From contig JBDRZU010000001.1 in NCBI GenBank assembly GCA_039804105.1, forward strand, positions 704,001 through 768,000: a stretch of DNA of 64,000 nucleotides, given 5' to 3'. Source of the DNA: a candidate division WOR-3 bacterium. Lineage in GTDB: Bacteria > Hydrothermota > 32-111. Position numbers and translations under genes: made by a program. Shown piece by piece: positions 1 through 64,000 of the stretch. The first letter of the stretch is position 1; each line of letters starts with the position of its first letter. The notes under the pieces were generated by a model. That model was not told the origin of the DNA. It made no database searches and saw only the letters and a list, made by a program, of their open reading frames with translations.

Positions 1-351
1 GTATCTATGCCATTTTATTATGTTGGATGCCTCATCATCACCTATTATCAAAAAAAGTTCATCATTTTTATAATCATCTTTTAACCTTTTTAAGGTATAT
101 ATTGTGTATGATGGTAATGGAAGTGAACTTTCAATATCTGAAACAACAACCTCAGAAAAGTTCCTAAACGCTTCTGTTGCCATAGCAAGACGGATTCCAA
201 AAGGTGTAGAGTACTCTTCTTTCAAAGGTTGTCTATATGCTGGAATAACTATTATTTTCTCAACATACTTTTTATCTAAAATGTACTGGACAGAAAAAAT
301 ATGTCCTATATGAACAGGATCAAACCCTCCACCAAAAATACCTATTTTCAT
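1..351 (-). CDS. nadD: Nicotinate-nucleotide adenylyltransferase (3' part runs off window)
   Basis: Not in ORF track. Manual translation from ATG at 351 gives MKIGIFGGGFDPVHIGH...SDIE...PSYTIYTL...LFLIIGDD, with the HIGH motif and NadD signatures. ATGA overlap with the bamD stop. Confidence 0.92.
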   Translation of the reverse strand, partial: MKIGIFGGGFDPVHIGHIFSVQYILDKKYVEKIIVIPAYRQPLKEEYSTPFGIRLAMATEAFRNFSEVVVSDIESSLPLPSYTIYTLKRLKDDYKNDELFLIIGDDEASNIIKWHRY

Positions 352-1100
352 AGAAATTTTGAGATTTTATCGATTATCTTCTTACTCTCTTTGAAATATT
401 TACTATTTTCACTAACCTTTTGTAATATTTCGATAGATTTCTGATAGTTTTTATTCATAAACAATGCTCTTCCATAAGAAAAATAGTATCTATCCTTTAA
501 CTCGTTTTTAAGATTATCTTCATTGATCAACTCATAATAAATTTCCGCTGATCTGTATTTTTTCCCTCTGTAATAGAAATCACCTGTATGCAACTTTTTT
601 TCTTCGATCCGTGAAAGGAGTAGATTTAATAAGGAGTCAATTTCTTTGCTCCTTTCATCATCATAGTAACTCATCAAAAACTCTCTCATAACTCCTATTG
701 CCGAAAATGTTAAACTCTGATCGAACTGATATGGTGGTGCAATCTTAAAATAGGATATAGATAACTTATAGAGAGCATCCTTTTTCAGATTATAACTTTT
801 ATAATTTTTTATAAAATACTCAAATTCAACTATTGATTCAGTATACGATTTTTTATTAAAATATGAATCACCAAGGTAATATTGTGCAAGTTCAGTTTTT
901 TTGTTTGCAGGATATGTAAAAATATATTTTTGGAAAAGATCTATAGATTTATCCCATTTTTTTTGTTCGTAAAAATTTAATGCTTTATTAAAAAGTTCTT
1001 CATCTGAAATATCGATTTGGGACAATTTTTCCTTTTTCGCACAAGATATTATAAAAAAAAATAAAAACAATAAAAATATAATATAAAAATTTTTTCTCAT
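348..1100 (-). CDS. bamD: Outer membrane protein assembly lipoprotein BamD
   Basis: Lipobox IISC, TPR helices, PPYQFDQSLT motif, C-terminal 'FYYRGKKYRSAEIYY'. Confidence 0.85.
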   Translation of the reverse strand: MRKNFYIIFLLFLFFFIISCAKKEKLSQIDISDEELFNKALNFYEQKKWDKSIDLFQKYIFTYPANKKTELAQYYLGDSYFNKKSYTESIVEFEYFIKNYKSYNLKKDALYKLSISYFKIAPPYQFDQSLTFSAIGVMREFLMSYYDDERSKEIDSLLNLLLSRIEEKKLHTGDFYYRGKKYRSAEIYYELINEDNLKNELKDRYYFSYGRALFMNKNYQKSIEILQKVSENSKYFKESKKIIDKISKFL

Positions 1101-2008
1101 TTCATATTCCTTCTTAATATCTCTTTCAACTTTTCGTTCGCTTCATCAAGATTATCTGAAGATCCATAAACTTTTACATCAGAATATTCTTTAACTTTGT
1201 TGTAATGAAAGATCGCTTTATCAAAATCGTTCAGTTCAAAATATATGTTTCCAACATAAAGATGAGCATCATCAAGTAATGAAAGAGGAATGGGTTTGTT
1301 TATAAAATCAAGGAGCAGATTCAAAGCATCATCATAACTTTTTTTCTCATATTTTTCTTTAGCAATATAAAATTTGAGTTCACCTGCGATCACTTTAAAA
1401 TCTACATCTCCACTTGCTCCTTCGACTGAAAATTCATCAGAAGCTTTTTGAGCAATTATAAGAGCAGTATCAATTTTTTCTTCAATTTTATATATTTCTA
1501 TGAGCATTTTATAAACATTTACTTTTTCAGATGATGTTAAAGAGATGTTCAGAGAATTATTTAACATCAATTTTGCCTTTTGGAAATCTTTTCCATCATA
1601 GAAGTATTTCCCAAGATGATAGAAACCTATGTTAATATCATAAGTTGGACTCAGTTCGATTATTTTCAACCAGTACTTTACCGAATTTGCAGTATAACCT
1701 TTCATAAAATCAGTCATCGCAATATTTGAGTATGACTTCAAAACTCTACCTTTTAAAGAGGGATCGGTTTCAAGGGCAAGTGTATAAAAAGAATCTGCAA
1801 CTGATAGTTTTCTTAAATCTTTATACGCTTCAGCGAGATTGAAATAATCTTTGCCTGTTTTTTTACCTTTATTCTCAAGTATATTTATTACTTCAAAATA
1901 CTTCTTCTCCGATAACATTTTTTCAATTTTATCGCTCCCGCTGTTTGTACATGATGTTAACAAAGAAGAAAAAAATAAAGCAAAAATTACACTGTATAGA
2001 GATTTCAT
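1097..2008 (-). CDS. TPR-repeat lipoprotein
   Basis: Lipobox LTSC, several TPR-like repeats. Confidence 0.75.
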   Translation of the reverse strand: MKSLYSVIFALFFSSLLTSCTNSGSDKIEKMLSEKKYFEVINILENKGKKTGKDYFNLAEAYKDLRKLSVADSFYTLALETDPSLKGRVLKSYSNIAMTDFMKGYTANSVKYWLKIIELSPTYDINIGFYHLGKYFYDGKDFQKAKLMLNNSLNISLTSSEKVNVYKMLIEIYKIEEKIDTALIIAQKASDEFSVEGASGDVDFKVIAGELKFYIAKEKYEKKSYDDALNLLLDFINKPIPLSLLDDAHLYVGNIYFELNDFDKAIFHYNKVKEYSDVKVYGSSDNLDEANEKLKEILRRNMK

Positions 2009-2827
2009 TTAAAAAGTTACCTTTTCTAAAAATTTTGTTATCAGTTTTTTCAAGTTCTCTTCTGCTCTTTTTGCATTATTAACTACATATTCAAAAGATA
2101 CAGGTTCCATATGATCAGGAAGTCCCATATCTGTTATAACAGAAAACCCTACAACTGGAATATTCATATGTTTTGCTACAAGTGCCTCTGGAACCGTTGA
2201 CATTCCAACAGCATCAGCACCAAGTATTCTTATCATTCTGTATTCAGCACCTGTTTCAAGGTTTGGTCCCTGTATCGCAAGGTAAACTCCTTTTCTCAGA
2301 GGTATTTTAACTTCAAGTGCTGCTTCCTCTGCAATTTCTTGATATTTTTTTGGATATACTTCATAACCATCAGGGAATCTTGGACCAAGTTCATCAAGAT
2401 TTTTCCCTCTTAATGGATTACCTGGTAAAAAGTTGATGTGGTCAGTTATAAGCATTATTTCACCTGCTTTAAAAAGTGGATTGACACCACCCGCTGCATT
2501 TGAAACTATCAAAAGTTTTGCACCAAGATAAAGCATAACCCTAACAGGAAATGTTATCGTTTGGAAATCATAACCTTCGTAATAATGGAACCTACCAGCC
2601 ATCGCTATAACCTTTTTTCCAGCAAGTTCACCAAAAATAAGTTCACCAGCATGACTTTCAACAGTCGATATTGGGAAATCGGGAATATCTTTGTATGAAA
2701 GTTTTGCTTTCACATTTATAATCTTCCCAAGTTCAGACATACCTGTTCCAAGTATTATTGCAACTTCAGGATTCACAAAACCTTTTTCTTTTAAAAATTC
2801 AGATGTCTTTTTTATCTTCTCCATCAT
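2009..2827 (-). CDS. punA: Purine-nucleoside phosphorylase (trimeric type)
   Basis: ILGTG, GRFHYYEG, SNAAGG, GPNLET.AE and DAVGMST motifs. Start trimmed to MMEKIKK. Confidence 0.93.
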   Translation of the reverse strand: MMEKIKKTSEFLKEKGFVNPEVAIILGTGMSELGKIINVKAKLSYKDIPDFPISTVESHAGELIFGELAGKKVIAMAGRFHYYEGYDFQTITFPVRVMLYLGAKLLIVSNAAGGVNPLFKAGEIMLITDHINFLPGNPLRGKNLDELGPRFPDGYEVYPKKYQEIAEEAALEVKIPLRKGVYLAIQGPNLETGAEYRMIRILGADAVGMSTVPEALVAKHMNIPVVGFSVITDMGLPDHMEPVSFEYVVNNAKRAEENLKKLITKFLEKVTF

Positions 2828-3377
2828 TTTCACCTTCCTTTTTAATTTGACTGAATAAAGAACCAAAGTTAACTATTTTTTCTGGATGTTCTCTTAAGAC
2901 TTTGTTTATCTCATTAACTTCTATCTTATGTTCAACAACTTCCTGATCAAGTGTTTTAAAATATGATTCGAGAATACCTCTAAACCTTGATAAGAAATTG
3001 TTTTTTAATGTGATCAAACTTTTTATTTCATTTTTAAGATTGTTGAGTTCAGCTCTTGAACTTGCAAGATATGCTTCCGCCTCAAGTTGAGCGTTCTTTT
3101 TTATAATCTCTGCCTCTTTTAGAGCGTTTGCACGGAGTTCAGATGAACTTTTTGTTGCAGAAGTCAATGTTTCTTGCAATGTTTTTTCAAGATTTTTATA
3201 TCTTTCAAGTTCCTTTGAAAGGTTTTCAATCTGTTCTTTCAAATTATAATTCTCTTTTAAAAGTTCTTCAAACTGCTCTGAAACTGTATTCAAAAAAGTT
3301 GTTACCTCATGTATATCATAACCTTTCAAAGATTTTTTGAATTCCTGTTTTTTTATCTCCAAAGGAGTTATATCCAT
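2799..3377 (-). CDS. divIVA: DivIVA domain protein
   Basis: N-terminal ITPLEIKKQEFKKSLKGYDIHEV followed by coiled coil. Confidence 0.85.
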   Translation of the reverse strand: MDITPLEIKKQEFKKSLKGYDIHEVTTFLNTVSEQFEELLKENYNLKEQIENLSKELERYKNLEKTLQETLTSATKSSSELRANALKEAEIIKKNAQLEAEAYLASSRAELNNLKNEIKSLITLKNNFLSRFRGILESYFKTLDQEVVEHKIEVNEINKVLREHPEKIVNFGSLFSQIKKEGENDGEDKKDI

Positions 3378-3400
3378 TTTTCCTCCTAATATAAAAAATT

Positions 3401-3428
3401 ATTATATACCCCTAAGCAAAAAAATCAA
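3401..3428 (-). promoter_or_regulatory. Putative sigma70 promoter for divIVA operon
   Basis: TTGATT-16 bp-TATAAT, with AGGAGG RBS downstream. Confidence 0.5.
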
Positions 3429-3447
3429 TAATTTAAGGTTTTAAACT

Positions 3448-4899
3448 TCACATAAAAAATCTGAAACCACAATTTATCGACAACCCTTTTGGAGAATATC
3501 CTCCACCACCACTCCAAAAATATTGTGTTTTCACATTTAAAAATTTTAATAAGCCAAATGAAAATCCAAAGCCAAAACATCTTGGTTTTGACATCGACTT
3601 GTTAACCATGTTTGAAAAATCAAAAAGAGATATCAGATCACAAGAAAATTCAAGTGAAAAAGATTGATATCCACTTAACATAACAATAGGTAAATATTTT
3701 CCAAAAGTTTCTCCCTCTTTTGCAGGTGAAAAGTAGTAACCAATATATACCCCCCCACCTTCTTCAAGGACACCCAGTCCACCACCAAAATAGTTTCTCC
3801 CAACTGATCTCATATAATCGAGATTTACAAAAAAACCTTCATCTTTTATTCGAAAACCACTACTTGAACTATAATCTTGATACGAGTATGAAGAAGAAGA
3901 ACCAGAAAGTTCTTCATACTTTTCTTTTAATTTTTTTGTCAAATCGTTATATTCGCCATAAAAATCCTTAGCATTTATATATGCTTGATAATAACTTTCT
4001 CTTGCCTGTTTTTTATCATATTTCTGTTCATAAGTGAGTCCAAGCCAATCGTAAAGATTGATCACATTTTTTTTGGAATCTATTGATTTATAGTTATCCA
4101 GTGATTTTTTAAAATAAACTAATGCTGAGTCGTAGTTATATTGACCATAAAAGACCCTTGCAATAAGATAATAATTAAACGCATTAAATGAATATTCCTG
4201 TGGGAATTTTTCACCAATCTGCATTGCTGAAAAAAGATTTTTCTTCGCTTTTTCATAAGATTTATTGTAAAAATATGATTCTCCAAGTCGGGAATAGTCA
4301 TAAGCAAGAAAATCAAATTCTTTTCTTGGATCCTTTTTGTATGTTTTGGATAACATTTTTTTATCAAACTCCAAACTATTTTCAAAATAAACGATTGCAC
4401 TATCATAGTTGTTCACATTGTACAAATAGATCTGTCCTATATAAAACAAAACGAATGATATCCTCTCATTCTGATCATCAAATTGATAAAAGTATTTTTT
4501 CGATTTTTTATAATAATCAAGTGCCTGATAATAATTTTTATCACTCTCTTCTAAATTCCCAAGATAATAGTAATAATGACTGATAAGAAAACTTGAACCA
4601 TCTTCATACTGTTTTGCCTGTTTCAAATATTTCTTTGCTTTTTCATAGTTCTCTTTCTCAAAGTATGATGCACCAACATAAAAAAGAGCACCAAATTTAA
4701 AATTTTCTGAATAAATACTAAATAAATATTCATCACTGATAGTGGGTTCGAGAACTTCGATAATATCATCATACGACTTTAAATAAAAAAATGTTAAAGA
4801 ATCAAGTACTAAAATTGATTTTTCTGTTTCTGTTAGATCTGATAAAGAAAAAATATTAATAGATACCAAAATCAAAACTATAAAAATCAAATTTTTCAT
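3448..4899 (-). CDS. Secreted TPR protein with Ser-rich linker and beta-rich C-terminal domain
   Basis: Signal peptide, TPRs, SGSSSSYSYQDYSSSSG linker, Gly/aromatic-rich C-terminus. Confidence 0.7.
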   Translation of the reverse strand: MKNLIFIVLILVSINIFSLSDLTETEKSILVLDSLTFFYLKSYDDIIEVLEPTISDEYLFSIYSENFKFGALFYVGASYFEKENYEKAKKYLKQAKQYEDGSSFLISHYYYYLGNLEESDKNYYQALDYYKKSKKYFYQFDDQNERISFVLFYIGQIYLYNVNNYDSAIVYFENSLEFDKKMLSKTYKKDPRKEFDFLAYDYSRLGESYFYNKSYEKAKKNLFSAMQIGEKFPQEYSFNAFNYYLIARVFYGQYNYDSALVYFKKSLDNYKSIDSKKNVINLYDWLGLTYEQKYDKKQARESYYQAYINAKDFYGEYNDLTKKLKEKYEELSGSSSSYSYQDYSSSSGFRIKDEGFFVNLDYMRSVGRNYFGGGLGVLEEGGGVYIGYYFSPAKEGETFGKYLPIVMLSGYQSFSLEFSCDLISLFDFSNMVNKSMSKPRCFGFGFSFGLLKFLNVKTQYFWSGGGGYSPKGLSINCGFRFFM

Positions 4900-4901
4900 A
4901 G

Positions 4902-5579
4902 CTACCTCTCAATTATAGTGTCAAGATTTAACACAACACTAACAGGAACATAGAACCCATAAACATCGTATATATATTCTGAGTCCTTAACCATTCCAAC
5001 ACCCTCTTTATACCATCTTATATATTCATAAACATATCCATAGTATATTTCTCTTTCAAAAAATTTAACCTTAACTTTCCAGCATCCATCATAACCATTT
5101 ACATCCTCTTTTCCTTCAACGGATGCAACAAGTGTATCATACGAAGAGAAAAAATAATAATTCCCTGAATGTCCTTCCCATTTTTTGCCTTCATAAAGAG
5201 GAAAATCTAAAAATTTTATTGGATAATCTGTAAACAAACTCGTTCCATAAGAAAAAAATCCAAAATCGTTGATCGAATAATAAATATTATCGTAATACCA
5301 GAGTAAATAACCATTCTGATCGTATGCATATTTATTTAAAACCCATAACTTATCCCCAGTATCAATTTCTATCTGGTTTTCATTATAAAAATATTCAAGT
5401 TTTGAAACATTGTAATAGGTGTTAGTTCCATTGTTGATAACAGAATAAATATAAATTTTTTTTGGATCAACAGGCATAACTTCCTTTCCAGCACTATCGG
5501 AGAAAGGATTATAAGGACCTGAACAAGATAGTAAAAATAAAGCAAGAATTATGGGGAAAAAGATAATTATTCTTTTCAT
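4902..5579 (-). CDS. Hypothetical lipoprotein
   Basis: Lipobox LLSC, Tyr-rich beta-type sequence, 'WYKEGVGMVK' near the C-terminus. Confidence 0.7.
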   Translation of the reverse strand: MKRIIIFFPIILALFLLSCSGPYNPFSDSAGKEVMPVDPKKIYIYSVINNGTNTYYNVSKLEYFYNENQIEIDTGDKLWVLNKYAYDQNGYLLWYYDNIYYSINDFGFFSYGTSLFTDYPIKFLDFPLYEGKKWEGHSGNYYFFSSYDTLVASVEGKEDVNGYDGCWKVKVKFFEREIYYGYVYEYIRWYKEGVGMVKDSEYIYDVYGFYVPVSVVLNLDTIIER

Positions 5580-5598
5580 ACAATCTCCCTTTTTTTTG

Positions 5599-5626
5599 AT
5601 TCTATTAAAATATTTTCCACTGTCAA
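5599..5626 (-). promoter_or_regulatory. Putative sigma70 promoter
   Basis: TTGACA-16 bp-TAGAAT upstream of GGGAG RBS and the 5579 start. Confidence 0.6.
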
Positions 5627-5737
5627 TACAGTTTTCATTTTATTTTCGGGGACGGTGCTTGACTTTTTGACATTTTGCTGTAACTATTTTTAAATATACA
5701 TCTTGCAAAAAATTAAATGCTGGTTAAATTTACAAAA

Positions 5738-6324
5738 ATGGATTCAACAAAGATAATTTCAACAATATATATTTCAACTTTTTTTTGGTACTCTTGGTTA
5801 ATATTATTTTTAAACTAAAAACGGAAAAAAATAATATTTTTAACTTTTCCTTAAAAAGTAAAGATGGTATTTATTCATTTATAATCTTTTCATTCACAAA
5901 CATCTGGATTTTTGAAATTTTCAGGAATTCATTTTTTCCTTTTGATAATATTTTGTTTAAAAATTTTTTAACTTACTCAGTTTTTAAAATTTTTTCTGCA
6001 ATCCTTTTTTTGTTTGGAATAATATTTTATATAAGATCTTTGGTCGATTTAAACAGTGAATGGGTAGTTGGAACAGATCCGAAAAAAGTAAAACAACTTG
6101 TAACAACAGGTATCTATTCTTATACAAGAAATCCAATCTATATATTTTTCATAATATTTTATTTTTCCATCTTTTTACTTTTTGGATCAATTGAAATGTT
6201 TTTATTTTTTATAGCTGCAACATTTATATTTTACAGAATCGTTTTAATCGAAGAAAAAGAACTTGAAAAAAGATTTAAGGGTAAATATATAGATTACAAG
6301 AAAAAGGTAAAAAGATTCATTTGA
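5738..6324 (+). CDS. Isoprenylcysteine carboxyl methyltransferase (ICMT/PEMT)-family membrane protein, with apparent frameshift in T8 run at 5779-5786
   Basis: LVTTGIYSYTRNPIY and EEKELEKRF...Y..Y...V.RFI motifs. ATG 5738 (MDSTKIISTIYISTFF) joins the main frame if one T is added. Confidence 0.75.
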
Positions 6325-6331
6325 ATTCTTC

Positions 6332-6405
6332 TGGCTGGGGAGCAGGGATTCGAACCCCGATAGCATGATCCAGAGTCATGAGTCCTGCCGTTGGACGACT
6401 CCCCA
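6332..6405 (-). tRNA. tRNA-Gln(CTG)
   Basis: Cloverleaf TGGGGAG...CATGA-CT-CTG-GA-TCATG...GTTCGAATC...CTCCCCA-G-CCA. Confidence 0.95.
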
Positions 6406-6429
6406 ATTTTATGATAAGGTATAAAAGAG

Positions 6430-6501
6430 TAGCGGTACGGGGAATCGAACCCCGGTTTTATGGCTGAGAACCACACGTCCTAGCCGCTAGACGATACCGC
6501 C
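6430..6501 (-). tRNA. tRNA-Glu(CTC), CCA not encoded
   Basis: GGCGGTA...TGTGG-TT-CTC-AG-CCATA...GTTCGATTC...TACCGCT-A. Confidence 0.95.
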
Positions 6502-6504
6502 ATT

Positions 6505-7932
6505 TCAGGATTTTAATATATCAGATTCAAGAACTTTTGTCAAGCGTTTGAGAACCTCATCTTTTCCGAAAATTTCCATCATCAAGAACAACGATGGGCC
6601 TTCAGTTCTCCCTGAAAGTGCAACTCTTGTTGGATGAATTATATCACCACCTTTTATTCCCGTTTTTTCAACATAATTTTTAAAAACTCTTTCAATCTCA
6701 TGTTCTGTGAAACTTTCAAGAATTTTTAATTCATCGATTAAAACTCTTAAATGTTTCAACTTTTCTTCAACAAAATGTTTCTCAACTCCTTTTTTATCAT
6801 ACTCTTTTATATCTTTGAAAAAAAACTCTGTTAAATATGGAAAATCTTTCAAATATCGTGCCTTTTCCTTTACACTATAAACTATCTTTAAAATCTTTTC
6901 CTTATCAAACTTTTCAAGATCTATTCCATAATCTTTATAAAAAGGTTTTACAAGTTCATATAGTTTTTCATCTGAACTATTTGTGATATACTTTGAGTTC
7001 ATCCATTCAAGTTTTTTATAGTCAAATACTCCACCTTTTTTTGCAACTCTATCAAAAGAAAATAGTTCAATCATCTCATCAATCGTTAATATCTCCCTGT
7101 TATCACCAGGGCTCCAACCGATCAAAGCAATAAAGTTTACAAATGCTTCAGGAAGAACACCCATATCCCTGAAAGCGAGAACTGAAACGGTTCCAGACCT
7201 CTTAGAAAGTTTTGCTTTGTTTTCATCGAGTATCAAGGGTAGATGTGCAAATTCTGGAGGTTTCACACCGAGTAATCTATATATATGTATCTGTTTAAAA
7301 GTGTTTGATATATGGTCATCACCTCTTATCACATGAGTAATCCCCATCCTGTAATCATCAATCACAACTGCAAAATTGTAAACTGGTGTATTATCACTTC
7401 TGACTATAATAAAATCCTCTATTTCGCTGTTATCCTTTTCTATCCTGCCATGGATCAGATCATCAAAATATGTCTTACCTTCAGGGATAAAAACTCTCCA
7501 GACATAAGGTTTTTTTTCTCTAAGATTTTTTTCTATCTCTTCCTTTGAAAGGTTAAGACATTTTCTATCATATTTCCACGCTTTCTTCTGCGCAATAACC
7601 TGATTTTTTCTTTCTTCCAACTCTTCAGGGGTGCAAAAACATCTATATATCCCTCCACTCTTTTCAAGTTGTGGAATATGATCTATATAATGTGAAAAAT
7701 AGTCTGACTGAAAAAATGGACCCTCATCATAATTAAGTCCAAGCCATTTCAGTCCTTCTATGATTATCTCTGTCATCTCTTTCGATGACCTTTCAACATC
7801 AGTATCCTCAATTCTTAATATAAACTTACCTTTATTTTTCCTTGCGAAAAGATAATTATAAAGTGCTGTTCTTGCTGTTCCAACATGGAGATAACCTGTT
7901 GGACTTGGTGCTATTCTAACTCTTACTGTCAT
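6505..7932 (-). CDS. gltX: Glutamate--tRNA ligase
   Basis: RIAPSPTGYLHVG, RIEDTD, VIRGDDH, KLSKR. Start at MTVRVR. Confidence 0.97.
   Translation of the reverse strand: MTVRVRIAPSPTGYLHVGTARTALYNYLFARKNKGKFILRIEDTDVERSSKEMTEIIIEGLKWLGLNYDEGPFFQSDYFSHYIDHIPQLEKSGGIYRCFCTPEELEERKNQVIAQKKAWKYDRKCLNLSKEEIEKNLREKKPYVWRVFIPEGKTYFDDLIHGRIEKDNSEIEDFIIVRSDNTPVYNFAVVIDDYRMGITHVIRGDDHISNTFKQIHIYRLLGVKPPEFAHLPLILDENKAKLSKRSGTVSVLAFRDMGVLPEAFVNFIALIGWSPGDNREILTIDEMIELFSFDRVAKKGGVFDYKKLEWMNSKYITNSSDEKLYELVKPFYKDYGIDLEKFDKEKILKIVYSVKEKARYLKDFPYLTEFFFKDIKEYDKKGVEKHFVEEKLKHLRVLIDELKILESFTEHEIERVFKNYVEKTGIKGGDIIHPTRVALSGRTEGPSLFLMMEIFGKDEVLKRLTKVLESDILKS
6515..6543 (-). promoter_or_regulatory. Putative tRNA promoter embedded in the gltX 3' end
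   Basis: TTGACA-17 bp-(TGn)TATATT ending 14 nt before tRNA-Glu. Confidence 0.55.
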
Positions 7933-9415
7933 TTTGCCTCCGTGCAATCTTTATATATACAAAAAGAATGAAAAGATAGATTAAAATTTTTCCAGCAATA
8001 TTATCAGAATAAACAAAAAATGTCAACCTATCGTTTAATCTAACAGTTTCCGTCTTGACCTCTTTTTTTCCAATAGCACTTTTCCAGATTATGTTTCCAT
8101 ACCAATCTATTACACCAGAAATTCCAGGATTTGAAACTCTTACAAGGTATCTTCTGTTTTCGACCGATCTTAAAATACCAGAATAAAAATGTTGTTTTAA
8201 ACCATCACCTTTAATAAACCAGATATCCTCAGAAACATTTATCAGAAACTGTGCACCATTTTTTGAAAAACCTGAAACGAATTTTGGAAAGATCGATTCA
8301 AAACAAATATATCCAGAAAACTTTTTTCCATCATAAGCAAAAACTTTTTGAGTTTCTCCTGGAGAATATTCACCCTGTCCATAATCAAGTTTTTTTATCA
8401 AAGAAACTTTATCATCATAAGGTAAATGTTCGACAAAGGGAACAAGTCGTATTTTATCATAGTATTCTATTGAAGAATCAGGTTTAAAAAGGAAAATTGA
8501 ATTATAGTACTTGTCATCCTCTTGAGATTCCCTTATCGCTCCAATAAAAATAAATCTTTTGTTTGCAGATGAAAAATCTTTTAAGTATCTTCTAAAAGGT
8601 GATTCGTATGAAAAGAATATCGGTGAAGATGTTTCGGGAAAAACCAATATTTCACCATCATCCTGTAACGATAATTCAAGGAGTTCTTTTATCATATTGA
8701 CTCTGTAATCGACAAAATCTCTGTATGACTCTTTCATATAACCTTCAAGGTTTGGCTGTATCAGAGTTATTCTTGGTTTCTTATCTTTTGTTGAAAAATC
8801 TTTCTTCAAAGAATATATTCCATAATAAAAGATGAAAAGGAAAAAAATTATAAAGATCAAAAGATAGAGTTTTACATTTTTTCTATCAGCAAAACTTTTA
8901 TACATCAAAACTGCGTAAAGAATTACAAAAAATGTTATAAGGTATGAACCACCGATATCTGCTGTTTGGATAAAAAGAGGATATTTTACAAGAGAAACTG
9001 AGGGAAACAACCATATAAAAGAAAAATCTCTTGTTGAACTCATCAAAATCTCTATTACAGAATAAGCAATCGGAATCACAAAGATTTCAAAATTTTCTAT
9101 AGAAAAAACAAAGAATGGTATCGAGAAAAGAAAAGCATAAAGTGCTGAAAGAAAAAACCAACCAAAAAATAAAAGAACTTTCTGAAGACCTGTAAGATCA
9201 ACATTCAGATTCAAAATCCATAAAAGTGTTAATAACCAGTAAATAAAAAAAATCAAAAATATTATTTTTTTTCTGTTCTTTTTAAAAAGTGAAATTGTAA
9301 AAATAATCAAAGCAAAAAATGGAATATAGAGAAAACCAAAATCTATAAATTTGAGAGAAAGATATAGAAAAAATGGTGATAAAACAATAAGAAAAAATTT
9401 AACAAAAATAAACAT
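7916..9415 (-). CDS. lnt: Apolipoprotein N-acyltransferase
   Basis: Multiple TM helices plus nitrilase domain: VFPET, YDKIRLVPFVE, ICFES, RSVENRR. Confidence 0.92.
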   Translation of the reverse strand: MFIFVKFFLIVLSPFFLYLSLKFIDFGFLYIPFFALIIFTISLFKKNRKKIIFLIFFIYWLLTLLWILNLNVDLTGLQKVLLFFGWFFLSALYAFLFSIPFFVFSIENFEIFVIPIAYSVIEILMSSTRDFSFIWLFPSVSLVKYPLFIQTADIGGSYLITFFVILYAVLMYKSFADRKNVKLYLLIFIIFFLFIFYYGIYSLKKDFSTKDKKPRITLIQPNLEGYMKESYRDFVDYRVNMIKELLELSLQDDGEILVFPETSSPIFFSYESPFRRYLKDFSSANKRFIFIGAIRESQEDDKYYNSIFLFKPDSSIEYYDKIRLVPFVEHLPYDDKVSLIKKLDYGQGEYSPGETQKVFAYDGKKFSGYICFESIFPKFVSGFSKNGAQFLINVSEDIWFIKGDGLKQHFYSGILRSVENRRYLVRVSNPGISGVIDWYGNIIWKSAIGKKEVKTETVRLNDRLTFFVYSDNIAGKILIYLFILFVYIKIARRQNDSKS

Positions 9416-10010
9416 TTCTATTTTCTACTTTCCATTTTGAAAATAACAATTTTTTCATAACCTCAAAATAGAGTTGATGTTCTTTTTCAAGAATTTTTTT
9501 CGAAACATCTTCAACACTTTTTGCATCAGAAATATCAACACACATCTGTGCTATTATCGGTCCCGTATCAACACCTCTATCAACAAAGTGAACAGTACAT
9601 CCTGAAATTTTTACACCGTATTCAAATGCCTGCTTCTGTGCATCCTTCCCTTTGAATGAAGGTAGAAGAGAAGGATGTATGTTTACAATTTTCAAATAAT
9701 ATTTTTCAACTATTTTTATAGGGATTATTCTCATAAAGCCCGCAAGGAGAATAAGATCTGGAGAAAAATCTTCAAGTATCTCTAAAAGTTCAACTTCTCC
9801 CTCATCTTCAATTTTCCATCCTTTTTTAAGATTTTTTAAAACTTTCGTTTTAACATCAAACTTTTCTGCCTTTTTCAAACCTTCTGCATCAGGATTATCT
9901 GATATTACAAGAAAATCTATCTGAAGTTTTTCTTCAAAAGATTTTACAAGAAGGGACTCCATATTGGAGCCCCTTCCAGATATAAGTATTGCAACTCTTT
10001 TATTCATCAC
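9399..10010 (-). CDS. purN: Phosphoribosylglycinamide formyltransferase
   Basis: ILISGRGSNM, LAGFMRI, NIHPSLLP, GCTVHFV...DTGPII. Confidence 0.96.
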   Translation of the reverse strand: MMNKRVAILISGRGSNMESLLVKSFEEKLQIDFLVISDNPDAEGLKKAEKFDVKTKVLKNLKKGWKIEDEGEVELLEILEDFSPDLILLAGFMRIIPIKIVEKYYLKIVNIHPSLLPSFKGKDAQKQAFEYGVKISGCTVHFVDRGVDTGPIIAQMCVDISDAKSVEDVSKKILEKEHQLYFEVMKKLLFSKWKVENRNVYFC

Positions 10011-12526
10011 TCACCCTGCAGGACTTTAAATTCCACTCTTCTATTTTTCTGATAATCCTCTTCGTTCTTTTCAGGGAATACGATGGGTTTATCCTCTCCA
10101 AAACCTATCGCTATTATCCTCTTTGGATCAATCTTGTGAACACTGATAAGATAATTCCTTACAGATTCTGCTCTTGCCTGTGAAAGTTTTTTGTTGTATG
10201 AGTTCGAACCTCTTGAATCTGTATGTCCACTTATCTCAACCTTTATAGATGGATTCTCTTTCATTATCAAAGCGAGTGAATCACAAACAGGATACGATTC
10301 AGGTCTTAAAGTTGCTTTGTTAAGATCAAAGAGAATATTGTTGAATACAAACACCATCTTCTCTTTCAAAAGCCCAACCTCAAGTGTTGAAAGAACTCCT
10401 CCCTTGATTTCAACATTGAATTTATCCTGCTTGATATATTTTGGTGGTATCGGATCTATTTTAATATTATAGAACCCTTTCTTAATAGCCTTCGAAGTAT
10501 CCATCCCTATATCACCTGTTATGAATGAATCAACAACGGTTTTCATATCGAGTGTGTAGATTTTTATGGTTGAGTTAACAGGTTCAAGTGTTGTCGCATT
10601 GAAAGTTTTTACAACAAGTTTTCCATGAGTTGGGAACATTTCAACGATCTGTTTATAGTCCTTTCCTCTTTCAACATCTATTGTAAACACAACATCATCT
10701 CTACCACTTGATTTCACGGTAACAGCATGTGTCCCCTCATCAAGTCGTTTTGTTACGATTCCAAGTGTATCAGTGTAAAGTGTATCGTTATCAGTAAAGA
10801 TAACCTGAGCGTTCTCTATCGGTTTTTTCGTGATTCCGCTGATAACCTCAACTACAAGTGTTCCCATCGATGGATTCATCTTATATATCCTGTTAACCTT
10901 TCCATTCGCTTTCAAAAAGAATGAATCGATGATCGTATCATACTTATCCGCTGTAACTAAAACTTTAAGATTTGTTTTTGGGAAATATTTTCTAAATTTA
11001 CCAAGAGAGTCAGAATAGAACGAATCTTTTTTATTCATCGGATTATCCTGTATAACCTCAATCTTTGCAATAAGAGGTTTTTCTGTTATAGAATCTATGA
11101 TCGTTCCAGAAAAAACTGAGATTATGTTGGAATGTGCTGCTGCGTTCATGTTAAGATGTGCACCTTTTGTATAGTAAATCAAGCCATGATCCTGTGAAAT
11201 TGAAAGATCTGATGTAAAATTACCGAAGTTAAAACCAAGTCCAGCATTGAATCTAAATGTCTCCCTTCCACCCAAAGTTACCATACTTTCGAGTAAAAGG
11301 AAATGGAATGCTGTATACTGCATACCTAAACTTAATTTTGGTCTTTTTGTTGAAAATGATGTCTCTTTAAAACCCTGGGTGTATCTTGCAAAAATGTTGA
11401 ACGGCTGGTATCTTGCCGAATACGATACACCAACATTTATCTGTGGTTCAAGAAAAGTTGTTAGATCACTTCCGTTATAAACAAGAGAATCACCAAGAAG
11501 TGAACTGATTATAGAATCAGATTTTTGATCATCTGGAATCGTTGAGTCAGAATTTATCGTCGTTATAACTCTATGAAGATTAATAACATTTAAAGAATCT
11601 GTTGCCATAAAGAAAGTGTATCTTCTCGCTCCATATTTCCAGAATATTCTTGATATAAGATGTTCCCAGGAAAATTCAACCATCCATTTATCATCGATAT
11701 TCCATGAAACTCCACCTGTTAAATCGAACCCATGTCCAGGAAGATTTGAAAAACCTGGGCTTATATTACCAATAAAATTTGAAATATTATCAAATCCCGT
11801 AATCTGGTCTGTTGAAAAAGGAATCGCATAATCGAGGTTCATCCTTGTGACAACTCTTAAAAAACTTGAGTCTGACTCAAAATAAAATGAATCAGCGTAA
11901 AGATTAAAATAGGAAACTCCAGCAAGATAAGATAAAGAAAGACCGAAATTCAATCTTCCATTATTTTCAAGATCAACTCCCCCACCAAGACCGAATCCAA
12001 ACTGACCCAAAACCTGAGTTTCAAATTTCAAATCTTTGAAATCATAAGTTGAATCAAACTGGTTTCCATAAAGCATTATATCAAAAAAAGCATCAGGTAT
12101 CTGTAAAGAAGAACCTTGTTTAACATCAAATCCAAAACCAAAAAGTCCTATTTTAAAACCAAATAATGGGAGTCCCATCCTGAGATATTGATCAAGCAAA
12201 AAGTAAGGACCTATATAATGTAGAATCGCTTGTTTTTTCTCTTCATTTATAGTATCTATTGGAAAAGAATCAATCGGCGCTGTTGCTGAATTGTTGAAAA
12301 GGTATGCAAGGAAGGAATATGATATGAGATTGTTCGTCAGACCTGTGTTCAACCTTAAAAGTTCCCATGAATACCAGGGAGTATCTGTTCTTCCTAAAAA
12401 TGAAGGGTTATAGAAAAGCGAAGTATATCCTGTATTCAAAGGTGAATTCATATACCTGTAGTCATAATCAGCAAAAATGTATGTTATCGATAAAAGTATG
12501 ATGAACATTAAAAATATCTTTTTCAT
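10007..12526 (-). CDS. Large OmpA-family outer membrane protein (N-terminal beta-barrel-like region, carboxypeptidase-regulatory-like repeats, C-terminal OmpA domain)
   Basis: Signal peptide. C-terminal NILFD...ISGHTDSRG...NKKLSQARAESV...GFGEDKP...NRRVEF. Confidence 0.85.
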   Translation of the reverse strand: MKKIFLMFIILLSITYIFADYDYRYMNSPLNTGYTSLFYNPSFLGRTDTPWYSWELLRLNTGLTNNLISYSFLAYLFNNSATAPIDSFPIDTINEEKKQAILHYIGPYFLLDQYLRMGLPLFGFKIGLFGFGFDVKQGSSLQIPDAFFDIMLYGNQFDSTYDFKDLKFETQVLGQFGFGLGGGVDLENNGRLNFGLSLSYLAGVSYFNLYADSFYFESDSSFLRVVTRMNLDYAIPFSTDQITGFDNISNFIGNISPGFSNLPGHGFDLTGGVSWNIDDKWMVEFSWEHLISRIFWKYGARRYTFFMATDSLNVINLHRVITTINSDSTIPDDQKSDSIISSLLGDSLVYNGSDLTTFLEPQINVGVSYSARYQPFNIFARYTQGFKETSFSTKRPKLSLGMQYTAFHFLLLESMVTLGGRETFRFNAGLGFNFGNFTSDLSISQDHGLIYYTKGAHLNMNAAAHSNIISVFSGTIIDSITEKPLIAKIEVIQDNPMNKKDSFYSDSLGKFRKYFPKTNLKVLVTADKYDTIIDSFFLKANGKVNRIYKMNPSMGTLVVEVISGITKKPIENAQVIFTDNDTLYTDTLGIVTKRLDEGTHAVTVKSSGRDDVVFTIDVERGKDYKQIVEMFPTHGKLVVKTFNATTLEPVNSTIKIYTLDMKTVVDSFITGDIGMDTSKAIKKGFYNIKIDPIPPKYIKQDKFNVEIKGGVLSTLEVGLLKEKMVFVFNNILFDLNKATLRPESYPVCDSLALIMKENPSIKVEISGHTDSRGSNSYNKKLSQARAESVRNYLISVHKIDPKRIIAIGFGEDKPIVFPEKNEEDYQKNRRVEFKVLQGE

Positions 12527-12527
12527 T

Positions 12528-13583
12528 TCATTCTCCATTTGGCAAAAAGTATGGATCAAAATCCATATTCATCTGTAAAGCACCTTTTACTCTTATAAAA
12601 TCAGCAGGAGTAACAAAAACATCGATATCTGTAGGTGCGGGAATTTCAAATCTTCCTTTAAATTTGAATGTTGAATATCTGAACAAACTATCAAGTTCAT
12701 GTGTTATATCAATGTTGAGGTTACTGTAAACTCCTGTGCCTGTTGCCCTTCCAATACTATCTTTTGGTGTTTGAGCAAGCAAAAATGTATCTGAAAAAAC
12801 AATGTTTCCAACTGAATCGTATAATAACAGAATAAAATTTGAACTTATTGGTAGTCTATTCCATATATCAAGATTTAATCTGACCCAATTTATCATATTC
12901 AAAGGTGACGACTCTGGTGGCGCAAATGGTAATGTCTGCTCTTTTACTACAGTCATAACTCTATCACCTGTGAGTTTTGCCTGAAATGCGATCATTGAAT
13001 ATGCTTCAAGAGAATCAACAAAAGTTTGCCCTGAATCGATCTGCACCTCTATTTCATGGTAATAATCTCCAATCGGGAAATCATCAACTGAATATGTATA
13101 TAAAGTATCAAGGAAAGATCTTTGGTTGAAAAACACCTCAACTGTATCAAGATATATAAGTCGTCCACTCGAATACATTCTGTGTATCAATCTTCCACCA
13201 GTTGTAAATGGCACTTTCCCCCAGAATCTTACAAAGTTATGGACTTTGTTTATCGTTGAGGTGAAATATGTTGAATCTCTTGAGGTATCTATCCATTCCT
13301 CAGGCAACAATTCTTCAATGTTTATACTAATTTTGATTGTATCACTTTTGCCATTGAGATGAGCTGCGTTGATCCATTTTTCTCTTTGTGTATATCCAAA
13401 AACAGTATCTCCTTTTATAGAAATTCGTTCAGGATGATCAAGTGCAACTTCAAGAACGGTCATCAAAGTATCACCTATTGGAAGAGAATAAGTCAAATTC
13501 TCAACAACAGGTGGTTTTTTGGGAAGTGGGATTGAACAGGAAATAAAAAGAAATATTAAAAAACAAAACAATATTTTTTTCAT
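12528..13583 (-). CDS. Hypothetical lipoprotein
   Basis: GGAGG RBS, MKKILF...FISC lipobox. Confidence 0.7.
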   Translation of the reverse strand: MKKILFCFLIFLFISCSIPLPKKPPVVENLTYSLPIGDTLMTVLEVALDHPERISIKGDTVFGYTQREKWINAAHLNGKSDTIKISINIEELLPEEWIDTSRDSTYFTSTINKVHNFVRFWGKVPFTTGGRLIHRMYSSGRLIYLDTVEVFFNQRSFLDTLYTYSVDDFPIGDYYHEIEVQIDSGQTFVDSLEAYSMIAFQAKLTGDRVMTVVKEQTLPFAPPESSPLNMINWVRLNLDIWNRLPISSNFILLLYDSVGNIVFSDTFLLAQTPKDSIGRATGTGVYSNLNIDITHELDSLFRYSTFKFKGRFEIPAPTDIDVFVTPADFIRVKGALQMNMDFDPYFLPNGE

Positions 13584-13643
13584 TTCACCTCCAGACATTT
13601 TAATTATTTTATTCTCTTTTATAAAATCAGTCAATAAAAAGAA

Positions 13644-14453
13644 TCAATGTCTTTTTTCAAATAAAATGATTGTATAATCAATTATGAAATTTAAAAGTTT
13701 GAAGATAAGATAAAAAGAAAATGAAAATGTAAAAATTTCAAAAAAAGAGAAGGGATACAAAAGCGTCACTTTCCTTAAAAATATACCAGAGAATGAACAA
13801 ACAAGAAAAGATATTAAAATATCATAATAAAGATATTCAGCACCTTTTTTTATAGAATAGATTATCCTTGGTATTACCATAAAGGGTAAACATAGAAAAA
13901 AATATCCATGCATATATGAGAATATGAAAAGGAAAATTTTTTCAATCTCCTCAATATAGTAATAATATTTGTCTTTTACAACTTTAATCCTCAAAATACC
14001 ATACAAACTTCTGATAAGATATTTTAAAAAATAAAGAATGAAAATAAGACCTATCATAAGATAGATCATTTTAAAAACAAAACCATTTTTATACTTTTGG
14101 AGAATAAAAAAATTTGATAGAGCAGAAAGAAACAAAATAACAAAAAAATGGAACAACTGATCAAGTATAAAATTTATTCCATTATCAAGATTATTTTTAC
14201 TTTTCAAAAGATCAATAAAGTAATGGGAAAAAAATGTAAAAAGAGAAAATAGTGTTGAGAAAAAAAAATTTTTTGAAAACAAGAAAAGTGAAACAAAAGT
14301 TGGTAAAAGAATAAAAAAAGAATGTAGAAATAAACCAATCTTACTCTTTATTTTGAGACGAAATATTTGATCAGTTTGAAAAATAAAGTCACCCAAAAGG
14401 TGACCCAACAAAAGAATTGTAATTATATCAACATCAGGAATAAAACTATTCAT
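13644..14453 (-). CDS. DUF3307-like membrane protein
   Basis: GHLLGDFIFQT, H..ID..K and DQLFH motifs. Confidence 0.75.
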   Translation of the reverse strand: MNSFIPDVDIITILLLGHLLGDFIFQTDQIFRLKIKSKIGLFLHSFFILLPTFVSLFLFSKNFFFSTLFSLFTFFSHYFIDLLKSKNNLDNGINFILDQLFHFFVILFLSALSNFFILQKYKNGFVFKMIYLMIGLIFILYFLKYLIRSLYGILRIKVVKDKYYYYIEEIEKIFLFIFSYMHGYFFLCLPFMVIPRIIYSIKKGAEYLYYDILISFLVCSFSGIFLRKVTLLYPFSFFEIFTFSFSFYLIFKLLNFIIDYTIILFEKRH

Positions 14454-14892
14454 CCTTTACAACCGAAAGGTTTAATACCCCTATAACCTCCGGATGTAAT
14501 TTTATATTCACTGTATAATCACCCAACCTCTTTATAGGTTCATCAAGCAAAACCGCATGTTCATCTATTTTGATCCCTTTTGCTTCCAATTCCTCACAGA
14601 TCAATTTTTTTGAAACTGAACCATAAAGAGTATCATCATCATGAACTTTTTGTTTTATGGTTAAAGTTATCGAGGAAAGTTTATCTTTTGCTTGAAGTGC
14701 TATCTCTTTATTTTTCAATTCTTTCTGTTCATATTTTATCTTTTCCTGTTGAAACCTTTTCAGATTGTTTTCAGAATACTCATAAGCGAGTTTGTTTGGT
14801 ATCAAATAGTTTCTTGCAAATCCATCCTTTACATTTACAACATCACCTCTTTTACCAAGATTTTGAACATTTTCTCTCAATATAACTTTCAT
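14446..14892 (-). CDS. rplI: 50S ribosomal protein L9
   Basis: MKVILRENVQNLGKRGDVVNVKDGFARNYLIP. Confidence 0.98.
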   Translation of the reverse strand: MKVILRENVQNLGKRGDVVNVKDGFARNYLIPNKLAYEYSENNLKRFQQEKIKYEQKELKNKEIALQAKDKLSSITLTIKQKVHDDDTLYGSVSKKLICEELEAKGIKIDEHAVLLDEPIKRLGDYTVNIKLHPEVIGVLNLSVVKDE

Positions 14893-14901
14893 ACACGACT
14901 C

Positions 14902-15171
14902 CTATCTCATATTTTCATCAACATATGGAAGAAGTGCCATCTGTCGTGCAGTTTTTATCGCTCTTGCGACCTCTTTTTGATGTTTTTCACAAAGTCCGGT
15001 AGCTTTTCTTGGCAATATTTTTCCTCTATCGTTTATAAATTTTGATAAGAACTGGATATTTTTATAATCTATTTTTTCTTTTCTGGTACAAAGCTTACAA
15101 ACTTTTACCTTTTTTGCACCATTTCTTGAATCTGAAGAACCGTTGTTCTCTTTAGAATGGAATGGACTCAT
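14902..15171 (-). CDS. rpsR: 30S ribosomal protein S18 (Zn-binding type)
   Basis: CKLC...IDYKN...GKILPRKATGLCEKHQ...AR..ALLPY. Start placed at MSPF. Confidence 0.96.
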   Translation of the reverse strand: MSPFHSKENNGSSDSRNGAKKVKVCKLCTRKEKIDYKNIQFLSKFINDRGKILPRKATGLCEKHQKEVARAIKTARQMALLPYVDENMR

Positions 15172-15628
15172 CAGTACCTCCGTTTTCAATTTCTTCTATT
15201 TCATTAAAATCTTTTTCTACATCATCTATTATCTTATCATAGGAAACATCATTAACTTCACCTTCAAGGTCAGAAACTTCTCTTGATAAAAAGTAGATCT
15301 TTGTTGCTCTGATCTGAAAGGAAACCTTTTTTTCATGTGTTCTCTTATCCTCATAATTGTTCGCTTCAAGAGATCCTTCGACTATCACAGGTGTTCCAGT
15401 TTTCAATCTCTTTTCAAGATTATCTTCAAATTTTGTAAAATATGATACACTGATAAAAAGTGGATTATCTTTCCATTCTCCATTTTTGTCCTTATATCTT
15501 CTTGAAGATGCAAGACGAAAACCAATTACACCGGTATTATCTGATGTGTACCTTTTCTCAGCATCCTTTGTTACTCTTCCAGCGATAATGATTCTATTTA
15601 GATTCGGAAGGTTTATTTTTTCACCCAT
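15152..15628 (-). CDS. ssb: Single-stranded DNA-binding protein
   Basis: LNRIIIAGRVTKD, acidic tail ending IPF, position between rpsF and rpsR. Confidence 0.95.
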   Translation of the reverse strand: MGEKINLPNLNRIIIAGRVTKDAEKRYTSDNTGVIGFRLASSRRYKDKNGEWKDNPLFISVSYFTKFEDNLEKRLKTGTPVIVEGSLEANNYEDKRTHEKKVSFQIRATKIYFLSREVSDLEGEVNDVSYDKIIDDVEKDFNEIEEIENGGTDESIPF

Positions 15629-15925
15629 TTATACCTTCACTTCATCATTCTTTTTAATCATATATCTCCATATTGTTTCATCAAGTTTTATTTCTCTTCT
15701 GAGTTCCTCAACTTTCAATGGATCGAGGTTAAAGTTTATCAAAATAAAATGCCCTTGAGCAGTTTTGTTTATTTCGTATGTAAGTTTTTCAATACCTTTA
15801 TCCTCTACATTTTCAACTTTACCTGCAAGTTCCTCAATCCATTTTTTAAAACTGGAAATCCTTTCTTCAAGAACTTCCTTAGATAATGTAGGATCATAGA
15901 TGATCAAAATTTCATAGTTAACCAA
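15629..15925 (-). CDS. rpsF: 30S ribosomal protein S6
   Basis: YEILIIYDP, KLTYEINK, synteny. Confidence 0.93.
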   Translation of the reverse strand: MVNYEILIIYDPTLSKEVLEERISSFKKWIEELAGKVENVEDKGIEKLTYEINKTAQGHFILINFNLDPLKVEELRREIKLDETIWRYMIKKNDEVKV

Positions 15926-15937
15926 AATTTCCTCCTG

Positions 15938-16494
15938 TTATTTTTCTTCTTTTTTATTAATTATACTCATAGATTTTTCAAATCCATTTTCAACTATTGT
16001 GTAAATATGTTCTATTCCTTTTTCTAGAACTTTATTGTAATCATCTTCTTTCATTTTTCCTAAAACAAAATCTTTATCCTTCTTTTCTTCAAACTCTCCG
16101 ATGCCAACTCTTAACCTCGCAAAATTTTCAGTTCCAAGATGGTATATTATTGACTTTAATCCATTGTGACCACCATCTGAACCTGATAATCTTAACCTAA
16201 AAGTGAAGAGTGATATATTAAAATCATCAACAATTATAAGAAGATTTTTTAAATCGATCTTATAATAGTTTAAAAACTCTACAACAGCGATTCCACTCTC
16301 ATTCATATAAGTTGTTGGAACGACTAAAAATAACCCATCTTTCAAAGAACATTCAGAAAAAAAAAGTGCCCTTTACCTGTTTTAAATTTCAACTGCTCTT
16401 TTTTAGCAAAACCAATAATGATTTCTTTTCCTATATTGTGCCTTGTCTTTTCATAAATTTTATCAGGATTTCCGAGACCAACAAGAGCAAACAT
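15938..16494 (-). CDS. pth: Peptidyl-tRNA hydrolase, with apparent 1-nt frameshift in A9 run at 16357-16365
   Basis: N-terminus MFALVGLGNPDKIYEKTRHNIG is in one frame. PTTYMNESG, GGHNGLKS and RLRVGIG are in another. Adding 1 nt gives a 185-aa protein. Confidence 0.93.
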
Positions 16495-16503
16495 ATAACC
16501 CCA

Positions 16504-17193
16504 TCACTTCTTTTCTTTCTTCTCTTTTTCTTTCTCTTTTCCTTTATCTTCTTTTTCTTCCTCTTCTTCACCCTCTTCTTTCTTTTCCCTGATGAGTTCT
16601 GGCTCTTTTGCTTCCTCTTCAGGTTTTGGTGCTTCTTCAACATACGCCTTTGGAGCAAGAATAGTCACAACAACCTCTTCTGGATTTTCGACGATTTCAA
16701 ACTTTTCAGCCTTTATATCTTTCACATGTATTGAATCACCTATTGCAAGTTCTGAAATATCAACTTCAACATGTGATGGTATGTCTGCTGGCAAACATTT
16801 GATTTCAAGATCTCTGAGAAGGTGCTCAACTATTCCACCCTCTTTAACTCCCTTTGCTGAACCTTTTAGAATGATCGGTACTGTAAGTTTCAATTTTTCA
16901 GATTTATGGATTATCTGAAAATCGATATGTAAAATTCTGTTTGTTCTAGGGCTTCTGAAAATCTCTTTTATGATCGCAAGAAAATTATCTTTTCCCATCT
17001 TAATATTTATAAGAGATTTCTCTCTTCCAATTGCGTGAAACATCTTATTCAACTCAACCTCATCGACAGAGAACAACCTGTTCTCCTCTTTGTGTCCATA
17101 TGCGACACATGGAATTTTGTTATTCTTTCTTAAGAGGGTAAGAATATGTTTACCCTTTTCTCTTTTTTCAACTGGTAAATCGTATTGAAGCAT
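16504..17193 (-). CDS. rplY: 50S ribosomal protein L25/Ctc
   Basis: IPCVAYG, HIDF, GVKEGG, charged C-terminal tail, prs-rplY-pth synteny. Confidence 0.95.
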   Translation of the reverse strand: MLQYDLPVEKREKGKHILTLLRKNNKIPCVAYGHKEENRLFSVDEVELNKMFHAIGREKSLINIKMGKDNFLAIIKEIFRSPRTNRILHIDFQIIHKSEKLKLTVPIILKGSAKGVKEGGIVEHLLRDLEIKCLPADIPSHVEVDISELAIGDSIHVKDIKAEKFEIVENPEEVVVTILAPKAYVEEAPKPEEEAKEPELIREKKEEGEEEEEKEDKGKEKEKEKKEKK

Positions 17194-17201
17194 TTATCCT
17201 C

Positions 17202-18131
17202 CTAATCAAAAAGTGCACTGATAGATTCTTTATTATAAACTCTTTTTATAGCATTCGCAAAAAGTTCTGCCATAGACAAAACTTCTATTTTTTCGATCCT
17301 CTTCTCCTCAGGTATCACAACACTATCCGAAGTGTAAAGTTTATCTATAGGTGAATTTTTGAGTTTTGCAATAGCATCACCTGAAAGCAAAGGATGTGTC
17401 ACACATGCTATTATCCTTTTAGCACCATTATACTTTAAAGCTTCAGCTGCTTTTGTGATTGTTCCCGCAGTATCGATTATATCGTCAACCATTAAAACAT
17501 TCTTATCCTTAACCTCTCCAACAACATGCATCACTTCGGATTGGTTTGGAGAACTTCTTCTTTTATCGATAACAGCAATCGGTAGATTGTTCAGTTTTTT
17601 CGCTATATTTCTTGCTCTGTTAACTCTTCCTGCATCAGGAGAAACCACAACCGTATTGTCAAGTTTTTCGTTCTTTAAAAGATGTTCAACAAAAACTGGT
17701 GCAGAATAAAGATGATCAACTGGAACATTGAAAAAACCCTGAATCTGTTCAGCATGAAGTTCAAGTACCATAACCCTTGAAACACCCGCTGCTGTCAAAA
17801 GGTTTGCAACAACTCTTGAACTTATTGGAACCCTTGGAGCATCCTTTTTATCCTGTCTTGCATATCCATAATATGGTATGACCGCAGTTATCATATCCGC
17901 TGATGCTCTCCTCAAAGAGTCAATGATAAAGATAAGTTCAAGAAGATTATCCGCTGGTGGATTTGTTGACTGTATAACAAACACATGGCTTCCCCTTACA
18001 GATTCATTAATCTGAACCCTTATCTCACCATCAGAAAATTTTGTAATAAGAGAATCAACAAGTGGAATATTCAACTTGTTAGATATCTCTTTTGCTATTT
18101 TGGCATTCGAATTTCCCGCTATAAGTTTCAT
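17202..18131 (-). CDS. prs: Ribose-phosphate pyrophosphokinase
   Basis: FSDGE, PYYGYARQD, VSPDAG, VDDIIDTAGT. True start MKLIAGNSN lies after the tRNA. Confidence 0.97.
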   Translation of the reverse strand: MKLIAGNSNAKIAKEISNKLNIPLVDSLITKFSDGEIRVQINESVRGSHVFVIQSTNPPADNLLELIFIIDSLRRASADMITAVIPYYGYARQDKKDAPRVPISSRVVANLLTAAGVSRVMVLELHAEQIQGFFNVPVDHLYSAPVFVEHLLKNEKLDNTVVVSPDAGRVNRARNIAKKLNNLPIAVIDKRRSSPNQSEVMHVVGEVKDKNVLMVDDIIDTAGTITKAAEALKYNGAKRIIACVTHPLLSGDAIAKLKNSPIDKLYTSDSVVIPEEKRIEKIEVLSMAELFANAIKRVYNKESISALFD

Positions 18132-18150
18132 ATAAAACTCACATTTTTCT

Positions 18151-18223
18151 CTGGGGCGGTAGGATTCGAACCTACGAATGCGGGAACCAAAATCCCGTGG
18201 CTTGCCAGCTTGCCGACACCCCA
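18151..18223 (-). tRNA. tRNA-Gln(TTG), CCA not encoded
   Basis: TGGGGTG...CGGGA-TT-TTG-GT-TCCCG...GTTCGAATC...CGCCCCA-G. Conserved position upstream of prs. Confidence 0.93.
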
Positions 18224-18257
18224 ATAAGTGTTAGTTAAATTTTACTTCCTAAAAGTT

Positions 18258-18518
18258 TTACTTCTTACTCACTTCCTGCTGATATTTTTCAAGAACGACT
18301 TTTTCAATCTTCTGTCTCATCTCATTGTTGATAGGATGGGCAATGTCTCTATATGTCCCATCTTTAGCCCTTCTTGAAGGCATGGAAATGAAAAGACCTT
18401 TTTTTCCGTCGATAATCTTTAAACCCCTGATAACAAATGCGTTGTCAAAAGTTACATTAGCAAATGCTTTCAACTTGGGTTCATCTCTTAATGTGATTCT
18501 TACTTCGGTAATTTCCAT
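18258..18518 (-). CDS. spoVG: SpoVG nucleic-acid-binding regulator
   Basis: MEITEVRI...LKAFANVTFDNAFVIRGLKII...MPSRR...YRDIAHPIN. Confidence 0.95.
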   Translation of the reverse strand: MEITEVRITLRDEPKLKAFANVTFDNAFVIRGLKIIDGKKGLFISMPSRRAKDGTYRDIAHPINNEMRQKIEKVVLEKYQQEVSKK

Positions 18519-19429
18519 TCTTCCTCCTGAATTTTTGTTAGTAGTTCTTTTTTTATCCTATTTCGAGTTATCGGGGTGGTAAAAAAAATCCTGTTCCCAC
18601 CGAACTCTTTTCTTAGCGAATCAAAATGTTTTTCATTTTCAAAGATCGCAAAAATTGAAGATCCACTTCCACTCATAAGTGAAAGTAAAGGTTCATACTT
18701 TGTTATCCTATTTTTTATATCCTTCAATAAAGGATACCTTTCAAAAACAACCGTTTCAAAAATGTTATAAAAATTTTTGAAAGAACTTTTCAAATTTTTA
18801 TAATCAATTTTTGAATTTATAATATTATAAGATTTTCTATCATTTGTCAAGTGTTTAGATAGAAGGTTATATGCCTCTTTCGTTGAAACCTGAATATCTG
18901 GAGATATGATAAAAATTTTAAGATTTTCAATCTCAGGTATATCTAAAAATTCAAGTTCCTCACCTATACCAGTTCCTATTGCACTCCCACCTTCAACAAG
19001 AAATGGACAATCAGCACCGACCTTCAAAGAAAGTTGCCTAAGTTCTTCTTTTTCAAAGGGATAATCATAATAAAAATTTAAAAAATTGAGTATCGAAGAA
19101 CCATCAGCACTTCCACCACCAAGACCAGCACCTGATGGAATCTTTTTGTTGACTTTAAAATGGAAATCAACCCATTCACTTTCAGATTTGTTTAAAAAGG
19201 ATTCTTTAAAAATATGATACGATTTGTAAATAGTGTTGTTTTTCGGATCTATCATGCAATCACTGTTAAAAAATTCTATGTTTAAATCTTTACTTTCATA
19301 AACCTCGATATTATCAAAAAGATCTATCGATTGAAAAAAGGTGAGAATCTCATGAAAACCATCATCACGCCTGTTCAACACATCAAGAAAAAGATTTATT
19401 TTACAGAAAGATTTTACAAGATATCTCAT
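18500..19429 (-). CDS. ispE: 4-diphosphocytidyl-2-C-methyl-D-erythritol kinase
   Basis: KINLFL.V..RR.DGFHE, IPSGAGLGGGSAD, GADCPF, MSGSGS. Confidence 0.95.
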   Translation of the reverse strand: MRYLVKSFCKINLFLDVLNRRDDGFHEILTFFQSIDLFDNIEVYESKDLNIEFFNSDCMIDPKNNTIYKSYHIFKESFLNKSESEWVDFHFKVNKKIPSGAGLGGGSADGSSILNFLNFYYDYPFEKEELRQLSLKVGADCPFLVEGGSAIGTGIGEELEFLDIPEIENLKIFIISPDIQVSTKEAYNLLSKHLTNDRKSYNIINSKIDYKNLKSSFKNFYNIFETVVFERYPLLKDIKNRITKYEPLLSLMSGSGSSIFAIFENEKHFDSLRKEFGGNRIFFTTPITRNRIKKELLTKIQEEEWKLPK

Positions 19430-20157
19430 TTTCTGAAAATGTTAACTACCTCAGAGAATTCAAAAATTTTATCAGGATCTTTTTCTATAGAATTCCCTGT
19501 TACGATAAAATCTGCTCCACTTTCAAGAATTTCAAGTGCTCTTTTTCGATCCTTTATACCTCCACCGACAATCAGTGGTTTTGATAAAATCTTTTTTGCA
19601 CTCTTAATAAAATTTAACGGAACAGTTTTTTCAGATCCACTCCCTGCCTCAAGGTAAACTATTTTGAAATTCGATATTTCTGAGAGATAGATATAGTTCA
19701 AAAAAGTTTTCATATCTTTTATAAAGTTTATAGGCACCCTTTTTGCAACACTCGTCTTTTTATCATCCATACAGAGTATATATGATGTTGGGATGATCTT
19801 TAATGATGATTTGTATAGATTTTCAGCACCGTTGATATGTTCTCCAATTATATAGTCAAGTTTTTTTGTATTCAAAAGAAAAAGCAATAAAAGAAAATCT
19901 GCATTTTTCGATATCTGATAGTGAGAACCAGGGAAAATAAAAGTTGGTTTTTTTGTTTTTTCTTTTATCGAAAGTATGAATCTATCAAAACCTTTAATCT
20001 TCTTATCACTTCCACCGATAAATATCCCATCAACTTTTGAACTATTTATATTTTTTATGATTCTTTCAAAATCTATTTTTTTTGCTGGATCAATTAAAAC
20101 AAAATATCCTTTTTTGTTTTCGTTGAAAATCTTTTCTATAGGGGAAATTACTTCCAC
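19426..20157 (-). CDS. Geranylgeranylglyceryl-phosphate synthase (GGGPS/PcrB family, group II-like)
   Basis: LIDP, IGGS, IFPG, YLEAGSG, VGGGI and ADFIVTGN motifs of the G1P-prenyltransferase TIM barrel. Confidence 0.88.
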   Translation of the reverse strand: MEVISPIEKIFNENKKGYFVLIDPAKKIDFERIIKNINSSKVDGIFIGGSDKKIKGFDRFILSIKEKTKKPTFIFPGSHYQISKNADFLLLLFLLNTKKLDYIIGEHINGAENLYKSSLKIIPTSYILCMDDKKTSVAKRVPINFIKDMKTFLNYIYLSEISNFKIVYLEAGSGSEKTVPLNFIKSAKKILSKPLIVGGGIKDRKRALEILESGADFIVTGNSIEKDPDKIFEFSEVVNIFRK

Positions 20158-21362
20158 AGCAACCTCATAATTATTTTCAAGATATATTTGTCCTTCATCA
20201 AACTACCCATAAAGTTTATAACCATACCTATCGCTTTAACTGAAGATTTAAAAGAATAAATCGTATAATAAAAATCTGATGAAAGTATTTTCTTACCATT
20301 GAAAAGATTTATCGCTGATGTAAAGAATTTATCCCTCTCCTCATCGGTCATTTCAAGCAACATCTCTCTTAACTGGTTCTGTTTTTTAATAGAGTAACTG
20401 TTATCCTTTTCAACAAGTTCCTGATATTGGGACATCCGCTTTGCTGAAAAATCTTTTCCTTTTAAAACGGTGTTTGCAACTATCGCTGCAAAGTTCGCCG
20501 TTCTTAAAGCATTATCTATACCACCACCTGTTATCGGATCAGCAGCTCTTGCACTATCACCTATAACCATAACCCTTTCAGAATACATTTTCGAAAGTTG
20601 ATTAACACTCACACATCCGGGAAATTCTCTTAAAATTTTTGCATCAGGATAATATTTTTGCCTGTATTCATTCAAAAGTTTGTAAGGTTTATCACAATCT
20701 ATAGAAGAAGTTATTCCTACTCCAAAGTTCGCTTCATTTTTTCCTCGTGGGAAAACCCAAAGATAACCACCTGGAGCAACCGACGGTGTGAAATCGAATA
20801 TTATCTCTTCATCATTTATTTTTGGATCATATATTATCTGCTGATAGCATGAATACATATCGTTAAGATTACAAACCGAGTTAATTCCAACTTTATATGG
20901 CAGATATGATTCAACTCCATCAGCTATTATGAGAATTTTTGCAAAATATTCTTCTCCATTTTCGAGTATAACTTTAACATAATCTTTTTCTACCTTGGCA
21001 TCAACGACAAAACTATTTGTTTTTATTTCAAAATTGTTTTCCTCTGTAACTTTCTGTGCAATAAACTTTTCAAACTTTGATCTATCTATTATAAGTCCCA
21101 TATCAGGTATATCAACATTCGCTTCAAGTTCTTTATATTTCACTTTCAGTTTTGTAAACCTGTTTCTTATGAAAGGGAAATCTGTCTCTTTAAAAAAATG
21201 TTTTAATGTGTTGTTCGAAATCCCTTCAGCACAGATTATAGGTTCTCCTATAATATCATCCTTTTCAAACACTATAACTTTATAGTTTTTATCTATCTTA
21301 TAAGCAGCATAAAGACCCGCAGGTCCACCACCAACAATGATCACATCATAATTTTTATCCAT
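20148..21362 (-). CDS. Geranylgeranyl reductase family FAD oxidoreductase (DGGR-like)
   Basis: YDVIIVGGGPAG, CAEGIS, IDRSKFE, IIADG, PGGYLWVFP (PxxYxWxFP), GDSA...DPITGGGI. Confidence 0.85.
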   Translation of the reverse strand: MDKNYDVIIVGGGPAGLYAAYKIDKNYKVIVFEKDDIIGEPIICAEGISNNTLKHFFKETDFPFIRNRFTKLKVKYKELEANVDIPDMGLIIDRSKFEKFIAQKVTEENNFEIKTNSFVVDAKVEKDYVKVILENGEEYFAKILIIADGVESYLPYKVGINSVCNLNDMYSCYQQIIYDPKINDEEIIFDFTPSVAPGGYLWVFPRGKNEANFGVGITSSIDCDKPYKLLNEYRQKYYPDAKILREFPGCVSVNQLSKMYSERVMVIGDSARAADPITGGGIDNALRTANFAAIVANTVLKGKDFSAKRMSQYQELVEKDNSYSIKKQNQLREMLLEMTDEERDKFFTSAINLFNGKKILSSDFYYTIYSFKSSVKAIGMVINFMGSLMKDKYILKIIMRLLWK

Positions 21363-21531
21363 TTTTACTCAACGCTCCTACTGGACAAACTTTTATACAT
21401 TTATCACATTTAACACAACCTTCGTTTATCTGTAACCTATTCTTATACATCACGATAACCTTCACCGGACAGACAGCAACACAACCACCACAAAGTCCAC
21501 ATTTATCTTTTTCTACTTTTATATATTCCAT
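21355..21531 (-). CDS. 2x[4Fe-4S] ferredoxin, 58 aa (not in ORF track)
   Basis: MEYIKVEKDKCGLCGGCVAVCPVKVIVMYKNRLQINEGCVKCDKCIKVCPVGALSKNG*, with two CxxCxxCxxxCP motifs. Confidence 0.93.
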   Translation of the reverse strand: MEYIKVEKDKCGLCGGCVAVCPVKVIVMYKNRLQINEGCVKCDKCIKVCPVGALSKNG

Positions 21532-21533
21532 AC

Positions 21534-24092
21534 CTACTCCAAAATTATCTTTTTCAAATTTTCTAACATATTTTCATCAAACTCTTTAGAAACAGAACTA
21601 CCTGACGCAAGATCTTTTCTTCCACCACCTTTTCCCTTTAATATCTGGTTGATTTTTTCTATCACTTTCTTTGCATCCAGGTCAGTATTTGAACTGAAAA
21701 CTAAATAATTTATCTTATCTTCATCCTTACTCAAAAGTGTTCCACACACATGTTTCTCTTTACTTTTAATATTATCCATAATTTTCTTAAGGATGTCAAT
21801 AGTATAACCCTCGAAAAATCCAAAAACAGAAAGGTTACCATTCATTTTCTTCCCTTCGGATATCAATCGATCGGTTATAGAATTTATTTCATAAGTTAAA
21901 TATTTTTCGTTCTCTTTTTTCAACCTGTTATTTTCTTCAATTATTTTTTCAAATCTTTTTTCGAATTCATTAACATCTTTGATCTTATGTTTCAAAAACA
22001 ACATTTCTATTTTGTCGTTCAACTCTTGATAACTCTTTAAAGCGTATAAAGAAGTAAGAGCTTCTATCCTTCTGATACCTGTTGCTATTGATTCCTCTTT
22101 AACTATTCTAAAAAGTCCTATCTCTCCGGTTCTTTCTACATGTGTGCCACCGCACAATTCTTTCGAAACATTTTTTATGGAAACAACTCTAACTTCTCTG
22201 TCATATTTTTCGTTGAAAAAAGCCAGAGCACCTTCTTTTATCGCTTCTTCATATGGCATAATCCTCTTTTCAACTGGAATATTCTGGGATATTATCTCGT
22301 TGACACTATTTTCTATCAACTCTTTCTCCTCATCAGTCAACGGTTTAAAATGTAAAAAATCAAATCTGAATCTATCATAAGATACAAAAGAACCTTCCTG
22401 CCTTACATGTTCTCCAAGAACCTTTCTTAAAACTGAATGTAAAATGTGAGTCGCTGTATGGTTTCTCTGTATGAGATATCTTCTTTTAATATCAACATTT
22501 TGTTTATAGATTTTCCCTTTTTCAAATTCACCTAAAATCTTCTTTCCGATGAGCATATTTCCAAGTGGTGATTTGATGCAGTTTAGAACTTCAAACTCAA
22601 ATTGATCAGAAAAAACTGTTCCTGTATCTGCTATCTGTCCACCAGATTCAGCATAAAAAGGTGTTTCTTTCATCAAGAGTTCATACAAAGAATCTCCAAG
22701 ATCTCTATATCTTAAAATATATGATTCATTCTCAAGTGTCTCATACCCAACAAACTTTGAAACATCATCTTCGAACACAACAAAATCTTTTTTTTCAAAA
22801 TCTGTAAACACTTTATCCTTCCTGGATCTTTCTCTTGCTTCCTCAAGTAGTTGTTCAAATCCATTCTGATCGATTTCAAGGTTATCCTCTTCAGCCATCT
22901 GTTTTAGAAGATCGATAGGAAATCCAAATGTATCATAAAGTAAAAATAATGTTTTTCCATCAACAATATTCCCTTTCAGATTTTTCTTATAATCGTTGTA
23001 AAGTTGCATTCCTTGACCTATAGTTTTTAAAAATCTCTCCTCTTCTGATTTTATTATATTCTTCACTTTATCAACTGTATATAAAAGATATGGGTATTGA
23101 GTTTTCATTATTTTAACCACCTCAGATGTAAGATCATAAAGGAATGGTTTCTCTATCCCCATTTTAAATCCAAACCTAACCGCTCTTCTAAGAACTCTTC
23201 TAATAACATAACCTCGTCCCTCATTTTCAGGTATCACACCATCTGAGATTGAAAATGTAAGGGCTCTTATGTGGTCAGCTATAGAGTTTATCTCTTTTTT
23301 ATACTTTTCATAATCAAGATTGTATGTTTCAGAAAGTGTATTTATGATCGGCTTAAACAGATCAGTTTCGAAAATCGACTTTTTATTCTGCATGACAGTA
23401 GCAAGTCGTTCGAGTCCCATTCCAGTATCAACCCCTTTATTTTTAAGCAAAGTCCTATTTCCAGAACTATCCTGGTTGAACTGAGGGAAAACTATGTTCC
23501 ATATTTCAACATATCTTTTACAATCGTTTTCGATAGAACATGGTTTCTTATTTTCAAGTTCTTTCCCAAAATCATAAAATATTTCAGTTGAAGGCCCACA
23601 AGCACCTGTCCCTCCTGCTGGTCCCCAGAAATTCGTTCTGTCATCCATTTTGATTATTCTTTCAACTGGAATTTTTATAATATCCTTCCATATCCTGTAA
23701 GCTTCACTATCATCCTTATGAACAGTTACAAACAGTTTATCTTTATCTATCTTCAACTCATCAGTTAAAAACTCCCATCCCCATTTTATAGCTTCAAGTT
23801 GGAAGTAATCGTTGAAGGAAAAATTCCCAAGCATTTCAAAAAAAGTATCATGAAAAGGTGAAATCCCAACCTCTTCTAGATCAACCACCCTTAAACATTT
23901 TTGAATCGATGTGGCTCTTTTAAAATCAAAATCAACAAGACCTGCAAACATTGGCTTAAATTGAACCATTCCAGCAACAGTGAAAAGAAGTGTAGGGTCA
24001 TTTTCGGGTATTAAAGATGATGATTCAAAAACTCTATGCTCTCTATCCTTAAAAAATTTGATAAACTTTTCTCTTAAAATCTGACTTTCCAC
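21534..24092 (-). CDS. alaS: Alanine--tRNA ligase
   Basis: DPTLLFTVAGMVQFK, FFEMLGNFSF, DTGMGLER, HTATH, ELCGGTH, GKGGGR. Confidence 0.98.
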   Translation of the reverse strand: MESQILREKFIKFFKDREHRVFESSSLIPENDPTLLFTVAGMVQFKPMFAGLVDFDFKRATSIQKCLRVVDLEEVGISPFHDTFFEMLGNFSFNDYFQLEAIKWGWEFLTDELKIDKDKLFVTVHKDDSEAYRIWKDIIKIPVERIIKMDDRTNFWGPAGGTGACGPSTEIFYDFGKELENKKPCSIENDCKRYVEIWNIVFPQFNQDSSGNRTLLKNKGVDTGMGLERLATVMQNKKSIFETDLFKPIINTLSETYNLDYEKYKKEINSIADHIRALTFSISDGVIPENEGRGYVIRRVLRRAVRFGFKMGIEKPFLYDLTSEVVKIMKTQYPYLLYTVDKVKNIIKSEEERFLKTIGQGMQLYNDYKKNLKGNIVDGKTLFLLYDTFGFPIDLLKQMAEEDNLEIDQNGFEQLLEEARERSRKDKVFTDFEKKDFVVFEDDVSKFVGYETLENESYILRYRDLGDSLYELLMKETPFYAESGGQIADTGTVFSDQFEFEVLNCIKSPLGNMLIGKKILGEFEKGKIYKQNVDIKRRYLIQRNHTATHILHSVLRKVLGEHVRQEGSFVSYDRFRFDFLHFKPLTDEEKELIENSVNEIISQNIPVEKRIMPYEEAIKEGALAFFNEKYDREVRVVSIKNVSKELCGGTHVERTGEIGLFRIVKEESIATGIRRIEALTSLYALKSYQELNDKIEMLFLKHKIKDVNEFEKRFEKIIEENNRLKKENEKYLTYEINSITDRLISEGKKMNGNLSVFGFFEGYTIDILKKIMDNIKSKEKHVCGTLLSKDEDKINYLVFSSNTDLDAKKVIEKINQILKGKGGGRKDLASGSSVSKEFDENMLENLKKIILE

Positions 24093-24095
24093 ATT

Positions 24096-24821
24096 TCACC
24101 TCTTTTTGATTAGATTTTTTAAAAGTATCCAATAGTATTGCAATTTTATATAAATATGCAAAACCATCAATAATATAAAAATAATCCCTGTAAAATTATG
24201 AAGATATACAAGTTTTGCAATATTTTTAAGATGAACCATTCCATACTCTCTTAATACAAGTAAAAGAGAGGTAAAGAGAACTGGAACAAAAATTATTATC
24301 AACAGAATGTTAACTATTCTGTTTATATCGCAAACATCAACGGGGATTTTTTTTCTTTTTGAAAAATAGATAAGCACCATCCCAAAAAGAAACAGAGGGA
24401 GAAGAACGAATATAAAATATTTATCACCCTCACTATAGGATTCATCCAAATTATCTTTTTTTTCATGTTCGTAAGCTGTTGGCAAATTTGTATCAGTTTT
24501 TTCAACTGGATTAAAATTTTTATATTCTGGCTGATTCTGTTCAGTTTCATGACCAGTCAAATTTTCCTGAACTTTTGCTTCATCCGTTTTTTCCTCTAAA
24601 ACCGTTTCACTTTTGTTATCAGTGCTAACATTCAAATTCGTATCCTGAACACTATCAGTAAGTTCCTGTGAAAGATCACATATAGAATCATTATTTTCAT
24701 CTGTATATCTACCACATCTTCCCGGATATGGATCATTTTTTTCATCAAATGGACAATATCTTTCAGCAAAGATGTGAACGATAACAAATATCATTAAAAA
24801 TGTTAGTACTATTTTTTTCAT
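24096..24821 (-). CDS. Membrane protein with N-terminal Cys motif and His-containing C-terminal TM bundle (DUF4405-like)
   Basis: Signal peptide, CPFDEKNDPYPGRCGRYTDENNDSICD, acidic linker, 3 TMs with LH...LH. Confidence 0.6.
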   Translation of the reverse strand: MKKIVLTFLMIFVIVHIFAERYCPFDEKNDPYPGRCGRYTDENNDSICDLSQELTDSVQDTNLNVSTDNKSETVLEEKTDEAKVQENLTGHETEQNQPEYKNFNPVEKTDTNLPTAYEHEKKDNLDESYSEGDKYFIFVLLPLFLFGMVLIYFSKRKKIPVDVCDINRIVNILLIIIFVPVLFTSLLLVLREYGMVHLKNIAKLVYLHNFTGIIFILLMVLHIYIKLQYYWILLKNLIKKR

Positions 24822-24854
24822 AGGTTTATAAAATATCACAAGAAGGATAAATTG

Positions 24855-25574
24855 TCAATGTTTATAGATCTTTCTATAACCCTTTAAAAATCTTATCCTC
24901 TCCTCTTTAGAAAATCTTTCAGTTGCATAATTTATTGTTATAGAAGAAAGATCTTCATAATTTTCGTTTAAAAATTTTTTCAAGATATTTTCACCACAAT
25001 TTTTTCCAACTTCTCTTAACATCCAACCTGTTGCTTTTTTCAAAAGTTCATTTTGATCCTTGATCAATTTTTTTAAAATCTTTAAAGGAAAATCACATTT
25101 TTTTCTTTTTATAAAATAGAACAGTGAAACAATAGAGATTCTCTTCTCCCATAAATTTTTAGAATCTGAAAGTTTTTCTATTATACCGTATTCATTATTT
25201 TCAAAAGAGTATCTTCCAAGAATTCTATAAGATGAAGTATCAACAAGATCCCAGTTGTTAACATATTTTAAGTTTTTAAGATAAAAATCTAAAATTTTTT
25301 CTTTTTCCTCTAAACTTTTCTCATACTTCATGACAAGTATATTCAAAGCAAGAAATCTTACCTCATGGTATTCTGAAGATATCAGGTTCTGTAAAACTTT
25401 CCAATCAACATCTTTATATTTCTTTGCAAAGAATTTTAAAGTTGGTGTATCTATCCCCAAGAATTCATCACCTTCTCCATACTCTCCCTTTTTCGTTTTG
25501 AAAAATCTTTTGTACACCATCTTTTTTTCTTCATCCTTCAATTCAAACAACTCTTTTAAAATTTTTGAATACAT
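24855..25574 (-). CDS. DNA alkylation repair protein (AlkD-like)
   Basis: RFFKT..GEYGEGDEFLG, NNWDLVD, KATGWMLREVGK. Confidence 0.9.
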   Translation of the reverse strand: MYSKILKELFELKDEEKKMVYKRFFKTKKGEYGEGDEFLGIDTPTLKFFAKKYKDVDWKVLQNLISSEYHEVRFLALNILVMKYEKSLEEKEKILDFYLKNLKYVNNWDLVDTSSYRILGRYSFENNEYGIIEKLSDSKNLWEKRISIVSLFYFIKRKKCDFPLKILKKLIKDQNELLKKATGWMLREVGKNCGENILKKFLNENYEDLSSITINYATERFSKEERIRFLKGYRKIYKH

Positions 25575-25579
25575 CTTTA

Positions 25580-26560
25580 TTAATAACCTTTTTCAAGATC
25601 AACTATATTTTTTAGTTTTTTTCCTTCAATGAGATTTTTAATATTTTCAATTGTAAAATCTACATCACCTTTTTCCGCCTCCTCTGTGTGTGCACCTTTA
25701 TGGGGTGATATTACAACATTCTCGAGTTCATATATCGGATAGGTCGAAGGTGGTTTTTTGTTCTCTTCTCCATCTTTTGGATAATTATACCAAACATCAA
25801 GTGCAGCACCTTTTAAAATTTTATTCTTTAAACTTTCATATAAAACTTTTTCATCAATTATTCTTCCTCTTGAAACATTCACAAGATATTTTCCCTCAAG
25901 TAAAGAAATATTCTTTTCATTTATTAAATTTTCACTCTCTTTCGTCAAAGGTAATGTTAATAAAACTATTTGACCAAACTTTAAACCTTCAGATAAATTA
26001 TCTGTTATAAAATCAAAATTTTCGAGATTCTCGTTTTTTTCAAGTTTTCTTTTCACTCCCATTATTTTGCAGTTAAAAACCTTTAGCAAACGAGCGAGTT
26101 CCTTTCCAATACTTCCTGTTCCAACTATGGTACATTTTTTTTCGCGTATCGTATCCCAGTATTCTTTGTAAAGTCCATCCCTATGCCAGATCCCTTTTTT
26201 AAGATCTTTATGAAAAATAACGATCTTTCCAAGAAGTGCAAGAGTCAATGCGAAAGCCCTTTCAGCAACATATTTTGTATTCTCATGAGAATTACAAACA
26301 ACAACATCTCTTTCTTTAAGAGTATCAAGCGGAAAATTGTTTAAACCAGCGTAGGGAACAAAAAGATATTTTAAATTTTTCGAAAATTCTATCTGCTCTT
26401 TTTTTAAACGATAAGTTATGAGAACATGTGTAAATTCGATTTCTTCCTTTTCAAATTCTCTTTTAACTTCTTTGAAAAGATGCTCTTTATAATTATGTTT
26501 CAATTCTTCTATCTTTTTTTTCCAGTATTCAGATGAACAACCTGCAAAAGTTATTTCCAT
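25580..26560 (-). CDS. D-isomer-specific 2-hydroxyacid dehydrogenase
   Basis: VGTGSIG, LPLT, NVSRG, ALDVW, SPH. Confidence 0.9.
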   Translation of the reverse strand: MEITFAGCSSEYWKKKIEELKHNYKEHLFKEVKREFEKEEIEFTHVLITYRLKKEQIEFSKNLKYLFVPYAGLNNFPLDTLKERDVVVCNSHENTKYVAERAFALTLALLGKIVIFHKDLKKGIWHRDGLYKEYWDTIREKKCTIVGTGSIGKELARLLKVFNCKIMGVKRKLEKNENLENFDFITDNLSEGLKFGQIVLLTLPLTKESENLINEKNISLLEGKYLVNVSRGRIIDEKVLYESLKNKILKGAALDVWYNYPKDGEENKKPPSTYPIYELENVVISPHKGAHTEEAEKGDVDFTIENIKNLIEGKKLKNIVDLEKGY

Positions 26561-26709
26561 AGAAATTATACTATCCGATTTATTCTTTTAGTCAACATTT
26601 GAAATTATAAAACTGATGATGTTATTGAATGAGACCAAAAAATCTATTTAATTCTTTCATCTAAAATGTTTCCAATATATTTTTTTATAAAAAGCCACCT
26701 ATATCTCTA

Positions 26710-26737
26710 TTGACAAAAAGAGGTTTAAATATATAAT
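26710..26737 (+). promoter_or_regulatory. sigma70 promoter of rpsT
   Basis: Perfect TTGACA-16 bp-TATAAT, AGGAGG at 26751-26756. Confidence 0.8.
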
Positions 26738-26760
26738 AAAGCAAAAAAATAGGAGGTAGT

Positions 26761-27012
26761 TTGCCAAAAAGTAAAGCGCAGGAAAAATCAGTCAGACAGA
26801 ATAAGGTTAGAAGAGAAAGAAACAGAAAAGAGAAGGAAAAAATCAAAAAGATTATGAAACAGGCACTTAAAGCCACAAGTGAGGAAGAAAAAATTAAGAT
26901 ATTAAAAGAAGGTTACAAAATAATAGACAAAGCTGCTTCAAAAAATGTTATAAAGAAAAACAATGCTGCAAGAAAAAAATCAAAAATTGCAAAAATTTTA
27001 AAAGTTAAATAA
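26761..27012 (+). CDS. rpsT: 30S ribosomal protein S20
   Basis: K..EKSVRQN..RR.RN...IDKAASKNVIKKNNAARKKS, TTG start. Confidence 0.95.
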   Translation: MPKSKAQEKSVRQNKVRRERNRKEKEKIKKIMKQALKATSEEEKIKILKEGYKIIDKAASKNVIKKNNAARKKSKIAKILKVK

Positions 27013-27017
27013 TCAAT

Positions 27018-27047
27018 AAAAAAACTCCGCATAAAAGCGGAGTTTTT
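27018..27047. terminator. Bidirectional intrinsic terminator between rpsT and tonB
   Basis: AAAAACTCCGC-ataaaa-GCGGAGTTTTT hairpin with A/T tails on both sides. Confidence 0.85.
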
Positions 27048-27071
27048 AATTTCCAACTTTTTATAAATATT

Positions 27072-27689
27072 TTATTTTGTTAATCTGAAAGTTATAGGAT
27101 ATGTTACATAACATCTTATAGGTAAATCTCTCGTCATCGCAGGAGACCATTTCAACTGGTATGCTGCCTTAACTGCAGCCTCATCAAGTAATGGATGAAC
27201 GCTTTTTAAAACTTTTACCTGTGATACTGTTCCATCCTTTTCAACAACAAGTTCAAGAAATACTGTTCCTTCAATTCCAAGTTGTCTCGCCATCTGTGGA
27301 TATTCAGGATCTATTCTTTGAATCAACTGTGGTGCCTGTTCATATATTCTAAAGATTTCACCTTCATATTTTTCAATATTTAGATCCTCTGTTTCAAATG
27401 TTGTCTGAATATCTATATTTTTTGTTACCTCTGATTCTTTCGTTGTTTCAACAATCTTTTTTGGGAGTTGAGGTTTTGAGATTTCTTGAGGTTCATTTAT
27501 TTTCTGTATCTGATCAGGTAACTTCTCCATTACGACTACATCCTTTTTCTCCTTCATTTTGTAGGGATTCGTTTTCAGTTTTGGAATAAAAAGGAAAAGT
27601 ATTATGAAAAGTATAAGTGTGGTCAAAAGTGATGATTTCACGAATGTAGGATACTTTTCTTTCAAATCATTTCTAATAAATTTTTCCAT
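27072..27689 (-). CDS. tonB: Energy transducer TonB
   Basis: N-terminal TM. C-terminal PEYPQMARQLGIEGTV...GTV...LDEAA...PITF. Confidence 0.9.
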   Translation of the reverse strand: MEKFIRNDLKEKYPTFVKSSLLTTLILFIILFLFIPKLKTNPYKMKEKKDVVVMEKLPDQIQKINEPQEISKPQLPKKIVETTKESEVTKNIDIQTTFETEDLNIEKYEGEIFRIYEQAPQLIQRIDPEYPQMARQLGIEGTVFLELVVEKDGTVSQVKVLKSVHPLLDEAAVKAAYQLKWSPAMTRDLPIRCYVTYPITFRLTK

Positions 27690-27697
27690 ATGCTCTC

Positions 27698-28126
27698 CTA
27701 TTTGATCGCATTGACTTTCTTAGCACTTAAAGAAACATGAAGAGCGTTCGCTTTTATAAGTTGACCAAAAACATCGTTTGATATCCAATAAGGAGTATTC
27801 TTATCAGCCATTATCGAAACTATCAGATTTGGGTTAACTCTCTTTTTCTGTTCTATTATGTTTTTTATCTGTCCTATTGGAACGATTCTGTCATCTATGG
27901 ATACAACTCCCCTATCTCCATCGTAGCCAATCCAAACATGAGCAAGGTTTTTTGTTTCAATCTTTTTAGATGATAACGCCTGTGGAAGATCTATTCTTAA
28001 TCCCTGTTCAGTTCTGAACACTGTTGTCACCATAAAGAATATGAGAAGGAGAAAAACTATATCTGAAGTTGTTGATGTTGGAATCGAAGGTGATGTTTCT
28101 TCAACTTTTCCAAAATGTTTTTTCAT
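27698..28126 (-). CDS. exbD: Biopolymer transport protein ExbD
   Basis: DIVFLLLIFFMVTT, MADK. Confidence 0.9.
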   Translation of the reverse strand: MKKHFGKVEETSPSIPTSTTSDIVFLLLIFFMVTTVFRTEQGLRIDLPQALSSKKIETKNLAHVWIGYDGDRGVVSIDDRIVPIGQIKNIIEQKKRVNPNLIVSIMADKNTPYWISNDVFGQLIKANALHVSLSAKKVNAIK

Positions 28127-28135
28127 CTTTCCTCC

Positions 28136-28573
28136 TTACATCTCATCATCTTCTGCTGGAGATAGAGATATTTTCTCTTTCTTCTGTGCTTTTTCAAACG
28201 CTATTTTCAATTGGTCAAAAACTCTTATCATATAATCATATTTAGCAGATCTTGTTGGTATTATAGAAAATATCAAGGAATCTCCATTTGGTTGATTTAA
28301 AAGTTCCATCGCTTTATCAGAAACCGCTGTCCATTCGACCGGATCATTTTCTATTCTAACATCTCCAAACCTGTTTATTCTAACATGTACGATATTCTTT
28401 GATAAGACTGTGATCGTCTCTTTTGATTCTTCAGGTAACACTATTTGAAGCCCCATCTCAGTGTTAAAACTTGATGTCACAAGAAAGAATATGAGCATCA
28501 AAAAAGTGATATCACCCAAAGATGCTGTTGGAATATCAGGTTTTTGGAGTGTCTTTTTTCTTTTAAATAACAT
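28136..28573 (-). CDS. exbD: Biopolymer transport protein ExbD
   Basis: DITFLMLIFFLVTS. Confidence 0.88.
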   Translation of the reverse strand: MLFKRKKTLQKPDIPTASLGDITFLMLIFFLVTSSFNTEMGLQIVLPEESKETITVLSKNIVHVRINRFGDVRIENDPVEWTAVSDKAMELLNQPNGDSLIFSIIPTRSAKYDYMIRVFDQLKIAFEKAQKKEKISLSPAEDDEM

Positions 28574-28585
28574 ATTATCTCCTGA

Positions 28586-29212
28586 TTATGCTTCCTCTAT
28601 CTCCAAACTCATCAAAATTTCAACTATTTTGTTCGATGCATCTTCAAGTGTTCTCGAATAACCGTTCACAACTGTCTGAAAATATGTGAATGCTGCAGAA
28701 ACTGGTATTGCGATCACAAGACCTGTAAGGGTTGTTATCAGTGCCTCTGAAATACCACTTGCAACGAGTTTTGGTTCAACAGTTCCCGCAAGTGCTATAG
28801 CATCGAATGCGTTTATCATTCCTGAAACCGTTCCCAAGAATCCAAGCATTGGAGCAAGTGTTATAACTGCTGATAAGAATGGCATTCCTCTATCAAGGAA
28901 AGCGAGTTCTGTCACACCTGCTTTTGCTATTGCATCCTCAATAGCACCTTTATCCTTTCCAACATATTGAAACTCTGTCAAAGCTGCCTCAATAACTCTT
29001 GCAAAAGGACTTGGATTTTTTGCACAATATTGTATTGCAGCTTCTATTCCCTCTTTCTCTATTTTATTCTTTAACTCTTCAACAAACTTCTTTGGATTCT
29101 TGTTCATTATAAGAAGAGTTACGAATCTTTCAATGATAAAAACAACTCCAATGATAGCGCATGCGAGTAGTGGCCACATTGTCCATCCACCTCTCTGGAA
29201 TAAATCTAACAC
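28586..29212 (-). CDS. exbB: MotA/TolQ/ExbB proton channel
   Basis: APMLGFLGTVSGMI.AF, GISEALITT..GL.IAIP. Confidence 0.92.
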   Translation of the reverse strand: MLDLFQRGGWTMWPLLACAIIGVVFIIERFVTLLIMNKNPKKFVEELKNKIEKEGIEAAIQYCAKNPSPFARVIEAALTEFQYVGKDKGAIEDAIAKAGVTELAFLDRGMPFLSAVITLAPMLGFLGTVSGMINAFDAIALAGTVEPKLVASGISEALITTLTGLVIAIPVSAAFTYFQTVVNGYSRTLEDASNKIVEILMSLEIEEA

Positions 29213-29255
29213 AACTTCCTCCTGGTTAATTTTAGTTTATCTTTTTAAGTAGTTA

Positions 29256-29283
29256 ATTATACTTTTTAATCCAATTTTGTCAA
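29256..29283 (-). promoter_or_regulatory. sigma70 promoter of exbB-exbD-exbD-tonB
   Basis: Perfect TTGACA-16 bp-TATAAT. Confidence 0.75.
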
Positions 29284-29286
29284 TAA

Positions 29287-29637
29287 TTATCTTGTTGACC
29301 AAATATAGTATATCAAAGAAGCGAGTATTGCAAAAAGTCCGGCAAGAAGGATCATCAGTCCTTCAAGTGATCCAACCTGCATCGTCTTTGCTATCTGGGG
29401 CAAAAGATCGTAGGGGTTTGATCTTGCTAGTGCTGGGAAATAAACTGTAAGTTTGATTATATGTACCACAGCGCCAACAAGCACCAGAATACTACCTAAA
29501 ATTTCAAGAACCCATATTGATGGTTTTCTTATTATTTTCAACAACCTTTTCAAAATTAAAGCTGAGATGAATAGAGATATTGAAAAAAGTATTATCCCTA
29601 TGGCAAGCATTATTTCCGCTGGGAATAAAACTTTCAT
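29287..29637 (-). CDS. Small 3-TM hypothetical membrane protein
   Basis: Three hydrophobic segments, ATGA-coupled to the upstream gene. Confidence 0.7.
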   Translation of the reverse strand: MKVLFPAEIMLAIGIILFSISLFISALILKRLLKIIRKPSIWVLEILGSILVLVGAVVHIIKLTVYFPALARSNPYDLLPQIAKTMQVGSLEGLMILLAGLFAILASLIYYIWSTR

Positions 29638-30023
29638 TTTGCCCCTCCTTTGTGAGGTTTAACAACATTGTAGAATTTTAAACTTCCGATAAGGGAAAGG
29701 ACTCCTGAAAGGAAAAAGAAAAAGTATCCGATCCATGTCTGGATATCTGTCATTTTCAAATTTCCAACTATGATCAAACTGTATGCCTGAATCATCGCAT
29801 AAACTATTATTCCAGTAGGTGATATCATTATAAACTGCCAGTCAGTTTTCTTATGCAAAACCTTTTCATATCTTTGTGCAATTATGCCAACAAGAAAAAG
29901 AGAAAACCAAAGAAGAACAGCACCTAAAATTGTAAGAACACTTGATAACATTTTTGAATCTGTGACATATTTGGGGATTCCGGTTTGAGTTATAGAAACA
30001 AGTTCAAAAAATTTTAACACCAT
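29634..30023 (-). CDS. Small 3-TM hypothetical membrane protein
   Basis: Three hydrophobic segments, GGAGG RBS. Confidence 0.7.
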   Translation of the reverse strand: MVLKFFELVSITQTGIPKYVTDSKMLSSVLTILGAVLLWFSLFLVGIIAQRYEKVLHKKTDWQFIMISPTGIIVYAMIQAYSLIIVGNLKMTDIQTWIGYFFFFLSGVLSLIGSLKFYNVVKPHKGGAK

Positions 30024-30033
30024 ATCTCCTCCA

Positions 30034-30711
30034 TTATTTCAAACTTTGTAAAATTTTTTCAACCATCTTCTGTGATTGGCTTGGACCTATGATCATCGAT
30101 GATGCCTTCGAAAATCTTTTCAAAAATTCATCGAGTTTATTCTGATTGAGATTTTTTATATCAAGTTTCATCTCTGTAATAATATTGTTGATTATGTCAT
30201 CAGCAAAATCTTCAAGGAACTCTGCTGCAATTTTTTTAATCTTGTTAAAAGATTGATCATCTATTTTTAAAGTTGGAACACTCTCCTCTTTTTCGACAGT
30301 TTTTTCTTTTACATCTTCTTTTACCGGTTGTGCAGGTTTGATCACTATCTTTTTCTTATCTTTTAAAGCGACTTTTACTTTCCCTTCCTTTTCCTCTTCA
30401 ACAACCTCTTTTTCTGCGATTTCTGCAAAATCTATACTATCAACTGAAACATTTTTGTTAACTATGATTCCAAAAAAAGAATTGTTTTTTTGAAAAAATA
30501 CTATTTTTTTATTTTCATTCTGAAATTCAATTTTTTCAACTCTCGAAACATTTGCAGCATCAAGAGATTGTTTCAATACAACTATCACCTGTTTTACAAC
30601 ATCATCAGTATATCCAACGATTCCGGTCTTTGAAATCGTTTCGTTTTCATTTGAGAACACGAAATCAGCGTTGAATTTTTCCCTTATTTTCTCAATATTG
30701 TACCCCATCAC
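30034..30711 (-). CDS. Hypothetical protein (possible degenerate roadblock-like N-domain, charged linker, helical C-domain)
   Basis: ORF with RBS. Architecture parallels the neighbour at 30719. Confidence 0.6.
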   Translation of the reverse strand: MMGYNIEKIREKFNADFVFSNENETISKTGIVGYTDDVVKQVIVVLKQSLDAANVSRVEKIEFQNENKKIVFFQKNNSFFGIIVNKNVSVDSIDFAEIAEKEVVEEEKEGKVKVALKDKKKIVIKPAQPVKEDVKEKTVEKEESVPTLKIDDQSFNKIKKIAAEFLEDFADDIINNIITEMKLDIKNLNQNKLDEFLKRFSKASSMIIGPSQSQKMVEKILQSLK

Positions 30712-30718
30712 TTCCCCC

Positions 30719-31489
30719 TTACCTTTTACTCAATTTTTCAATAACATTCTGAACCATCTTTTTTGCTTCAGATGCTCCATAAACCTCAACCGCTTTTTTA
30801 CAAACTCCATCGATCAAAACTTTTGTTGTTCTCTGGATATCATCTCTACTGATCTCAACAGGAACTACATCCTTTACATCAATTTTATCTTTGATATCGA
30901 GTGCTTTTTCAAGAATATCAACACTTGAAAGGTTTTCTTTAATGAAATTGTTCCAGATCTTTCGATCTCCACCTTGTGAAAACTCATCCACAAGATAGTT
31001 CAACTGTAAAACTTTTGAAATTAAAAGTTTCCTTTCAATTTCACCTAATCTGTTGACTTCCTGTGTTTGAAATTCCTGTTTGGGTGAATTAAAGGTTTGC
31101 TCAACAACTGGTTCTTTTATAGGTTCACTTTCAACTATCTTTGGCTCCTCAACTATTTTTGTAGTTTCAAAAATATTTTTGAATTCATTGTAAAACTTAT
31201 CGATTTCAACTTCCCCATTGATTTTAAAAAGTAGAAACTCACTTTTCTGAGAAATTAGAATAAGATTGTTACCATCAACTTTCATAAAGGAAATCAAAGG
31301 ATAGTTCATCTGAAACTTTTTAAATATAACATCACCAGCAGAACCAAGAAATGCTCCAATATCACCAAGATTTGCTGGTTGTTCTCCGAATTTTTCAAGT
31401 ACCGTCCCATCCTCTTTGTTCAACCTCATAGCCCCAAATATGGGAACAAGGTTCTTCAATTTTTCAACTATTTCAGAAAGTCCCATCAC
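30719..31489 (-). CDS. Hypothetical protein with roadblock/LC7-like N-domain
   Basis: 'LSEIVEKLKNLVPIFGAMRLNKEDGTVLE...DIGAFLGS' resembles a roadblock fold start. Confidence 0.6.
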   Translation of the reverse strand: MMGLSEIVEKLKNLVPIFGAMRLNKEDGTVLEKFGEQPANLGDIGAFLGSAGDVIFKKFQMNYPLISFMKVDGNNLILISQKSEFLLFKINGEVEIDKFYNEFKNIFETTKIVEEPKIVESEPIKEPVVEQTFNSPKQEFQTQEVNRLGEIERKLLISKVLQLNYLVDEFSQGGDRKIWNNFIKENLSSVDILEKALDIKDKIDVKDVVPVEISRDDIQRTTKVLIDGVCKKAVEVYGASEAKKMVQNVIEKLSKR

Positions 31490-32366
31490 TCACCCCTTCT
31501 TTATTTAAAAGTTCCCTGTATTTTTTCTTTGCTATCATACCACCAAGTTCTTCGATACCTTTTTCAAGGACCTTTTCAAAAAGAATTTTTTTCATATTTC
31601 TAATCTTCGCTTCATCCAAAAATCTGTCAGCACTTTCATCTATTTCAATCGTTTCATCTTTAAATTTTAAAAGACCTCCAATAGTTTCGAATCCAGAATT
31701 TGTTAAAACGTCTACTATGAAATGGAACCAATCCTTTGTGTTTGTGTTTTTGACTGCAAAAGTATCAAGGATATTGTTTAAACTTTGTTTGAATTCGTTC
31801 CTGATCTTTTCGACAAACGATTTATCAAAGATGAGTCCTTTTGAGATTAAATACTCGAGAGATTTATACGATTCAAGCAGAGGGAGATTGCTTTCCTTGA
31901 TTATTGTTCTTATATTCTTTTTACCATCAACTATTCTTATTATAACCCAATCAGTTTTTCTTAAACTTATATTATCCCCAAGCCCTTCAGCCCTTTTTTC
32001 AAGAACAGCATCAAATGATGGTAACCTTTTGAGTATATCATCGAATTCCATCCTTCTTTTTTCTATCTGATCCATCAAGGATGATGTATTCGACTGTGTA
32101 ATTGATACTTCATCTGTTGTTTCCCCATTTCTATACATAACAGTCCCAATCTTCTCAATAGAAAGGTTGTACAATGCCTCTTCGCCTGTAAAAGAGTTGT
32201 AAACAGCATGCTTTGGTAAACCTTTTTCAAAAAATATTTTTCCCTCTTTATTATCAATCTGAAAAATCAAAACACCTGTTCTCTCCCTCGATGATATCAA
32301 ACTTATAAATTCAACTGGACTGAAGATTTCAAGATTCGCTTTTAAATCTACCTTTTCTTTATCCAT
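31473..32366 (-). CDS. DUF4388 (PATAN-like) domain protein
   Basis: LKANLEIFSPVEFISLI...TGVL...GKIFFEKG...A......GEEAL, then a winged-helix-like 'W.IIRIVDGKKNIR.I'. Confidence 0.8.
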   Translation of the reverse strand: MDKEKVDLKANLEIFSPVEFISLISSRERTGVLIFQIDNKEGKIFFEKGLPKHAVYNSFTGEEALYNLSIEKIGTVMYRNGETTDEVSITQSNTSSLMDQIEKRRMEFDDILKRLPSFDAVLEKRAEGLGDNISLRKTDWVIIRIVDGKKNIRTIIKESNLPLLESYKSLEYLISKGLIFDKSFVEKIRNEFKQSLNNILDTFAVKNTNTKDWFHFIVDVLTNSGFETIGGLLKFKDETIEIDESADRFLDEAKIRNMKKILFEKVLEKGIEELGGMIAKKKYRELLNKEGVSDGTF

Positions 32367-33094
32367 TCCTCATCCTTATATTTTTGAATTAAATTCTGCA
32401 ACTTTTCATCTTCAAAATCTAATTCAACTTCTTCCCATTCAAAATCTAACTCCCTAAAAAAAATTTTATAAAACACAGAAGATATATTTTCGATATTATA
32501 AGTTAAACCTGTTAAATTTTCAATATTGTTTGAAAAATTTTTTCCATAAATTTTTTCCTGCGGAACAATACTCTCTTTTACAAGAATCGTTCCCTGTTGT
32601 AAAAAATTTGTTTCTGAGAATGTTTGTGCACTTCCAACAATCTTTTCTCCTTTGTAACTGATCTCATAAACCGATTGAGATCCAAAACAGTTTGCGATAA
32701 AGTTTTCCTTTTTTTCTCCCTGTGTTAGTTTCGCATCTATTTTTAACTCTTTAAAACCTTTGATAAAAATTTCTGCTATCCTTTTATACCTGTCTAAAAG
32801 TCCATAATTTTTTCCAAAATGTTCAATGTTTCCAACAAAGGAATATGTCAGATCACCACTATGAAGAACTGCCCTTCCACCCGTTATCCTTCGTGTGATA
32901 TCAATCTTTTCCTTTATAACATAATCATAATCGATACCAACATTGTACCTCTGATTGTATCCTATCGTTATTGAAGGTTTTGAAAATGAATAGAATCTAA
33001 AAAATATTGTATCAATATTTTTATAAGCCCATTCATCTATAGCCATATTTGTATAAACATCAAAAGCAGAGTAATTCAAAAAATAACCTTTCAT
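32348..33094 (-). CDS. Lipoate-protein ligase A / LipM-type octanoyltransferase family
   Basis: NMAIDE, RFYSF..PSITIGYNQ, RRITGGRAVLH..DLTYS, KIVGSAQ, LQQGT. Confidence 0.9.
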   Translation of the reverse strand: MKGYFLNYSAFDVYTNMAIDEWAYKNIDTIFFRFYSFSKPSITIGYNQRYNVGIDYDYVIKEKIDITRRITGGRAVLHSGDLTYSFVGNIEHFGKNYGLLDRYKRIAEIFIKGFKELKIDAKLTQGEKKENFIANCFGSQSVYEISYKGEKIVGSAQTFSETNFLQQGTILVKESIVPQEKIYGKNFSNNIENLTGLTYNIENISSVFYKIFFRELDFEWEEVELDFEDEKLQNLIQKYKDEEWIKKR

Positions 33095-33708
33095 TTTAAA
33101 ATTTTAAGCCAATCAGATAAAAGGAAATAGATTCTTCCAATAAGAAGTGAAATACGTGCCATCACAGTATAACCAAAAGATGCACCGAATGCAACCATGA
33201 TAAAGGTTATTCCTATTTTTGATCCCCATTTTAAAACACCTTTCTGTTCTTTTGAAAAATAGAAATAGATGAGTGTTGTTAAAACTCCAAAAATTATCAA
33301 AAAATTGTTAAAAGTTTCGAAATTGAAACCTGTTATCGTAACAAGTGTTGCTTGAACCTGTGGAAGTATAAATCCCTGTATCGCACCTGTAACACCAAGT
33401 CCAGCTCCAATACCAACTGTAAAAGCGATAGACCATCTTGAAAGCCAAGCAATATTAGGGAACCATCTAGTTAACATGATTATTCCAAAAAATGCAGGAA
33501 TCAACAGAATAAACTCTTTGTTTTTTATCATCGGATCAAGAAGCATTGGTTGTATAACATAAGCCCAAGTATAGATAAGCCAATATCCAGCTGTTATCCC
33601 AACATAGAGATGCTCTGCAAATTTATAGAAAGGGTTATCCTTATACAGAAAAGAATATATAAAAAGGGTCAAACCAGCAGCTATCCATATTCCAATGGTC
33701 GTTCCCAT
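33091..33708 (-). CDS. Uncharacterised multi-TM membrane protein (module subunit D, copy 2)
   Basis: YSFLYKDNPFYKFAE...MVAFGA.FGYT.MAR.SL.IGR, paralog of 36502..37107. Confidence 0.8.
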   Translation of the reverse strand: MGTTIGIWIAAGLTLFIYSFLYKDNPFYKFAEHLYVGITAGYWLIYTWAYVIQPMLLDPMIKNKEFILLIPAFFGIIMLTRWFPNIAWLSRWSIAFTVGIGAGLGVTGAIQGFILPQVQATLVTITGFNFETFNNFLIIFGVLTTLIYFYFSKEQKGVLKWGSKIGITFIMVAFGASFGYTVMARISLLIGRIYFLLSDWLKILK

Positions 33709-34544
33709 TATTTTCCTCCTTCTTTACTTTTTGTTCTCTTCTCTATGAAATACGCTATATTTCCTAAAATGATGAAAAGTATTATAACAAGATGAGAATA
33801 TGATTGCGATGCCATTCCAGCAACAGCAATATCAGGTTTACCAACAAGCACTTCATATTCAGCAGCTCCCTTCATTCCACCGACAAGTCCAACGATCTGG
33901 CCTGACTGATAGAAATAGTAAGCATCTGGAGCAGAAACAGCATTTAAAGCGAGTGCTATTTTCTGTTTGAATCTTCCTCCAGCATATTCGATCCAGACAA
34001 GATATGTTGCTCCTGCCTCAAGACCAACAAGAAGTGCTATATCGTTATAGTTATGCACATTCTTCATCATCGGGAAAGAATCGAGTGGAACATTTCGATA
34101 ATCAACTTTGAAATAATCTCTTATTTCCTTTCCAATTCCAACAATCTGTGCAACATATCCGGGTCTATAACCAAGGTTAATATAATCGACTCCATAAACA
34201 GCACCCATCTCCTTAGCAATCTTTTCAAGACCCATAGTTCCAAGGGGTGCTCCCAACTGCCATTGGACTATTAGTATAGGTTTCAGTTTATTTCTAAAAA
34301 GTTGTCTTAAAAGTGCTTCTAAAAATGGTTGTTGTTCAGGCATCGATGCTGCATCATAATCAATAGATATCATCACATTGCTACCTTCTGGTAAATTTTC
34401 GATATAATCATAAACATCCTTAACAGGTTTTGATGGAACAACTGGAAATTTTGGTTTCAAAAGTAAAGGAAGAATAACAACAATTGCAATGAATATATAT
34501 ATGAATCTTCTATCGACCTTTAAAAGTTTTAAAAAGATATTCAT
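33708..34544 (-). CDS. Uncharacterised TM-alpha/beta-TM protein (module subunit C, copy 2)
   Basis: GG.KGAAEYE, QS..H..II.FIILGNIAYF, paralog of 37107..37973. Confidence 0.8.
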   Translation of the reverse strand: MNIFLKLLKVDRRFIYIFIAIVVILPLLLKPKFPVVPSKPVKDVYDYIENLPEGSNVMISIDYDAASMPEQQPFLEALLRQLFRNKLKPILIVQWQLGAPLGTMGLEKIAKEMGAVYGVDYINLGYRPGYVAQIVGIGKEIRDYFKVDYRNVPLDSFPMMKNVHNYNDIALLVGLEAGATYLVWIEYAGGRFKQKIALALNAVSAPDAYYFYQSGQIVGLVGGMKGAAEYEVLVGKPDIAVAGMASQSYSHLVIILFIILGNIAYFIEKRTKSKEGGK

Positions 34545-34553
34545 AATGACTCC

Positions 34554-35192
34554 TTATGAAAGATAACTTCTTTCAATACCTAAAATTATTCTTATTGAAA
34601 CACCCAAAGCACCGAGAGAAATTCCAAGTCCAATTCCTCTTTTTGCAGCCATCTGCGGAACCTGCATGATCCATTCCGTGAACTTTGGAAGATAAGGTGA
34701 AATCTGTTCTCCCAGAGGAACTCTTCCAAGCATAACTATTATCGCTGTTATCAGAAGAAGTGTAGCATCAAAATTTCTCGCTCTAAAAGCTCTATATGCA
34801 GCTGATGCTATAAAGAATGCAAGAAGAGAAAACATAGTTGCCTGAAGTGGAACTATAAAATAGTTGTATATGTATGTAAAATATGACTTATCATCAAACG
34901 CTGTTCCAAACCTGACAGTTTCAACTATTCCAACAACAACTGTAGCAACAAAACCAAAAATCAACACAAGAGAAAAAAACCAGTTCTCATCTTTTCTTTT
35001 GACTTTTCTAAAATGCATCCCTATCAAAGAATCAACTCCAAGAAGCATTGTAAAACCTGCTATTATCGAATACCAGTTCAAAGAAATTTTTTCTATGTCA
35101 CCAAAAGGTTTATGTGGAATAAAAAAAGAAACTATCATAATCATACCAACAAGAAAGGTTATAAAAATCGGTATACCTTTTCCTTTTAACAT
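34554..35192 (-). CDS. Uncharacterised multi-TM membrane protein (module subunit B, copy 2)
   Basis: FSLLAF..ASAA.R.FRAR.FDATLLL...LGRVPLGE...IILGIER.YL, paralog of 37970..38647. Confidence 0.8.
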   Translation of the reverse strand: MLKGKGIPIFITFLVGMIMIVSFFIPHKPFGDIEKISLNWYSIIAGFTMLLGVDSLIGMHFRKVKRKDENWFFSLVLIFGFVATVVVGIVETVRFGTAFDDKSYFTYIYNYFIVPLQATMFSLLAFFIASAAYRAFRARNFDATLLLITAIIVMLGRVPLGEQISPYLPKFTEWIMQVPQMAAKRGIGLGISLGALGVSIRIILGIERSYLS

Positions 35193-35203
35193 TTATCCTC
35201 CTA

Positions 35204-36493
35204 CTAAACCTGTAACAAGTTTATCAACCAATCGAATAGATTTTTTATTATTTCAATCCTCAACCCATATCCTAAAACTGAAAAAACAAAACCTATTATG
35301 ATCAAAAACATTATAAAAACTTTTAAAAGATCTTCTGCTGCTATTGAACCAAGCATCATCGGCTCTTTCTGCAAATAAACTGATGCAGCCATCATCTCTT
35401 CACCTATAAGAGTGTAATCACAAGCTGCTACAAAGAATGGTAACTGTGCTGTTTCAGTTGTTCCAGATATCTGAATCGCTCCTATCGAATGCCCGGTTTC
35501 AGCAAGGATCAAAGATTCCGCAAAGAAAAGACCCTGTAAAAATACAGCACCAGGTTTTTCTCTCATCATCATACCATCAACTCCTGCAGCGTATCCAAAT
35601 TGATCCTGAGTTATATACATTATATCGTTTTTATTGTATAGATCTGGTCTCCCAGCCTCAGTAAATGCCTCCTTCACAACTTCCTGTGCTGTTGTCATAA
35701 CAACTGGATCATATGATGGAACAAGAATCCTCGTTTCATAATCAGCAACCTTTTTCGCTACTCTTCCAAGTATCGTTAGACCTGCTATAGTGGGTATATC
35801 TGTGACATATCCTATTCCAAGAATATACATTATAGGTTTTCCCATTTCAGTACTTCTTCCAACTGCCTCTTCAACAGCATCAAGTCCGTTTATTTTTCTT
35901 ATATAAAGATCTTTTCCACTCTTTGCAAGATTCAAATAGTATAAGAAAACAAAAGCGATTATGATCAAAGAAACCAGAACAGGTATCCTAGAAAGGTTAA
36001 ACCATGATGATTTTGAAAATATTGCTTCTGTTTCTCCTGTTATGTAAAAAGTATCGTTTCCAAAAATATATACACCATTTTTCGAATATTCTGATCCGTT
36101 TGAAATCAATTTGTTTAAAAACTCTTCGTTGATCATATTTTTACTTAAAATTCCTGTATAGTAATAATTTGTATTATCTTTTACCCTTGAAGGTTCCTCT
36201 TCAGAACTCACATCTCTCACCTGCATTGAAGATACAAGAAGATCAGTTGCAACAACAATAACATTGTTTGAATCATCCCTTCTTAAAACTGTCAAAAACC
36301 AGTTTCCCAAAGTATCGGGGAAACACCAGTTGATCTGGATTCCTCCACCACCATCGTTTGGTATATCGTTCCCTGTAAGTTTAAAATCCAAAAAAGGGTT
36401 TTGATTTTCTAAAAAGATTAAACTATCACTTTCCTGAGAAAAGAGTAAAATTGAAAAAACTAAAAAAATCAAAAGAAGGGTTTTTTTTAACAC
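35204..36493 (-). CDS. DUF6754-like membrane-anchored protein (module subunit A, copy 2)
   Basis: Signal peptide, extracytoplasmic domain, TM, IRKINGLDAVEEAVGRSTEMG...AESLILAE...QLPFF...DYTLIGEE. Confidence 0.75.
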   Translation of the reverse strand: MLKKTLLLIFLVFSILLFSQESDSLIFLENQNPFLDFKLTGNDIPNDGGGGIQINWCFPDTLGNWFLTVLRRDDSNNVIVVATDLLVSSMQVRDVSSEEEPSRVKDNTNYYYTGILSKNMINEEFLNKLISNGSEYSKNGVYIFGNDTFYITGETEAIFSKSSWFNLSRIPVLVSLIIIAFVFLYYLNLAKSGKDLYIRKINGLDAVEEAVGRSTEMGKPIMYILGIGYVTDIPTIAGLTILGRVAKKVADYETRILVPSYDPVVMTTAQEVVKEAFTEAGRPDLYNKNDIMYITQDQFGYAAGVDGMMMREKPGAVFLQGLFFAESLILAETGHSIGAIQISGTTETAQLPFFVAACDYTLIGEEMMAASVYLQKEPMMLGSIAAEDLLKVFIMFLIIIGFVFSVLGYGLRIEIIKNLFDWLINLLQV

Positions 36494-36501
36494 CTCTCCT
36501 C

Positions 36502-37107
36502 CTATTTAATAATTCCAAGCCAATCGGACAGAAGAAACTGTATTCTACCGATGAAAAGGGAAACTCTCGCCATAATAGTGTATCCGAACGCTGCACCAAA
36601 TGCAACCATTATGAATGTGATTCCAGCTTTCGAAACCTTTCCAATAAAACCTTTATGTTCGAGTGAAAAGAAAAAATAAACAAGAGTTGAAATAACTCCA
36701 ACAACTATGATCAAACTTCCAATATCAAGTTTTAATGGCATTGTGGCATAAATCTGTTTAAAAAGAAATTCAAAAGAGGATGGAACGGAAAGCCCTGTTC
36801 CAGCACCAACAACAAAAGCTATTGGTATTCTTGAAAGATATGCAACATTTTTGAAAAATCTTGAAAACATCAAAAGACCTAAAACAAGTGGTATCAGAAC
36901 AAGAAAATTTTTATCATAAACAAGTGGATTGAAAACTTTTGTGATTATCGTGTTATGCCAGTAAACCGATATTCCATAACCTATAGAGATTCCAACAAGA
37001 AGGTATTCTGCAAACTTATAGAAAGGATTATCTTTATATAAAAATGAATAGATTGCAAGAGTGAGTAATGCAGCTATCCATACCCAGAAATTCGTTGATA
37101 TAGCCAT
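36502..37107 (-). CDS. Uncharacterised multi-TM membrane protein (module subunit D, copy 1)
   Basis: Paralog of 33091..33708. Confidence 0.8.
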   Translation of the reverse strand: MAISTNFWVWIAALLTLAIYSFLYKDNPFYKFAEYLLVGISIGYGISVYWHNTIITKVFNPLVYDKNFLVLIPLVLGLLMFSRFFKNVAYLSRIPIAFVVGAGTGLSVPSSFEFLFKQIYATMPLKLDIGSLIIVVGVISTLVYFFFSLEHKGFIGKVSKAGITFIMVAFGAAFGYTIMARVSLFIGRIQFLLSDWLGIIK

Positions 37108-37973
37108 TATTTACCCTCCTTTTTTTTCTTAACAAAATATGCTATGTTACCAAGGATTATTAAAATTATAAAGAATATATGTGCTGAGGATTGAGCATCC
37201 ATTCCTATTGAAGCATCCTTTCTGCCACCATAAACATTCTTCTTATCAAGTAAATGTTCATACTCAGCAGCACCTTTAAGACCACCAAGCATTCCTATCG
37301 CCTGTTTTGATTGAAGATACGAATAATATTCTGCTGCTGAAACTGCTGTTGTTCCTATTCCCATCTTTAAACCATATCTACCGTTGGCATATATAAGCCA
37401 TGTTAAAACAACAGAACTTCCAGCGAGCTCAACCATAAGATTTATATCGTTATAATTTTTTATTCCATTCATTATTTCAAGTTCTGAAAGTTTATTCCCA
37501 TAGCCATCCTCATTGAATGTTTCTATTATATCTTCACCCATTTTCAAAACGACAGCACTTACTCCTGGAACATAAGCAAGAAGTGTAATATCCTTTCCAA
37601 GTTCTTTTGGATTATCAGGATTACTCTTGTTCCACTCTCTTAAAACATTATCTATAGCATCCTGAGCCATTCCAGCACCTTGTGGATAAAGTGTCACAAA
37701 AAGCACCCTTAAATTGTTTGATAGTGCATGTGCTGCAATTACTTTTGCCATCGGATGTAATTCAGCCATAGTTGAAGGATCATAATCAGCACCAATAAGA
37801 ACGACTCCACCTTCTGGAATCGAATCCTCTATGAAATCATAAATCGATTTTACCGGAGGTGTTGTTTTCATTGGAAATCCAACGGGGAATATGAAAGGAA
37901 TGATTATACACAAAGCGAGTACAAGATAGATCCATCTTTTATCAAGATTGTTGATAAAGTTGATAAATTTCAT
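37107..37973 (-). CDS. Uncharacterised TM-alpha/beta-TM protein (module subunit C, copy 1)
   Basis: Start MKFINF (ATGA overlap, GGAGG RBS), paralog of 33708..34544. Confidence 0.8.
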   Translation of the reverse strand: MKFINFINNLDKRWIYLVLALCIIIPFIFPVGFPMKTTPPVKSIYDFIEDSIPEGGVVLIGADYDPSTMAELHPMAKVIAAHALSNNLRVLFVTLYPQGAGMAQDAIDNVLREWNKSNPDNPKELGKDITLLAYVPGVSAVVLKMGEDIIETFNEDGYGNKLSELEIMNGIKNYNDINLMVELAGSSVVLTWLIYANGRYGLKMGIGTTAVSAAEYYSYLQSKQAIGMLGGLKGAAEYEHLLDKKNVYGGRKDASIGMDAQSSAHIFFIILIILGNIAYFVKKKKEGK

Positions 37974-38647
37974 TTTCCACCTCCGAGATATTTCCTTTCG
38001 ATTCCAAGGATTATCTTGATAGAGGTCGCTATGATTCCAAGTTGGACGCCTATGAGTATTCCCCTCTGTGCTGCCATATTTGGATATTTCAAGATCCATT
38101 CAACAACATCTGGAAGTCCTTTATAAATAAATTCTCCAAGTGGTACTCTACCGAGTGTAACTATTCCAGCTGTTACAAGAAGCAAAGTTGCATCAAAACT
38201 TCTCGCTCTAAACGATCTGAAGGCTGCTGATGCCATGTAGAAAGCAAGAAGTGAAAAAATCGTTGATTGCATCGGCATCTGCATATATAGATATGTATAC
38301 ATCAAAGGTGTTGTATCGGATGGTTTTACTGATGGAAAAATTTTCATCCAAAGAGTTGTTGGCATAAATGCACCACCAAATATTCCAAGTACCGCTGTAA
38401 CAAAAAGAGAGGAAAGCACTATTATCGAGTACTGCCAACCTTCAATTCTTCTTTTTATCTTTGTAATATGGAGTTCAACGGTTGATTGAACAGCAATTAA
38501 GTATGTGAATGCAGAAACAATTATCAACCAATCAAGCATCATGTTGTAAAAATTTTTCGATGCTGGATGTGGAACGAAAAATTGCAATATGAGCGCTATA
38601 CCAAATATCGCTGAAACTAAAAGTGGTAATGTTCTTCTTACAAACAT
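37970..38647 (-). CDS. Uncharacterised multi-TM membrane protein (module subunit B, copy 1)
   Basis: Paralog of 34554..35192. Confidence 0.8.
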   Translation of the reverse strand: MFVRRTLPLLVSAIFGIALILQFFVPHPASKNFYNMMLDWLIIVSAFTYLIAVQSTVELHITKIKRRIEGWQYSIIVLSSLFVTAVLGIFGGAFMPTTLWMKIFPSVKPSDTTPLMYTYLYMQMPMQSTIFSLLAFYMASAAFRSFRARSFDATLLLVTAGIVTLGRVPLGEFIYKGLPDVVEWILKYPNMAAQRGILIGVQLGIIATSIKIILGIERKYLGGGK

Positions 38648-38655
38648 ATAAACTC

Positions 38656-39861
38656 CTAACTTTTAAATATGAATCTTAACATTTCAAGAATCTTATCAAG
38701 AAAAACAAGATGCCCACCGGTTAACCATGAAATTATGAGAATGAAGAAATAAAGTGTGATCAAAATTATTATAAATCCTTTGAAATAATCTTGTGCTTTC
38801 AAAGTTCCAAGAAGAAGTGGCTCTCTAGAAAGGTAAGCACTTGCAGCGTAAAGTTCTTCTCCGATTATCGTGTAATCACATGAGGTAATAAAGAAAGGAA
38901 GTTGAGTAACAGCATCAGTACCTGCAATCTGAATAGCACCTGTTGTGTTTCCTGCTTCTGCCATGATAAGTGATTCTGCCCAAAACATTCCAAGTAAAAG
39001 GTTAGTTGCGGGTTTTTCTCTTGTCATTATACCAGAAACAGCGGCTGCGTATCCAAATTGGGAATCAGTTAAAAAGAAAATATCATTATCATTGTAAACA
39101 TCAGGTCTTCCCGCCTCTGAATAAGATTCCTTCACTACCTCTTTTGCAACAGTCATAACTATTGGGTCCCTGTTCGGAACGATCAGTTTTGTTTCATACT
39201 CTGCGATTTTTTTTGCAACTGGACCAAGGATGTTCAAAGAAGCGATCGTTGCTATATCTGACATTGTTGAAGACCCGGGAACATATAAAACGGGTCTTCC
39301 CATTTCGGTTGCTCTTCCAACCGCTTCATCGAGTGTGTCAAGTCCAGATATTTTTCTAACAAAAAGATCTTTTCCCTTTCTTACACTCTCAACAAGAAAA
39401 ACGATTATCGCCGTGTAAACTATTATCATCAAAAGTAATATGGTTTTTTCAGTTTTGAACAGGTTCGGTTTTGGAGATACTGAACCTGCGATCAAACATT
39501 TTTCAGATTCGTTACCTGAACTATCAGTTGTAGAAATATAGTATTCATATTTTTTCTGATATGATAACCCTTCATCAACTATCTTTACAGGAAAAGAGTT
39601 AAAGGTTTTTATGACTTTTAATGTCGTATCGTTTTCCTCTTTTCTGTAAAGTTTGAACATATAATTGTTACCTACAAGAATTTTCTGACAGGAAATTTCG
39701 AGTTTTGTTCCATCGTCGTCTCTCACATCCTTTATCGTGAACTCTTTTAAAATTGTTTGATCAACTTTCAAAACATTTTCATCTTTAACTGTTTCATTCT
39801 GAGAAAAAGATAACACAAACGATAGAAGTATTAAGATGAAAAATAAAGTTTTGTTTTTCAT
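38656..39861 (-). CDS. DUF6754-like protein with Fn3-like extracytoplasmic domain (module subunit A, copy 1)
   Basis: Signal peptide, Fn3-like 'VDEGL....KYEYYISTTDSSGNES', paralog of 35204..36493. Confidence 0.75.
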   Translation of the reverse strand: MKNKTLFFILILLSFVLSFSQNETVKDENVLKVDQTILKEFTIKDVRDDDGTKLEISCQKILVGNNYMFKLYRKEENDTTLKVIKTFNSFPVKIVDEGLSYQKKYEYYISTTDSSGNESEKCLIAGSVSPKPNLFKTEKTILLLMIIVYTAIIVFLVESVRKGKDLFVRKISGLDTLDEAVGRATEMGRPVLYVPGSSTMSDIATIASLNILGPVAKKIAEYETKLIVPNRDPIVMTVAKEVVKESYSEAGRPDVYNDNDIFFLTDSQFGYAAAVSGIMTREKPATNLLLGMFWAESLIMAEAGNTTGAIQIAGTDAVTQLPFFITSCDYTIIGEELYAASAYLSREPLLLGTLKAQDYFKGFIIILITLYFFILIISWLTGGHLVFLDKILEMLRFIFKS

Positions 39862-39871
39862 TTGACTCCTT

Positions 39872-40993
39872 TTATTCTTCGATTAATTCAACATTCGCTC
39901 TTGGAAGTATTATCCTTTTACCATCTTCGAATTCAAACTCAAGCACTCTAACATGTGCTTCGGTTTCGATTTTTTGTAACTGTGATGGAAGTCCAACTAC
40001 TCTTCCAATAGCACCAAAATATGGTTGCCTTATGATTCTTACTATAGAATTTATGTCCATTCCCATTTCAGCATGTTTTGATTCTTCAACAACGGTATCT
40101 ATATCATAGGTTACAATAACTTCAGGTCTCATAACACCAGCTCTTATCTGTGTTGCCCCATTTATTGAAGCTCTTTTTCCATCATTTTTTGAAAGTATTT
40201 CAAAAGTTTTCTTTGCCATCGTCATCTGACCAAAACCTTCTGTAACGATTACTGTGATTCCCTTCTCTTCTTGACCGGTTATTGCAACACCTATCTCTTC
40301 ACCAAGGAAATCTTTAAGATCCTTATCATCTATACCGCCAACGACTATTCCCAAAACACCTTTTTTTACACATTCATTCAAAACTTCACTCGTCACAAGA
40401 GAACCACCGATGACAATTTTTCCTTTGAGTTCATCTGTGATATCATTTTTTGTTAAAACATAGTCGGGTGATTTTGCAACAAGTTTCAACTCTCCCTTCA
40501 CTTCTCCACCGATTCCAAATATTCCCTGAATGAATGTAGCAGGTGTTTGAACAACTATTCCTTCATTCTCTATAACCTCTACAACTTTTCCGTTAACATA
40601 AGCATCTATTTCAACTTTTTTTGGTGGTTTCCTTAAAGTCAACATTCCTGTTATATCAGAATAGTTTTCAACTATTCCATCTATTGGTGAAGGAATAGAA
40701 GTTTTGAAAAGTCCAAAAAATCCTTTAGATTCTGCAATTATCTGATCTTTTTTTATATTTTCACCAACAGATACCTTTAAAAATGAAGATGCTTCTTTTG
40801 GTGGGACTCCAAGTTTTCCAGCAAGATTCAATCTTTCAACATCTCCAGGGAGTTCCGTTTTTGCAACTATATCATCTGCCTTTACTATATCTCCAACTTT
40901 TACAAGAACCTCTCCTTTTAAAGGTAATCTTCTTTCCTTTTTTACTATTGCTTTTTCAGTAACTTTTAAACCTGGTGTATATGAATGTGCCAT
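39872..40993 (-). CDS. Conserved hypothetical protein with barrel-sandwich-hybrid (biotinyl/lipoyl-like) motifs and KOW-like C-terminus
   Basis: LVKVGDIVKADDIVA, VSVGENIKKDQIIAE, SPIDGIV, VRIIRQPYFGAIGRV. Confidence 0.7.
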   Translation of the reverse strand: MAHSYTPGLKVTEKAIVKKERRLPLKGEVLVKVGDIVKADDIVAKTELPGDVERLNLAGKLGVPPKEASSFLKVSVGENIKKDQIIAESKGFFGLFKTSIPSPIDGIVENYSDITGMLTLRKPPKKVEIDAYVNGKVVEVIENEGIVVQTPATFIQGIFGIGGEVKGELKLVAKSPDYVLTKNDITDELKGKIVIGGSLVTSEVLNECVKKGVLGIVVGGIDDKDLKDFLGEEIGVAITGQEEKGITVIVTEGFGQMTMAKKTFEILSKNDGKRASINGATQIRAGVMRPEVIVTYDIDTVVEESKHAEMGMDINSIVRIIRQPYFGAIGRVVGLPSQLQKIETEAHVRVLEFEFEDGKRIILPRANVELIEE

Positions 40994-41004
40994 AATTCCT
41001 CCAT

Positions 41005-42798
41005 TTATTTCTCAGGATAGACATTTAACGCTTTAATCCATTTTTTTAACTTCTCTACCCTTTCATTATCATTTTCAGGCAGATTGAAAGGTCTTCTTCC
41101 CCTTGCATCAACTATAACCCCAACAACTCCACCTTCAAGTTCCGCTTCTATCTCTTTACCTTTACCATTTCCAAGATCGAGCCCTTTTGATGGAGTGATA
41201 ATCGCTTTCACCTTTTTGTTGAGTTCAAGTGGAATAACTCCCATATCTCCAAAATTGAAACTGTATTCTTTTCCTTCAAATTTTATTTTTACAGCTTCCT
41301 GCCCTTCTTTTATGTTTCCTATCGGTGCAATACATGAACCCAACCTTATCAAACAATCCTTTTCAAAAACTTCAGTTGCTGCCTGTTCATGGACTGTTGA
41401 CAGAACACCAAGTTGTGGCATCATGAATATTGAATCAACAGTTAACATCGTTATCCCTTCAGGTAAAAAAGCATCTATCATCATCAAAGCTGACTGCACT
41501 CTTCTTGGAGCATGAGAAAGAACACCACCTGAACCAACGATTAGATTCAGTGTCAGCATGTTCACAAGCGTTTCACCTGTACTCGTTTGTTCGAAAGCAT
41601 CGGAAATTGTTCTTTCCTTCTGGACTCCCTTTAAACCAACAGCCATCGTCTTATGTTGTTCTAATGCCAATCTTAATGCTTCTCTTGATATCGCCTGTTC
41701 TATCTGTAATTCATCAAGAGTTGATGGAATGGTTGTTGGTCTTATCATCTTATTTCTTATTCTGTTCCTCAAATCCTTTTCATCCATATGAAATGGAACC
41801 CATCTCATTATATTTTTTAAACCTGCTTCTTTCACAACATTTGATATAGAGTAACTCATTCCCAGGTTTGCTGAAACTGTTCTATTGAAAGTGTTTTGGA
41901 AATAGGAGAATACATCTGTTGTTGCTCCACCTATATCAACACCAAGAACTTCTATCTTATCCCTTTTACCAATCGTTTCTATCAAAAGTCCAACAGCACC
42001 AGGTGTTGGCATAATTGGTACATCAGTCATATCCATAAGTTTTTTGTATCCAGGTGCCTGAGCCATCACATGTTCCATAAAAAGATCATGTATCTTATCT
42101 CTTGCTGGCTTCAAATTTTCTTTTTCAAGTGTTGGTCTTAGATTTTCAACTATGTAAAGTGCTGTTTTCTTTTCAAGTCGTTCTTTTATTTCTTCAACAG
42201 CTTTATTGTTTCCAGCATATATAACAGGGAGTTTGTATCCAGCACCAAATCTTGGTTTCGGATCAGCTGCCTGTATAATCTCTGCGAGTTGAACAACATG
42301 TGTTATAGTCCCTCCGTCGGTTCCACCTGAAAGAAGTATCATATCGGGTCTTAAGGTTCTGATCCTTTTTATCCTCTCATGATCCATTCTCTTATCGTTT
42401 GTTGCTATAACATCCATCACTATTGAACCAGCACCGAGTGCTGCTCTTGCTGCTGATTCTGCTGACATTTTATCCACAACACCGGCAACCATCATCTGTA
42501 AACCACCACCTGCTGATGATGTTGAGATATAGATATCTACACCATCACCTTCTGCTTTCTCTCTCTTTATTATTTTGTCTCCATCAAGAATTTTTATCTC
42601 AGCAAGTTCTTCAACCTCTTTTATAGCGTTGAGAACACCTTTTGTAACATCCTCATAAGGTGCCTCAACCGTTGTTGGTGCTTCACCTCTAACTATCAAA
42701 CGATACTCATTATCTCTTTTCTCTATTAAAATAGCTTTAGTTGTGGTGGATCCACAATCGGTTGCAAGTATTCGTGTGATTTGATCCTTCTCTTTCAT
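41005..42798 (-). CDS. Glutamate mutase L (GlmL)-like ASKHA-fold ATPase
   Basis: Phosphate-1 motif LATDCGSTTTK, SSAGGGL, LLSGGTDGG, IMPTPGAV, phosphate-2 motif VDIGGATTDVFS. Confidence 0.85.
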   Translation of the reverse strand: MKEKDQITRILATDCGSTTTKAILIEKRDNEYRLIVRGEAPTTVEAPYEDVTKGVLNAIKEVEELAEIKILDGDKIIKREKAEGDGVDIYISTSSAGGGLQMMVAGVVDKMSAESAARAALGAGSIVMDVIATNDKRMDHERIKRIRTLRPDMILLSGGTDGGTITHVVQLAEIIQAADPKPRFGAGYKLPVIYAGNNKAVEEIKERLEKKTALYIVENLRPTLEKENLKPARDKIHDLFMEHVMAQAPGYKKLMDMTDVPIMPTPGAVGLLIETIGKRDKIEVLGVDIGGATTDVFSYFQNTFNRTVSANLGMSYSISNVVKEAGLKNIMRWVPFHMDEKDLRNRIRNKMIRPTTIPSTLDELQIEQAISREALRLALEQHKTMAVGLKGVQKERTISDAFEQTSTGETLVNMLTLNLIVGSGGVLSHAPRRVQSALMMIDAFLPEGITMLTVDSIFMMPQLGVLSTVHEQAATEVFEKDCLIRLGSCIAPIGNIKEGQEAVKIKFEGKEYSFNFGDMGVIPLELNKKVKAIITPSKGLDLGNGKGKEIEAELEGGVVGVIVDARGRRPFNLPENDNERVEKLKKWIKALNVYPEK

Positions 42799-43127
42799 TT
42801 ATCCTCCTTAATATCCTTCTTGTTTCTCTTATTTGTATTTTCAAATTCCTCAATATATTTTATTAGTTTCTCAACAGAATCTCTTTCTTCAAAAATCAAA
42901 GATGCTTCACGGTATTCAGATATGTTGAAAAATGTTAAAATAATTGGTTCCAAAAATATCATTATCTGAGCACTTATAAAATTCATAGGTTTTATCGATT
43001 CCAGAAACATTATCGCTGGAGCGGTTAATCCCCTTTTGACTATACTTACTGCAATCTTTTTTAGAATCTCCTCTTTTCTTTCAAGAGGTATCTCTTTCGG
43101 ACTTACAGGCTGAAAACTCTTATCCAT
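42795..43127 (-). CDS. Small conserved hypothetical protein
   Basis: KIA..IVKRGLTAPAIMFLESIKPMNFI. Overlaps both neighbours. Confidence 0.75.
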   Translation of the reverse strand: MDKSFQPVSPKEIPLERKEEILKKIAVSIVKRGLTAPAIMFLESIKPMNFISAQIMIFLEPIILTFFNISEYREASLIFEERDSVEKLIKYIEEFENTNKRNKKDIKEDK

Positions 43128-44571
43128 TATTTTCCCTATACCAGTTAACATAAAGATTTTTTAAAGCGTATATATCATCAGGTCTTGAAACTGGAGTGTT
43201 TGATGGAGCATTTTTAACTTTTTCGGGTTCATTTTTTGCTTCCTCATCTATTCTTTTCATCGCTTCGATAAAACCATCAAGAGTTTCTTTTGATTCAGTT
43301 TCTGTTGGTTCAATCATGATCGCCTCAGAAACTATAAGCGGGAAATAAACTGTTGGTGCATGGAATCCATAATCGAGCAGACGTTTTGCTATATCGAGTG
43401 TTGTTATATTGTAGTCCTTTTTATGCTTTCTTCCACTGAAAACGACCTCGTGCATCGTTTCTGTCTTATATGGTAAATCGTATATATCCTGAAGTTTTCT
43501 TTTTATATAGTTTGCATTCACTATCGCCATCTGAGTTGCTTCAGTAAGTCCATCTCTTCCCATTATTTTCAAATATGCCCATGCTCTCACCATTATGTTA
43601 ACATTACCATAAAAAGAATGCAATGAACCTATCGAGTTTTTAGGATAATCAAGGTAATATTTCCCATTTTCAAATTTCACAATGTATGGTGGTAAAAATT
43701 CTTTCAACTTTTCAACAACTGCAACACCACCAGCACCAGGTCCACCACCTCCATGTGGTGTCGAAAATGTTTTATGCAGATTCAGATGCAGAATATCAAA
43801 ACCTATTTTACCTGGTTTGACGATTCCCATCAAAGCGTTCATGTTTGCACCGTCCATATATATCAGGCCACCTTTACCATGAACTATTTCGGAAATCTTT
43901 TCTATTTTACTTTCAAAAATTCCTAAAGTGTTGGGATTCGTTATCATTATTCCTGCAGTATCTTCATCCATGTTTTTTTCAAGATCCTCAAGATCTATCT
44001 CTCCTGAACTGTCCGATTTGATCTGCACTGATCTAAATCCTGATAGAGTTGCTGAAGCAGGATTCGTTCCGTGTGCTGAATCTGGAATAAGAATTTTTGT
44101 TCTTTTTTCACCTTTACTTTTAAAGTAATCACTTATTATCATCATTCCAGCGAATTCTCCATGAGCACCTGCAACTGGCTGTAGAGAAATTCCATCAAAA
44201 CCTGTAACCTTCAAAAGCATATCCTGTAATTCATACATTATTTCAAGTATACCCTGAACATCCTCTTCATCCTGATATGGATGAAGTTTTGTAAATTTTG
44301 GATTTGAAGAGATCTCCTCATTTACAACAGGATTATATTTCATCGTACATGATCCTAACGGATAAAAACCTTTCTGAAGATGATGGTTTTTATTTGATAA
44401 CAAAACAAAATGTCTTAAAACATCAATTTCAGATACTACTGGTAGATTTAAATCCTGATTTCTAAGATTTTCCTTGATACAATCTGAAACCTCAATTGGG
44501 AAACTATTTTCAGGTAAAGAGACGATATTTGAATTTTCATCTGATAATTTAAATATCAATTTATCGTACAT
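43120..44571 (-). CDS. gcvPB: Glycine dehydrogenase (decarboxylating) subunit 2
   Basis: YPLGSCTMKYNP, QPVAGAHGE, SAHGTNPASA, PLP-lysine motif LNLHKTFSTPHGGGGPG, IEPTETESK. Confidence 0.97.
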   Translation of the reverse strand: MYDKLIFKLSDENSNIVSLPENSFPIEVSDCIKENLRNQDLNLPVVSEIDVLRHFVLLSNKNHHLQKGFYPLGSCTMKYNPVVNEEISSNPKFTKLHPYQDEEDVQGILEIMYELQDMLLKVTGFDGISLQPVAGAHGEFAGMMIISDYFKSKGEKRTKILIPDSAHGTNPASATLSGFRSVQIKSDSSGEIDLEDLEKNMDEDTAGIMITNPNTLGIFESKIEKISEIVHGKGGLIYMDGANMNALMGIVKPGKIGFDILHLNLHKTFSTPHGGGGPGAGGVAVVEKLKEFLPPYIVKFENGKYYLDYPKNSIGSLHSFYGNVNIMVRAWAYLKIMGRDGLTEATQMAIVNANYIKRKLQDIYDLPYKTETMHEVVFSGRKHKKDYNITTLDIAKRLLDYGFHAPTVYFPLIVSEAIMIEPTETESKETLDGFIEAMKRIDEEAKNEPEKVKNAPSNTPVSRPDDIYALKNLYVNWYRENNG

Positions 44572-44600
44572 AATCTGCTCCTTAAATTTTTTAAAGAATT

Positions 44601-44629
44601 ATTTTATATTATTAAGATAATAATGTCAA
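44601..44629 (-). promoter_or_regulatory. Putative sigma70 promoter of the gcvPB-GlmL operon
   Basis: TTGACA-17 bp-TAAAAT, then AAGGAG RBS. Confidence 0.7.
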
Positions 44630-44663
44630 CATTTTAATTTTTAAAAAAAGTAAAAAATTTTTA

Positions 44664-44691
44664 TTGAAAAAAAAATCGATTTTGTTATAAT
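44664..44691 (+). promoter_or_regulatory. Putative divergent sigma70 promoter
   Basis: TTGAAA-16 bp-(TGn)TATAAT, GGGAGG RBS before 44720. Confidence 0.7.
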
Positions 44692-44719
44692 CAATTCGGG
44701 GAAAATTTGGGAGGAAAAT

Positions 44720-45490
44720 ATGAAAAAAATCTTGATCACAATTCTTGTAATTATAACAGTTCAAGTGCTGTTCTCTTATGATTACTATTTACAAAACGAT
44801 GATGGAACTTTCAATTACTTCTGGTATGGGAATGTCAGAAGAGCATCAAAGTATTATGTTTCAGACACTTGTACCTTGAAAATGGTTTATTGGGGAAGAT
44901 ATACCAAACGAACAGAAATCGACACGATATTGATTTTTAACGACAATTCTGGTTTCCCTGGAAATGTGATTTACAGTGATACACATGCGGTAAACACTAA
45001 CAGCACACCTATGATAGTTTCAGATACAGTGTCAACCCAAGTGCTGGTATGCGGAACATTCTATGTGGGAATGTATGCGAGATGTCAGGATCAACCAGCA
45101 AACGCTTTGTGTTACTTTTTGTCAGATTCCACTCCTTCTTTTAAAACATTCTGGGATAGCACAGGAACATGGGTGGTTCAAACAAGAGGAGATTATATAA
45201 TTCATGCAAAAGTTTCTGGTCCATACGGTATAAGTTTAAGATTGTATGAAGAAAATATTCTTGGAGAAAAAGGAACAAAGAGTAATTTCAGTTTTCTTGT
45301 CAATGAAAATTCAGTTGTATTAAACAATATTAGAAGTTTTACTATAATAGATAAAAATGGAAGAAAAATACTCGATGGTATTTCAAAAAATGTTGTACTC
45401 GATTTAACAAAATTTAAAAGTGGTATTTATTTTCTTGTAGTAAAAGATCTACACAATCAAACACATAAAAAGAAGTTAATAAAATTCTAA
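44720..45490 (+). CDS. Secreted protein with T9SS type-A-like C-terminal sorting domain
   Basis: Signal peptide. C-terminal 'IIDKNGRKI...LDLTKFKSGIYFLVVK...KKLIKF'. Confidence 0.75.
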   Translation: MKKILITILVIITVQVLFSYDYYLQNDDGTFNYFWYGNVRRASKYYVSDTCTLKMVYWGRYTKRTEIDTILIFNDNSGFPGNVIYSDTHAVNTNSTPMIVSDTVSTQVLVCGTFYVGMYARCQDQPANALCYFLSDSTPSFKTFWDSTGTWVVQTRGDYIIHAKVSGPYGISLRLYEENILGEKGTKSNFSFLVNENSVVLNNIRSFTIIDKNGRKILDGISKNVVLDLTKFKSGIYFLVVKDLHNQTHKKKLIKF

Positions 45491-45532
45491 ATAAAATTCT
45501 CTTAATCAAAAATATTTAAAATTTACAATTGA

Positions 45533-45560
45533 GAAAACGCCCTCTAAAGAGGGCGTTTTC
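45533..45560. terminator. Intrinsic terminator hairpin between convergent genes
   Basis: GAAAACGCCCTC-taaa-GAGGGCGTTTTC. Confidence 0.75.
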
Positions 45561-45584
45561 GGGAGGGGGTTGAGGAAGATAGAA

Positions 45585-47501
45585 TTAGGGGATTATCGTT
45601 ATCTTTTTTGCACTTTTTTCAAAACCTGTTTGAAGAATCACGAGATATATCCCGGGAGAAACTTTATTTCCACTTGAACCTATATTTCCATTTAAAAAAG
45701 CACCGTTCAAATTTGGTACTCCGTTCCATTCAAAACCCCTGTTATAAACTCCAGGAAGTACATTTTCTTTTTCCGCATAATATACAAGTTTACCATCAAG
45801 TGTGTAAATGTATAACATAAGATTCGATATCTTTCTTTTGATCTCAAAAGGAATTATTAGAGTTCCCGTTTTTAAAGAATATGGATTTGGATAAGGGGGA
45901 AGTAATCTACTTGAATTTATCTCGTAAACATCCTCAGTGTCAGCATACATCACTGCTTTATAAAAATCTGGAACTCCATAACCAACGATCTGATTCGGGT
46001 ATTCTGAAAAATATGTTGTATCAGGTATCAAGGAAGCAAATGGCTTTTTTGCTGTTTTTGTTAGTGCCTCTTTCACTTTTGCAGGTGTCCAGTCAGGATG
46101 TGCCTGCAAAAGAAGAGCACAACCTGCACTCACGAGTGCAGTTGATCCACTCGTTCCAAGTATATAATTAAATGAGTTCGAACTATCAGATACAGTGTAA
46201 GGCCATTCAGCCAACGCAACAACTTCAGGTTTATATCTTTCAATTGTTGAATCAAGGTAAACATCATATGTCGGACCAGTCACAGAATATTGAGAATATA
46301 CCATCGAATCATCGACTCCACCAACAGTTAAAACAGAATATGCATCTGCGGGTGCAATGATTGAAGTATCAGCTCTATCGATACCAACATTCTGTAAATT
46401 CCCGATAGCGTTTACAACAAGTATTCCAAAAGAATCTGCCGCTATGTTCGCTGCCTTTGAAATTTTTGTTGAATCACCTGTCATAACAGAATATGGATAC
46501 CAATCCTTATATCCAACAGAACTTGAAATTATATCCGCTCCTAAAGAATCAGCCCATTCGACTGCTGCAATCCAGTTATCCTCTTCTGAAACGATTTCAG
46601 AATCTGCTATCTCAGTCTTCGCTATAATATAAGAAGCACCAAACGCTGGTGAAATCAACTCTCCCGAATAATAAGAAGCCATAAGACCAAGCATTTTGGT
46701 CCCGTGACTCAATTGGTTTATTTCATCAGGAGAACCACCATAAACTATTCCAGCAAAATCTTTGTTCTCAATAAAGTCATAGGATGCAATGATATTCACA
46801 TCCTTTAAAGCTCTATGAATAGGTTTACCTGTATATATAAAGGTTGTTTCAAAAGGTATTGAGGAAGAATCTATAACCATCGATGAATCTTTCAACATTA
46901 AAACACCTGTATCAAAAAGTGCGATTACAACATCTTTCCCGGTGTATCCTTTGTTGTGTAGAGTGTTAACATTCAACATTTTTATCTGATTATAAGAGTA
47001 ATCACCATAATAGTAAACATCATCGGTTTTAATATTTTTGAAACTTTTACTTTTCACAGCATCTTTTATAAGAAAATCTTTTTTCTTCTTTATTGAAGAT
47101 ACTGGTGATATCGATTTTACAAATGAAAGTTGTGACAATTTTTCTATATCCTCTTTTTCAACATAGATTGAAACAGCGTTAAGCCATTTTGAAACTTTTT
47201 CAACTTTATAACCTTTATTTTCGAGAATCGAAATATACTTTTGACTAACAGGAAGATCAAGATATCTGTACTCAGGTAGATTTTTGTTTCTTCTTCTCTT
47301 TTTCGATTTTTCAGTTACATAGGAAGTATTGCTTTTAAAATAATTAGCCATATTTTCTTTCGTGTTTATCCCCTTATCTTTAAAAAACACCCATACTTTC
47401 ACTTTGCCTGAAATTTTCGCTTCGTTTGAGAAAATGTTAATGGGAAATGAACAAAAAACAAAAACGAGAAAAATCAAAATGTATAAATAATTTTTTTTCA
47501 T
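45585..47501 (-). CDS. S8 (subtilisin-like) serine peptidase with C-terminal T9SS/FlgD-like domain
   Basis: Catalytic triad FDTG / SHGT / GTSGS, then PYPNPY...GIYLVIL...KKITII. Confidence 0.9.
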   Translation of the reverse strand: MKKNYLYILIFLVFVFCSFPINIFSNEAKISGKVKVWVFFKDKGINTKENMANYFKSNTSYVTEKSKKRRRNKNLPEYRYLDLPVSQKYISILENKGYKVEKVSKWLNAVSIYVEKEDIEKLSQLSFVKSISPVSSIKKKKDFLIKDAVKSKSFKNIKTDDVYYYGDYSYNQIKMLNVNTLHNKGYTGKDVVIALFDTGVLMLKDSSMVIDSSSIPFETTFIYTGKPIHRALKDVNIIASYDFIENKDFAGIVYGGSPDEINQLSHGTKMLGLMASYYSGELISPAFGASYIIAKTEIADSEIVSEEDNWIAAVEWADSLGADIISSSVGYKDWYPYSVMTGDSTKISKAANIAADSFGILVVNAIGNLQNVGIDRADTSIIAPADAYSVLTVGGVDDSMVYSQYSVTGPTYDVYLDSTIERYKPEVVALAEWPYTVSDSSNSFNYILGTSGSTALVSAGCALLLQAHPDWTPAKVKEALTKTAKKPFASLIPDTTYFSEYPNQIVGYGVPDFYKAVMYADTEDVYEINSSRLLPPYPNPYSLKTGTLIIPFEIKRKISNLMLYIYTLDGKLVYYAEKENVLPGVYNRGFEWNGVPNLNGAFLNGNIGSSGNKVSPGIYLVILQTGFEKSAKKITIIP

Positions 47502-47520
47502 AAAATTTTCTCCTTTAAAA

Positions 47521-47548
47521 ATCATAACAGAAGAATATAAAATTTCAA
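47521..47548 (-). promoter_or_regulatory. Putative promoter for S8 peptidase
   Basis: TTGAAA-16 bp-(TGn)TATGAT, AAGGAG RBS. Confidence 0.55.
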
Positions 47549-47556
47549 GAATATTT

Positions 47557-48828
47557 TCAACCCTTAAAAATTCTTAAAAGATCGTTAAAGGTAACAAGTA
47601 TAATCAAACTGAAAAGAATAAATATTCCAACATACTGATATATCTGCATAAACTTTTTATTTGCTTTAATCTTTGTTATAAGTTCAAAAATATAGATCAA
47701 AATATATGAACCATCAAGTGGAGGGAATGGAATCAGATTGAATATAAAAAGGTTGATCGAAAAGAATGCGAGAAAAGATAAAAAAGTTTCAAAACCTATT
47801 TTTAATGTCTGATCTGTCATCGTGTATATTGAAACTGGTCCACCCAAATTTTTTAATGCCATTTTCCCCATAAACATTTGTTGTAAAAATTTTAATATCG
47901 ATAAAGATATAATTTTTACTCGATCAAAAGTAAGTTTTAGAGAATTAACAAAATCAACTTTTTTCGTTTCATAAGAAAACCCAATTCCAAGAAAACCATA
48001 CTCTTTGAATTCTCCAGAAACACTATCTTTTCTAATCTCAGGTTTCACTTTCAAAAGGAGAGTGTCATTTCCTCTTAAAATCAAAAAATCCATTTCCTCT
48101 TTGTAATGGTATTTCATAACTTCGGAGATATCCTGCCATGCAATAATGTTGAAATCATCTATTTTTATTATTCTATCACCTTTTCTGATCCCATACTTTG
48201 AAGCAGATGAATTTTCATTAACTAACCCTACAACAGGAGGAAATTGAGGTGTTATAAAAAGTGAATCGGGTTTATCGAGTTTAAATTTTATTTCAACTTT
48301 TTCATCATTTCTTAAAACTTTAAAAACATTCTCTTTATCAGGTATCAGATTTATAAAAATATCGTTAAAACTTTTTACTTCTGTTCCATTAACGCTTATG
48401 ATAAGGTCATTTTTGTTAAAATAATCTTTATAGGGACCAGATACATCATATAATGGAGTATTTTCAATATTCGTTACTCCATAAAAATAAACTGTTATAA
48501 AAATGATCAAAAAAGCAAAAATAAAATTAAAAAATGGACCTGAAAATATCACAAGAATCCTTTTTATAGGATTTTTATTCATGAAATCATCCTGATCCCG
48601 TTCTTTACTCTCAAAATCTTCCATTCCTTTTAATCTCACATATCCACCAAAAGGGAGTATTGAGAAAACATATTCTGTTTCATTTTTCTTGAATCCAAAA
48701 AGTTTTTTACCTAAACCAACTGAAAATGTTAAAACTCCAACTCTAAAGATTTTTGCAACTATGAAATGACCAAACTCATGAACTATAACCATTATTCCTA
48801 AAGTTAAAACCATTATTAAAAAACTCAT
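47557..48828 (-). CDS. rseP: RIP metalloprotease RseP
   Basis: HEFGH, PFGGYV, two PDZ domains, NLIPFPPLDG. Confidence 0.95.
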   Translation of the reverse strand: MSFLIMVLTLGIMVIVHEFGHFIVAKIFRVGVLTFSVGLGKKLFGFKKNETEYVFSILPFGGYVRLKGMEDFESKERDQDDFMNKNPIKRILVIFSGPFFNFIFAFLIIFITVYFYGVTNIENTPLYDVSGPYKDYFNKNDLIISVNGTEVKSFNDIFINLIPDKENVFKVLRNDEKVEIKFKLDKPDSLFITPQFPPVVGLVNENSSASKYGIRKGDRIIKIDDFNIIAWQDISEVMKYHYKEEMDFLILRGNDTLLLKVKPEIRKDSVSGEFKEYGFLGIGFSYETKKVDFVNSLKLTFDRVKIISLSILKFLQQMFMGKMALKNLGGPVSIYTMTDQTLKIGFETFLSFLAFFSINLFIFNLIPFPPLDGSYILIYIFELITKIKANKKFMQIYQYVGIFILFSLIILVTFNDLLRIFKG

Positions 48829-49955
48829 ACTTTTTCTCCAAATATTTCTGTTAATTTTTTCGCTTCAATCTCACTTTTTTGAATATTTTCAATAGTTACT
48901 TTTTTTACAAAGTTTATGTTTTTCATAACTTTTTCAATCAGATCAACTATTTGATTGAATTTTATTTTACCTTTTGTGAAAAGTTCTACAGCCTTTTCAT
49001 TTGAAGCGTTGAATACTGCAGGCATATTGCCACCTTTTTCAATAGCCATATAAGCAAGTTTTAATGATTTATATTTTTCAGGTGGAGCTGGATGGAATGA
49101 AAAATCGATTTTCATTTTTTCGTCCAATAAATCTATAGATGGTGTTTCTGCCCTATCTGGATGTAGCAAAGCATACTCTATGGGTAAAACCATATCTGGT
49201 TGTGCCATATGACAAATATATGTGCCATCTTTTAAAAGAACGATAGCATGTACCAAAGAGTTTGGATGAATCATTACTCCAACCATTTCGGGTTTGAGAT
49301 CAAACAGTCTGCATGCTTCGATTATCTCAAGTCCTTTGTTTACCATAGTTGATGAGTCAACTGTAACTTTAACTCCCATATTCCATACAGGATGTTTTAA
49401 AACCTCTTCTATGGTTAAATCATCCTTATTCATTTTGAAAGGAACACCACCAGATGCAGTTATATAACATTTTTTAATTTTTTTTCGATCAACAAACGAT
49501 AAAAGTTGCCATAAAGCTGAATGTTCTGAATCTATAGGTTTTATTAAGGATCTTTTGTGTTTTTTCAATTCTTTTTTTATTATATCACCATACGAAACTA
49601 TAGTTTCCTTATTTGCGAGTGCTATGTTCTTTCCCCTCTTGATTCCAAAATATGTTGGGAAAAAACCTATTGAACCTACAAGAGCATTTAAAACTATGTC
49701 ATAATCAAGATTTTTGACAAAATAAGAGTTAACATCCTCTTTTATATTCCTTTTTCTTTTTCCCTCATAGATTAGTGATTCGTTATAAAGACCAATATTT
49801 TTGACTGAAAACTCTTCAGATATTTTAATAAGTTGTTCTTTATTTTTATTTGCGGTTATTCCAACAATTTTGAATTTCTCAGGATACTTTTTTACAACTT
49901 TGAGTGCACTTTTTCCAATTGAGCCAGTTGCTCCAAGAATCAGAATCTTTTTCAC
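48825..49955 (-). CDS. dxr: 1-deoxy-D-xylulose-5-phosphate reductoisomerase
   Basis: LGATGSIG, LANKE, PIDSEHSA, HPVWNMG.K, NKGLE.IEA. Confidence 0.96.
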   Translation of the reverse strand: MKKILILGATGSIGKSALKVVKKYPEKFKIVGITANKNKEQLIKISEEFSVKNIGLYNESLIYEGKRKRNIKEDVNSYFVKNLDYDIVLNALVGSIGFFPTYFGIKRGKNIALANKETIVSYGDIIKKELKKHKRSLIKPIDSEHSALWQLLSFVDRKKIKKCYITASGGVPFKMNKDDLTIEEVLKHPVWNMGVKVTVDSSTMVNKGLEIIEACRLFDLKPEMVGVMIHPNSLVHAIVLLKDGTYICHMAQPDMVLPIEYALLHPDRAETPSIDLLDEKMKIDFSFHPAPPEKYKSLKLAYMAIEKGGNMPAVFNASNEKAVELFTKGKIKFNQIVDLIEKVMKNINFVKKVTIENIQKSEIEAKKLTEIFGEKV

Positions 49956-50791
49956 AATAGCCTGCTTTTTATAACGAATATAAAATAATAATAAAACAAA
50001 GGTAAAGCGAAAAGCACTGAATCAAATCTATCGAGCACCCCACCATGTCCTGGTAAAAATGATGACACATCCTTTAGTTTTGCATCCCTTTTCATTGCTG
50101 ATTCAACAAGATCTCCAGCAAGACCTCCAACGGATGATATCAGAGAAAAAACGGTTACATCAACCATATTGAGTTCTTTGAAAAAAAATGATGAAAATAA
50201 AAAACCTGATATCAAAGAAAAAATAAAACCACCCAAAAGACCTTCATAAGATTTTGATGGACTGATCTTCGGTATTATTTTATGCTTTCCAAATTTGCTT
50301 CCCACAAAGAAAGCACCTGTATCAGCCATCCAGATCATTAGAAAAGATATGTATATCAGTTTAGGAGAATTTAAAATATTATAACTTTCGCTTCCAAGAA
50401 GGATCATATGCCCACCAAGCCAGCCAGTGTATAGCACTCCAAATGTTGTTACTGCCATATAAACTATAGATTTTGCAGGATCGTTCCGTTTCAGTTCAAA
50501 TATTGAAATGAACATTAAAAGAACAGTTATCAAAAAATATGTAAAGAGTGCTGATGAATAGTTCATTATAAAACCAAGAAGAACTGACGCGAATATCCCA
50601 GTTCTCAAATAAGGGTTTAGACCTTTCTCTCTTAAAATATAGAAAAATTCATAAGCCATAATACTTATTATTCCAAGCATTAAAAAAAGATAAGGATATG
50701 ATCCATAATTGAAAATCACAAGAAAAAATGGAATGAAAAGAAAAGAGGTTAATAACCTATAAGAAAGGTTTTCCTGGTTAAACTTTGCCAA
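49952..50791 (-). CDS. cdsA: Phosphatidate cytidylyltransferase
   Basis: DTGAFFVG, ISPSKSYEG, GDLVES..KR....KD....PGHGGVLDRFDS. Start placed at TTG 50791. Confidence 0.93.
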   Translation of the reverse strand: MAKFNQENLSYRLLTSFLFIPFFLVIFNYGSYPYLFLMLGIISIMAYEFFYILREKGLNPYLRTGIFASVLLGFIMNYSSALFTYFLITVLLMFISIFELKRNDPAKSIVYMAVTTFGVLYTGWLGGHMILLGSESYNILNSPKLIYISFLMIWMADTGAFFVGSKFGKHKIIPKISPSKSYEGLLGGFIFSLISGFLFSSFFFKELNMVDVTVFSLISSVGGLAGDLVESAMKRDAKLKDVSSFLPGHGGVLDRFDSVLFALPLFYYYFIFVIKSRLL

Positions 50792-51497
50792 ACCTTCTCT
50801 CCCTTTTAGAATAATCCAACAACGCCTTGTCAAACTCTTTCTCATCAAAATCTGGCCATAGAACATTGGTAAAATAAAATTCTGAATATGCTGTTTGCCA
50901 TAGAAGAAAATTTGAAATTCTATACTCACCACTTGTTCTTATGACAAGATCTGGATCTGGAACATCCGGGAGATACAAATGTTTTGAAAATTCTTCGTTA
51001 TCCAAACTTTCAAGTTGGTTCAATTTAAGTTTTCTACATATCTCTTTACATGCATCAACGATTTCCTGTCTTCCACCATAATCGAAGGCAAGAATTAGAG
51101 TTAAACCTGTATTATTTTTCGTAACCTCCTGGGCATTTTCCATTCTATCGAGTAACTCTTTTGATAACCTGTTTCTCCTTCCAATAAACAACATTCTAAC
51201 ATTGTTTTTATAAAGTTCAGGAATTTCCTGTTCAAGAAGTTTCGAAAAAAGTTTCATCAATCCTTCAACTTCACTTTTCGGTCGATTCCAATTTTCAGTT
51301 GAAAATGAAAACAGAGTCAAATATTTTACTCCAACTTTCGCTGAATGTTTAACAATCCTTCTGACAGATTCAACTCCCTTTTTATGCCCATACAATCTAT
51401 TCTTTCCTCTCATTTTCGCCCATCTACCATTACCATCCATAATGATGGCAACATGTTGGGGAATAGATTTTTCTTTTTCAACTTCCAAGGATTTCAT
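50778..51497 (-). CDS. uppS: Undecaprenyl diphosphate synthase
   Basis: HVAIIMDGNGRWA, FSTENW.RP, IRTSGE.RISNFLLWQ. Confidence 0.97.
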   Translation of the reverse strand: MKSLEVEKEKSIPQHVAIIMDGNGRWAKMRGKNRLYGHKKGVESVRRIVKHSAKVGVKYLTLFSFSTENWNRPKSEVEGLMKLFSKLLEQEIPELYKNNVRMLFIGRRNRLSKELLDRMENAQEVTKNNTGLTLILAFDYGGRQEIVDACKEICRKLKLNQLESLDNEEFSKHLYLPDVPDPDLVIRTSGEYRISNFLLWQTAYSEFYFTNVLWPDFDEKEFDKALLDYSKRERRFGKV

Positions 51498-52035
51498 TTT
51501 CCTTCTTTGTGACTATCTCATCGATTTCACCAATATATTTTTCTGTCAATTTCTGAATTTCCTTCTCCAATCTTTCTTCATCATCTTCTGAAATAGTTCC
51601 ATCCTTTTTCATATTTTTGAGTTTTTCAATGTTGTCTCTCCTTATCTGTCTGATAACAATTCTCGATTCCTCAGCAAGTTTTTTAATGGTTTTGACTATT
51701 TCCTTTCTTCTTTCTTCTGTAAGAGGTGGAACGGAAATTCTTATCACATTACCATCATTTGTTGGGGTAAGACCGATATTCGCCTTTAGGATCTCTTTTT
51801 CGATAACAGAAAGTATACTTTTATCCCAAGGCTGAACAACTATCAATTTTGGATCAGGAGTTGATATTGTTGAAACCTGATTTAAAGGTGATTTCACACC
51901 ATAGTAATCTATATGTATACCATCGAGTAATGCGGGAGTGGCTTTCCCTGTTCTAATCTTTGAAAGTTCACTTTTAAAATTATCAACACTTTTTTTCATA
52001 GAAACTTCAGAATCATGTAAAAGTTTTTCAGGCAT
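51478..52035 (-). CDS. frr: Ribosome recycling factor
   Basis: IRTGKA, PPLTEERRKE. Start MPEKLL. Confidence 0.96.
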   Translation of the reverse strand: MPEKLLHDSEVSMKKSVDNFKSELSKIRTGKATPALLDGIHIDYYGVKSPLNQVSTISTPDPKLIVVQPWDKSILSVIEKEILKANIGLTPTNDGNVIRISVPPLTEERRKEIVKTIKKLAEESRIVIRQIRRDNIEKLKNMKKDGTISEDDEERLEKEIQKLTEKYIGEIDEIVTKKENEILGS

Positions 52036-52045
52036 ATTTCCCCCT

Positions 52046-52762
52046 TTAACTAACAAGTGTTCCTATTTCTTCACCTTTTACAATCTTTATAAGGTTACCA
52101 TACTTTAAAATGTTAAAAACTATAATCGGAAGTTTGTTCTCTTTACTCAGTGATATTGCAGTCATATCCATAACATTGAGTTCTTTGATAAGAACAGAAG
52201 AATAGTTAATGTTTTTAAACATCTTTGCATTTTTATTTTTAACAGGATCAATATCAAAAACTCCATCGACTTTTGTCCCTTTTAAAAGCACTTCACAACC
52301 AATTTCAGATGCTCTCAAAACAGCTGCTGTATCCGTTGTGAAAAAGGGATTTCCCGTTCCACCTGTAAAGATAACTATTCTTTTTTTATCAAGATGTGAT
52401 AAAGCTTTTCTTCTGATATAAGGTTCAGCAATCTGTTTTATCTCAATCGCTGTCATCATCCTCGTACTTACACCATTTTTTTCTATCATCGCCTGTAAAA
52501 CCATTCCATTTATAACTGTTGAAAGCATTCCTGTGTAATCCGCTGTAACCTTATCAAGATGGAGTTGGTTTACAAGTTTTGATCCTCTTATGATGTTTCC
52601 TCCACCTATAACGATTCCTACATCAACTCCCATCTTATAAACTTCAACAATCTCATCTACAAGTGTTGAAAGAGATTTTTCAGAAAAAACATAATCTTTG
52701 TCTCCAAGGATCTCACCTGAGAGTTTCAACAGGATCCTTTTATATTTCGGTTTGGTTTTCAT
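52046..52762 (-). CDS. pyrH: UMP kinase
   Basis: RILLKLSGE, GGGNI.RG, GTGNPFFTTDTAA. Confidence 0.97.
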   Translation of the reverse strand: MKTKPKYKRILLKLSGEILGDKDYVFSEKSLSTLVDEIVEVYKMGVDVGIVIGGGNIIRGSKLVNQLHLDKVTADYTGMLSTVINGMVLQAMIEKNGVSTRMMTAIEIKQIAEPYIRRKALSHLDKKRIVIFTGGTGNPFFTTDTAAVLRASEIGCEVLLKGTKVDGVFDIDPVKNKNAKMFKNINYSSVLIKELNVMDMTAISLSKENKLPIIVFNILKYGNLIKIVKGEEIGTLVS

Positions 52763-53359
52763 CTATTCTCCGATTTTAAAAATCGAGAATCTACTAACTA
52801 TTATATTTTCACCAAATTTTGCTATATTCTCTTTTATATAATCCTCAACAGTTTTCTTATCCTCTGAACCAAAAAACTGTTGTCTATAAAGACAGTTCTC
52901 TTCAAAGAATTTCTGGAGTTTGTTTTCAATGATTTTATCGATAACATTTTGAGGTTTTTTCTGATCCTTTAACTGTTCTTTATAAATCTCTTTCTCTTTT
53001 TCGATGACTTCCTGTGGGACATCGGTCTCTTTTATGTACTGTGGTTCCATCGCACCGATATGAATCGCTATCTGGTGAGCCATATCCATAAATTCCTGTG
53101 TCTTTGCAACAAAATCGGTTTCACAGTTAACCTCAACTAAAACTCCAAGTTTTTTATTGTAATGTATGTAAGCGTCAATAACTCCTTCTGTTGCTGTTCT
53201 TGAAGATTTTTTTGCAGCTTTAAGAATACCTTCTTTTCTTAAGTATTCAATAGCTTTTTCAATATCTCCATCATTCTTTATCAATGCATTTTTACAGTCC
53301 ATTATTCCGAGGCCTGTTCTTTCTTTTAACTCTTTTATCATATCCATTGTGATATTCAT
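52763..53359 (-). CDS. tsf: Elongation factor Ts (short form)
   Basis: [26 protein letters not shown]. Confidence 0.96.
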
Positions 53360-53375
53360 AAAATCTCCTTGAAAA

Positions 53376-54191
53376 TTATTCTATTCTTCTTCTTCTTTTT
53401 ATTCTTTCAACCTTTTCACCTTCATCATCTATGTCTTCAACAAAATTTTCCTTCTTTCTTGTTTCACTCTGCATCGACTCTTCTCTTTTTTGATTTTCAA
53501 GAAAATCTTTTCTCTCCATAAGACCTTTGTTAACAGCGTCAGAAATAACTTTGGTCACTATTTCGATAGATTTTATAGCGTCATCGTTTCCAGGGATTGG
53601 AATCGTTACTATATCTGGATCAGAATTTGTGTCAACGAGTGCAATCACAGGTATGCCCATCAAGTTCGCTTCGTTTATAGCTATCTTGTGTTTTTTTGTA
53701 TCAACAACGAACATCACATCAGGCAACCTTGTCATCTCTTTAATACCAGAAAAGACCTTTGAAAGTTTTTCTATCTCCCTTTCCTTCATACTCTTTTCTT
53801 TTTTTGTGAGTTTATCATAATCTCCATTTTTTAATTTTGCTTCACTCTCTTTCAACTTATCTATTGTTCTTTTAACTGTTGAAAAGTTTGTTAAAAGACC
53901 ACCTAACCATCTTTCGTTGATATAGAATGAATTACAACTTTTTGCTTCCTGTTCGATTATGTCTTTTGCCTGTTTCTTTGTTCCCACAAAAAGTATCTGT
54001 CCACCATTTGCAATGATTTCTCTGACAAACTCGTTCGCTTTTTTTAACTGTTCAAGTGTTTTTAGAAGATCTATGATATAGATCCCATTTCTTGATGAAA
54101 AAATAAATGGTTTCATTTTCGGGTTCCATCTTTCGGTTTTATGTCCGAAATGAACTCCGCACTTCAAAAGTTCTTCAATTGTGATCTGCAT
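53376..54191 (-). CDS. rpsB: 30S ribosomal protein S2
   Basis: GVHFGH...WNPKM, VGTKKQA, RWLGG.LTN, PGNDDA. Start MQITIEE. Confidence 0.98.
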
Positions 54192-54204
54192 AGAAAATCC
54201 TCCT

Positions 54205-54274
54205 TCGGTTAAATCTTCCACTGCTCCTATGGGAACAGATAAACTGCACCGCCCATAGGATTTGACCAGTGTGC
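54205..54274 (-). ncRNA. rpsB 5' leader RNA (S2 leader / t44-like)
   Basis: CACUG/CAGUG outer stem, UCCUAUGGG/CCCAUAGGA inner stem, bulged CGGU complementary to ACCG just before the RBS. Confidence 0.7.
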
Positions 54275-54286
54275 TTTTTTGTTAAA

Positions 54287-54676
54287 TTATCTCTTAGAGA
54301 ATTGATATCTCTTTCTTGCTTTAGCAAGTCCGTATTTTCTTCTCTCTTTTTCTCTTGGATCTCTTGTTAAAAGTCCATTGTCTTTGAGAACAACTTTAAA
54401 ATCTGGATACCTTCTTGCTATAGATCTTGCGATTCCCAGTTTTATGGCATCCTTTTGACCTGTGATCCCACCACCAGAAACTTTTGCATAAACAGAAACC
54501 TTTCTTTCAAGGTTACACAAACGTAAAACATTTAAAAGTTCTTCTCTGTGATCAAACCTTTTAACATAATCCTCAAGTTTCTTTCCATTTATCAAAAATT
54601 TTCCTTTGCCTTCAACTAATCTGACTCTTGCAACCGCCTCTTTTCTTCTTCCTACAAAAACATTATTTTCAGCCAA
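54287..54676 (-). CDS. rpsI: 30S ribosomal protein S9
   Basis: GRRKEAVARV, GGGITGQ, LTRDPR.KERRKYG..KARK..QFSKR. Confidence 0.98.
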   Translation of the reverse strand: MAENNVFVGRRKEAVARVRLVEGKGKFLINGKKLEDYVKRFDHREELLNVLRLCNLERKVSVYAKVSGGGITGQKDAIKLGIARSIARRYPDFKVVLKDNGLLTRDPREKERRKYGLAKARKRYQFSKR

Positions 54677-54685
54677 AGTTCCTCC

Positions 54686-55114
54686 TTATAATTTTATTTC
54701 AATTGGATTCTGTGCTTTATGTTTATGGTTTGAATCGTTGTAAACTTTTAATCTCGTTAACATCTTTCTGCCAAGTTTATTTTTGGGAAGCATCCTTTTC
54801 ACAGCAAGAGTGATGACTTTTGATGGATTCTTCTCAAGCATTTCTTTAAGAGAACTCTCTTTAAGATTTCCGATATATCCTGAATGTGAATAATAAATTT
54901 TATTAGAAAGTTTGTTCCCTGTAACCTTTATATCCTTTGCATTTATAACTATCACACCGTCACCATTATCTACATCTGGCTGATAGGTAACTTTGTTTTT
55001 CCCCATTAGAATAGTTGAAATCTTTGTTGATAGTCGACCAAGGGTTTTACCTTTAGCATCAACTATGTACCAGTTATGTTTGATTTCATTCTCTTTTACT
55101 CTCGTCGTTTTCAT
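54686..55114 (-). CDS. rplM: 50S ribosomal protein L13
   Basis: WYIVDA.GKTLGRL, HSGY.G.LK, MLPKNKLGR, H.AQ.P. Confidence 0.98.
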   Translation of the reverse strand: MKTTRVKENEIKHNWYIVDAKGKTLGRLSTKISTILMGKNKVTYQPDVDNGDGVIVINAKDIKVTGNKLSNKIYYSHSGYIGNLKESSLKEMLEKNPSKVITLAVKRMLPKNKLGRKMLTRLKVYNDSNHKHKAQNPIEIKL

Positions 55115-55123
55115 TTAAACTCC

Positions 55124-56200
55124 TTACTTCCCCTGTTTTTTTAAATCTTCATATTTCTTATATGCTTCCTGTGATTTATCGTTCATCTTCATTCTTGAAT
55201 AGCAATCAGCTTTTATTAAATAAAGATCACTTATTTCTGTTCCAGTTTTTGTAATATAATCATCGATAGTTTTAACAGCATCAGCATAATCTTTGTTCTT
55301 ATAATAAGCAAACCCCAAATTCAACATTGATTCAAAATCATCATCTTTAACTTTCAAAGCATTAACAAAGTTGACAATCGCTTCCTTGTAGTTCTTTTTC
55401 TCTTCAAGATAGATTTTCCCAAGTTTGAAGGAAACATCGTTTCTGTAAGTCGAGAGTTTGGATTTCATAGTCGAATCTGATGATTCATAAATTTTGTTGA
55501 AACTGTTGAAATTCTTTATTGCCTCATCAAAGTTTTTACTTGAATATGCTATCTCTCCAAGCCAGTAAATAATCTGTGGGTTTTCAGAATCGATCGCTTT
55601 TGCTTTATCAAGGTATTTCTTTGCTTCATCAAACTTTTCTATTCCAATATAATATTTTGCAACATTGAAAAATAAGGAAAGATTTTTAGGGTTCTTGGAA
55701 ATAGATTTTTCTATAGTTTTTGTCATGTTCGATTCATCACCAGTTTCAGCATAAAGTAGCACAAGATAGTCGTAGTTAATGGATGTATCTTTAACATCCT
55801 CTGCTTTTAAAAGATATTTTTCATATTTTGACTTATTCTCTTTGCTATCCTTATTTCTCAAAAAACCTGTTCCAGCATTAAAAAGTACTGGCCAATAAAA
55901 TTCAACATTCTCCTTCATCTCTTTTAAAACTTGACCTGTCGTATCCTTTTCAAGTGCGATGATAAAATATTCTGATGCTTTATCAAAATCACTTTTAGAA
56001 CCATATGCTTTTCCCATCCATAAATACGCTTGTGGGTTGTTCGGTTCAAGTTTTATCGCTTCATTGAACTGAATTATCGCTTTATCAAAATCGTTCTGTT
56101 GCATATATATTATACCTGATGACATATATTGATTGTTACATCCAGCCATAAGTATAATTACCATTGCAACGATTAACACCAAATTAAAAAACCTATACAT
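55124..56200 (-). CDS. TPR-repeat lipoprotein
   Basis: Lipobox MAGC, multiple TPRs. Confidence 0.8.
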   Translation of the reverse strand: MYRFFNLVLIVAMVIILMAGCNNQYMSSGIIYMQQNDFDKAIIQFNEAIKLEPNNPQAYLWMGKAYGSKSDFDKASEYFIIALEKDTTGQVLKEMKENVEFYWPVLFNAGTGFLRNKDSKENKSKYEKYLLKAEDVKDTSINYDYLVLLYAETGDESNMTKTIEKSISKNPKNLSLFFNVAKYYIGIEKFDEAKKYLDKAKAIDSENPQIIYWLGEIAYSSKNFDEAIKNFNSFNKIYESSDSTMKSKLSTYRNDVSFKLGKIYLEEKKNYKEAIVNFVNALKVKDDDFESMLNLGFAYYKNKDYADAVKTIDDYITKTGTEISDLYLIKADCYSRMKMNDKSQEAYKKYEDLKKQGK

Positions 56201-56239
56201 TTAAAACCTCCTGAAAAAAGAGCAGAATTTTAGTTTTTG

Positions 56240-56267
56240 ATTTTATCAAAAAAAAGTTTTTTGTCAA
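56240..56267 (-). promoter_or_regulatory. Putative sigma70 promoter of the TPR-rplM-rpsI-rpsB operon
   Basis: TTGACA-16 bp-(TGn)TAAAAT. Confidence 0.65.
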
Positions 56268-56323
56268 TAGTAAGAAGAAAGAGGCATTTTAAGGTTTTTG
56301 TATTTTTTGTAATAAGGAAGAAA

Positions 56324-56791
56324 TTATTTAAATAAATTATCTATAATGTTATCGACCTGATTCTTGAAATCTTTGTCAAATGTTATCCTTTCCTCCTCTT
56401 CCTTCATAAGTTTAATTATATTTTCACTTAATTTCTTCATCATCGTTTGAACAACCCCTATGATCGTATCTTTTGAAAAAAGTGAAACTATAATTATCTC
56501 ATCGTTCACAGCAAGATAAAAAAATGAAAACTTTTTACCTTCCTGAAAGAGTGTAAAAAAATAATCTTCTTTAACAAGTTTTGCAATACTTTTTGTTGCA
56601 TTAAAAATTCCAGCACATAAAGCTCCAAGTGATTGAGTATAATAGTTATCCTTTTTCATACCCATCTGAAAAAGTACCTGACCTGCACTATTTATGATAA
56701 GGACATTCAGGACTTTTGTATCCTGAATGAATGTCTTTAAAAACCGCTCAATATCTTTGACGGTAGGTTCATCAAGAACAAGTTTTTTCAT
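56324..56791 (-). CDS. mglB: MglB-like roadblock/LC7 protein
   Basis: LIINSAGQV...SLGALCAG.F.AT..IAKLV.E..F..LFQEG and C-terminal IDNLF, as in Myxococcus MglB. Confidence 0.82.
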   Translation of the reverse strand: MKKLVLDEPTVKDIERFLKTFIQDTKVLNVLIINSAGQVLFQMGMKKDNYYTQSLGALCAGIFNATKSIAKLVKEDYFFTLFQEGKKFSFFYLAVNDEIIIVSLFSKDTIIGVVQTMMKKLSENIIKLMKEEEERITFDKDFKNQVDNIIDNLFK

Positions 56792-56797
56792 AAAATT

Positions 56798-57142
56798 TTA
56801 TATATTCCCCTGAAGTTGCGCTGCAATATTTTTTATCTGTATTATCAAAGCCCCAATATTAACATTTTTTTCAGCGAGAGCAAATAATATAAATTTTTCT
56901 TTTGAAATAAAAAGTACTTCACCTTTTTCAGTGTATATCGTTGAAAATATTGGAAGTGAGTCGGTACTCTTTCCCAAACTTTTTTCCATCTCACTGTTTA
57001 TCTTTGCAACCATCGCTCCAAGTAGTTCTGCCATTTCAATTTCATAGAAAATCTTATCTACGATAAGTCCATCTTTCGTAAGAACAGCAACTCCTTTAAC
57101 CCCTGTTATCTCCATTATTTTTTCAATCTTTTCTTTTATCAT
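56798..57142 (-). CDS. Roadblock/LC7 domain protein
   Basis: GVKGVAVLTKDGLIV...LGAM...NIGAL. Confidence 0.85.
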   Translation of the reverse strand: MIKEKIEKIMEITGVKGVAVLTKDGLIVDKIFYEIEMAELLGAMVAKINSEMEKSLGKSTDSLPIFSTIYTEKGEVLFISKEKFILFALAEKNVNIGALIIQIKNIAAQLQGNI

Positions 57143-57855
57143 TGTTCAAGCACCTGTTTTATATTTTTTAACAACTGTTTTGCTTTTATCAGTATAAGAC
57201 CTATCTTCACAACCTCTTCGGTGAAGATTCCCAATATATAACCGTTACCTTTAAAAAGATATATTCTGACTTTTCCGATTTCAATAAAGATCCTATCTAC
57301 AAGACCAAGATCGGTTTTACTTATTGAATCTTCTGAAACAGAAAAAATCGTTGAAAAAAGTGCAGATGTTATTTCTGGATCAAGGTTTTCAAGTATTTTT
57401 GCCCTTATCACAAGACCTGATTCTTCAATTATTATACTTCCTAAAACTCCATTTATCGAGTTTATCTCTTCGAGTGATCTGTCAAGTAAATTTTCCGCTT
57501 CGTTTGCGGTTATCACATTATCCTTTTCTATCTTTTGCAATTCCTCATTTTTTATTTCAGGATTTTTTGATATACCAACATTTTCAACATTTACAGGTTG
57601 TGCTAATGAGATTACGGCCGGATCATCTGGAAATTCATTCAAAAGTTGATTCAAAACTTCAGTTGCGGACGGATCGTTCAACTCTTTTAAAGATTTGTAA
57701 AGCAAAACTTTTGCATCTTTTATATCGGGAAATTCTGAGAGAATGAGCTTACAATAGTTTATTGTTTCATTGAACGCTTTGTTCTTATAAAGATCCTCAG
57801 CGATCATTATAATAAGGGAAATACTATCCCTATCAACTTTCATTCCTTCATTCAA
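57139..57855 (-). CDS. Roadblock/LC7 domain protein with TPR-like N-terminus
   Basis: C-terminal GVLGSIIIEESGLVI...SALFS...KIGLI. TTG start after GGAGG. Confidence 0.8.
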   Translation of the reverse strand: MNEGMKVDRDSISLIIMIAEDLYKNKAFNETINYCKLILSEFPDIKDAKVLLYKSLKELNDPSATEVLNQLLNEFPDDPAVISLAQPVNVENVGISKNPEIKNEELQKIEKDNVITANEAENLLDRSLEEINSINGVLGSIIIEESGLVIRAKILENLDPEITSALFSTIFSVSEDSISKTDLGLVDRIFIEIGKVRIYLFKGNGYILGIFTEEVVKIGLILIKAKQLLKNIKQVLEQ

Positions 57856-58957
57856 ATTTACCTCCCAAAAGTTCATCAAAGATTTTTTGACACTCTTTTA
57901 GAGATTCAACAAGTTTTTCGACCTTACTCATCTGATCTGGTGTTTGAAGATTATCATAAAGAGAAATTAGTTCATCTATACTCTTTTTGATATCTCCTCT
58001 TTTAAAGTATGCGAAAGAATTATACTTTTTTATAAAAGGATCATCCATTCCTTCATTTTTTGCTATCATAGAGAACTCGTTTATTTTATCAAACTGATTC
58101 GTTGCAAAGAATGAGAATATAAGCATTCTGTAAGCATCAAGATTTTTTGGATCCCTTTTAATATAATTTTTTAACTCGTTTATAGCTTTATCGAACAATC
58201 CATCATTGAAGTAATGTTTTGCAACATCAAAACTACTTTCAACATCACTTTTTTGGCCACCTTCGATCACAACTATACCAAGAGTTATCATTCCATATAT
58301 CAATTTTGCGATTTCAAACTCATCACCATATTTTTCTGCGATATCTTTAATCGTGTTTTTACCGTTTATCATCGAAAATATTTCCCACTCTTTTGGTTTA
58401 AGATCTAAAAGATCCATTTTGTCTGGATTGTCAGAGATTTTTGGAATCACCGATGAGTTTGGAATCTTTGCGGATAACCTTGACCATTCATCTATCCTTC
58501 TTGAGCCCTCCATTATCAACGATTCGGTTTTGATCCTGAATTTGAACAGGTTGTCGAGAATAAAATTACCTTCCTCAAATTTAAAATATCCTTCTCTCCA
58601 CTCAAAAAGTTTGTATATGGTATCTTCGATTCTGAGTTGTAGAAATTTTCTGAACTCATTCTCAGTCATTATGTTCATCTTGATTATCTCTTTTGCTATT
58701 TCAACATCATCATTTTGAATCTTATTCATTATCTTCTGTTCATAAAATTCTTTAGTTATCTTTCCAGCTTTTATCAAAAGTAAAGGCAAAGTTATCCCTT
58801 CCATACTAACATAAACAACATTTCCATTTTCAAAATAAACATTTGCTTTTTCTTCTTTGTTTGAATCTATTTTCAAAATTCCACTTTTCTGGTTAAAAGA
58901 TAGAATCTGAAATAGATCTATTAGATTTAGTTCACTGATGGGTCCTTCAATAGCCAC
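57848..58957 (-). CDS. DUF4388 domain protein with C-terminal TPRs
   Basis: IEGPISELNLIDLFQIL..NQKSGIL, LFEWREGYFKF, LIMEGSRRIDEW. Start placed at GTG 58957. Confidence 0.88.
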   Translation of the reverse strand: MAIEGPISELNLIDLFQILSFNQKSGILKIDSNKEEKANVYFENGNVVYVSMEGITLPLLLIKAGKITKEFYEQKIMNKIQNDDVEIAKEIIKMNIMTENEFRKFLQLRIEDTIYKLFEWREGYFKFEEGNFILDNLFKFRIKTESLIMEGSRRIDEWSRLSAKIPNSSVIPKISDNPDKMDLLDLKPKEWEIFSMINGKNTIKDIAEKYGDEFEIAKLIYGMITLGIVVIEGGQKSDVESSFDVAKHYFNDGLFDKAINELKNYIKRDPKNLDAYRMLIFSFFATNQFDKINEFSMIAKNEGMDDPFIKKYNSFAYFKRGDIKKSIDELISLYDNLQTPDQMSKVEKLVESLKECQKIFDELLGGKFE

Positions 58958-58965
58958 ATCCACTC

Positions 58966-61674
58966 CTATTCAAAAATTGATATCCAGTTCCTTGCCGCTT
59001 CTATCGCTTTTGAACTCTTCTGTGCAAATTCGGATTCAGGTGAATTTTTTACTACAAAATTCCATCTCTCGATAGCTTCCTTTATATAACCTTCCTTTGC
59101 TATTATCTTTGCAAAATTGAAATTTGCTTCAGGATTTGCAGGATCTATTTTAAGAGCGTTTTGATAAGCATCCTTTGCAACATCAAAATTTTCTATCTCC
59201 TGGCAAACGGAACCTATTCTTAAAAACGCTCTGAGATTGTTTGGATCTATTTGAACTATTCTCGTATAAATCTGTATAGATTTTTCAAAATCTTCAACAA
59301 GTTCATATATAGTTGCAAGTTCCCAGAGATAATTCAGATTATCAACATCTTTACTTATCAATGATTCAAGAATTTTAATCGATTCATCGTACATTTTCAT
59401 ACTTCTTAGAACTATAGCTTTTTTGTAAAGGATATCAAGATTTTCAGGATCCCTGTTCAAGATTCTTTCATATATTTCAAGTGCATCCTTATCTCTTTTT
59501 TGACTCACATATATCTCTGAGAGGTTCGTCAAAGTTTCAACATTTTCGGGATCTTTTAAAAGTATCTCACCGATAATTTTTATCGCCTCTTCAAGGTTCC
59601 CATTTTTCCATAGTAACATCGAATAGAGATTCAAAACATCAATCTTACTTCTATCCCTTTCAACTATCTTTGAAAGATATTCTATGGGTTCAGAATAAAT
59701 TCCTTTGTTATACAGAAGTTTGGAGAGTTTTAACACTACTTTTTCATTAAGCGGAGAGAGAGCAACTATTTTTCGATAATACTCTTCTGCTTCTCCATAA
59801 ATCTGTTTTATATTGTAAACATCAGCGATTATTTCAAACATTTCCACATCATTTTCATCTTTTCTTACAACTTCAAAAGCATTTTGTGAAGCAAGGTCAT
59901 ATTCACCCTTTTCAAAATATTCTTTTGCTTTTTTTCTCTTCTCTTCAAGTTGATCAACTTCCTTTAATTTAATGTCCTCTTTTTCAAAAGTATCTTCTGT
60001 TTCCTCTTCAAAAACACCTGTGAAAATATCTGAACTTTTATCCTCACCAATTGAGAAACCTTCGAGTTGTTCTGAAGATGTCACCTGAACATCTTTTGAT
60101 AAACTACCACTTATCAAAACATCGACTTTATCAGCATAATAGTCAAGTCCAAGTTTATATCTTGTCTCAACATAATAAGGATTGAGTTTTAACGCCTCTT
60201 TTGTATATTTGAGTGCTTCCTCATACCTTCCTACTTTTGTTAAGGTAAAAGCAAGATTATAGTACGCTTCAGCAAAATTTTCATCATACTGTATCGCTTT
60301 TTCAAAAACTTTTATCGCATCCTCAAATTTCCCTTCCTCTCTATAGATTATTCCAAGATAGTTGTATGTTAAAGGATAATCACCTTTTATTTCAAGAACT
60401 TTATCGATATATTTTTTCGCCTCTATAAAATTTTTATTTTCAATAAAGATTATCGATAGATTCAAAAGAGCATCAACATAATCATCTCTTATCTGTAAAG
60501 ATTTGTTAAACATTTTTAATGCATCATCCATCTTGTTTTTATGAAGCATCGCAATCCCGAGGTTGTTGTATGCCATAACATATGATGGATCCATCTTTAT
60601 AGATTTATTATAACAATCTATAGCATTTTCAAGTTCTCCTTTTCGATGAAAAGCTATACCCATATCGTTGTACGCTTTTGCTGCAAACGACTCATCTTTA
60701 AGTGCAAGTTTATATTCCTCTATCGCTTTATCGTTTTCTCCCAGAAGAAGATAAATCTCACCTATCTGGATATGTATCAGCGCTCGATCCGGTTCAACAG
60801 CTTCGGCTTTCTTAAACTCTTTTAGCGCTTCATTAAAAAGTCCTTTGTTCCTGAAACCTATTCCAAGAGTAAAATATGTTAAAAAACTGTTCGGTTGAAT
60901 CGAAACATTCGATTCTTCTTGAACAAAATTCTGATACATCCCCTGCTGATAGAAATCTATTCCAAGGTTTGCCTGTGTTTTTCCATAAGCTGGATTCAAC
61001 TTGATTGCCTTTTTTGTTTCCTTAATAGCATCATCAAAAAGTCCTTTCTCTCCATAAACAAAACCTAAAAGAAAATGTGCCTCAGCAAGGTTTGGATCAA
61101 GTTCGAGGGCTTTCTGGAATTCTTTTATTGCAGAGTCAAGTATTCCTTTGTTGTAGTAAACCTCACCAAGCATCGAGTGTATTTGTGCTGAATCCGGCTG
61201 TGTCTTTAAAGCTTTTCGATACTCTTCAATCGAATCATCATACATACCTAAAGATTTATATATCTTTGCAAGGTTCAACCTTGCATCAACAAATGATGGA
61301 TTACTCTTTAAAATTTTCTTATACTCAGCAATTGCATCTAGTGATTTACCCATGTTGTTCAACGCTTCTGCAAGTTTAAACCTTGTGTTCAAATCATCAG
61401 GATTCTTTTCAAGAACTTCTCTGTACTCTTTTATCTTTTCATCATACATCCCAGTTTCTTTGTAGATGAGTTCAAGGTTCTTTTTCGCCAGAGTAAATTT
61501 TGGATCTATTGCAAGTGCTTTTTCAAGTTCTTCAATCGCCTCATCATAAAGACCTTTGTTGTAATATACAACAGCAAGGTTATTGTGTGCACCAGCATCT
61601 TTTGGATCTATCCTCTGGGCAAACGACTTTAGAACTCTTTTTTCGGCTTCAGAAATTTGAACCTGTTTTTTCAT
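58966..61674 (-). CDS. Large cytoplasmic TPR protein (two TPR arrays joined by an acidic linker)
   Basis: Many canonical TPRs (AHNNLAVVYYNKGLYDEAIEELEKALAIDP etc.), no signal peptide. Confidence 0.9.
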   Translation of the reverse strand: MKKQVQISEAEKRVLKSFAQRIDPKDAGAHNNLAVVYYNKGLYDEAIEELEKALAIDPKFTLAKKNLELIYKETGMYDEKIKEYREVLEKNPDDLNTRFKLAEALNNMGKSLDAIAEYKKILKSNPSFVDARLNLAKIYKSLGMYDDSIEEYRKALKTQPDSAQIHSMLGEVYYNKGILDSAIKEFQKALELDPNLAEAHFLLGFVYGEKGLFDDAIKETKKAIKLNPAYGKTQANLGIDFYQQGMYQNFVQEESNVSIQPNSFLTYFTLGIGFRNKGLFNEALKEFKKAEAVEPDRALIHIQIGEIYLLLGENDKAIEEYKLALKDESFAAKAYNDMGIAFHRKGELENAIDCYNKSIKMDPSYVMAYNNLGIAMLHKNKMDDALKMFNKSLQIRDDYVDALLNLSIIFIENKNFIEAKKYIDKVLEIKGDYPLTYNYLGIIYREEGKFEDAIKVFEKAIQYDENFAEAYYNLAFTLTKVGRYEEALKYTKEALKLNPYYVETRYKLGLDYYADKVDVLISGSLSKDVQVTSSEQLEGFSIGEDKSSDIFTGVFEEETEDTFEKEDIKLKEVDQLEEKRKKAKEYFEKGEYDLASQNAFEVVRKDENDVEMFEIIADVYNIKQIYGEAEEYYRKIVALSPLNEKVVLKLSKLLYNKGIYSEPIEYLSKIVERDRSKIDVLNLYSMLLWKNGNLEEAIKIIGEILLKDPENVETLTNLSEIYVSQKRDKDALEIYERILNRDPENLDILYKKAIVLRSMKMYDESIKILESLISKDVDNLNYLWELATIYELVEDFEKSIQIYTRIVQIDPNNLRAFLRIGSVCQEIENFDVAKDAYQNALKIDPANPEANFNFAKIIAKEGYIKEAIERWNFVVKNSPESEFAQKSSKAIEAARNWISIFE

Positions 61675-61679
61675 TCAAC

Positions 61680-62297
61680 CTACCTGTTTAAAAAATCGAG
61701 AAGTTTTTTTAAAGATATTGGATCAGGCAAAAGTATAAGATAACCTTTTAAAGGATGTGGATCATCCTCAAAAGTGAATTCTGTTTCAACACAGAAAACA
61801 ACATCTTTGTTTGCACTGAAATCTATATATGCTGAAGTTACTACAGCAGACCCTATATCTATCACAAGATTTGGAACAGAGGGTAAAATCAACATGTTCA
61901 AAAAATCACTCATAGCAGTAAGATATGAACTTATAACTATGTTCGCAACCTCTTTAATCGCCGATTGTTCTATTTCGCTTAAAATCGTAGTTGTTCCAAT
62001 TTGTTTCCCCATTACCATATCGACAAGAAGCATCGACTCATCCCTTGGGAAAATCAAAAGTGTTCTACCGGTTAAATCTCCAAGAAATTTAACAAGAACA
62101 CCTGTTACAATCTCATCCTGGTTATTGATTATCCTGTATATCTCTTCTGAAGATATAATGTGAACCTTTGGAACTGAGACCATCACTCTTTTATTCACAA
62201 GTTGTGAAAGTACTGTTGCAGCATGTCCTCCACCTATATTGGAGATTTCTTTGATTCCATCAAGATGAAAATCTTTTAAGTTGTTAAAATCTATCAT
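61680..62297 (-). CDS. cheC: Chemotaxis phosphatase CheC
   Basis: Duplicated D/S..KE..NI motifs (DGIKEISNIG, SAIKEVANIV). Confidence 0.92.
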   Translation of the reverse strand: MIDFNNLKDFHLDGIKEISNIGGGHAATVLSQLVNKRVMVSVPKVHIISSEEIYRIINNQDEIVTGVLVKFLGDLTGRTLLIFPRDESMLLVDMVMGKQIGTTTILSEIEQSAIKEVANIVISSYLTAMSDFLNMLILPSVPNLVIDIGSAVVTSAYIDFSANKDVVFCVETEFTFEDDPHPLKGYLILLPDPISLKKLLDFLNR

Positions 62298-62300
62298 AAA

Positions 62301-64000
62301 TTACCCCTCTTTAGCCATCGAAACAACACCTGGAACATCAACTATGAAAGATGGCATTCCATTGTTTAAAATTGATACACCTGCAAGCCCATGAATACCT
62401 GATAGTATTCCTTTAAGTGGCTTGACAACTACTTCTGATTGTTCTAAGAAATTATCCACAAGTATCCCATATAAAGAATCCTCAACTTCAACAAGAACTA
62501 TGGAATACTTTTCCCTCTCTTCAATTTTTTCACATTTAAAAATCTTTGATAACCTTATAAGTGGTATTATCTGTTCTCTCAAAACGAATACCTCTTTTTG
62601 CATAATTGTAAATATTTCATTTTTGTTTATATCTATCGTCTCTACAATATGAGTTAAAGGAATTATATAAACCTCACCACTCACTTCGATTATCAAAGTT
62701 TTTATTATAGCGAGTGTCAAAGGAAGTTTTAAAGTGAAAACTGTCCCTTTATCTTTTTGGGATGAGATTTCAAGTGTTCCACCTATCTGTTTTAAAACAT
62801 TGTAAACAGCCCCGACACCCACACCTCTCCCTGAAATATCGTTAACTTCTTCTTTTGTTGAAAATCCTTCATTCATAATCAACGAATAGATATCGCTTTC
62901 ACTAAGATGTTGCAATTTTTCTTCATCTATCAGATTTAAAGACAGGGCTTTTTCTATAATTTTATTCTTATCAAGCCCTTTACCATCATCCGAAACTGTT
63001 ATCAAAACTCCATTTTTGACCCTTTTCGCTTCAAGTATGATTGTTCCAGTTTCATCTTTTTTATTTTTTATCCTTTCCTGTGGAGTTTCTATTCCATGAT
63101 CCACAGCATTTTTTAGAAGATGAAGCAATGGATCAGCAAGTGAATTCAGAATCGCTCGATCAAGTTCAATATCTCTTCCCTTTATTATGAAATTTACTTT
63201 CTTTTTCAACCTGTTTGAAAGATCTCTGATATACCTTGGATATCTATCAAAAACCTGTCCAACAGGAACCATCCTTATCTTCATTATTTCATCCTGAATA
63301 TTCGAGATTATCTTTGAGGTAGAATTGAGAGAATTTATCAATTCCTCATTCTGTAAAGAGTACGCTATCTGTTGCAACCTTCCTCTCGCTATAACAAGTT
63401 CTGAAGCATAATTCTGGAGATTGTCCAGACGTTCGAGTGAAACTTTTATATCCTTTTTTTCTACAACGATTTCCTGATCACTTTTTATTTCATCCTTTAC
63501 AACAAAAGCATCTTTTATCTCAGGTATATTTTTTATCTCTTCAATGACTTTATCAATTTCAGATGTGCCTTTGATATAAACCGTAATCTCATCTTTAAAA
63601 TTCTCCTTCATTATCGAATCATAATCCGGATCACTTTTTATAAAAAGATTGTTATCCTGAAGATTTTTTATTACTACAAAAGCTCTTGCTGATTTTAAAA
63701 CAACATCTTCAGCAAAAATTATTTTTATCGCTTTTTCAGAGGATAAAGATACTTTTTGCACAGGTTTTTTTTCTGCTTTTACTTCCTCAACCTTTTTCGT
63801 TTCTTTAACGATTTCAGAACCAGTTTTAATAGATTCAATTACTTTCAAGAAACTTTTTATGATATTTTCATCAACCTCTTTTTTATGAACAAGAGATTGG
63901 ATATAATCTGTTCCCTTCAAAAGAAGATCTATAAGTTCAGTACTCACCTGTAATTTTTCGTTTCGTATAAGATCCATAACATCTTCAATCGAATGGGAAA
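62301..64000 (-). CDS. cheA: Chemotaxis histidine kinase CheA (5' end outside window)
   Basis: P2-like domain, RMVP, HLLKNAVDHGIE, SDDGKG, GFST...SGRGVG, LPLTLAI and C-terminal CheW-like domain. Confidence 0.96.
   Translation of the reverse strand, partial: SHSIEDVMDLIRNEKLQVSTELIDLLLKGTDYIQSLVHKKEVDENIIKSFLKVIESIKTGSEIVKETKKVEEVKAEKKPVQKVSLSSEKAIKIIFAEDVVLKSARAFVVIKNLQDNNLFIKSDPDYDSIMKENFKDEITVYIKGTSEIDKVIEEIKNIPEIKDAFVVKDEIKSDQEIVVEKKDIKVSLERLDNLQNYASELVIARGRLQQIAYSLQNEELINSLNSTSKIISNIQDEIMKIRMVPVGQVFDRYPRYIRDLSNRLKKKVNFIIKGRDIELDRAILNSLADPLLHLLKNAVDHGIETPQERIKNKKDETGTIILEAKRVKNGVLITVSDDGKGLDKNKIIEKALSLNLIDEEKLQHLSESDIYSLIMNEGFSTKEEVNDISGRGVGVGAVYNVLKQIGGTLEISSQKDKGTVFTLKLPLTLAIIKTLIIEVSGEVYIIPLTHIVETIDINKNEIFTIMQKEVFVLREQIIPLIRLSKIFKCEKIEEREKYSIVLVEVEDSLYGILVDNFLEQSEVVVKPLKGILSGIHGLAGVSILNNGMPSFIVDVPGVVSMAKEG

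Follow-up and report, generated by a model that had tools for sequence, protein, structure and literature searches.

Archaeal-type lipid genes joined to ispE in a candidate division WOR-3 bacterium and their potential for isoprenoid ether synthesis

The question raised by this locus is whether a bacterium that carries archaeal-type lipid genes in the middle of a housekeeping gene run could use them to make isoprenoid ethers. We analysed the whole 64-kb stretch of DNA (the window), for which an earlier note had claimed a ferredoxin-GGR-GGGPS-ispE arrangement, and this arrangement is real (Table 1). On the minus strand the genes follow head to tail in the order alaS, ferredoxin, reductase, GGGPS-family gene and ispE, and the overlaps of 8 nt (21355-21362), 10 nt (20148-20157) and 4 nt (19426-19429) were reproduced from the minus-strand ORFs. 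The alaS stop is separated from the ferredoxin start by 2 nt, ispE overlaps spoVG by 19 nt, and the module lies inside a housekeeping run that extends from alaS to spoVG and prs. The named families were borne out by family-model matches, the translations contain the quoted motifs (PGGYLWVFP for the reductase and VYLEAGSG, VGGGI and VTGN for the GGGPS), and dxr, cdsA and uppS were all located within the window. With a GC content of 0.31-0.32, against 0.27-0.36 elsewhere in the window, the module region matches its surroundings and is not a compositional island. We think it reasonably probable that the four genes are transcribed together and form a lipid module with which an uncultured, probably anaerobic hot-spring bacterium (WOR-3) makes isoprenoid ethers. 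At the level of genetic potential the sequences largely support this ether-lipid interpretation, and the full interpretation of the earlier note, with saturated phytanyl-type chains and a mixed membrane, appears to be partly supported.

Table 1. Genes of the module and other lipid-related and flanking genes in the window
Feature	Position	Strand	Family-model match
alaS (alanine-tRNA ligase), first gene of run	21534..24092	-	TIGR00344 847 bits
ferredoxin, 58 aa, 2x[4Fe-4S]	21355..21531	-	PF00037 44.4 bits
GGR-family FAD enzyme, archaeal lipid-reductase type, 404 aa	20148..21362	-	TIGR02032 175.2 bits, over cut-off 158.8
GGGPS/PcrB-family prenyl-glyceryl-phosphate synthase, probably group-II-like, 243 aa, GTG start	19426..20157	-	PF01884 123.2 bits, cut-off 23.9
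ispE (CDP-ME kinase, MEP pathway), 309 aa	18500..19429	-	TIGR00154 196.8 bits, cut-off 138.7
spoVG	18258..18518	-	PF04026 118.4 bits; NF009749 118.4 bits, over 108
prs (ribose-phosphate diphosphokinase)	17202..18224	-	NF002320 445.3 bits
cdsA (bacterial CDP-diglyceride synthase)	49952..50932	-	NF008635 112.6 bits, below cut-off 385
uppS (undecaprenyl diphosphate synthase)	50778..51497	-	NF011405 338.9 bits, over 304
dxr (MEP pathway)	48825..49955	-	TIGR00243 329.4 bits, over 315.7

The synteny was followed through a phylum sample of 40 WOR-3 genomes (NCBI Caldifarciminota), 13 of which belong to the family of the organism. GGR, GGGPS and ispE are adjacent in 13/13 family genomes despite protein identities down to about 40%, and hence the arrangement is not due to chance. 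In all 13 ispE lies directly downstream of GGGPS, and the ferredoxin gene precedes GGR in 12 (the contig ends there in the 13th). In the family alaS also lies immediately before the module, and among 80 bacterial GGGPS loci 9 have alaS as the gene next upstream of GGGPS. Parts of the module are present in other WOR-3 lineages, where GGR and GGGPS are adjacent in 5 of the 14 genomes outside the family that have a GGR match, and in Poribacteria, where GGR adjoins GGGPS in two loci and locus L053 has the order DGGGPS-ferredoxin-GGR-GGGPS. Moreover, GGR, G1PDH-like, DGGGPS-like and PcrB genes each occur in 13/13 genomes of the family and each in 0/5 genomes of its sister family, so that across the two families that make up the class GGR, GGGPS, DGGGPS-like and G1PDH-like genes occur as a set or not at all.

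The GGGPS-family protein exceeds the cut-off of TIGR01768 (139.9 bits; cut-off 113.25) and stays under that of TIGR01769 (148.8 bits; cut-off 161.55). Its best PDB matches are 4JEJ (120.3 bits), 6NKE, 6JO3 and 4MM1, with PcrB and the A. fulgidus enzyme far lower, and these relatives suggest a group-II-like enzyme; the naming of bacterial group II reportedly goes back to Peterhoff et al. in 2014. All 12 aligned GGGPS sequences (alignment A1) keep the catalytic motifs D23-P24, GSG 172-174 and GGG 198-200. The closest solved relative, Flavobacterium johnsoniae GGGPS (4JEJ), has the TIM barrel of the PcrB family and the G1P phosphate-binding loops in common with it, whereas no GGR neighbours GGGPS in 59 Bacteroidota tree rows and the loci belonging to them, and the enzymes of the organism's family form a separate, long-branched clade with a stem of 1.26 changes per column. 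Given this long stem, the substrate may have changed in the family.

For the reductase, a MenJ-type identity, raised in the earlier note, was rejected: the MenJ model gave 50 bits, compared with 162 bits for the Thermoplasmatales equivalog NF041160 and 135.5 bits for the best solved relative, PDB 3OZ2 (E 3e-38, residues 4-346 aligned), and the protein is thus closest to archaeal lipid reductases. A quinone role is likewise disfavoured by the MenJ score and by the lack of a second prenyl synthase in 13/13 family genomes. The protein also matches PF22578 (GGR_cat, 63.7 bits), and all 14 aligned reductase sequences (alignment A3) keep GxGxxG, C44, Y200/W202/F204 and G268-D269. The FAD motif, the Cys before EGxS, YxWxFP and GDxxR...DPxxGGGI are common to it and 3OZ2, the digeranylgeranylglycerophospholipid reductase of Thermoplasma acidophilum, but the reductases of the family carry a distinct conserved C-terminal extension (alignment A3), and the score against NF041160 is far below the cut-off of 780.

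The neighbouring ferredoxin has two CxxCxxCxxxCP motifs, matches families related to PF00037, and keeps all 8 cluster cysteines in 8 orthologues (alignment A2). The predicted ferredoxin-reductase complex scored 0.92, 0.91 and 0.93 (best of three controls, 0.00), with at least 97% contact agreement between runs and a partner pLDDT of at least 92; in the calibration of the tool, 116 of 157 solved complexes and 2 of 215 mismatched pairs scored this high, numbers that apply only roughly to this pair because custom alignments and riding ligands went into its runs. In the model the ferredoxin sits on the reductase, which favours, rather than demonstrates, binding, and we propose the ferredoxin as electron donor of the reductase. 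The model may lean on a solved remote pair, FixC-FixX of EtfABCX (7KOE), in which a FAD protein of the same superfamily has a small 2x[4Fe-4S] ferredoxin-like partner; both proteins are remote relatives (reductase to 7koe_C, E 2e-9, 40.7 bits; ferredoxin to 7koe_D, E 1.1e-3, 22.5 bits), but the similarity is low and that system has another function, electron bifurcation to quinone, so that its main relevance here is that the model may carry some 'memory' of it. Isobe et al. are said to have described in 2014 (J Bacteriol) a Methanosarcina acetivorans GGR with an adjacent ferredoxin, proposed as its specific electron donor for full saturation. The two cases share a lipid GGR with a small ferredoxin gene next to it, whereas here the host is bacterial, GGGPS and ispE stay with the pair in a single conserved operon, and binding is suggested by the predicted model.

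The earlier note had seen neither a DGGGP synthase nor a G1P dehydrogenase in the window, and a genome search located candidates for both outside it. The G1PDH-like protein, encoded on another contig, reaches 164 bits with M. jannaschii G1PDH compared with at most 63.6 for true glycerol dehydrogenases, and the DGGGPS-like UbiA, from a conserved hflK-UbiA-uppP cluster, has M. jannaschii DGGGPS (6M31) as best PDB match (135 bits; next 43.7). Scores stay below NCBIfam cut-offs (NF002022, 286.9 against 413; NF009523, 218.5 against 269), as all four archaeal-type proteins do for the equivalog models. The G1PDH-like gene, in 13/13 family genomes, argues against the genes running in reverse, in breakdown or salvage of archaeal lipids from the hot-spring community, which Coleman et al. 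raise, in the part of their paper used here, for bacteria without G1PDH (PMC6431249). The stretch is indeed present in sequencing runs labelled hot-spring metagenomes, but the module is tied to ispE, a gene of MEP biosynthesis, and to housekeeping genes, and no linked lipase or ether-cleaving genes were found, so that we consider salvage very improbable.

A different use of the reductase and ferredoxin has also to be weighed, namely on another polyprenyl compound (undecaprenyl-type carriers turned into dolichol-like forms, or products of other UbiA paralogues), with GGGPS linked through shared isoprenoid metabolism only. GGR-family enzymes are reported to be substrate-promiscuous (PMC6309074, PMC10821996), in 9 of the 14 genomes outside the family that match GGR no GGGPS lies closer than 1.5 kb to that match, the genome holds two further UbiA paralogues, one overlapping a FAD oxidoreductase gene, and the DGGGPS-like gene adjoins uppP in 12/12 loci. 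Nevertheless the 10-nt GGR/GGGPS overlap, the adjacency of the two genes in the family, five other phylum genomes and two Poribacteria loci, and the co-occurrence of all parts speak for a common pathway, and we regard this use as unlikely.

Under the preferred ether-lipid reading, chain length depends on the prenyl synthase. Each family genome (13 in all) encodes just one trans-prenyl synthase, which passes the FPP-synthase model NF045485 (294.7, over 275), fails the CrtE GGPPS model (257.4 against 460), and has Tyr at -5 before the DDxxxxD motif in 13/13, a residue that we take to mark farnesyl (C15) diphosphate synthases. Because of this FPPS signature a C20 substrate is not assured, nor are the 'phytanyl-type' chains of the earlier note; chains would be C20 if the sole synthase is bifunctional, otherwise C15. 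UppS competes for FPP from the same enzyme. The search for CarS gave nothing in the genome, the sole PF01864 (CarS-like) match being cdsA (sub-threshold, 19.5 bits), and cdsA is hence the only candidate for CDP-activation. The genome's only CDP-alcohol transferase is archaetidyl/phosphatidyl-inositol-phosphate-synthase-like and adjoins inositol-3-phosphate synthase; the order rsmI-AIPS-like-MIPS is kept in 5/5 family genomes searched.

The pathway that we infer, together with its G1P stereochemistry, would start with reduction of DHAP to sn-glycerol-1-phosphate by the G1PDH-like enzyme, and its end product may be a bulk membrane lipid. The GGGPS-family enzyme would then ether-link a MEP-derived all-trans prenyl diphosphate to G1P, and ispE, translationally coupled to GGGPS, could tie isoprenoid supply to this prenyl-transfer step. 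A second chain would be added by the DGGGPS-like UbiA, and double bonds would be saturated by the reductase, presumably fed by the ferredoxin whose gene overlaps its own. Bacterial CdsA would activate the product, and the inositol-phosphate-type transferase would add the head group.

Whether such ethers would form the membrane depends on the acyl lipids. In the family gpsA is cleanly deleted from der-plsY-gpsA-merR; GpsA, GlpK, GlpD/GlpA, GDPD and GlpT were looked for and not found, nor was any G3P-forming enzyme, yet PlsX (5/5), PlsY (13/13, mostly two copies), PlsC and FAS II (FabF/FabG/FabD) are kept. With these genes kept, acyl lipids may still dominate, and the 'mixed membrane' of the earlier note is not assured. 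In Bacillus subtilis the AraM/PcrB/YvoF pathway makes a G1P isoprenoid ether that is dephosphorylated and acetylated as a mono-ether; its PcrB is a group I enzyme using a C35 chain, and the pathway is not known to include a second prenylation or a reductase. The module might similarly yield a minor non-bilayer isoprenoid glycerol ether, with an acyl-glycerol membrane made through PlsX/PlsY/PlsC from G3P supplied by an unrecognised enzyme or uptake. Beyond this precedent, in which a bacterium has both G1PDH and an enzyme of the PcrB family, the retained acyl genes, the equivalog scores and an UgpB-like orphan binding protein (NF008211, 145 bits; cut-off 411) fit such a product. However, no permease genes lie beside the gene of the UgpB-like protein, the usual G3P genes were not found, Bacillus PcrB gives 49 bits against the window's GGGPS protein, the module is a translationally coupled part of a housekeeping operon, and the DGGGPS-like enzyme and reductase kept with GGGPS in 13/13 would not be needed for a mono-ether side product. 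We therefore hold a minor ether to be rather unlikely, though less so than the other alternatives. A whole family without the usual bacterial G3P-backbone gene and with archaeal-style ether-lipid genes is well suited to testing ideas about the lipid divide.

Archaeal-type lipid genes in bacteria are a known phenomenon, published for the FCB group (PMC7852524, PMC6431249). Villanueva et al. 2020 (PMC7852524) found the GGGPS and DGGGPS of Cloacimonetes to be active in E. coli, and a table of Coleman et al. 2019 lists WOR-3 and TA06 (PMC6431249). As far as the portions of these two papers used here go, Ca. Cloacimonetes and other FCB bacteria resemble the present case in having GGGPS and DGGGPS homologues, GGR homologues close to euryarchaeal ones, the MEP pathway, CdsA as presumed substitute for a missing CarS, and retained fatty-acid and Pls genes. 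On the same portions, GGGPS and DGGGPS are co-localised there, G1PDH is missing and Cloacimonetes have two prenyl synthases, whereas here GGGPS stands in an operon with ferredoxin, GGR and ispE, DGGGPS lies elsewhere, a G1PDH-like gene is universal in the family, a single prenyl synthase bears the FPPS signature, and gpsA has been deleted. The FPPS-type sole synthase, the ferredoxin-reductase model and the gpsA deletion with Pls genes kept go beyond the published picture. A further point against the preferred ether-lipid reading is that in one family genome (G003) the reductase gene carries an in-frame TAG.

A ferredoxin gene, a geranylgeranyl reductase (GGR) gene, a gene for a PcrB-family prenyl-glyceryl-phosphate synthase (GGGPS) and ispE follow alaS in an uninterrupted minus-strand gene run that spans 17202-24092 of the window. 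The 8-, 10- and 4-nt overlaps which the earlier note had described within the run from ferredoxin to ispE proved exact, the gene identities it named were borne out at family level by Pfam and NCBIfam, its motifs were found in the translated GGR and GGGPS, and dxr, cdsA and uppS do lie inside the window. A recent horizontal-transfer island was ruled out by the GC content, which is even along the window, together with family-wide synteny. Promoter-like sites (69, against 63.7 ± 8.9 in shuffles) and terminator-like sites (7, against 5.0 ± 2.6) occurred at chance level in 13000-27500, and the scan thus gives no operon boundaries. The 247-aa ORF that separates alaS from a DNA-alkylation-repair gene matched no NCBIfam family, and DUF4405 only weakly (20.8 bits, under cut-off).

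Genes discussed in the text; plain numbers are window positions, L-numbers are gene loci, G000 is the window's own genome and C1 and C2 are its contigs.
Feature	Coordinates	Strand	Remark
alaS	21534-24092	minus	stop 2 nt before ferredoxin start
ferredoxin, 58 aa	21355-21531	minus	
GGR flavoprotein, 404 aa	20148-21362	minus	
GGGPS/PcrB-family protein, 243 aa	19426-20157	minus	
ispE	18500-19429	minus	19-nt overlap with spoVG
spoVG	18258-18518	minus	
prs	17202-18224	minus	then L25, pth, S6, ssb, L9
dxr, cdsA, uppS	together 48825-51497		
247-aa ORF	24096-24839	minus	
der-plsY-merR-response regulator	G000:C1:360680-364297		
UgpB-like binding protein	L206:4490-5746 (G000:C1:685989-687245)		
trans-prenyl diphosphate synthase	L008:1393-2298 (G000:C2:68918-69823)		
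HydG and HydE	G000:C2:149847-153511		
second PlsY	L119:1420-2055 (C2)		adjoins secretin gene
orf488, membrane protein, 488 aa	L004:1953-3419		overlaps G1PDH-like gene start
divergent UbiA paralogue	L003:1393-3592		overlaps gene for 443-aa FAD/NAD-binding oxidoreductase
third UbiA	L002		among polysaccharide genes
sole CDP-alcohol transferase	L156:339-2028 (C2)		

The GGGPS-family protein scored over the family cut-offs (PF01884, 123.2 against 23.9 bits; TIGR01768, 139.9 against 113.25) and under those of the equivalog models TIGR01769 (148.8 against 161.55, just short), NF003202 (145.1 against 353) and NF003198 (200.9 against 247). D23, P24, Y168, G172-S173-G174, G198-G200 and G221 were unchanged in 12 GGGPS sequences, and position 170 was E or D; we take the DP near the N-terminus, YLEAGSG, GGGI and GN to be the active-site and phosphate-binding motifs. 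Among PDB entries the ranking was led by 4JEJ from F. johnsoniae (120.3 bits), 6NKE (116.3), 6JO3 (114.4) and 4MM1 (90.1), and group I lay far below (PcrB 3VZX/1VIZ, 49 bits; A. fulgidus 2F6U, 43.6 bits), so that the protein appears closest to group II and not to group I of the PcrB or A. fulgidus type. In a quick IQ-TREE tree of 92 rows the GGGPS proteins of the organism's own family formed a clade with full support and a long stem branch (1.26), and the other rows sorted by phylum; being built from bacterial rows only, the tree is silent on origin.

The reductase exceeded its superfamily cut-offs (TIGR02032, 175.2 against 158.8 bits; PF22578, 63.7 against 27) and stayed under the equivalog cut-offs of the archaeal DGGR models NF041160 (162.1 against 780), NF041080 (126.5 against 580) and NF041385 (79.8 against 700). 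These archaeal models outranked BchP/ChlP (69.3 bits) and MenJ (50.1 bits), all of them under equivalog cut-offs, and the scores thus go the opposite way to the grouping with MenJ on which the earlier note's reading would have foundered. The closest solved structure was 3OZ2 (135.5 bits), a lipid reductase from T. acidophilum. Aligned to it, the residues unchanged in 14 reductases (G11, G13, P14, G16, C44, G199, Y200, W202, F204, G268, D269, D275, P276, G279 and G281) form the FAD GxGxxG motif, the Cys near the flavin, and the PxxYxWxFP and GD...DPxxGGG motifs. The nearest atlas clusters were mostly archaeal (Thermoplasmatota, Thorarchaeota, Methanobacteriota) with some Chloroflexota, which is a lead only. 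The linkage to GGGPS is the one argument for a putative action on (D)GGGP-type lipids, and the reductase might act on another polyprenyl compound instead; a quinone role is disfavoured because no long-chain prenyl synthase was found, and this together with the model scores ruled out a MenJ-like function. We consider another polyprenyl substrate improbable.

The ferredoxin gene adjoins and overlaps the reductase gene and is kept in at least 12 of the 13 family genomes, and all 8 cluster cysteines are unchanged across 8 orthologues. A dedicated ferredoxin partner of GGR is known for M. acetivorans. Complex models built from alignments of the reductase and the ferredoxin, with FAD and two 4Fe-4S clusters as ligands, scored 0.92, 0.91 and 0.93, and the best of 3 controls scored 0.00; in calibration 116 of 157 solved complexes reached the 0.92 mark, as did 2 of 215 mismatched pairs, figures that are rough here with our own alignments and added ligands. 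At least 97% of contacts agreed between runs, the pLDDT of the ferredoxin was at least 92, and the modelled interface brings the ferredoxin cluster loops 12-22 and 44-52 to reductase residues 34-43, 150-173, 219-227 and 247-252. The models support a putative binding of the ferredoxin to the reductase, although the pass may partly reflect likeness, because a remote relative pair, FixC-FixX (7KOE), has been solved. In the proposed scheme this dedicated ferredoxin would be the reductant of the reductase. The genome also encodes HydG and HydE, the [FeFe]-hydrogenase maturases, a hint at an anaerobic organism with a pool of reduced ferredoxin and a ferredoxin-based metabolism.

The earlier note had proposed genome searches for the partners not seen in the window. 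In the own genome (1.81 Mb in 2 contigs, 85% complete) these turned up a DGGGPS-like UbiA protein and a G1PDH-like protein, both encoded on contig 2, and failed to find CarS. The G1PDH-like protein covers positions 5-347 of the 350 of NF002022 with 286.9 bits, under the cut-off of 413, as were all 22 matches to this model in a 40-genome sample of the phylum. Its best PDB match was 3CE9 (187.9 bits), labelled a glycerol dehydrogenase by its depositors; 4RGQ (164.2), 4RFL (163.3) and 5FB3 (147.9) followed, the 164 bits being the match to the M. jannaschii G1PDH, and GldA entries reached at most 63.6. The protein thus seems nearer to the characterised G1PDH enzymes than to glycerol dehydrogenases. 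For the DGGGPS-like protein archaeal DGGGP synthases were the top models, each under its equivalog cut-off (NF009523, 218.5 against 269 bits; NF009521, 182.2 against 296), and the closest PDB entry was the M. jannaschii DGGGPS 6M31 (135.1 bits, E 3e-38), followed by chlorophyll synthase with 43.7 bits. Its gene lies in an hflK-UbiA-uppP-yfcE cluster kept in 12 of 12 family loci. The own genome also holds a very divergent UbiA paralogue (43.6 bits) and a third UbiA. The gene upstream of the G1PDH-like gene, orf488, encodes a membrane protein of no Pfam or NCBIfam family and takes the same place in 8 of 12 family loci.

CarS gave no match over threshold in the own genome, where PF01864 reached a sub-threshold 19.5 bits on cdsA, and cdsA is the sole candidate for the CDP-activation step. 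The sole CDP-alcohol transferase scored 154.6 bits as archaetidylinositol-phosphate synthase against a cut-off of 180, 125.9 as PIP synthase and 38.7 as pgsA; no PgsA-type enzyme was seen in the own genome. Inositol-3-phosphate synthase (MIPS), whose sequences share 82-98% identity within the family, follows the transferase, and the rsmI-transferase-MIPS trio is kept in 5 of the 5 family genomes searched. A head group of inositol phosphate on the ether lipid would fit this arrangement, and such a head-group enzyme would need no G3P (sn-glycerol-3-phosphate). For a tetraether or membrane-spanning lipid synthase, 6 of the 12 CxxxCxxC ORFs of at least 330 aa in the own genome were scanned against NCBIfam, which may hold no Tes model, and none reached the cut-off of a lipid-synthase model; they were HydG, HydE, TIGR03960 and others, among them a 439-aa B12/radical-SAM protein (TIGR04072, 60.9 against 360 bits). 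Taken together, the ferredoxin, reductase, synthase and partner genes probably form a biosynthetic module that would make glycerol ether phospholipids with saturated isoprenoid chains and a G1P (sn-glycerol-1-phosphate) backbone, each catalytic step being predicted, rather than genes that serve the catabolism of archaeal lipids, to which we give hardly any credence.

Each of the 13 family genomes encodes one trans-prenyl diphosphate synthase. The copy in the own genome scored over the FPP-synthase model (294.7 against 275 bits) and under the GGPPS model CrtE (257.4 against 460), and all 13 carry HTYSLIH followed by DDLPxMDxDD, with Tyr at position -5 and a two-residue insertion. We take Tyr at -5 to mark a C15 product by the chain-length rule for bacterial FPP synthases; in type-II GGPP synthases this position holds Met or a small residue. 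The search for a GGPP synthase, suggested earlier, thus found a trans-prenyl synthase, but one with an FPPS signature that failed the CrtE model. This signature predicts either a bifunctional sole synthase or ether chains of unusual length that are not C20. Transfer of a C20 chain to G1P by the GGGPS is putative.

The sample of 40 genomes comprised 13 of the family (85-100% complete), 5 of its sister family (77-97% complete) and 22 others; the class holds these two families only, with 18 genomes. GGR, G1PDH-like, DGGGPS-like and PcrB proteins were each found in 13 of 13 family genomes and in 0 of 5 of the sister family, and in 14, 9, 18 and 17, respectively, of the other 22. GpsA (PF07479) showed a different pattern, with 0 of 13 in the family against 25 of the other 27 genomes, the two misses being genomes that are 77% and 87% complete. 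A GpsA protein query from the phylum had no match in any of the 13 family genomes, tblastn with gpsA reached no E-value better than 1.7 in the own genome, and an HMM of five WOR-3 GpsA proteins reached at most 22.4 bits there, on UDP-glucose dehydrogenase; a left-out sister-family fragment, used as control, scored 419.7 bits. The PF01210 matches of the own genome, candidates for GpsA, are UDP-glucose dehydrogenases. The gene order is der-plsY-gpsA-merR in the sister family; other families show plsY-gpsA-merR, complete or in part. In 12 of the 13 family genomes the order runs der-plsY-merR-response regulator and plsY directly adjoins merR, and in the 13th the locus is cut by a contig end. Judged by this gene order, gpsA is cleanly deleted in the family. 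Moreover, the loss is family-specific, because six phylum genomes outside the family have all four archaeal-type genes and keep GpsA.

Other sources of G3P were sought as well. GlpK and DAO_C (GlpD/GlpO) were found in none of the 13 family genomes and GDPD in none of the 5 searched, GlpA gave a single weak match (81 bits) in 1 of 5, and nothing in the 13 genomes exceeded 41.7 bits for the GlpT family, whose cut-off is 407.75. An orphan UgpB-like binding protein, whose sole NCBIfam match is UgpB (145 against 411 bits), has no ABC permease neighbours and is adjoined by a DegP-like protease and a c-di-GMP-binding-domain protein; ABC-type uptake of G3P may occur. The family keeps genes for acyl lipids: PlsX (5 of 5), PlsY (13 of 13, usually as two paralogues), PlsC and FabD/G/F. 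The second PlsY of the own genome is 32% identical to the first (TIGR00023, 127.8 against 137.2 bits), and this paralogue occurs in 12 of the 13. The mixed membrane that the earlier note had proposed stands in that GGGPS and DGGGPS homologues are present with acyl-lipid genes in one genome, but the bacterial G3P route that it implies was not found. The kept acyl-lipid genes would suit an ordinary acyl membrane beside which the module makes a minor ether product as in Bacillus; with no recognisable G3P source to supply that membrane, we consider this rather unlikely.

With gpsA deleted and no other recognisable G3P source, G1P would be the family's only self-made glycerophosphate. We put forward tentatively that the family makes only G1P, in which case the membrane would be of archaeal type, or the kept PlsY paralogues and PlsC would acylate G1P or the mono-ether and so build G1P-based acyl lipids or ether/ester hybrids. 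It is likewise possible, though doubtful, that the family crossed the lipid divide at the backbone, losing gpsA, having no other recognisable G3P source and keeping the G1P set. With lipids built on G1P the family would stand on the archaeal side of the backbone divide, the first bacterium in nature to do so, and Pls enzymes acting on G1P-derived substrates would give ether/ester hybrid or G1P-based lipids that no natural bacterium is known to make. The sister family is in the reverse state, with gpsA present and the four archaeal-type genes not found, which makes the two a natural pair for the homochirality question, and in either case the viability of heterochiral or wrong-handed membranes in nature would become testable in the family.

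Ether-lipid genes in bacteria of the FCB group have already been published, and the operon adds one more, well-ordered example; what is unusual here is the gene setting together with the loss of gpsA. According to passages of one survey, GGGPS and DGGGPS occur in all 12 FCB phyla covered and G1PDH only in Fibrobacteres and Cloacimonetes (PMC6431249), whereas the WOR-3 family has a G1PDH-like gene in 13 of 13 genomes and the gpsA deletion. Passages of another report describe GGGPS and DGGGPS of Ca. Cloacimonetes as active in E. coli, with GGR homologues and neither CarS nor G1PDH, and their co-localisation in bacteria as seemingly restricted to Cloacimonetes (PMC7852524). Ether lipids, geranylgeranyl and fatty acids are not discussed in the accessible sections of a WOR-3 genomics paper and of the WOR-3 isolate paper (PMC12285271), and the literature, supplementary per-genome tables aside, yielded no bacterial lineage with G1PDH and without gpsA. 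We call new the combination in the family, which comprises the complete G1P ether set, the coupled ferredoxin, the FPPS-type sole prenyl synthase, the inositol head group and the gpsA deletion. The lineage appears as WOR-3, Hydrothermota or Stahliibacteriota in the abstract of the isolate paper (PMC12285271), and NCBI taxonomy files the class Candidatus Hydrothermia under the phylum Caldifarciminota. Fractions of 0.50 and 0.42 of the window's sequence words were present in two metagenome runs of the study to which the possible source run belongs, and a 'hot spring' habitat rests on this one study because other runs hold at most 0.18. No RNA run was listed among those that contain the window.

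GGR, GGGPS and ispE are adjacent in all 13 family genomes, and the ferredoxin was seen upstream in 12, one locus beginning at a contig end. Outside the family, GGR and GGGPS are adjacent in 5 of the 14 phylum genomes with a GGR match, one of them in the order alaS-ferredoxin-GGR-GGGPS. Among 80 bacterial GGGPS loci listed, mostly from Bacteroidota, a GGR neighbour was present in 7 (2 of the family, 3 other WOR-3 and 2 Poribacteria), a ferredoxin neighbour in 3, and alaS directly upstream in 9 (2 of the family, Kryptonia, Chitinispirillales and others). The link between alaS and GGGPS seems older than the insertion of ferredoxin and GGR, because Kryptonia, Chitinispirillales and other bacteria share the upstream alaS. 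A Candidatus Poribacteria cluster (locus L053:2452-6732) contains lpxD, a second UbiA, a DGGGPS-like gene, ferredoxin, GGR and GGGPS; no paper on it was found in the literature search, and its GGR frame seems interrupted near the start. Within the family, typA lies between ferredoxin and GGR in one genus (L039:2719-5980, genome G009), the reductase of one species has an in-frame TAG (genome G003), and another locus pair in one species carries a tandem duplicate of ferredoxin and GGR (L012/L036, genome G004).

Follow-up and report, generated by a model that had tools for sequence, protein, structure and literature searches.

A GlmL-family ATPase trio and DUF6754 membrane cassettes that are gained and lost together: a putative modular inner-membrane machine

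A GlmL-family ASKHA protein of the actin/Hsp70 fold, its two partner proteins and a four-subunit membrane cassette are kept or lost as one set in many bacterial groups, and the function of this system has never been studied. The distribution of its genes indicates a functional tie between the cassette and the trio formed by the ATPase and its partners. In the reading that is favoured here, at a probability of roughly 0.5, one cytoplasmic ATP engine would serve several substrate-specific membrane cassettes; that these cassettes serve the uptake of small nutrients is put forward more tentatively.

Layout of the operon

The window, that is the whole 64-kb stretch of DNA analysed, contains a block of 11 co-directional minus-strand genes at 33091–43151, encoding ‘small’, a PF13941 ASKHA protein and a 373-aa protein, followed by two A-B-C-D membrane cassettes (Table 1). 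The first-pass annotation had described eleven packed or overlapping genes, and every ORF was confirmed at its place, with intergenic spacings of −4 to +11 nt; the ATPase and ‘small’ genes share a 4-nt overlap. One gene start required revision: C1, first placed at 38099, was judged from 79 homologues to begin at 37973, giving a 288-aa product and an ATGA overlap with B1. The claim that ABC Walker, FeS and heme motifs are missing was borne out, as Walker A, CxxC and CxxCH motifs are absent from all 11 proteins.

At its edges the block overlaps gcvPB upstream (−32 nt, shared with the ‘small’ gene) and the lipoate ligase gene downstream (−4 nt, shared with D2). The long operon, of which gcvPB is the first gene, probably begins at the promoter-like site and continues into lplA. 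The gcvPB gene also neighbours the system in loci L011, L019, L023, L025 and L026 and in sister genera of the host phylum, and the lipoate ligase is the same downstream neighbour in L019, L023 and L026. No riboswitch was found in the 64-kb window, 17 loci or five genomes.

Table 1. Features of the operon and its flanks (positions in the window)
Feature	Position	Strand	Basis
Promoter-like site before gcvPB	44601..44629	minus	Consensus scan, 11/12 hexamer matches; pattern match alone
gcvPB, glycine dehydrogenase subunit 2 (flanking gene, not core)	43120..44571	minus	Pfam GcvP2_C + GDC-P
‘Small’ protein, 118 aa	42795..43151	minus	No Pfam family
GlmL/MutL-family ASKHA ATP-binding protein, 597 aa	41005..42798	minus	PF13941
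373-aa partner protein	39872..40993	minus	AF2 model + fold matches
A1	38656..39861	minus	PF20539 over residues 131-378
B1, polytopic, ~6 TM	37970..38647	minus	Hydropathy
C1, start revised	37107..37973	minus	Homologue-based start, hydropathy
D1, polytopic, ~6 TM	36502..37107	minus	Hydropathy
A2, A1 paralogue	35204..36493	minus	PF20539
B2	34554..35192	minus	44% identity vs B1
C2	33708..34544	minus	35% identity vs C1
D2	33091..33708	minus	52% identity vs D1
Lipoate-protein ligase, LplA/LipB catalytic domain (flanking gene)	32348..33094	minus	Pfam LplA-B_cat

Joint gain and loss across genomes

Of 78 loci spread over many phyla, 64 carry all four cassette genes in the order A-B-C-D; two or three tandem cassette copies are present in nine loci, and the whole trio (‘small’, ATPase and 373-aa protein) lies directly 5′ of the cassette in ten. 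Where the trio does not adjoin the cassette, a 609–634-aa ATPase (61–66% identical) was found elsewhere beside ‘small’ in 5/5 genomes, and the 373-aa protein is present in 5/5 further genomes. Among 251 Planctomycetota genomes, DUF6754 (the Pfam family of subunit A) and the 373-aa protein are both present in 61, DUF6754 alone in four, the 373-aa protein alone in three and neither in 183; for DUF6754 and the ATPase the corresponding counts are 62, three, five and 181. Of the 71 genomes that encode at least one of the three, 60 encode them all, though kin among these genomes are not independent, so that Fisher values overstate the coincidence.

Joint loss was observed in the host phylum, where 90 of the 100 genomes encode DUF6754, as do 58 of the 59 genera. 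The single genus lacking DUF6754 (0/9 genomes) also lacks PF13941 (0/5; five sister genera, 5/5). Its locus reads gcvPB-114aa-PLD, and that of its sisters gcvPB-small-ATPase-373aa-117aa-PLD; apart from a clean excision of the trio, the locus is conserved. The genus nevertheless retains gcvP (13/15), and the gcv/lplA neighbourhood is therefore no sign of dependence.

Cassette number varies against a single engine. The host genome encodes two DUF6754 proteins and one PF13941 protein, genomes of its phylum have one to five DUF6754 matches, and genome G007 has five, with one match to the 373-aa protein. The first-pass proposal had named three outcomes that would overturn it, namely a lack of co-occurrence across genomes, a high-probability match to a characterised complex, and a grouping with mutase-associated GlmL or a mutase partner elsewhere in the genome; all three were checked and none overturned it.

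Properties of the trio and the cassette

The ATPase matches PF13941 (MutL; E 5.8e-128, residues 10–482) and extends ~115 aa beyond the family profile at its C-terminus. Its ASKHA phosphate-1, phosphate-2 and adenosine motifs, which the first reading had called intact, are invariant in 18/18 aligned homologues. From these sequence features the protein is predicted to bind ATP and probably hydrolyses it. The sole described members of the GlmL family are held to reactivate glutamate mutase (PMC4682846). Membership of PF13941, and the presence in the host genome of a B12-binding mutase-type small subunit, might thus suggest that the ATPase assists a B12-dependent mutase in the manner of GlmL and adjoins the membrane genes by chance. 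This reading is already contradicted and is scarcely credible: the ATPase scores below the cut-offs of the three reference profiles (NCBIfam NF040745, NF040744 and TIGR01319), with 228.9 against 475 for GlmL, 217.8 against 600 for Or-4 and 165.3 against 204.05 for glmL_fam; no glmS/glmE pair adjoins it or was found in the 85%-complete genome, in which no Met_asp_mut_E (glutamate mutase E subunit) was found either; the one B12-binding subunit lies ~200 kb away beside its own MeaB chaperone and CobO adenosyltransferase; and the presence of the ATPase tracks DUF6754, not mutases.

The AF2 model of the 373-aa protein (pLDDT 85) comprises a barrel-sandwich hybrid, a swivelling beta/beta/alpha domain and a KOW/SH3-like C-terminal domain. 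Pfam gives weak Biotin_lipoyl/RnfC_N matches alone. Fold matches were obtained to RraA (1j3l_A; Z 9.7, 132 residues), between the middle domain and the phosphohistidine domain of Enzyme I (2wqd_A; Z 9.4, 103 residues, rmsd 2.5), and to Spt5 KOW (5ohq; Z 8.9, 52 residues), the KOW part of the earlier barrel-sandwich/KOW assignment being backed by such matches; those to NqrA (4u9o_A; Z 7.6, 65 residues) and RnfC (8ahx_C; Z 7.4, 67 residues) are at background level. The swivelling domain is without an invariant His. In L098 (1024 aa) and L099 (951 aa), an ATPase paralogue is fused to a paralogue of the 373-aa protein, which indicates that the two act together. ‘Small’ combines a conserved helical core with a charged tail, and its homologues are found directly 5′ of the ATPase in 15 loci, five of these without a nearby cassette; it is a fixed upstream partner of the ATPase.

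The proposed duplication of a four-subunit module is upheld by identities of 35–52% between the copies (40% for A1/A2; Table 1), which point to a real and old event. Both A proteins match DUF6754 (PF20539; E 2e-117 for A1, 9e-112 for A2), and A has >8000 homologues. Hydropathy and the positive-inside rule place, in order, a signal peptide, FN3 outside, a TM helix, a cytoplasmic DUF6754 core and a second TM helix in A1. The DUF6754 assignment and the signal peptide thus stood, but the extracytoplasmic part is FN3 alone, with the core on the other side of the membrane. FN3 was recognised by PDB profile matches. The AF2 model has good pLDDT over residues 38–112 but falls below 50 at residues 266–352, within the conserved core, where it is of low quality. 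Mean column conservation in A1 is 0.84 in the core against 0.37 outside; between A2 and A1 the identity is 60% in the core, 27% outside and, for the two TM helices, 8% and 18%; helices conserved so little are better explained as plain membrane anchors than as part of a closely packed channel subunit.

B, C and D belong to no Pfam family, and hydropathy is the sole basis of the labels ‘TM-alpha/beta-TM’ (C) and ‘polytopic’ (B and D). C1 is predicted by hydropathy and alignment to consist of a TM helix, a ~220-aa outside domain and a second TM helix. Mean identity is 48% in a 29-sequence alignment of B1 and 57% in that of D1, and hhalign shows B and D not to be homologous to each other. Searches by Pfam, NCBIfam, PDB sequence and fold matched no subunit to a characterised complex.

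The trio could also be a reactivase-like maintenance factor rather than a motor, in which ATP would be spent solely on loading, exchanging or removing a ligand or subunit that is tightly bound to the cytoplasmic alpha/beta domain of A, with an autonomous cassette that is ion-driven or enzymatic. In the glycerol dehydratase reactivase, an ATPase domain of Hsp70 type is joined with a swivelling domain and an exchangeable small beta subunit, which is released by ATP hydrolysis (PMC7674605); the parts list of the trio matches this architecture, and the role held for described GlmL proteins points the same way. The core of A likewise looks alpha/beta, as do cofactor-binding domains, in the secondary structure of its weak model. 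However, the cassette has no cofactor motif or conserved Cys or His pattern (B and D are without Cys), and the 60–73% identity of the ATPase across phyla suggests constant rather than occasional use; no reactivase chain is among the listed fold matches, which is not an exclusion. A maintenance role is accordingly considered quite unlikely.

Longer forms of A gain FN3 repeats or unannotated N-terminal sequence alone; the outside part is an FN3-repeat stalk in which a substrate-binding domain is not recognisable, and this stalk fits an envelope device and an importer equally well. In the former case the inner-membrane cassette would span the periplasm via the variable-length stalk and the outside domain of C, and would carry out ATP-powered tethering, remodelling or component export at the wall, outer membrane or surface layer. 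The rise in repeat number resembles a spacer rather than a binding pocket, every phylum seen is, going by record titles, a diderm lineage, and TonB_C, M23 peptidases, LptC/LptA-like, SLBB and C25 peptidase genes are co-directional in several loci. Yet no envelope gene recurs across phyla; several diverged cassettes with one engine per genome are more typical of substrate-specific systems; and a whole genus has lost the system, with nothing at the locus that obviously replaces it, so that an essential role in the envelope is hard to uphold for that genus. An envelope device thus appears unlikely.

Variable ectodomains above a fixed cytoplasmic domain would also suit a signalling unit, in which FN3 and C sense the outside and the cytoplasmic domain of A relays to the ASKHA protein. 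Sensor kinases do occur close to the fused paralogues in L099 and L114, but the surroundings of the system include no conserved output domain, DNA-binding protein or kinase, and signalling has no need for two 6-TM subunits per cassette. There is little to recommend this reading.

A proposed modular machine compared with known systems

In the favoured reading, of one engine and several cassettes, an inner-membrane machine would be built from two parts, the A-B-C-D cassette (present twice here) and the single-copy cytoplasmic engine. B and D, with ~six helices each and mutually unrelated, would form the membrane body; C would place its ~220-residue domain outside; and A would combine the FN3 stalk with a highly conserved alpha/beta domain beneath the membrane, held by two poorly conserved anchor helices. 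In the engine, ATP bound and probably hydrolysed by the ASKHA protein would drive a movement carried by the swivelling domain of the 373-aa protein, with ‘small’ as third component, and the KOW/SH3-like domain would dock, putatively on the core of A. For the parts list of this engine, the glycerol dehydratase reactivase described above is a known precedent. A single engine would serve all cassettes of one genome. As it is chiefly in their outside parts that the cassettes diverge, each is likely to have its own substrate, with uptake the most probable process. Against this reading, no subunit looks like a known transporter and, to our knowledge, ASKHA ATPases drive no transporter; the genes that run co-directionally with the cassettes are a mixture of metabolic, envelope and housekeeping genes among which no partner recurs; and the absence of riboswitches from the sequences searched, the anchor-like TM helices of A and the form of its stalk count the same way. 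The first-pass proposal of a stand-alone ATPase and membrane-complex system is supported by these data; an ATP-driven transporter, secretion or energy-coupling system is its putative role, and the physical complex is inferred.

No publication on DUF6754, PF13941 or the whole system was found in the literature; DUF6754, of which A1 and A2 are full members, is a catalogue entry only. GlmL/MutL of glutamate mutase operons and the GlmL-related Or-4 of ornithine degradation share PF13941 with the ATPase, whose ASKHA motifs are intact. It differs from both in scoring below the cut-offs of all three profiles, in its ~115 extra C-terminal residues, in its constant pairing with ‘small’ and the 373-aa protein, and in its co-distribution with DUF6754 cassettes. 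RnfC and NqrA are peripheral subunits of multi-subunit membrane complexes, and their N-terminal barrel-sandwich domains give weak Pfam matches to the 373-aa protein (RnfC_N; NQRA_N in homologues) and background-level fold matches; unlike Rnf and Nqr, the present system is without FeS, flavin or NADH motifs and has no other Rnf/Nqr subunit.

In group II ECF transporters and the phosphotransferase system, one shared energising module serves many substrate-specific membrane modules. The present system is alike in having one engine and one to several diverged membrane units per genome, and the middle domain of the 373-aa protein folds like the phosphohistidine domain of Enzyme I. It differs in having no ABC ATPase, no Walker A and no invariant His in the swivelling domain, and A–D are without Pfam homology to EcfT/S or EIIC/D. 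The diol and glycerol dehydratase reactivases (DdrAB and GdrAB; PDB 1NBW as given in PMC7674605) have a parts list in common with the trio, a likeness at the level of architecture alone and free of sequence or listed fold matches. In the trio a separate protein carries the swivelling domain, together with barrel-sandwich and KOW-like domains, and the presumed client is a membrane cassette instead of a B12 enzyme.

The eleven-gene block and its transcription unit

The tight packing of same-direction genes reported in the first-pass annotation is borne out: the eleven ORFs of the block, which comprise the cytoplasmic trio (the 118-aa protein 'small', the 597-aa ATPase and a 373-aa protein) and two copies of the membrane cassette A-B-C-D, are separated by intergenic distances of −4 to +11 nt. 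The start formerly given for C1, at 38099, is placed by homologues at 37973 (288 aa). With such corrections, the original observation is confirmed.

No convincing terminator was found inside the eleven-gene block. Together with the promoter-like site before gcvPB and the overlaps of the block with gcvPB and the lipoate-protein ligase gene, this suggests that the transcription unit is probably longer than the block. Since the DUF4388 gene overlaps the ligase gene by 19 nt, the operon may continue past the ligase through this gene as well. The product of the divergent ORF matched no Pfam family.

Features of the block and its flanks, with related loci in the same and other genomes
Feature	Position	Strand	Remarks
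Eleven-ORF block (trio and two cassettes)	33091-43151	minus	ORF calling; single direction
gcvPB (glycine dehydrogenase subunit 2)	43120-44571		operon head; overlaps block by 32 nt on upstream side
Lipoate-protein ligase	32348-33094		downstream of block; 4-nt overlap
Promoter-like site	44629-44601		before gcvPB; consensus match 11/12, pattern only
DUF4388 (PATAN-type) gene	31473-32366		
Divergent ORF	44720-45490	plus	256 aa; N-terminal hydrophobic stretch; just upstream of operon's promoter region
B12-binding match 1, own genome			mutase-type small subunit flanked by MeaB and adenosyltransferase; ~200 kb from block
B12-binding match 2, own genome			B12-binding_2/B12-binding protein beside histidine kinase
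B12-binding match 3, own genome			radical SAM enzyme
L004, B12 cluster of own genome	G000:C1:948315-951662		adenosyltransferase (CobA/CobO/BtuR), MeaB GTPase, 134-aa B12-binding subunit, acyl-CoA dehydrogenase
Fused ATPase/373-aa paralogue, Cloacimonadales	L098:9187-12258		1024 aa
Fused ATPase/373-aa paralogue, Cloacimonadales	L099:8971-11823		951 aa
TonB_C-domain protein	L007:8450-9121		directly upstream of cassette
TonB_C-domain protein	L074:6743-7396		directly upstream of cassette

Anatomy of the trio and of the membrane cassette

The ATPase belongs to PF13941 (MutL/GlmL), with 427.9 bits against a gathering cut-off of 27 (E 5.8e-128) and a match that spans the entire profile (1-450 of 450; ATPase residues 10-482). 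Its phosphate-1, phosphate-2 and adenosine motifs are invariant in all 18 aligned sequences, so that the phosphate motifs described at first reading as intact are indeed so. The protein has the motif set of an ASKHA ATPase and would be expected to hydrolyse ATP. A C-terminal extension of ~115 residues is common to all cassette-linked forms, identity across phyla is 60-73%, and a PDB search with the single sequence gave no match.

A figure legend of PMC4682846 gives MutL/GlmL the role of a chaperone that reactivates glutamate mutase. The ATPase scored below the cut-offs of all three curated families of this kind: 228.9 bits for NF040745 (methylaspartate mutase accessory protein GlmL, an equivalog; cut-off 475), 217.8 bits for NF040744 (Or-4; 600) and 165.3 bits for TIGR01319 (glmL_fam; 204.05). 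The genome that is the source of the window (1.81 Mb, 85% complete) holds one PF13941 gene and two DUF6754 genes, and no match to PF06368 (Met_asp_mut_E) was found in it. The neighbours of the ATPase gene are gcvPB, 'small' and the 373-aa protein gene, not glmS or glmE. Three B12-binding matches occur in this genome, and the cluster at L004, far from the block, is its own B12 chaperone set. The missed cut-offs, the lack of Met_asp_mut_E at 85% completeness and a B12 subunit served by its own MeaB make it very unlikely that the ATPase is a B12-mutase helper, and agree with the earlier statement that no mutase subunit occurs beside the GlmL-like protein.

The 373-aa protein was modelled at pLDDT 85 as three domains. 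Fold matches, whose Z values barely exceed the tool's stated background of 7-8 and identify folds and not relatives, make domain 1 a barrel-sandwich hybrid (NqrA 4u9o_A, Z 7.6 over 65 residues, rmsd 2.2; RnfC 8ahx_C, Z 7.4), domain 2 a swivelling beta/beta/alpha domain (RraA 1j3l_A, Z 9.7 over 132 residues, rmsd 4.0; Enzyme I 2wqd_A, Z 9.4 over 103 residues; AF_0055, Z 9.4; rifampin phosphotransferase, Z 8.8) and domain 3 a KOW/SH3-like barrel (Spt5 KOW 5ohq, Z 8.9 over 52 residues, rmsd 1.4; NdhS and PsaE near Z 8). Pfam gave only sub-threshold Biotin_lipoyl and RnfC_N matches; in the PDB the single sequence found nothing and its profile found lipoyl/biotinyl domains only, at E 0.0024 or weaker. 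In a 16-sequence alignment no Lys occupies an invariant or nearly invariant column, the nearest, K97, being replaced in L046, L083 and both fused paralogues, and no His is invariant or nearly so. The protein is therefore neither a lipoyl/biotinyl carrier, for example one lipoylated by the adjacent ligase, nor a phospho-histidine relay acting through its swivelling domain. In 'small', the third member of the trio, a charged tail accompanies a conserved helical core.

In the cassette, A1 and A2 are members of PF20539 (DUF6754) at 391.2 and 372.8 bits (cut-off 27), and no Pfam family was found for B, C, D or 'small'. The two copies are 40% (A), 44% (B), 35% (C) and 52% (D) identical, which upholds the reading of a duplicated four-subunit module and points to old paralogues. 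Subunit A opens with a signal peptide and an FN3 domain; a TM helix and a basic stretch then lead to a core of ~200 residues, which a second TM helix follows. The FN3 domain is matched by PDB profiles, the only matches that the A profile gave there, and is well modelled at residues 38-112 in an AF2 model of A1 built from 52 sequences; the mean pLDDT of that model is 67.7, with residues 266-352 below 50, and strands and helices alternate in its low-confidence core. By the positive-inside rule the core is predicted to be cytoplasmic. The extracytoplasmic placement first proposed for A, along with a signal peptide, thus stands for the FN3 part and falls for the conserved DUF6754 core. Longer forms of A have extra FN3 repeats or an unannotated N-terminal region, and no fused substrate-binding, binding-protein or enzyme domain was found in them.

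Column conservation in A averages 0.84 in the core and 0.37 outside; identity between A1 and A2 is 60% in the core, 27% in the outside part, and 8% and 18% in the two TM helices. The core is the best-kept part of the whole system. Complex prediction for the ATPase, 'small' and A(126-401) gave scores of 0.22 and 0.24, under the mark of 0.32, and so speaks neither for nor against contact between them.

Hydropathy gives B and D about six hydrophobic helices each, and C one helix at each end with ~220 residues between, which the charge distribution would place outside. B and D are unrelated, with an hhalign probability of only 3.5% for homology or internal duplication, and for A and C this value is only 0.6%. 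Pfam searches at E up to 10 with the A core, C1, C2, B1, D1, 'small' and the C-terminal extension of the ATPase returned chance-level matches only, and the ESM Atlas gave no usable match for A1 or C1. Given the FN3 stalk of A, its weakly conserved helices and the absence of any transporter-like fold, an envelope device instead of a transporter and a reactivase-like maintenance role instead of a motor are both open alternatives.

Joint distribution of trio and cassette

A scan of a genome collection with the A alignment gave 587 confirmed stretches. The best 78 of these loci, by record title, come from WOR-3, Stahlbacteria, Edwardsbacteria, Eisenbacteria, Latescibacterota, Fermentibacteria, Cloacimonadota, Zixibacteria, Coatesbacteria, Poribacteria, Scalindua/Brocadiaceae, Ignavibacteriales, Methylomirabilis and others. 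At least one complete ordered A-B-C-D run is present in 64 of the 78, with two runs in six loci and three runs in three; the other 14 are mostly cut by contig ends. Three loci with long flanks (L017, L053 and L061) have an A gene next to which BLASTP at E 1e-5 finds none of B, C and D; these would be either solo A genes or genes with very diverged partners. Small irregularities of gene order occur in five loci. L074 and L065 have the cassette genes arranged as B-C-D-A, with TrkH, TrkA and asparaginase genes after them.

The whole trio directly precedes the cassette in 10 of the 78 loci; one more has the 373-aa protein alone and one the ATPase on the opposite strand. All five large Poribacteria and Cloacimonadales genomes without this adjacency have an ATPase of 609-634 aa elsewhere, 61-66% identical and with 'small' beside it. 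The 373-aa protein adjoins this distant ATPase in three Cloacimonadales and was not seen beside it in two Poribacteria; it is present in five of five further genomes.

All three parts were then counted in the same 251 Planctomycetota genomes (E up to 1e-10 for the 373-aa protein and 1e-20 for the ATPase), where 65 genomes have DUF6754, 64 the 373-aa protein and 67 the ATPase. Paired counts for DUF6754 and the 373-aa protein are 61 genomes with both, 4 with DUF6754 only, 3 with the 373-aa protein only and 183 with neither; for DUF6754 and the ATPase the corresponding numbers are 62, 3, 5 and 181. All three occur in 60 of the 71 genomes that hold any of them. The Fisher values (~1e-49) overstate the association, as these genomes are drafts and kin; the pattern of co-presence is clear despite this kinship.

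An event independent of the Planctomycetota pattern is found in the phylum of the window, in which 90 of 100 genomes and 58 of 59 genera have DUF6754. Genus g17 (including G271, G285, G306, G326 and G331) has neither DUF6754 (0/9) nor PF13941 (0/5, in genomes 91-95% complete), and five of five sister genera in the same family have PF13941. At the loci compared (L115-L118) the order is gcvPB-small-ATPase-373aa-117aa-PLD in a sister genus and gcvPB-114aa-PLD in g17, the 114-aa membrane protein being 67% identical to the 117-aa protein. In g17 the trio is cleanly excised between gcvPB and the gene for this membrane protein. Because the cassette lies 22 kb from the trio in the sister genome, two separate loci were lost together. 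The genus is a natural knock-out in which the role of the system could be sought.

As judged from gene content, these distributions show that trio and cassette are kept and lost together. The co-occurrence that the first-pass annotation had called for is therefore seen in the A-B-C-D runs, the Planctomycetota profile and the g17 co-loss, and the reading of the block as a stand-alone machine is supported as far as sequence reaches.

The ATPase and the 373-aa protein have paralogues (37-45% and 27-37% identical, respectively, the latter lacking the KOW domain), which adjoin in some Planctomycetota (L109-L114) and are fused in Cloacimonadales. No 'small' and no cassette was found near these pairs, and Pfam analysis of their neighbours and of those of stand-alone trios gave no common partner or hint of a client.

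DUF6754 can match more than once per genome, although such match counts are not exact copy numbers: genomes of the window's phylum have 1-5 matches, and all 201 sampled genomes in the phylum of G007, an Ignavibacteriales genome, have them, mostly 4-6 and in one case 10. From this sample DUF6754 is a universal multi-copy feature of that phylum; G007 itself has one match to the 373-aa protein.

In several lineages the system sits within a glycine-cleavage/lipoylation frame (gcvH-gcvPA-gcvPB ... lplA), of which the operon head in the window has gcvPB only. gcvPB is upstream in L011, L019, L023, L025 and L026, preceded by gcvH and gcvPA in L026; in the window's phylum, sister genera likewise have it next to the ATPase gene, and a lipoate ligase gene is downstream in L019, L023 and L026. 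Genus g17 keeps gcvP (13/15) without the system, so the conservation of this neighbourhood does not point to dependence on glycine cleavage. Other co-directional neighbours are mixed: a split transketolase, 2-hydroxyacid dehydrogenase, asparaginase with TrkHA, phosphatidylserine decarboxylase, M23 and C25 peptidases, TonB_C proteins, two of which directly precede cassettes, GFO/MocA and PhyH enzymes, a sulfatase and housekeeping genes. When 1102 ORFs from the 78 loci were clustered, no family other than A-D and the trio recurred across phyla, and Pfam found no common partner among 86 co-directional neighbours. Rfam searches of the window and 17 loci chosen for long gaps before A returned tRNA only and no riboswitch, and no lysine riboswitch was found in five genomes.

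A two-part system and its relation to known machines

Overall, the system is seen to have two parts, one a membrane cassette and the other a cytoplasmic trio that is present in single copy and centred on an ATP-binding ASKHA protein. In the mechanism that we favour, to which we give a probability of about one half, one ATP engine would serve modular cassettes. A-D would together form one complex, in which the A core, attached beneath the membrane through two anchor helices of loose conservation, would serve the trio as a platform; by binding and hydrolysing ATP, the ASKHA protein would move the swivelling domain of its 373-aa partner, and this movement would do work in the cassette. Substrate-specific transport, probably uptake, is favoured over the envelope and maintenance roles because several diverged cassettes in a genome use one engine and differ most in their outside parts; uptake as the purpose of the system is itself proposed tentatively. 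Rather more doubtful is a new class of primary active transporter, in which substrate-specific cassettes would share one actin/Hsp70-fold ATPase working through a reactivase-like swivel-and-release cycle on the A core.

The nearest named families are PF13941/GlmL, of which the ATPase is a Pfam member outside the curated equivalogs, and DUF6754, a catalogue entry only. A literature search, with subscription journals largely outside its scope, found no paper on DUF6754 or PF13941, and GlmL phrases likewise returned no relevant paper among those listed; as far as found, the system has not been described. This analysis adds the three-domain anatomy of the 373-aa protein, the three-way presence profile in Planctomycetota, the g17 co-loss with clean excision, the universality of DUF6754 in the G007 phylum, the conserved gcv/lplA operon frame, and the negative results on riboswitches, lipoylation and a phospho-relay. 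The system is common and strongly constrained, with 60-73% identity of its ATPase between phyla, yet database labels make one part a vitamin-B12 enzyme helper and the rest a 'domain of unknown function'. If the system is an ATP-driven machine built on an ASKHA ATPase, it would bring a new type of engine to membrane biology, thousands of annotations would be corrected, and metabolic models of many uncultured lineages would gain a missing piece. Were it a new transporter class, membrane transport would have a third kind of ATP engine besides the ABC/RecA and P types, one that is universal in some phyla.

Comparison with characterised complexes by ABC, Rnf/Nqr, carrier or phosphotransfer features gave no match. 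ABC transporters have an ATPase with Walker A and signature motifs, whereas the eleven proteins of the block have no ABC_tran match in Pfam and no Walker A, CxxC or CxxCH pattern, as the first reading for ABC Walker, FeS and heme motifs had held. Rnf/Na+-NQR complexes combine an RnfC/NqrA-type subunit that bears cofactor domains with RnfD/E/A/G-type subunits and their FeS or flavin sites. Likeness to them is confined to the N-terminal hybrid-barrel domain of the 373-aa protein (background-level Z 7.4-7.6); A-D have no Rnf/Nqr Pfam matches, and B1, D1, B2, C2 and D2 have no Cys at all. The swivelling fold is common to PTS Enzyme I and PEP-utilising domains, but their conserved phospho-His is not in the 373-aa protein, which also lacks the invariant hairpin-tip Lys of lipoyl/biotinyl carriers. 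With GlmL the ATPase shares its Pfam family but none of the three curated ones. For the reactivases DdrAB/GdrAB, in which the beta subunit mimics a subunit of the client, neither the ATPase nor the 373-aa protein has a PDB sequence match, and no reactivase chain is among the fold matches listed, which are filled by other chains. PMC7674605 describes the glycerol dehydratase reactivase as joining an Hsp70-like ATPase domain to a swivelling domain, with a small beta subunit released when ATP is hydrolysed; no homology to it was found, and as a published precedent it resembles the trio in the architecture of its parts list.
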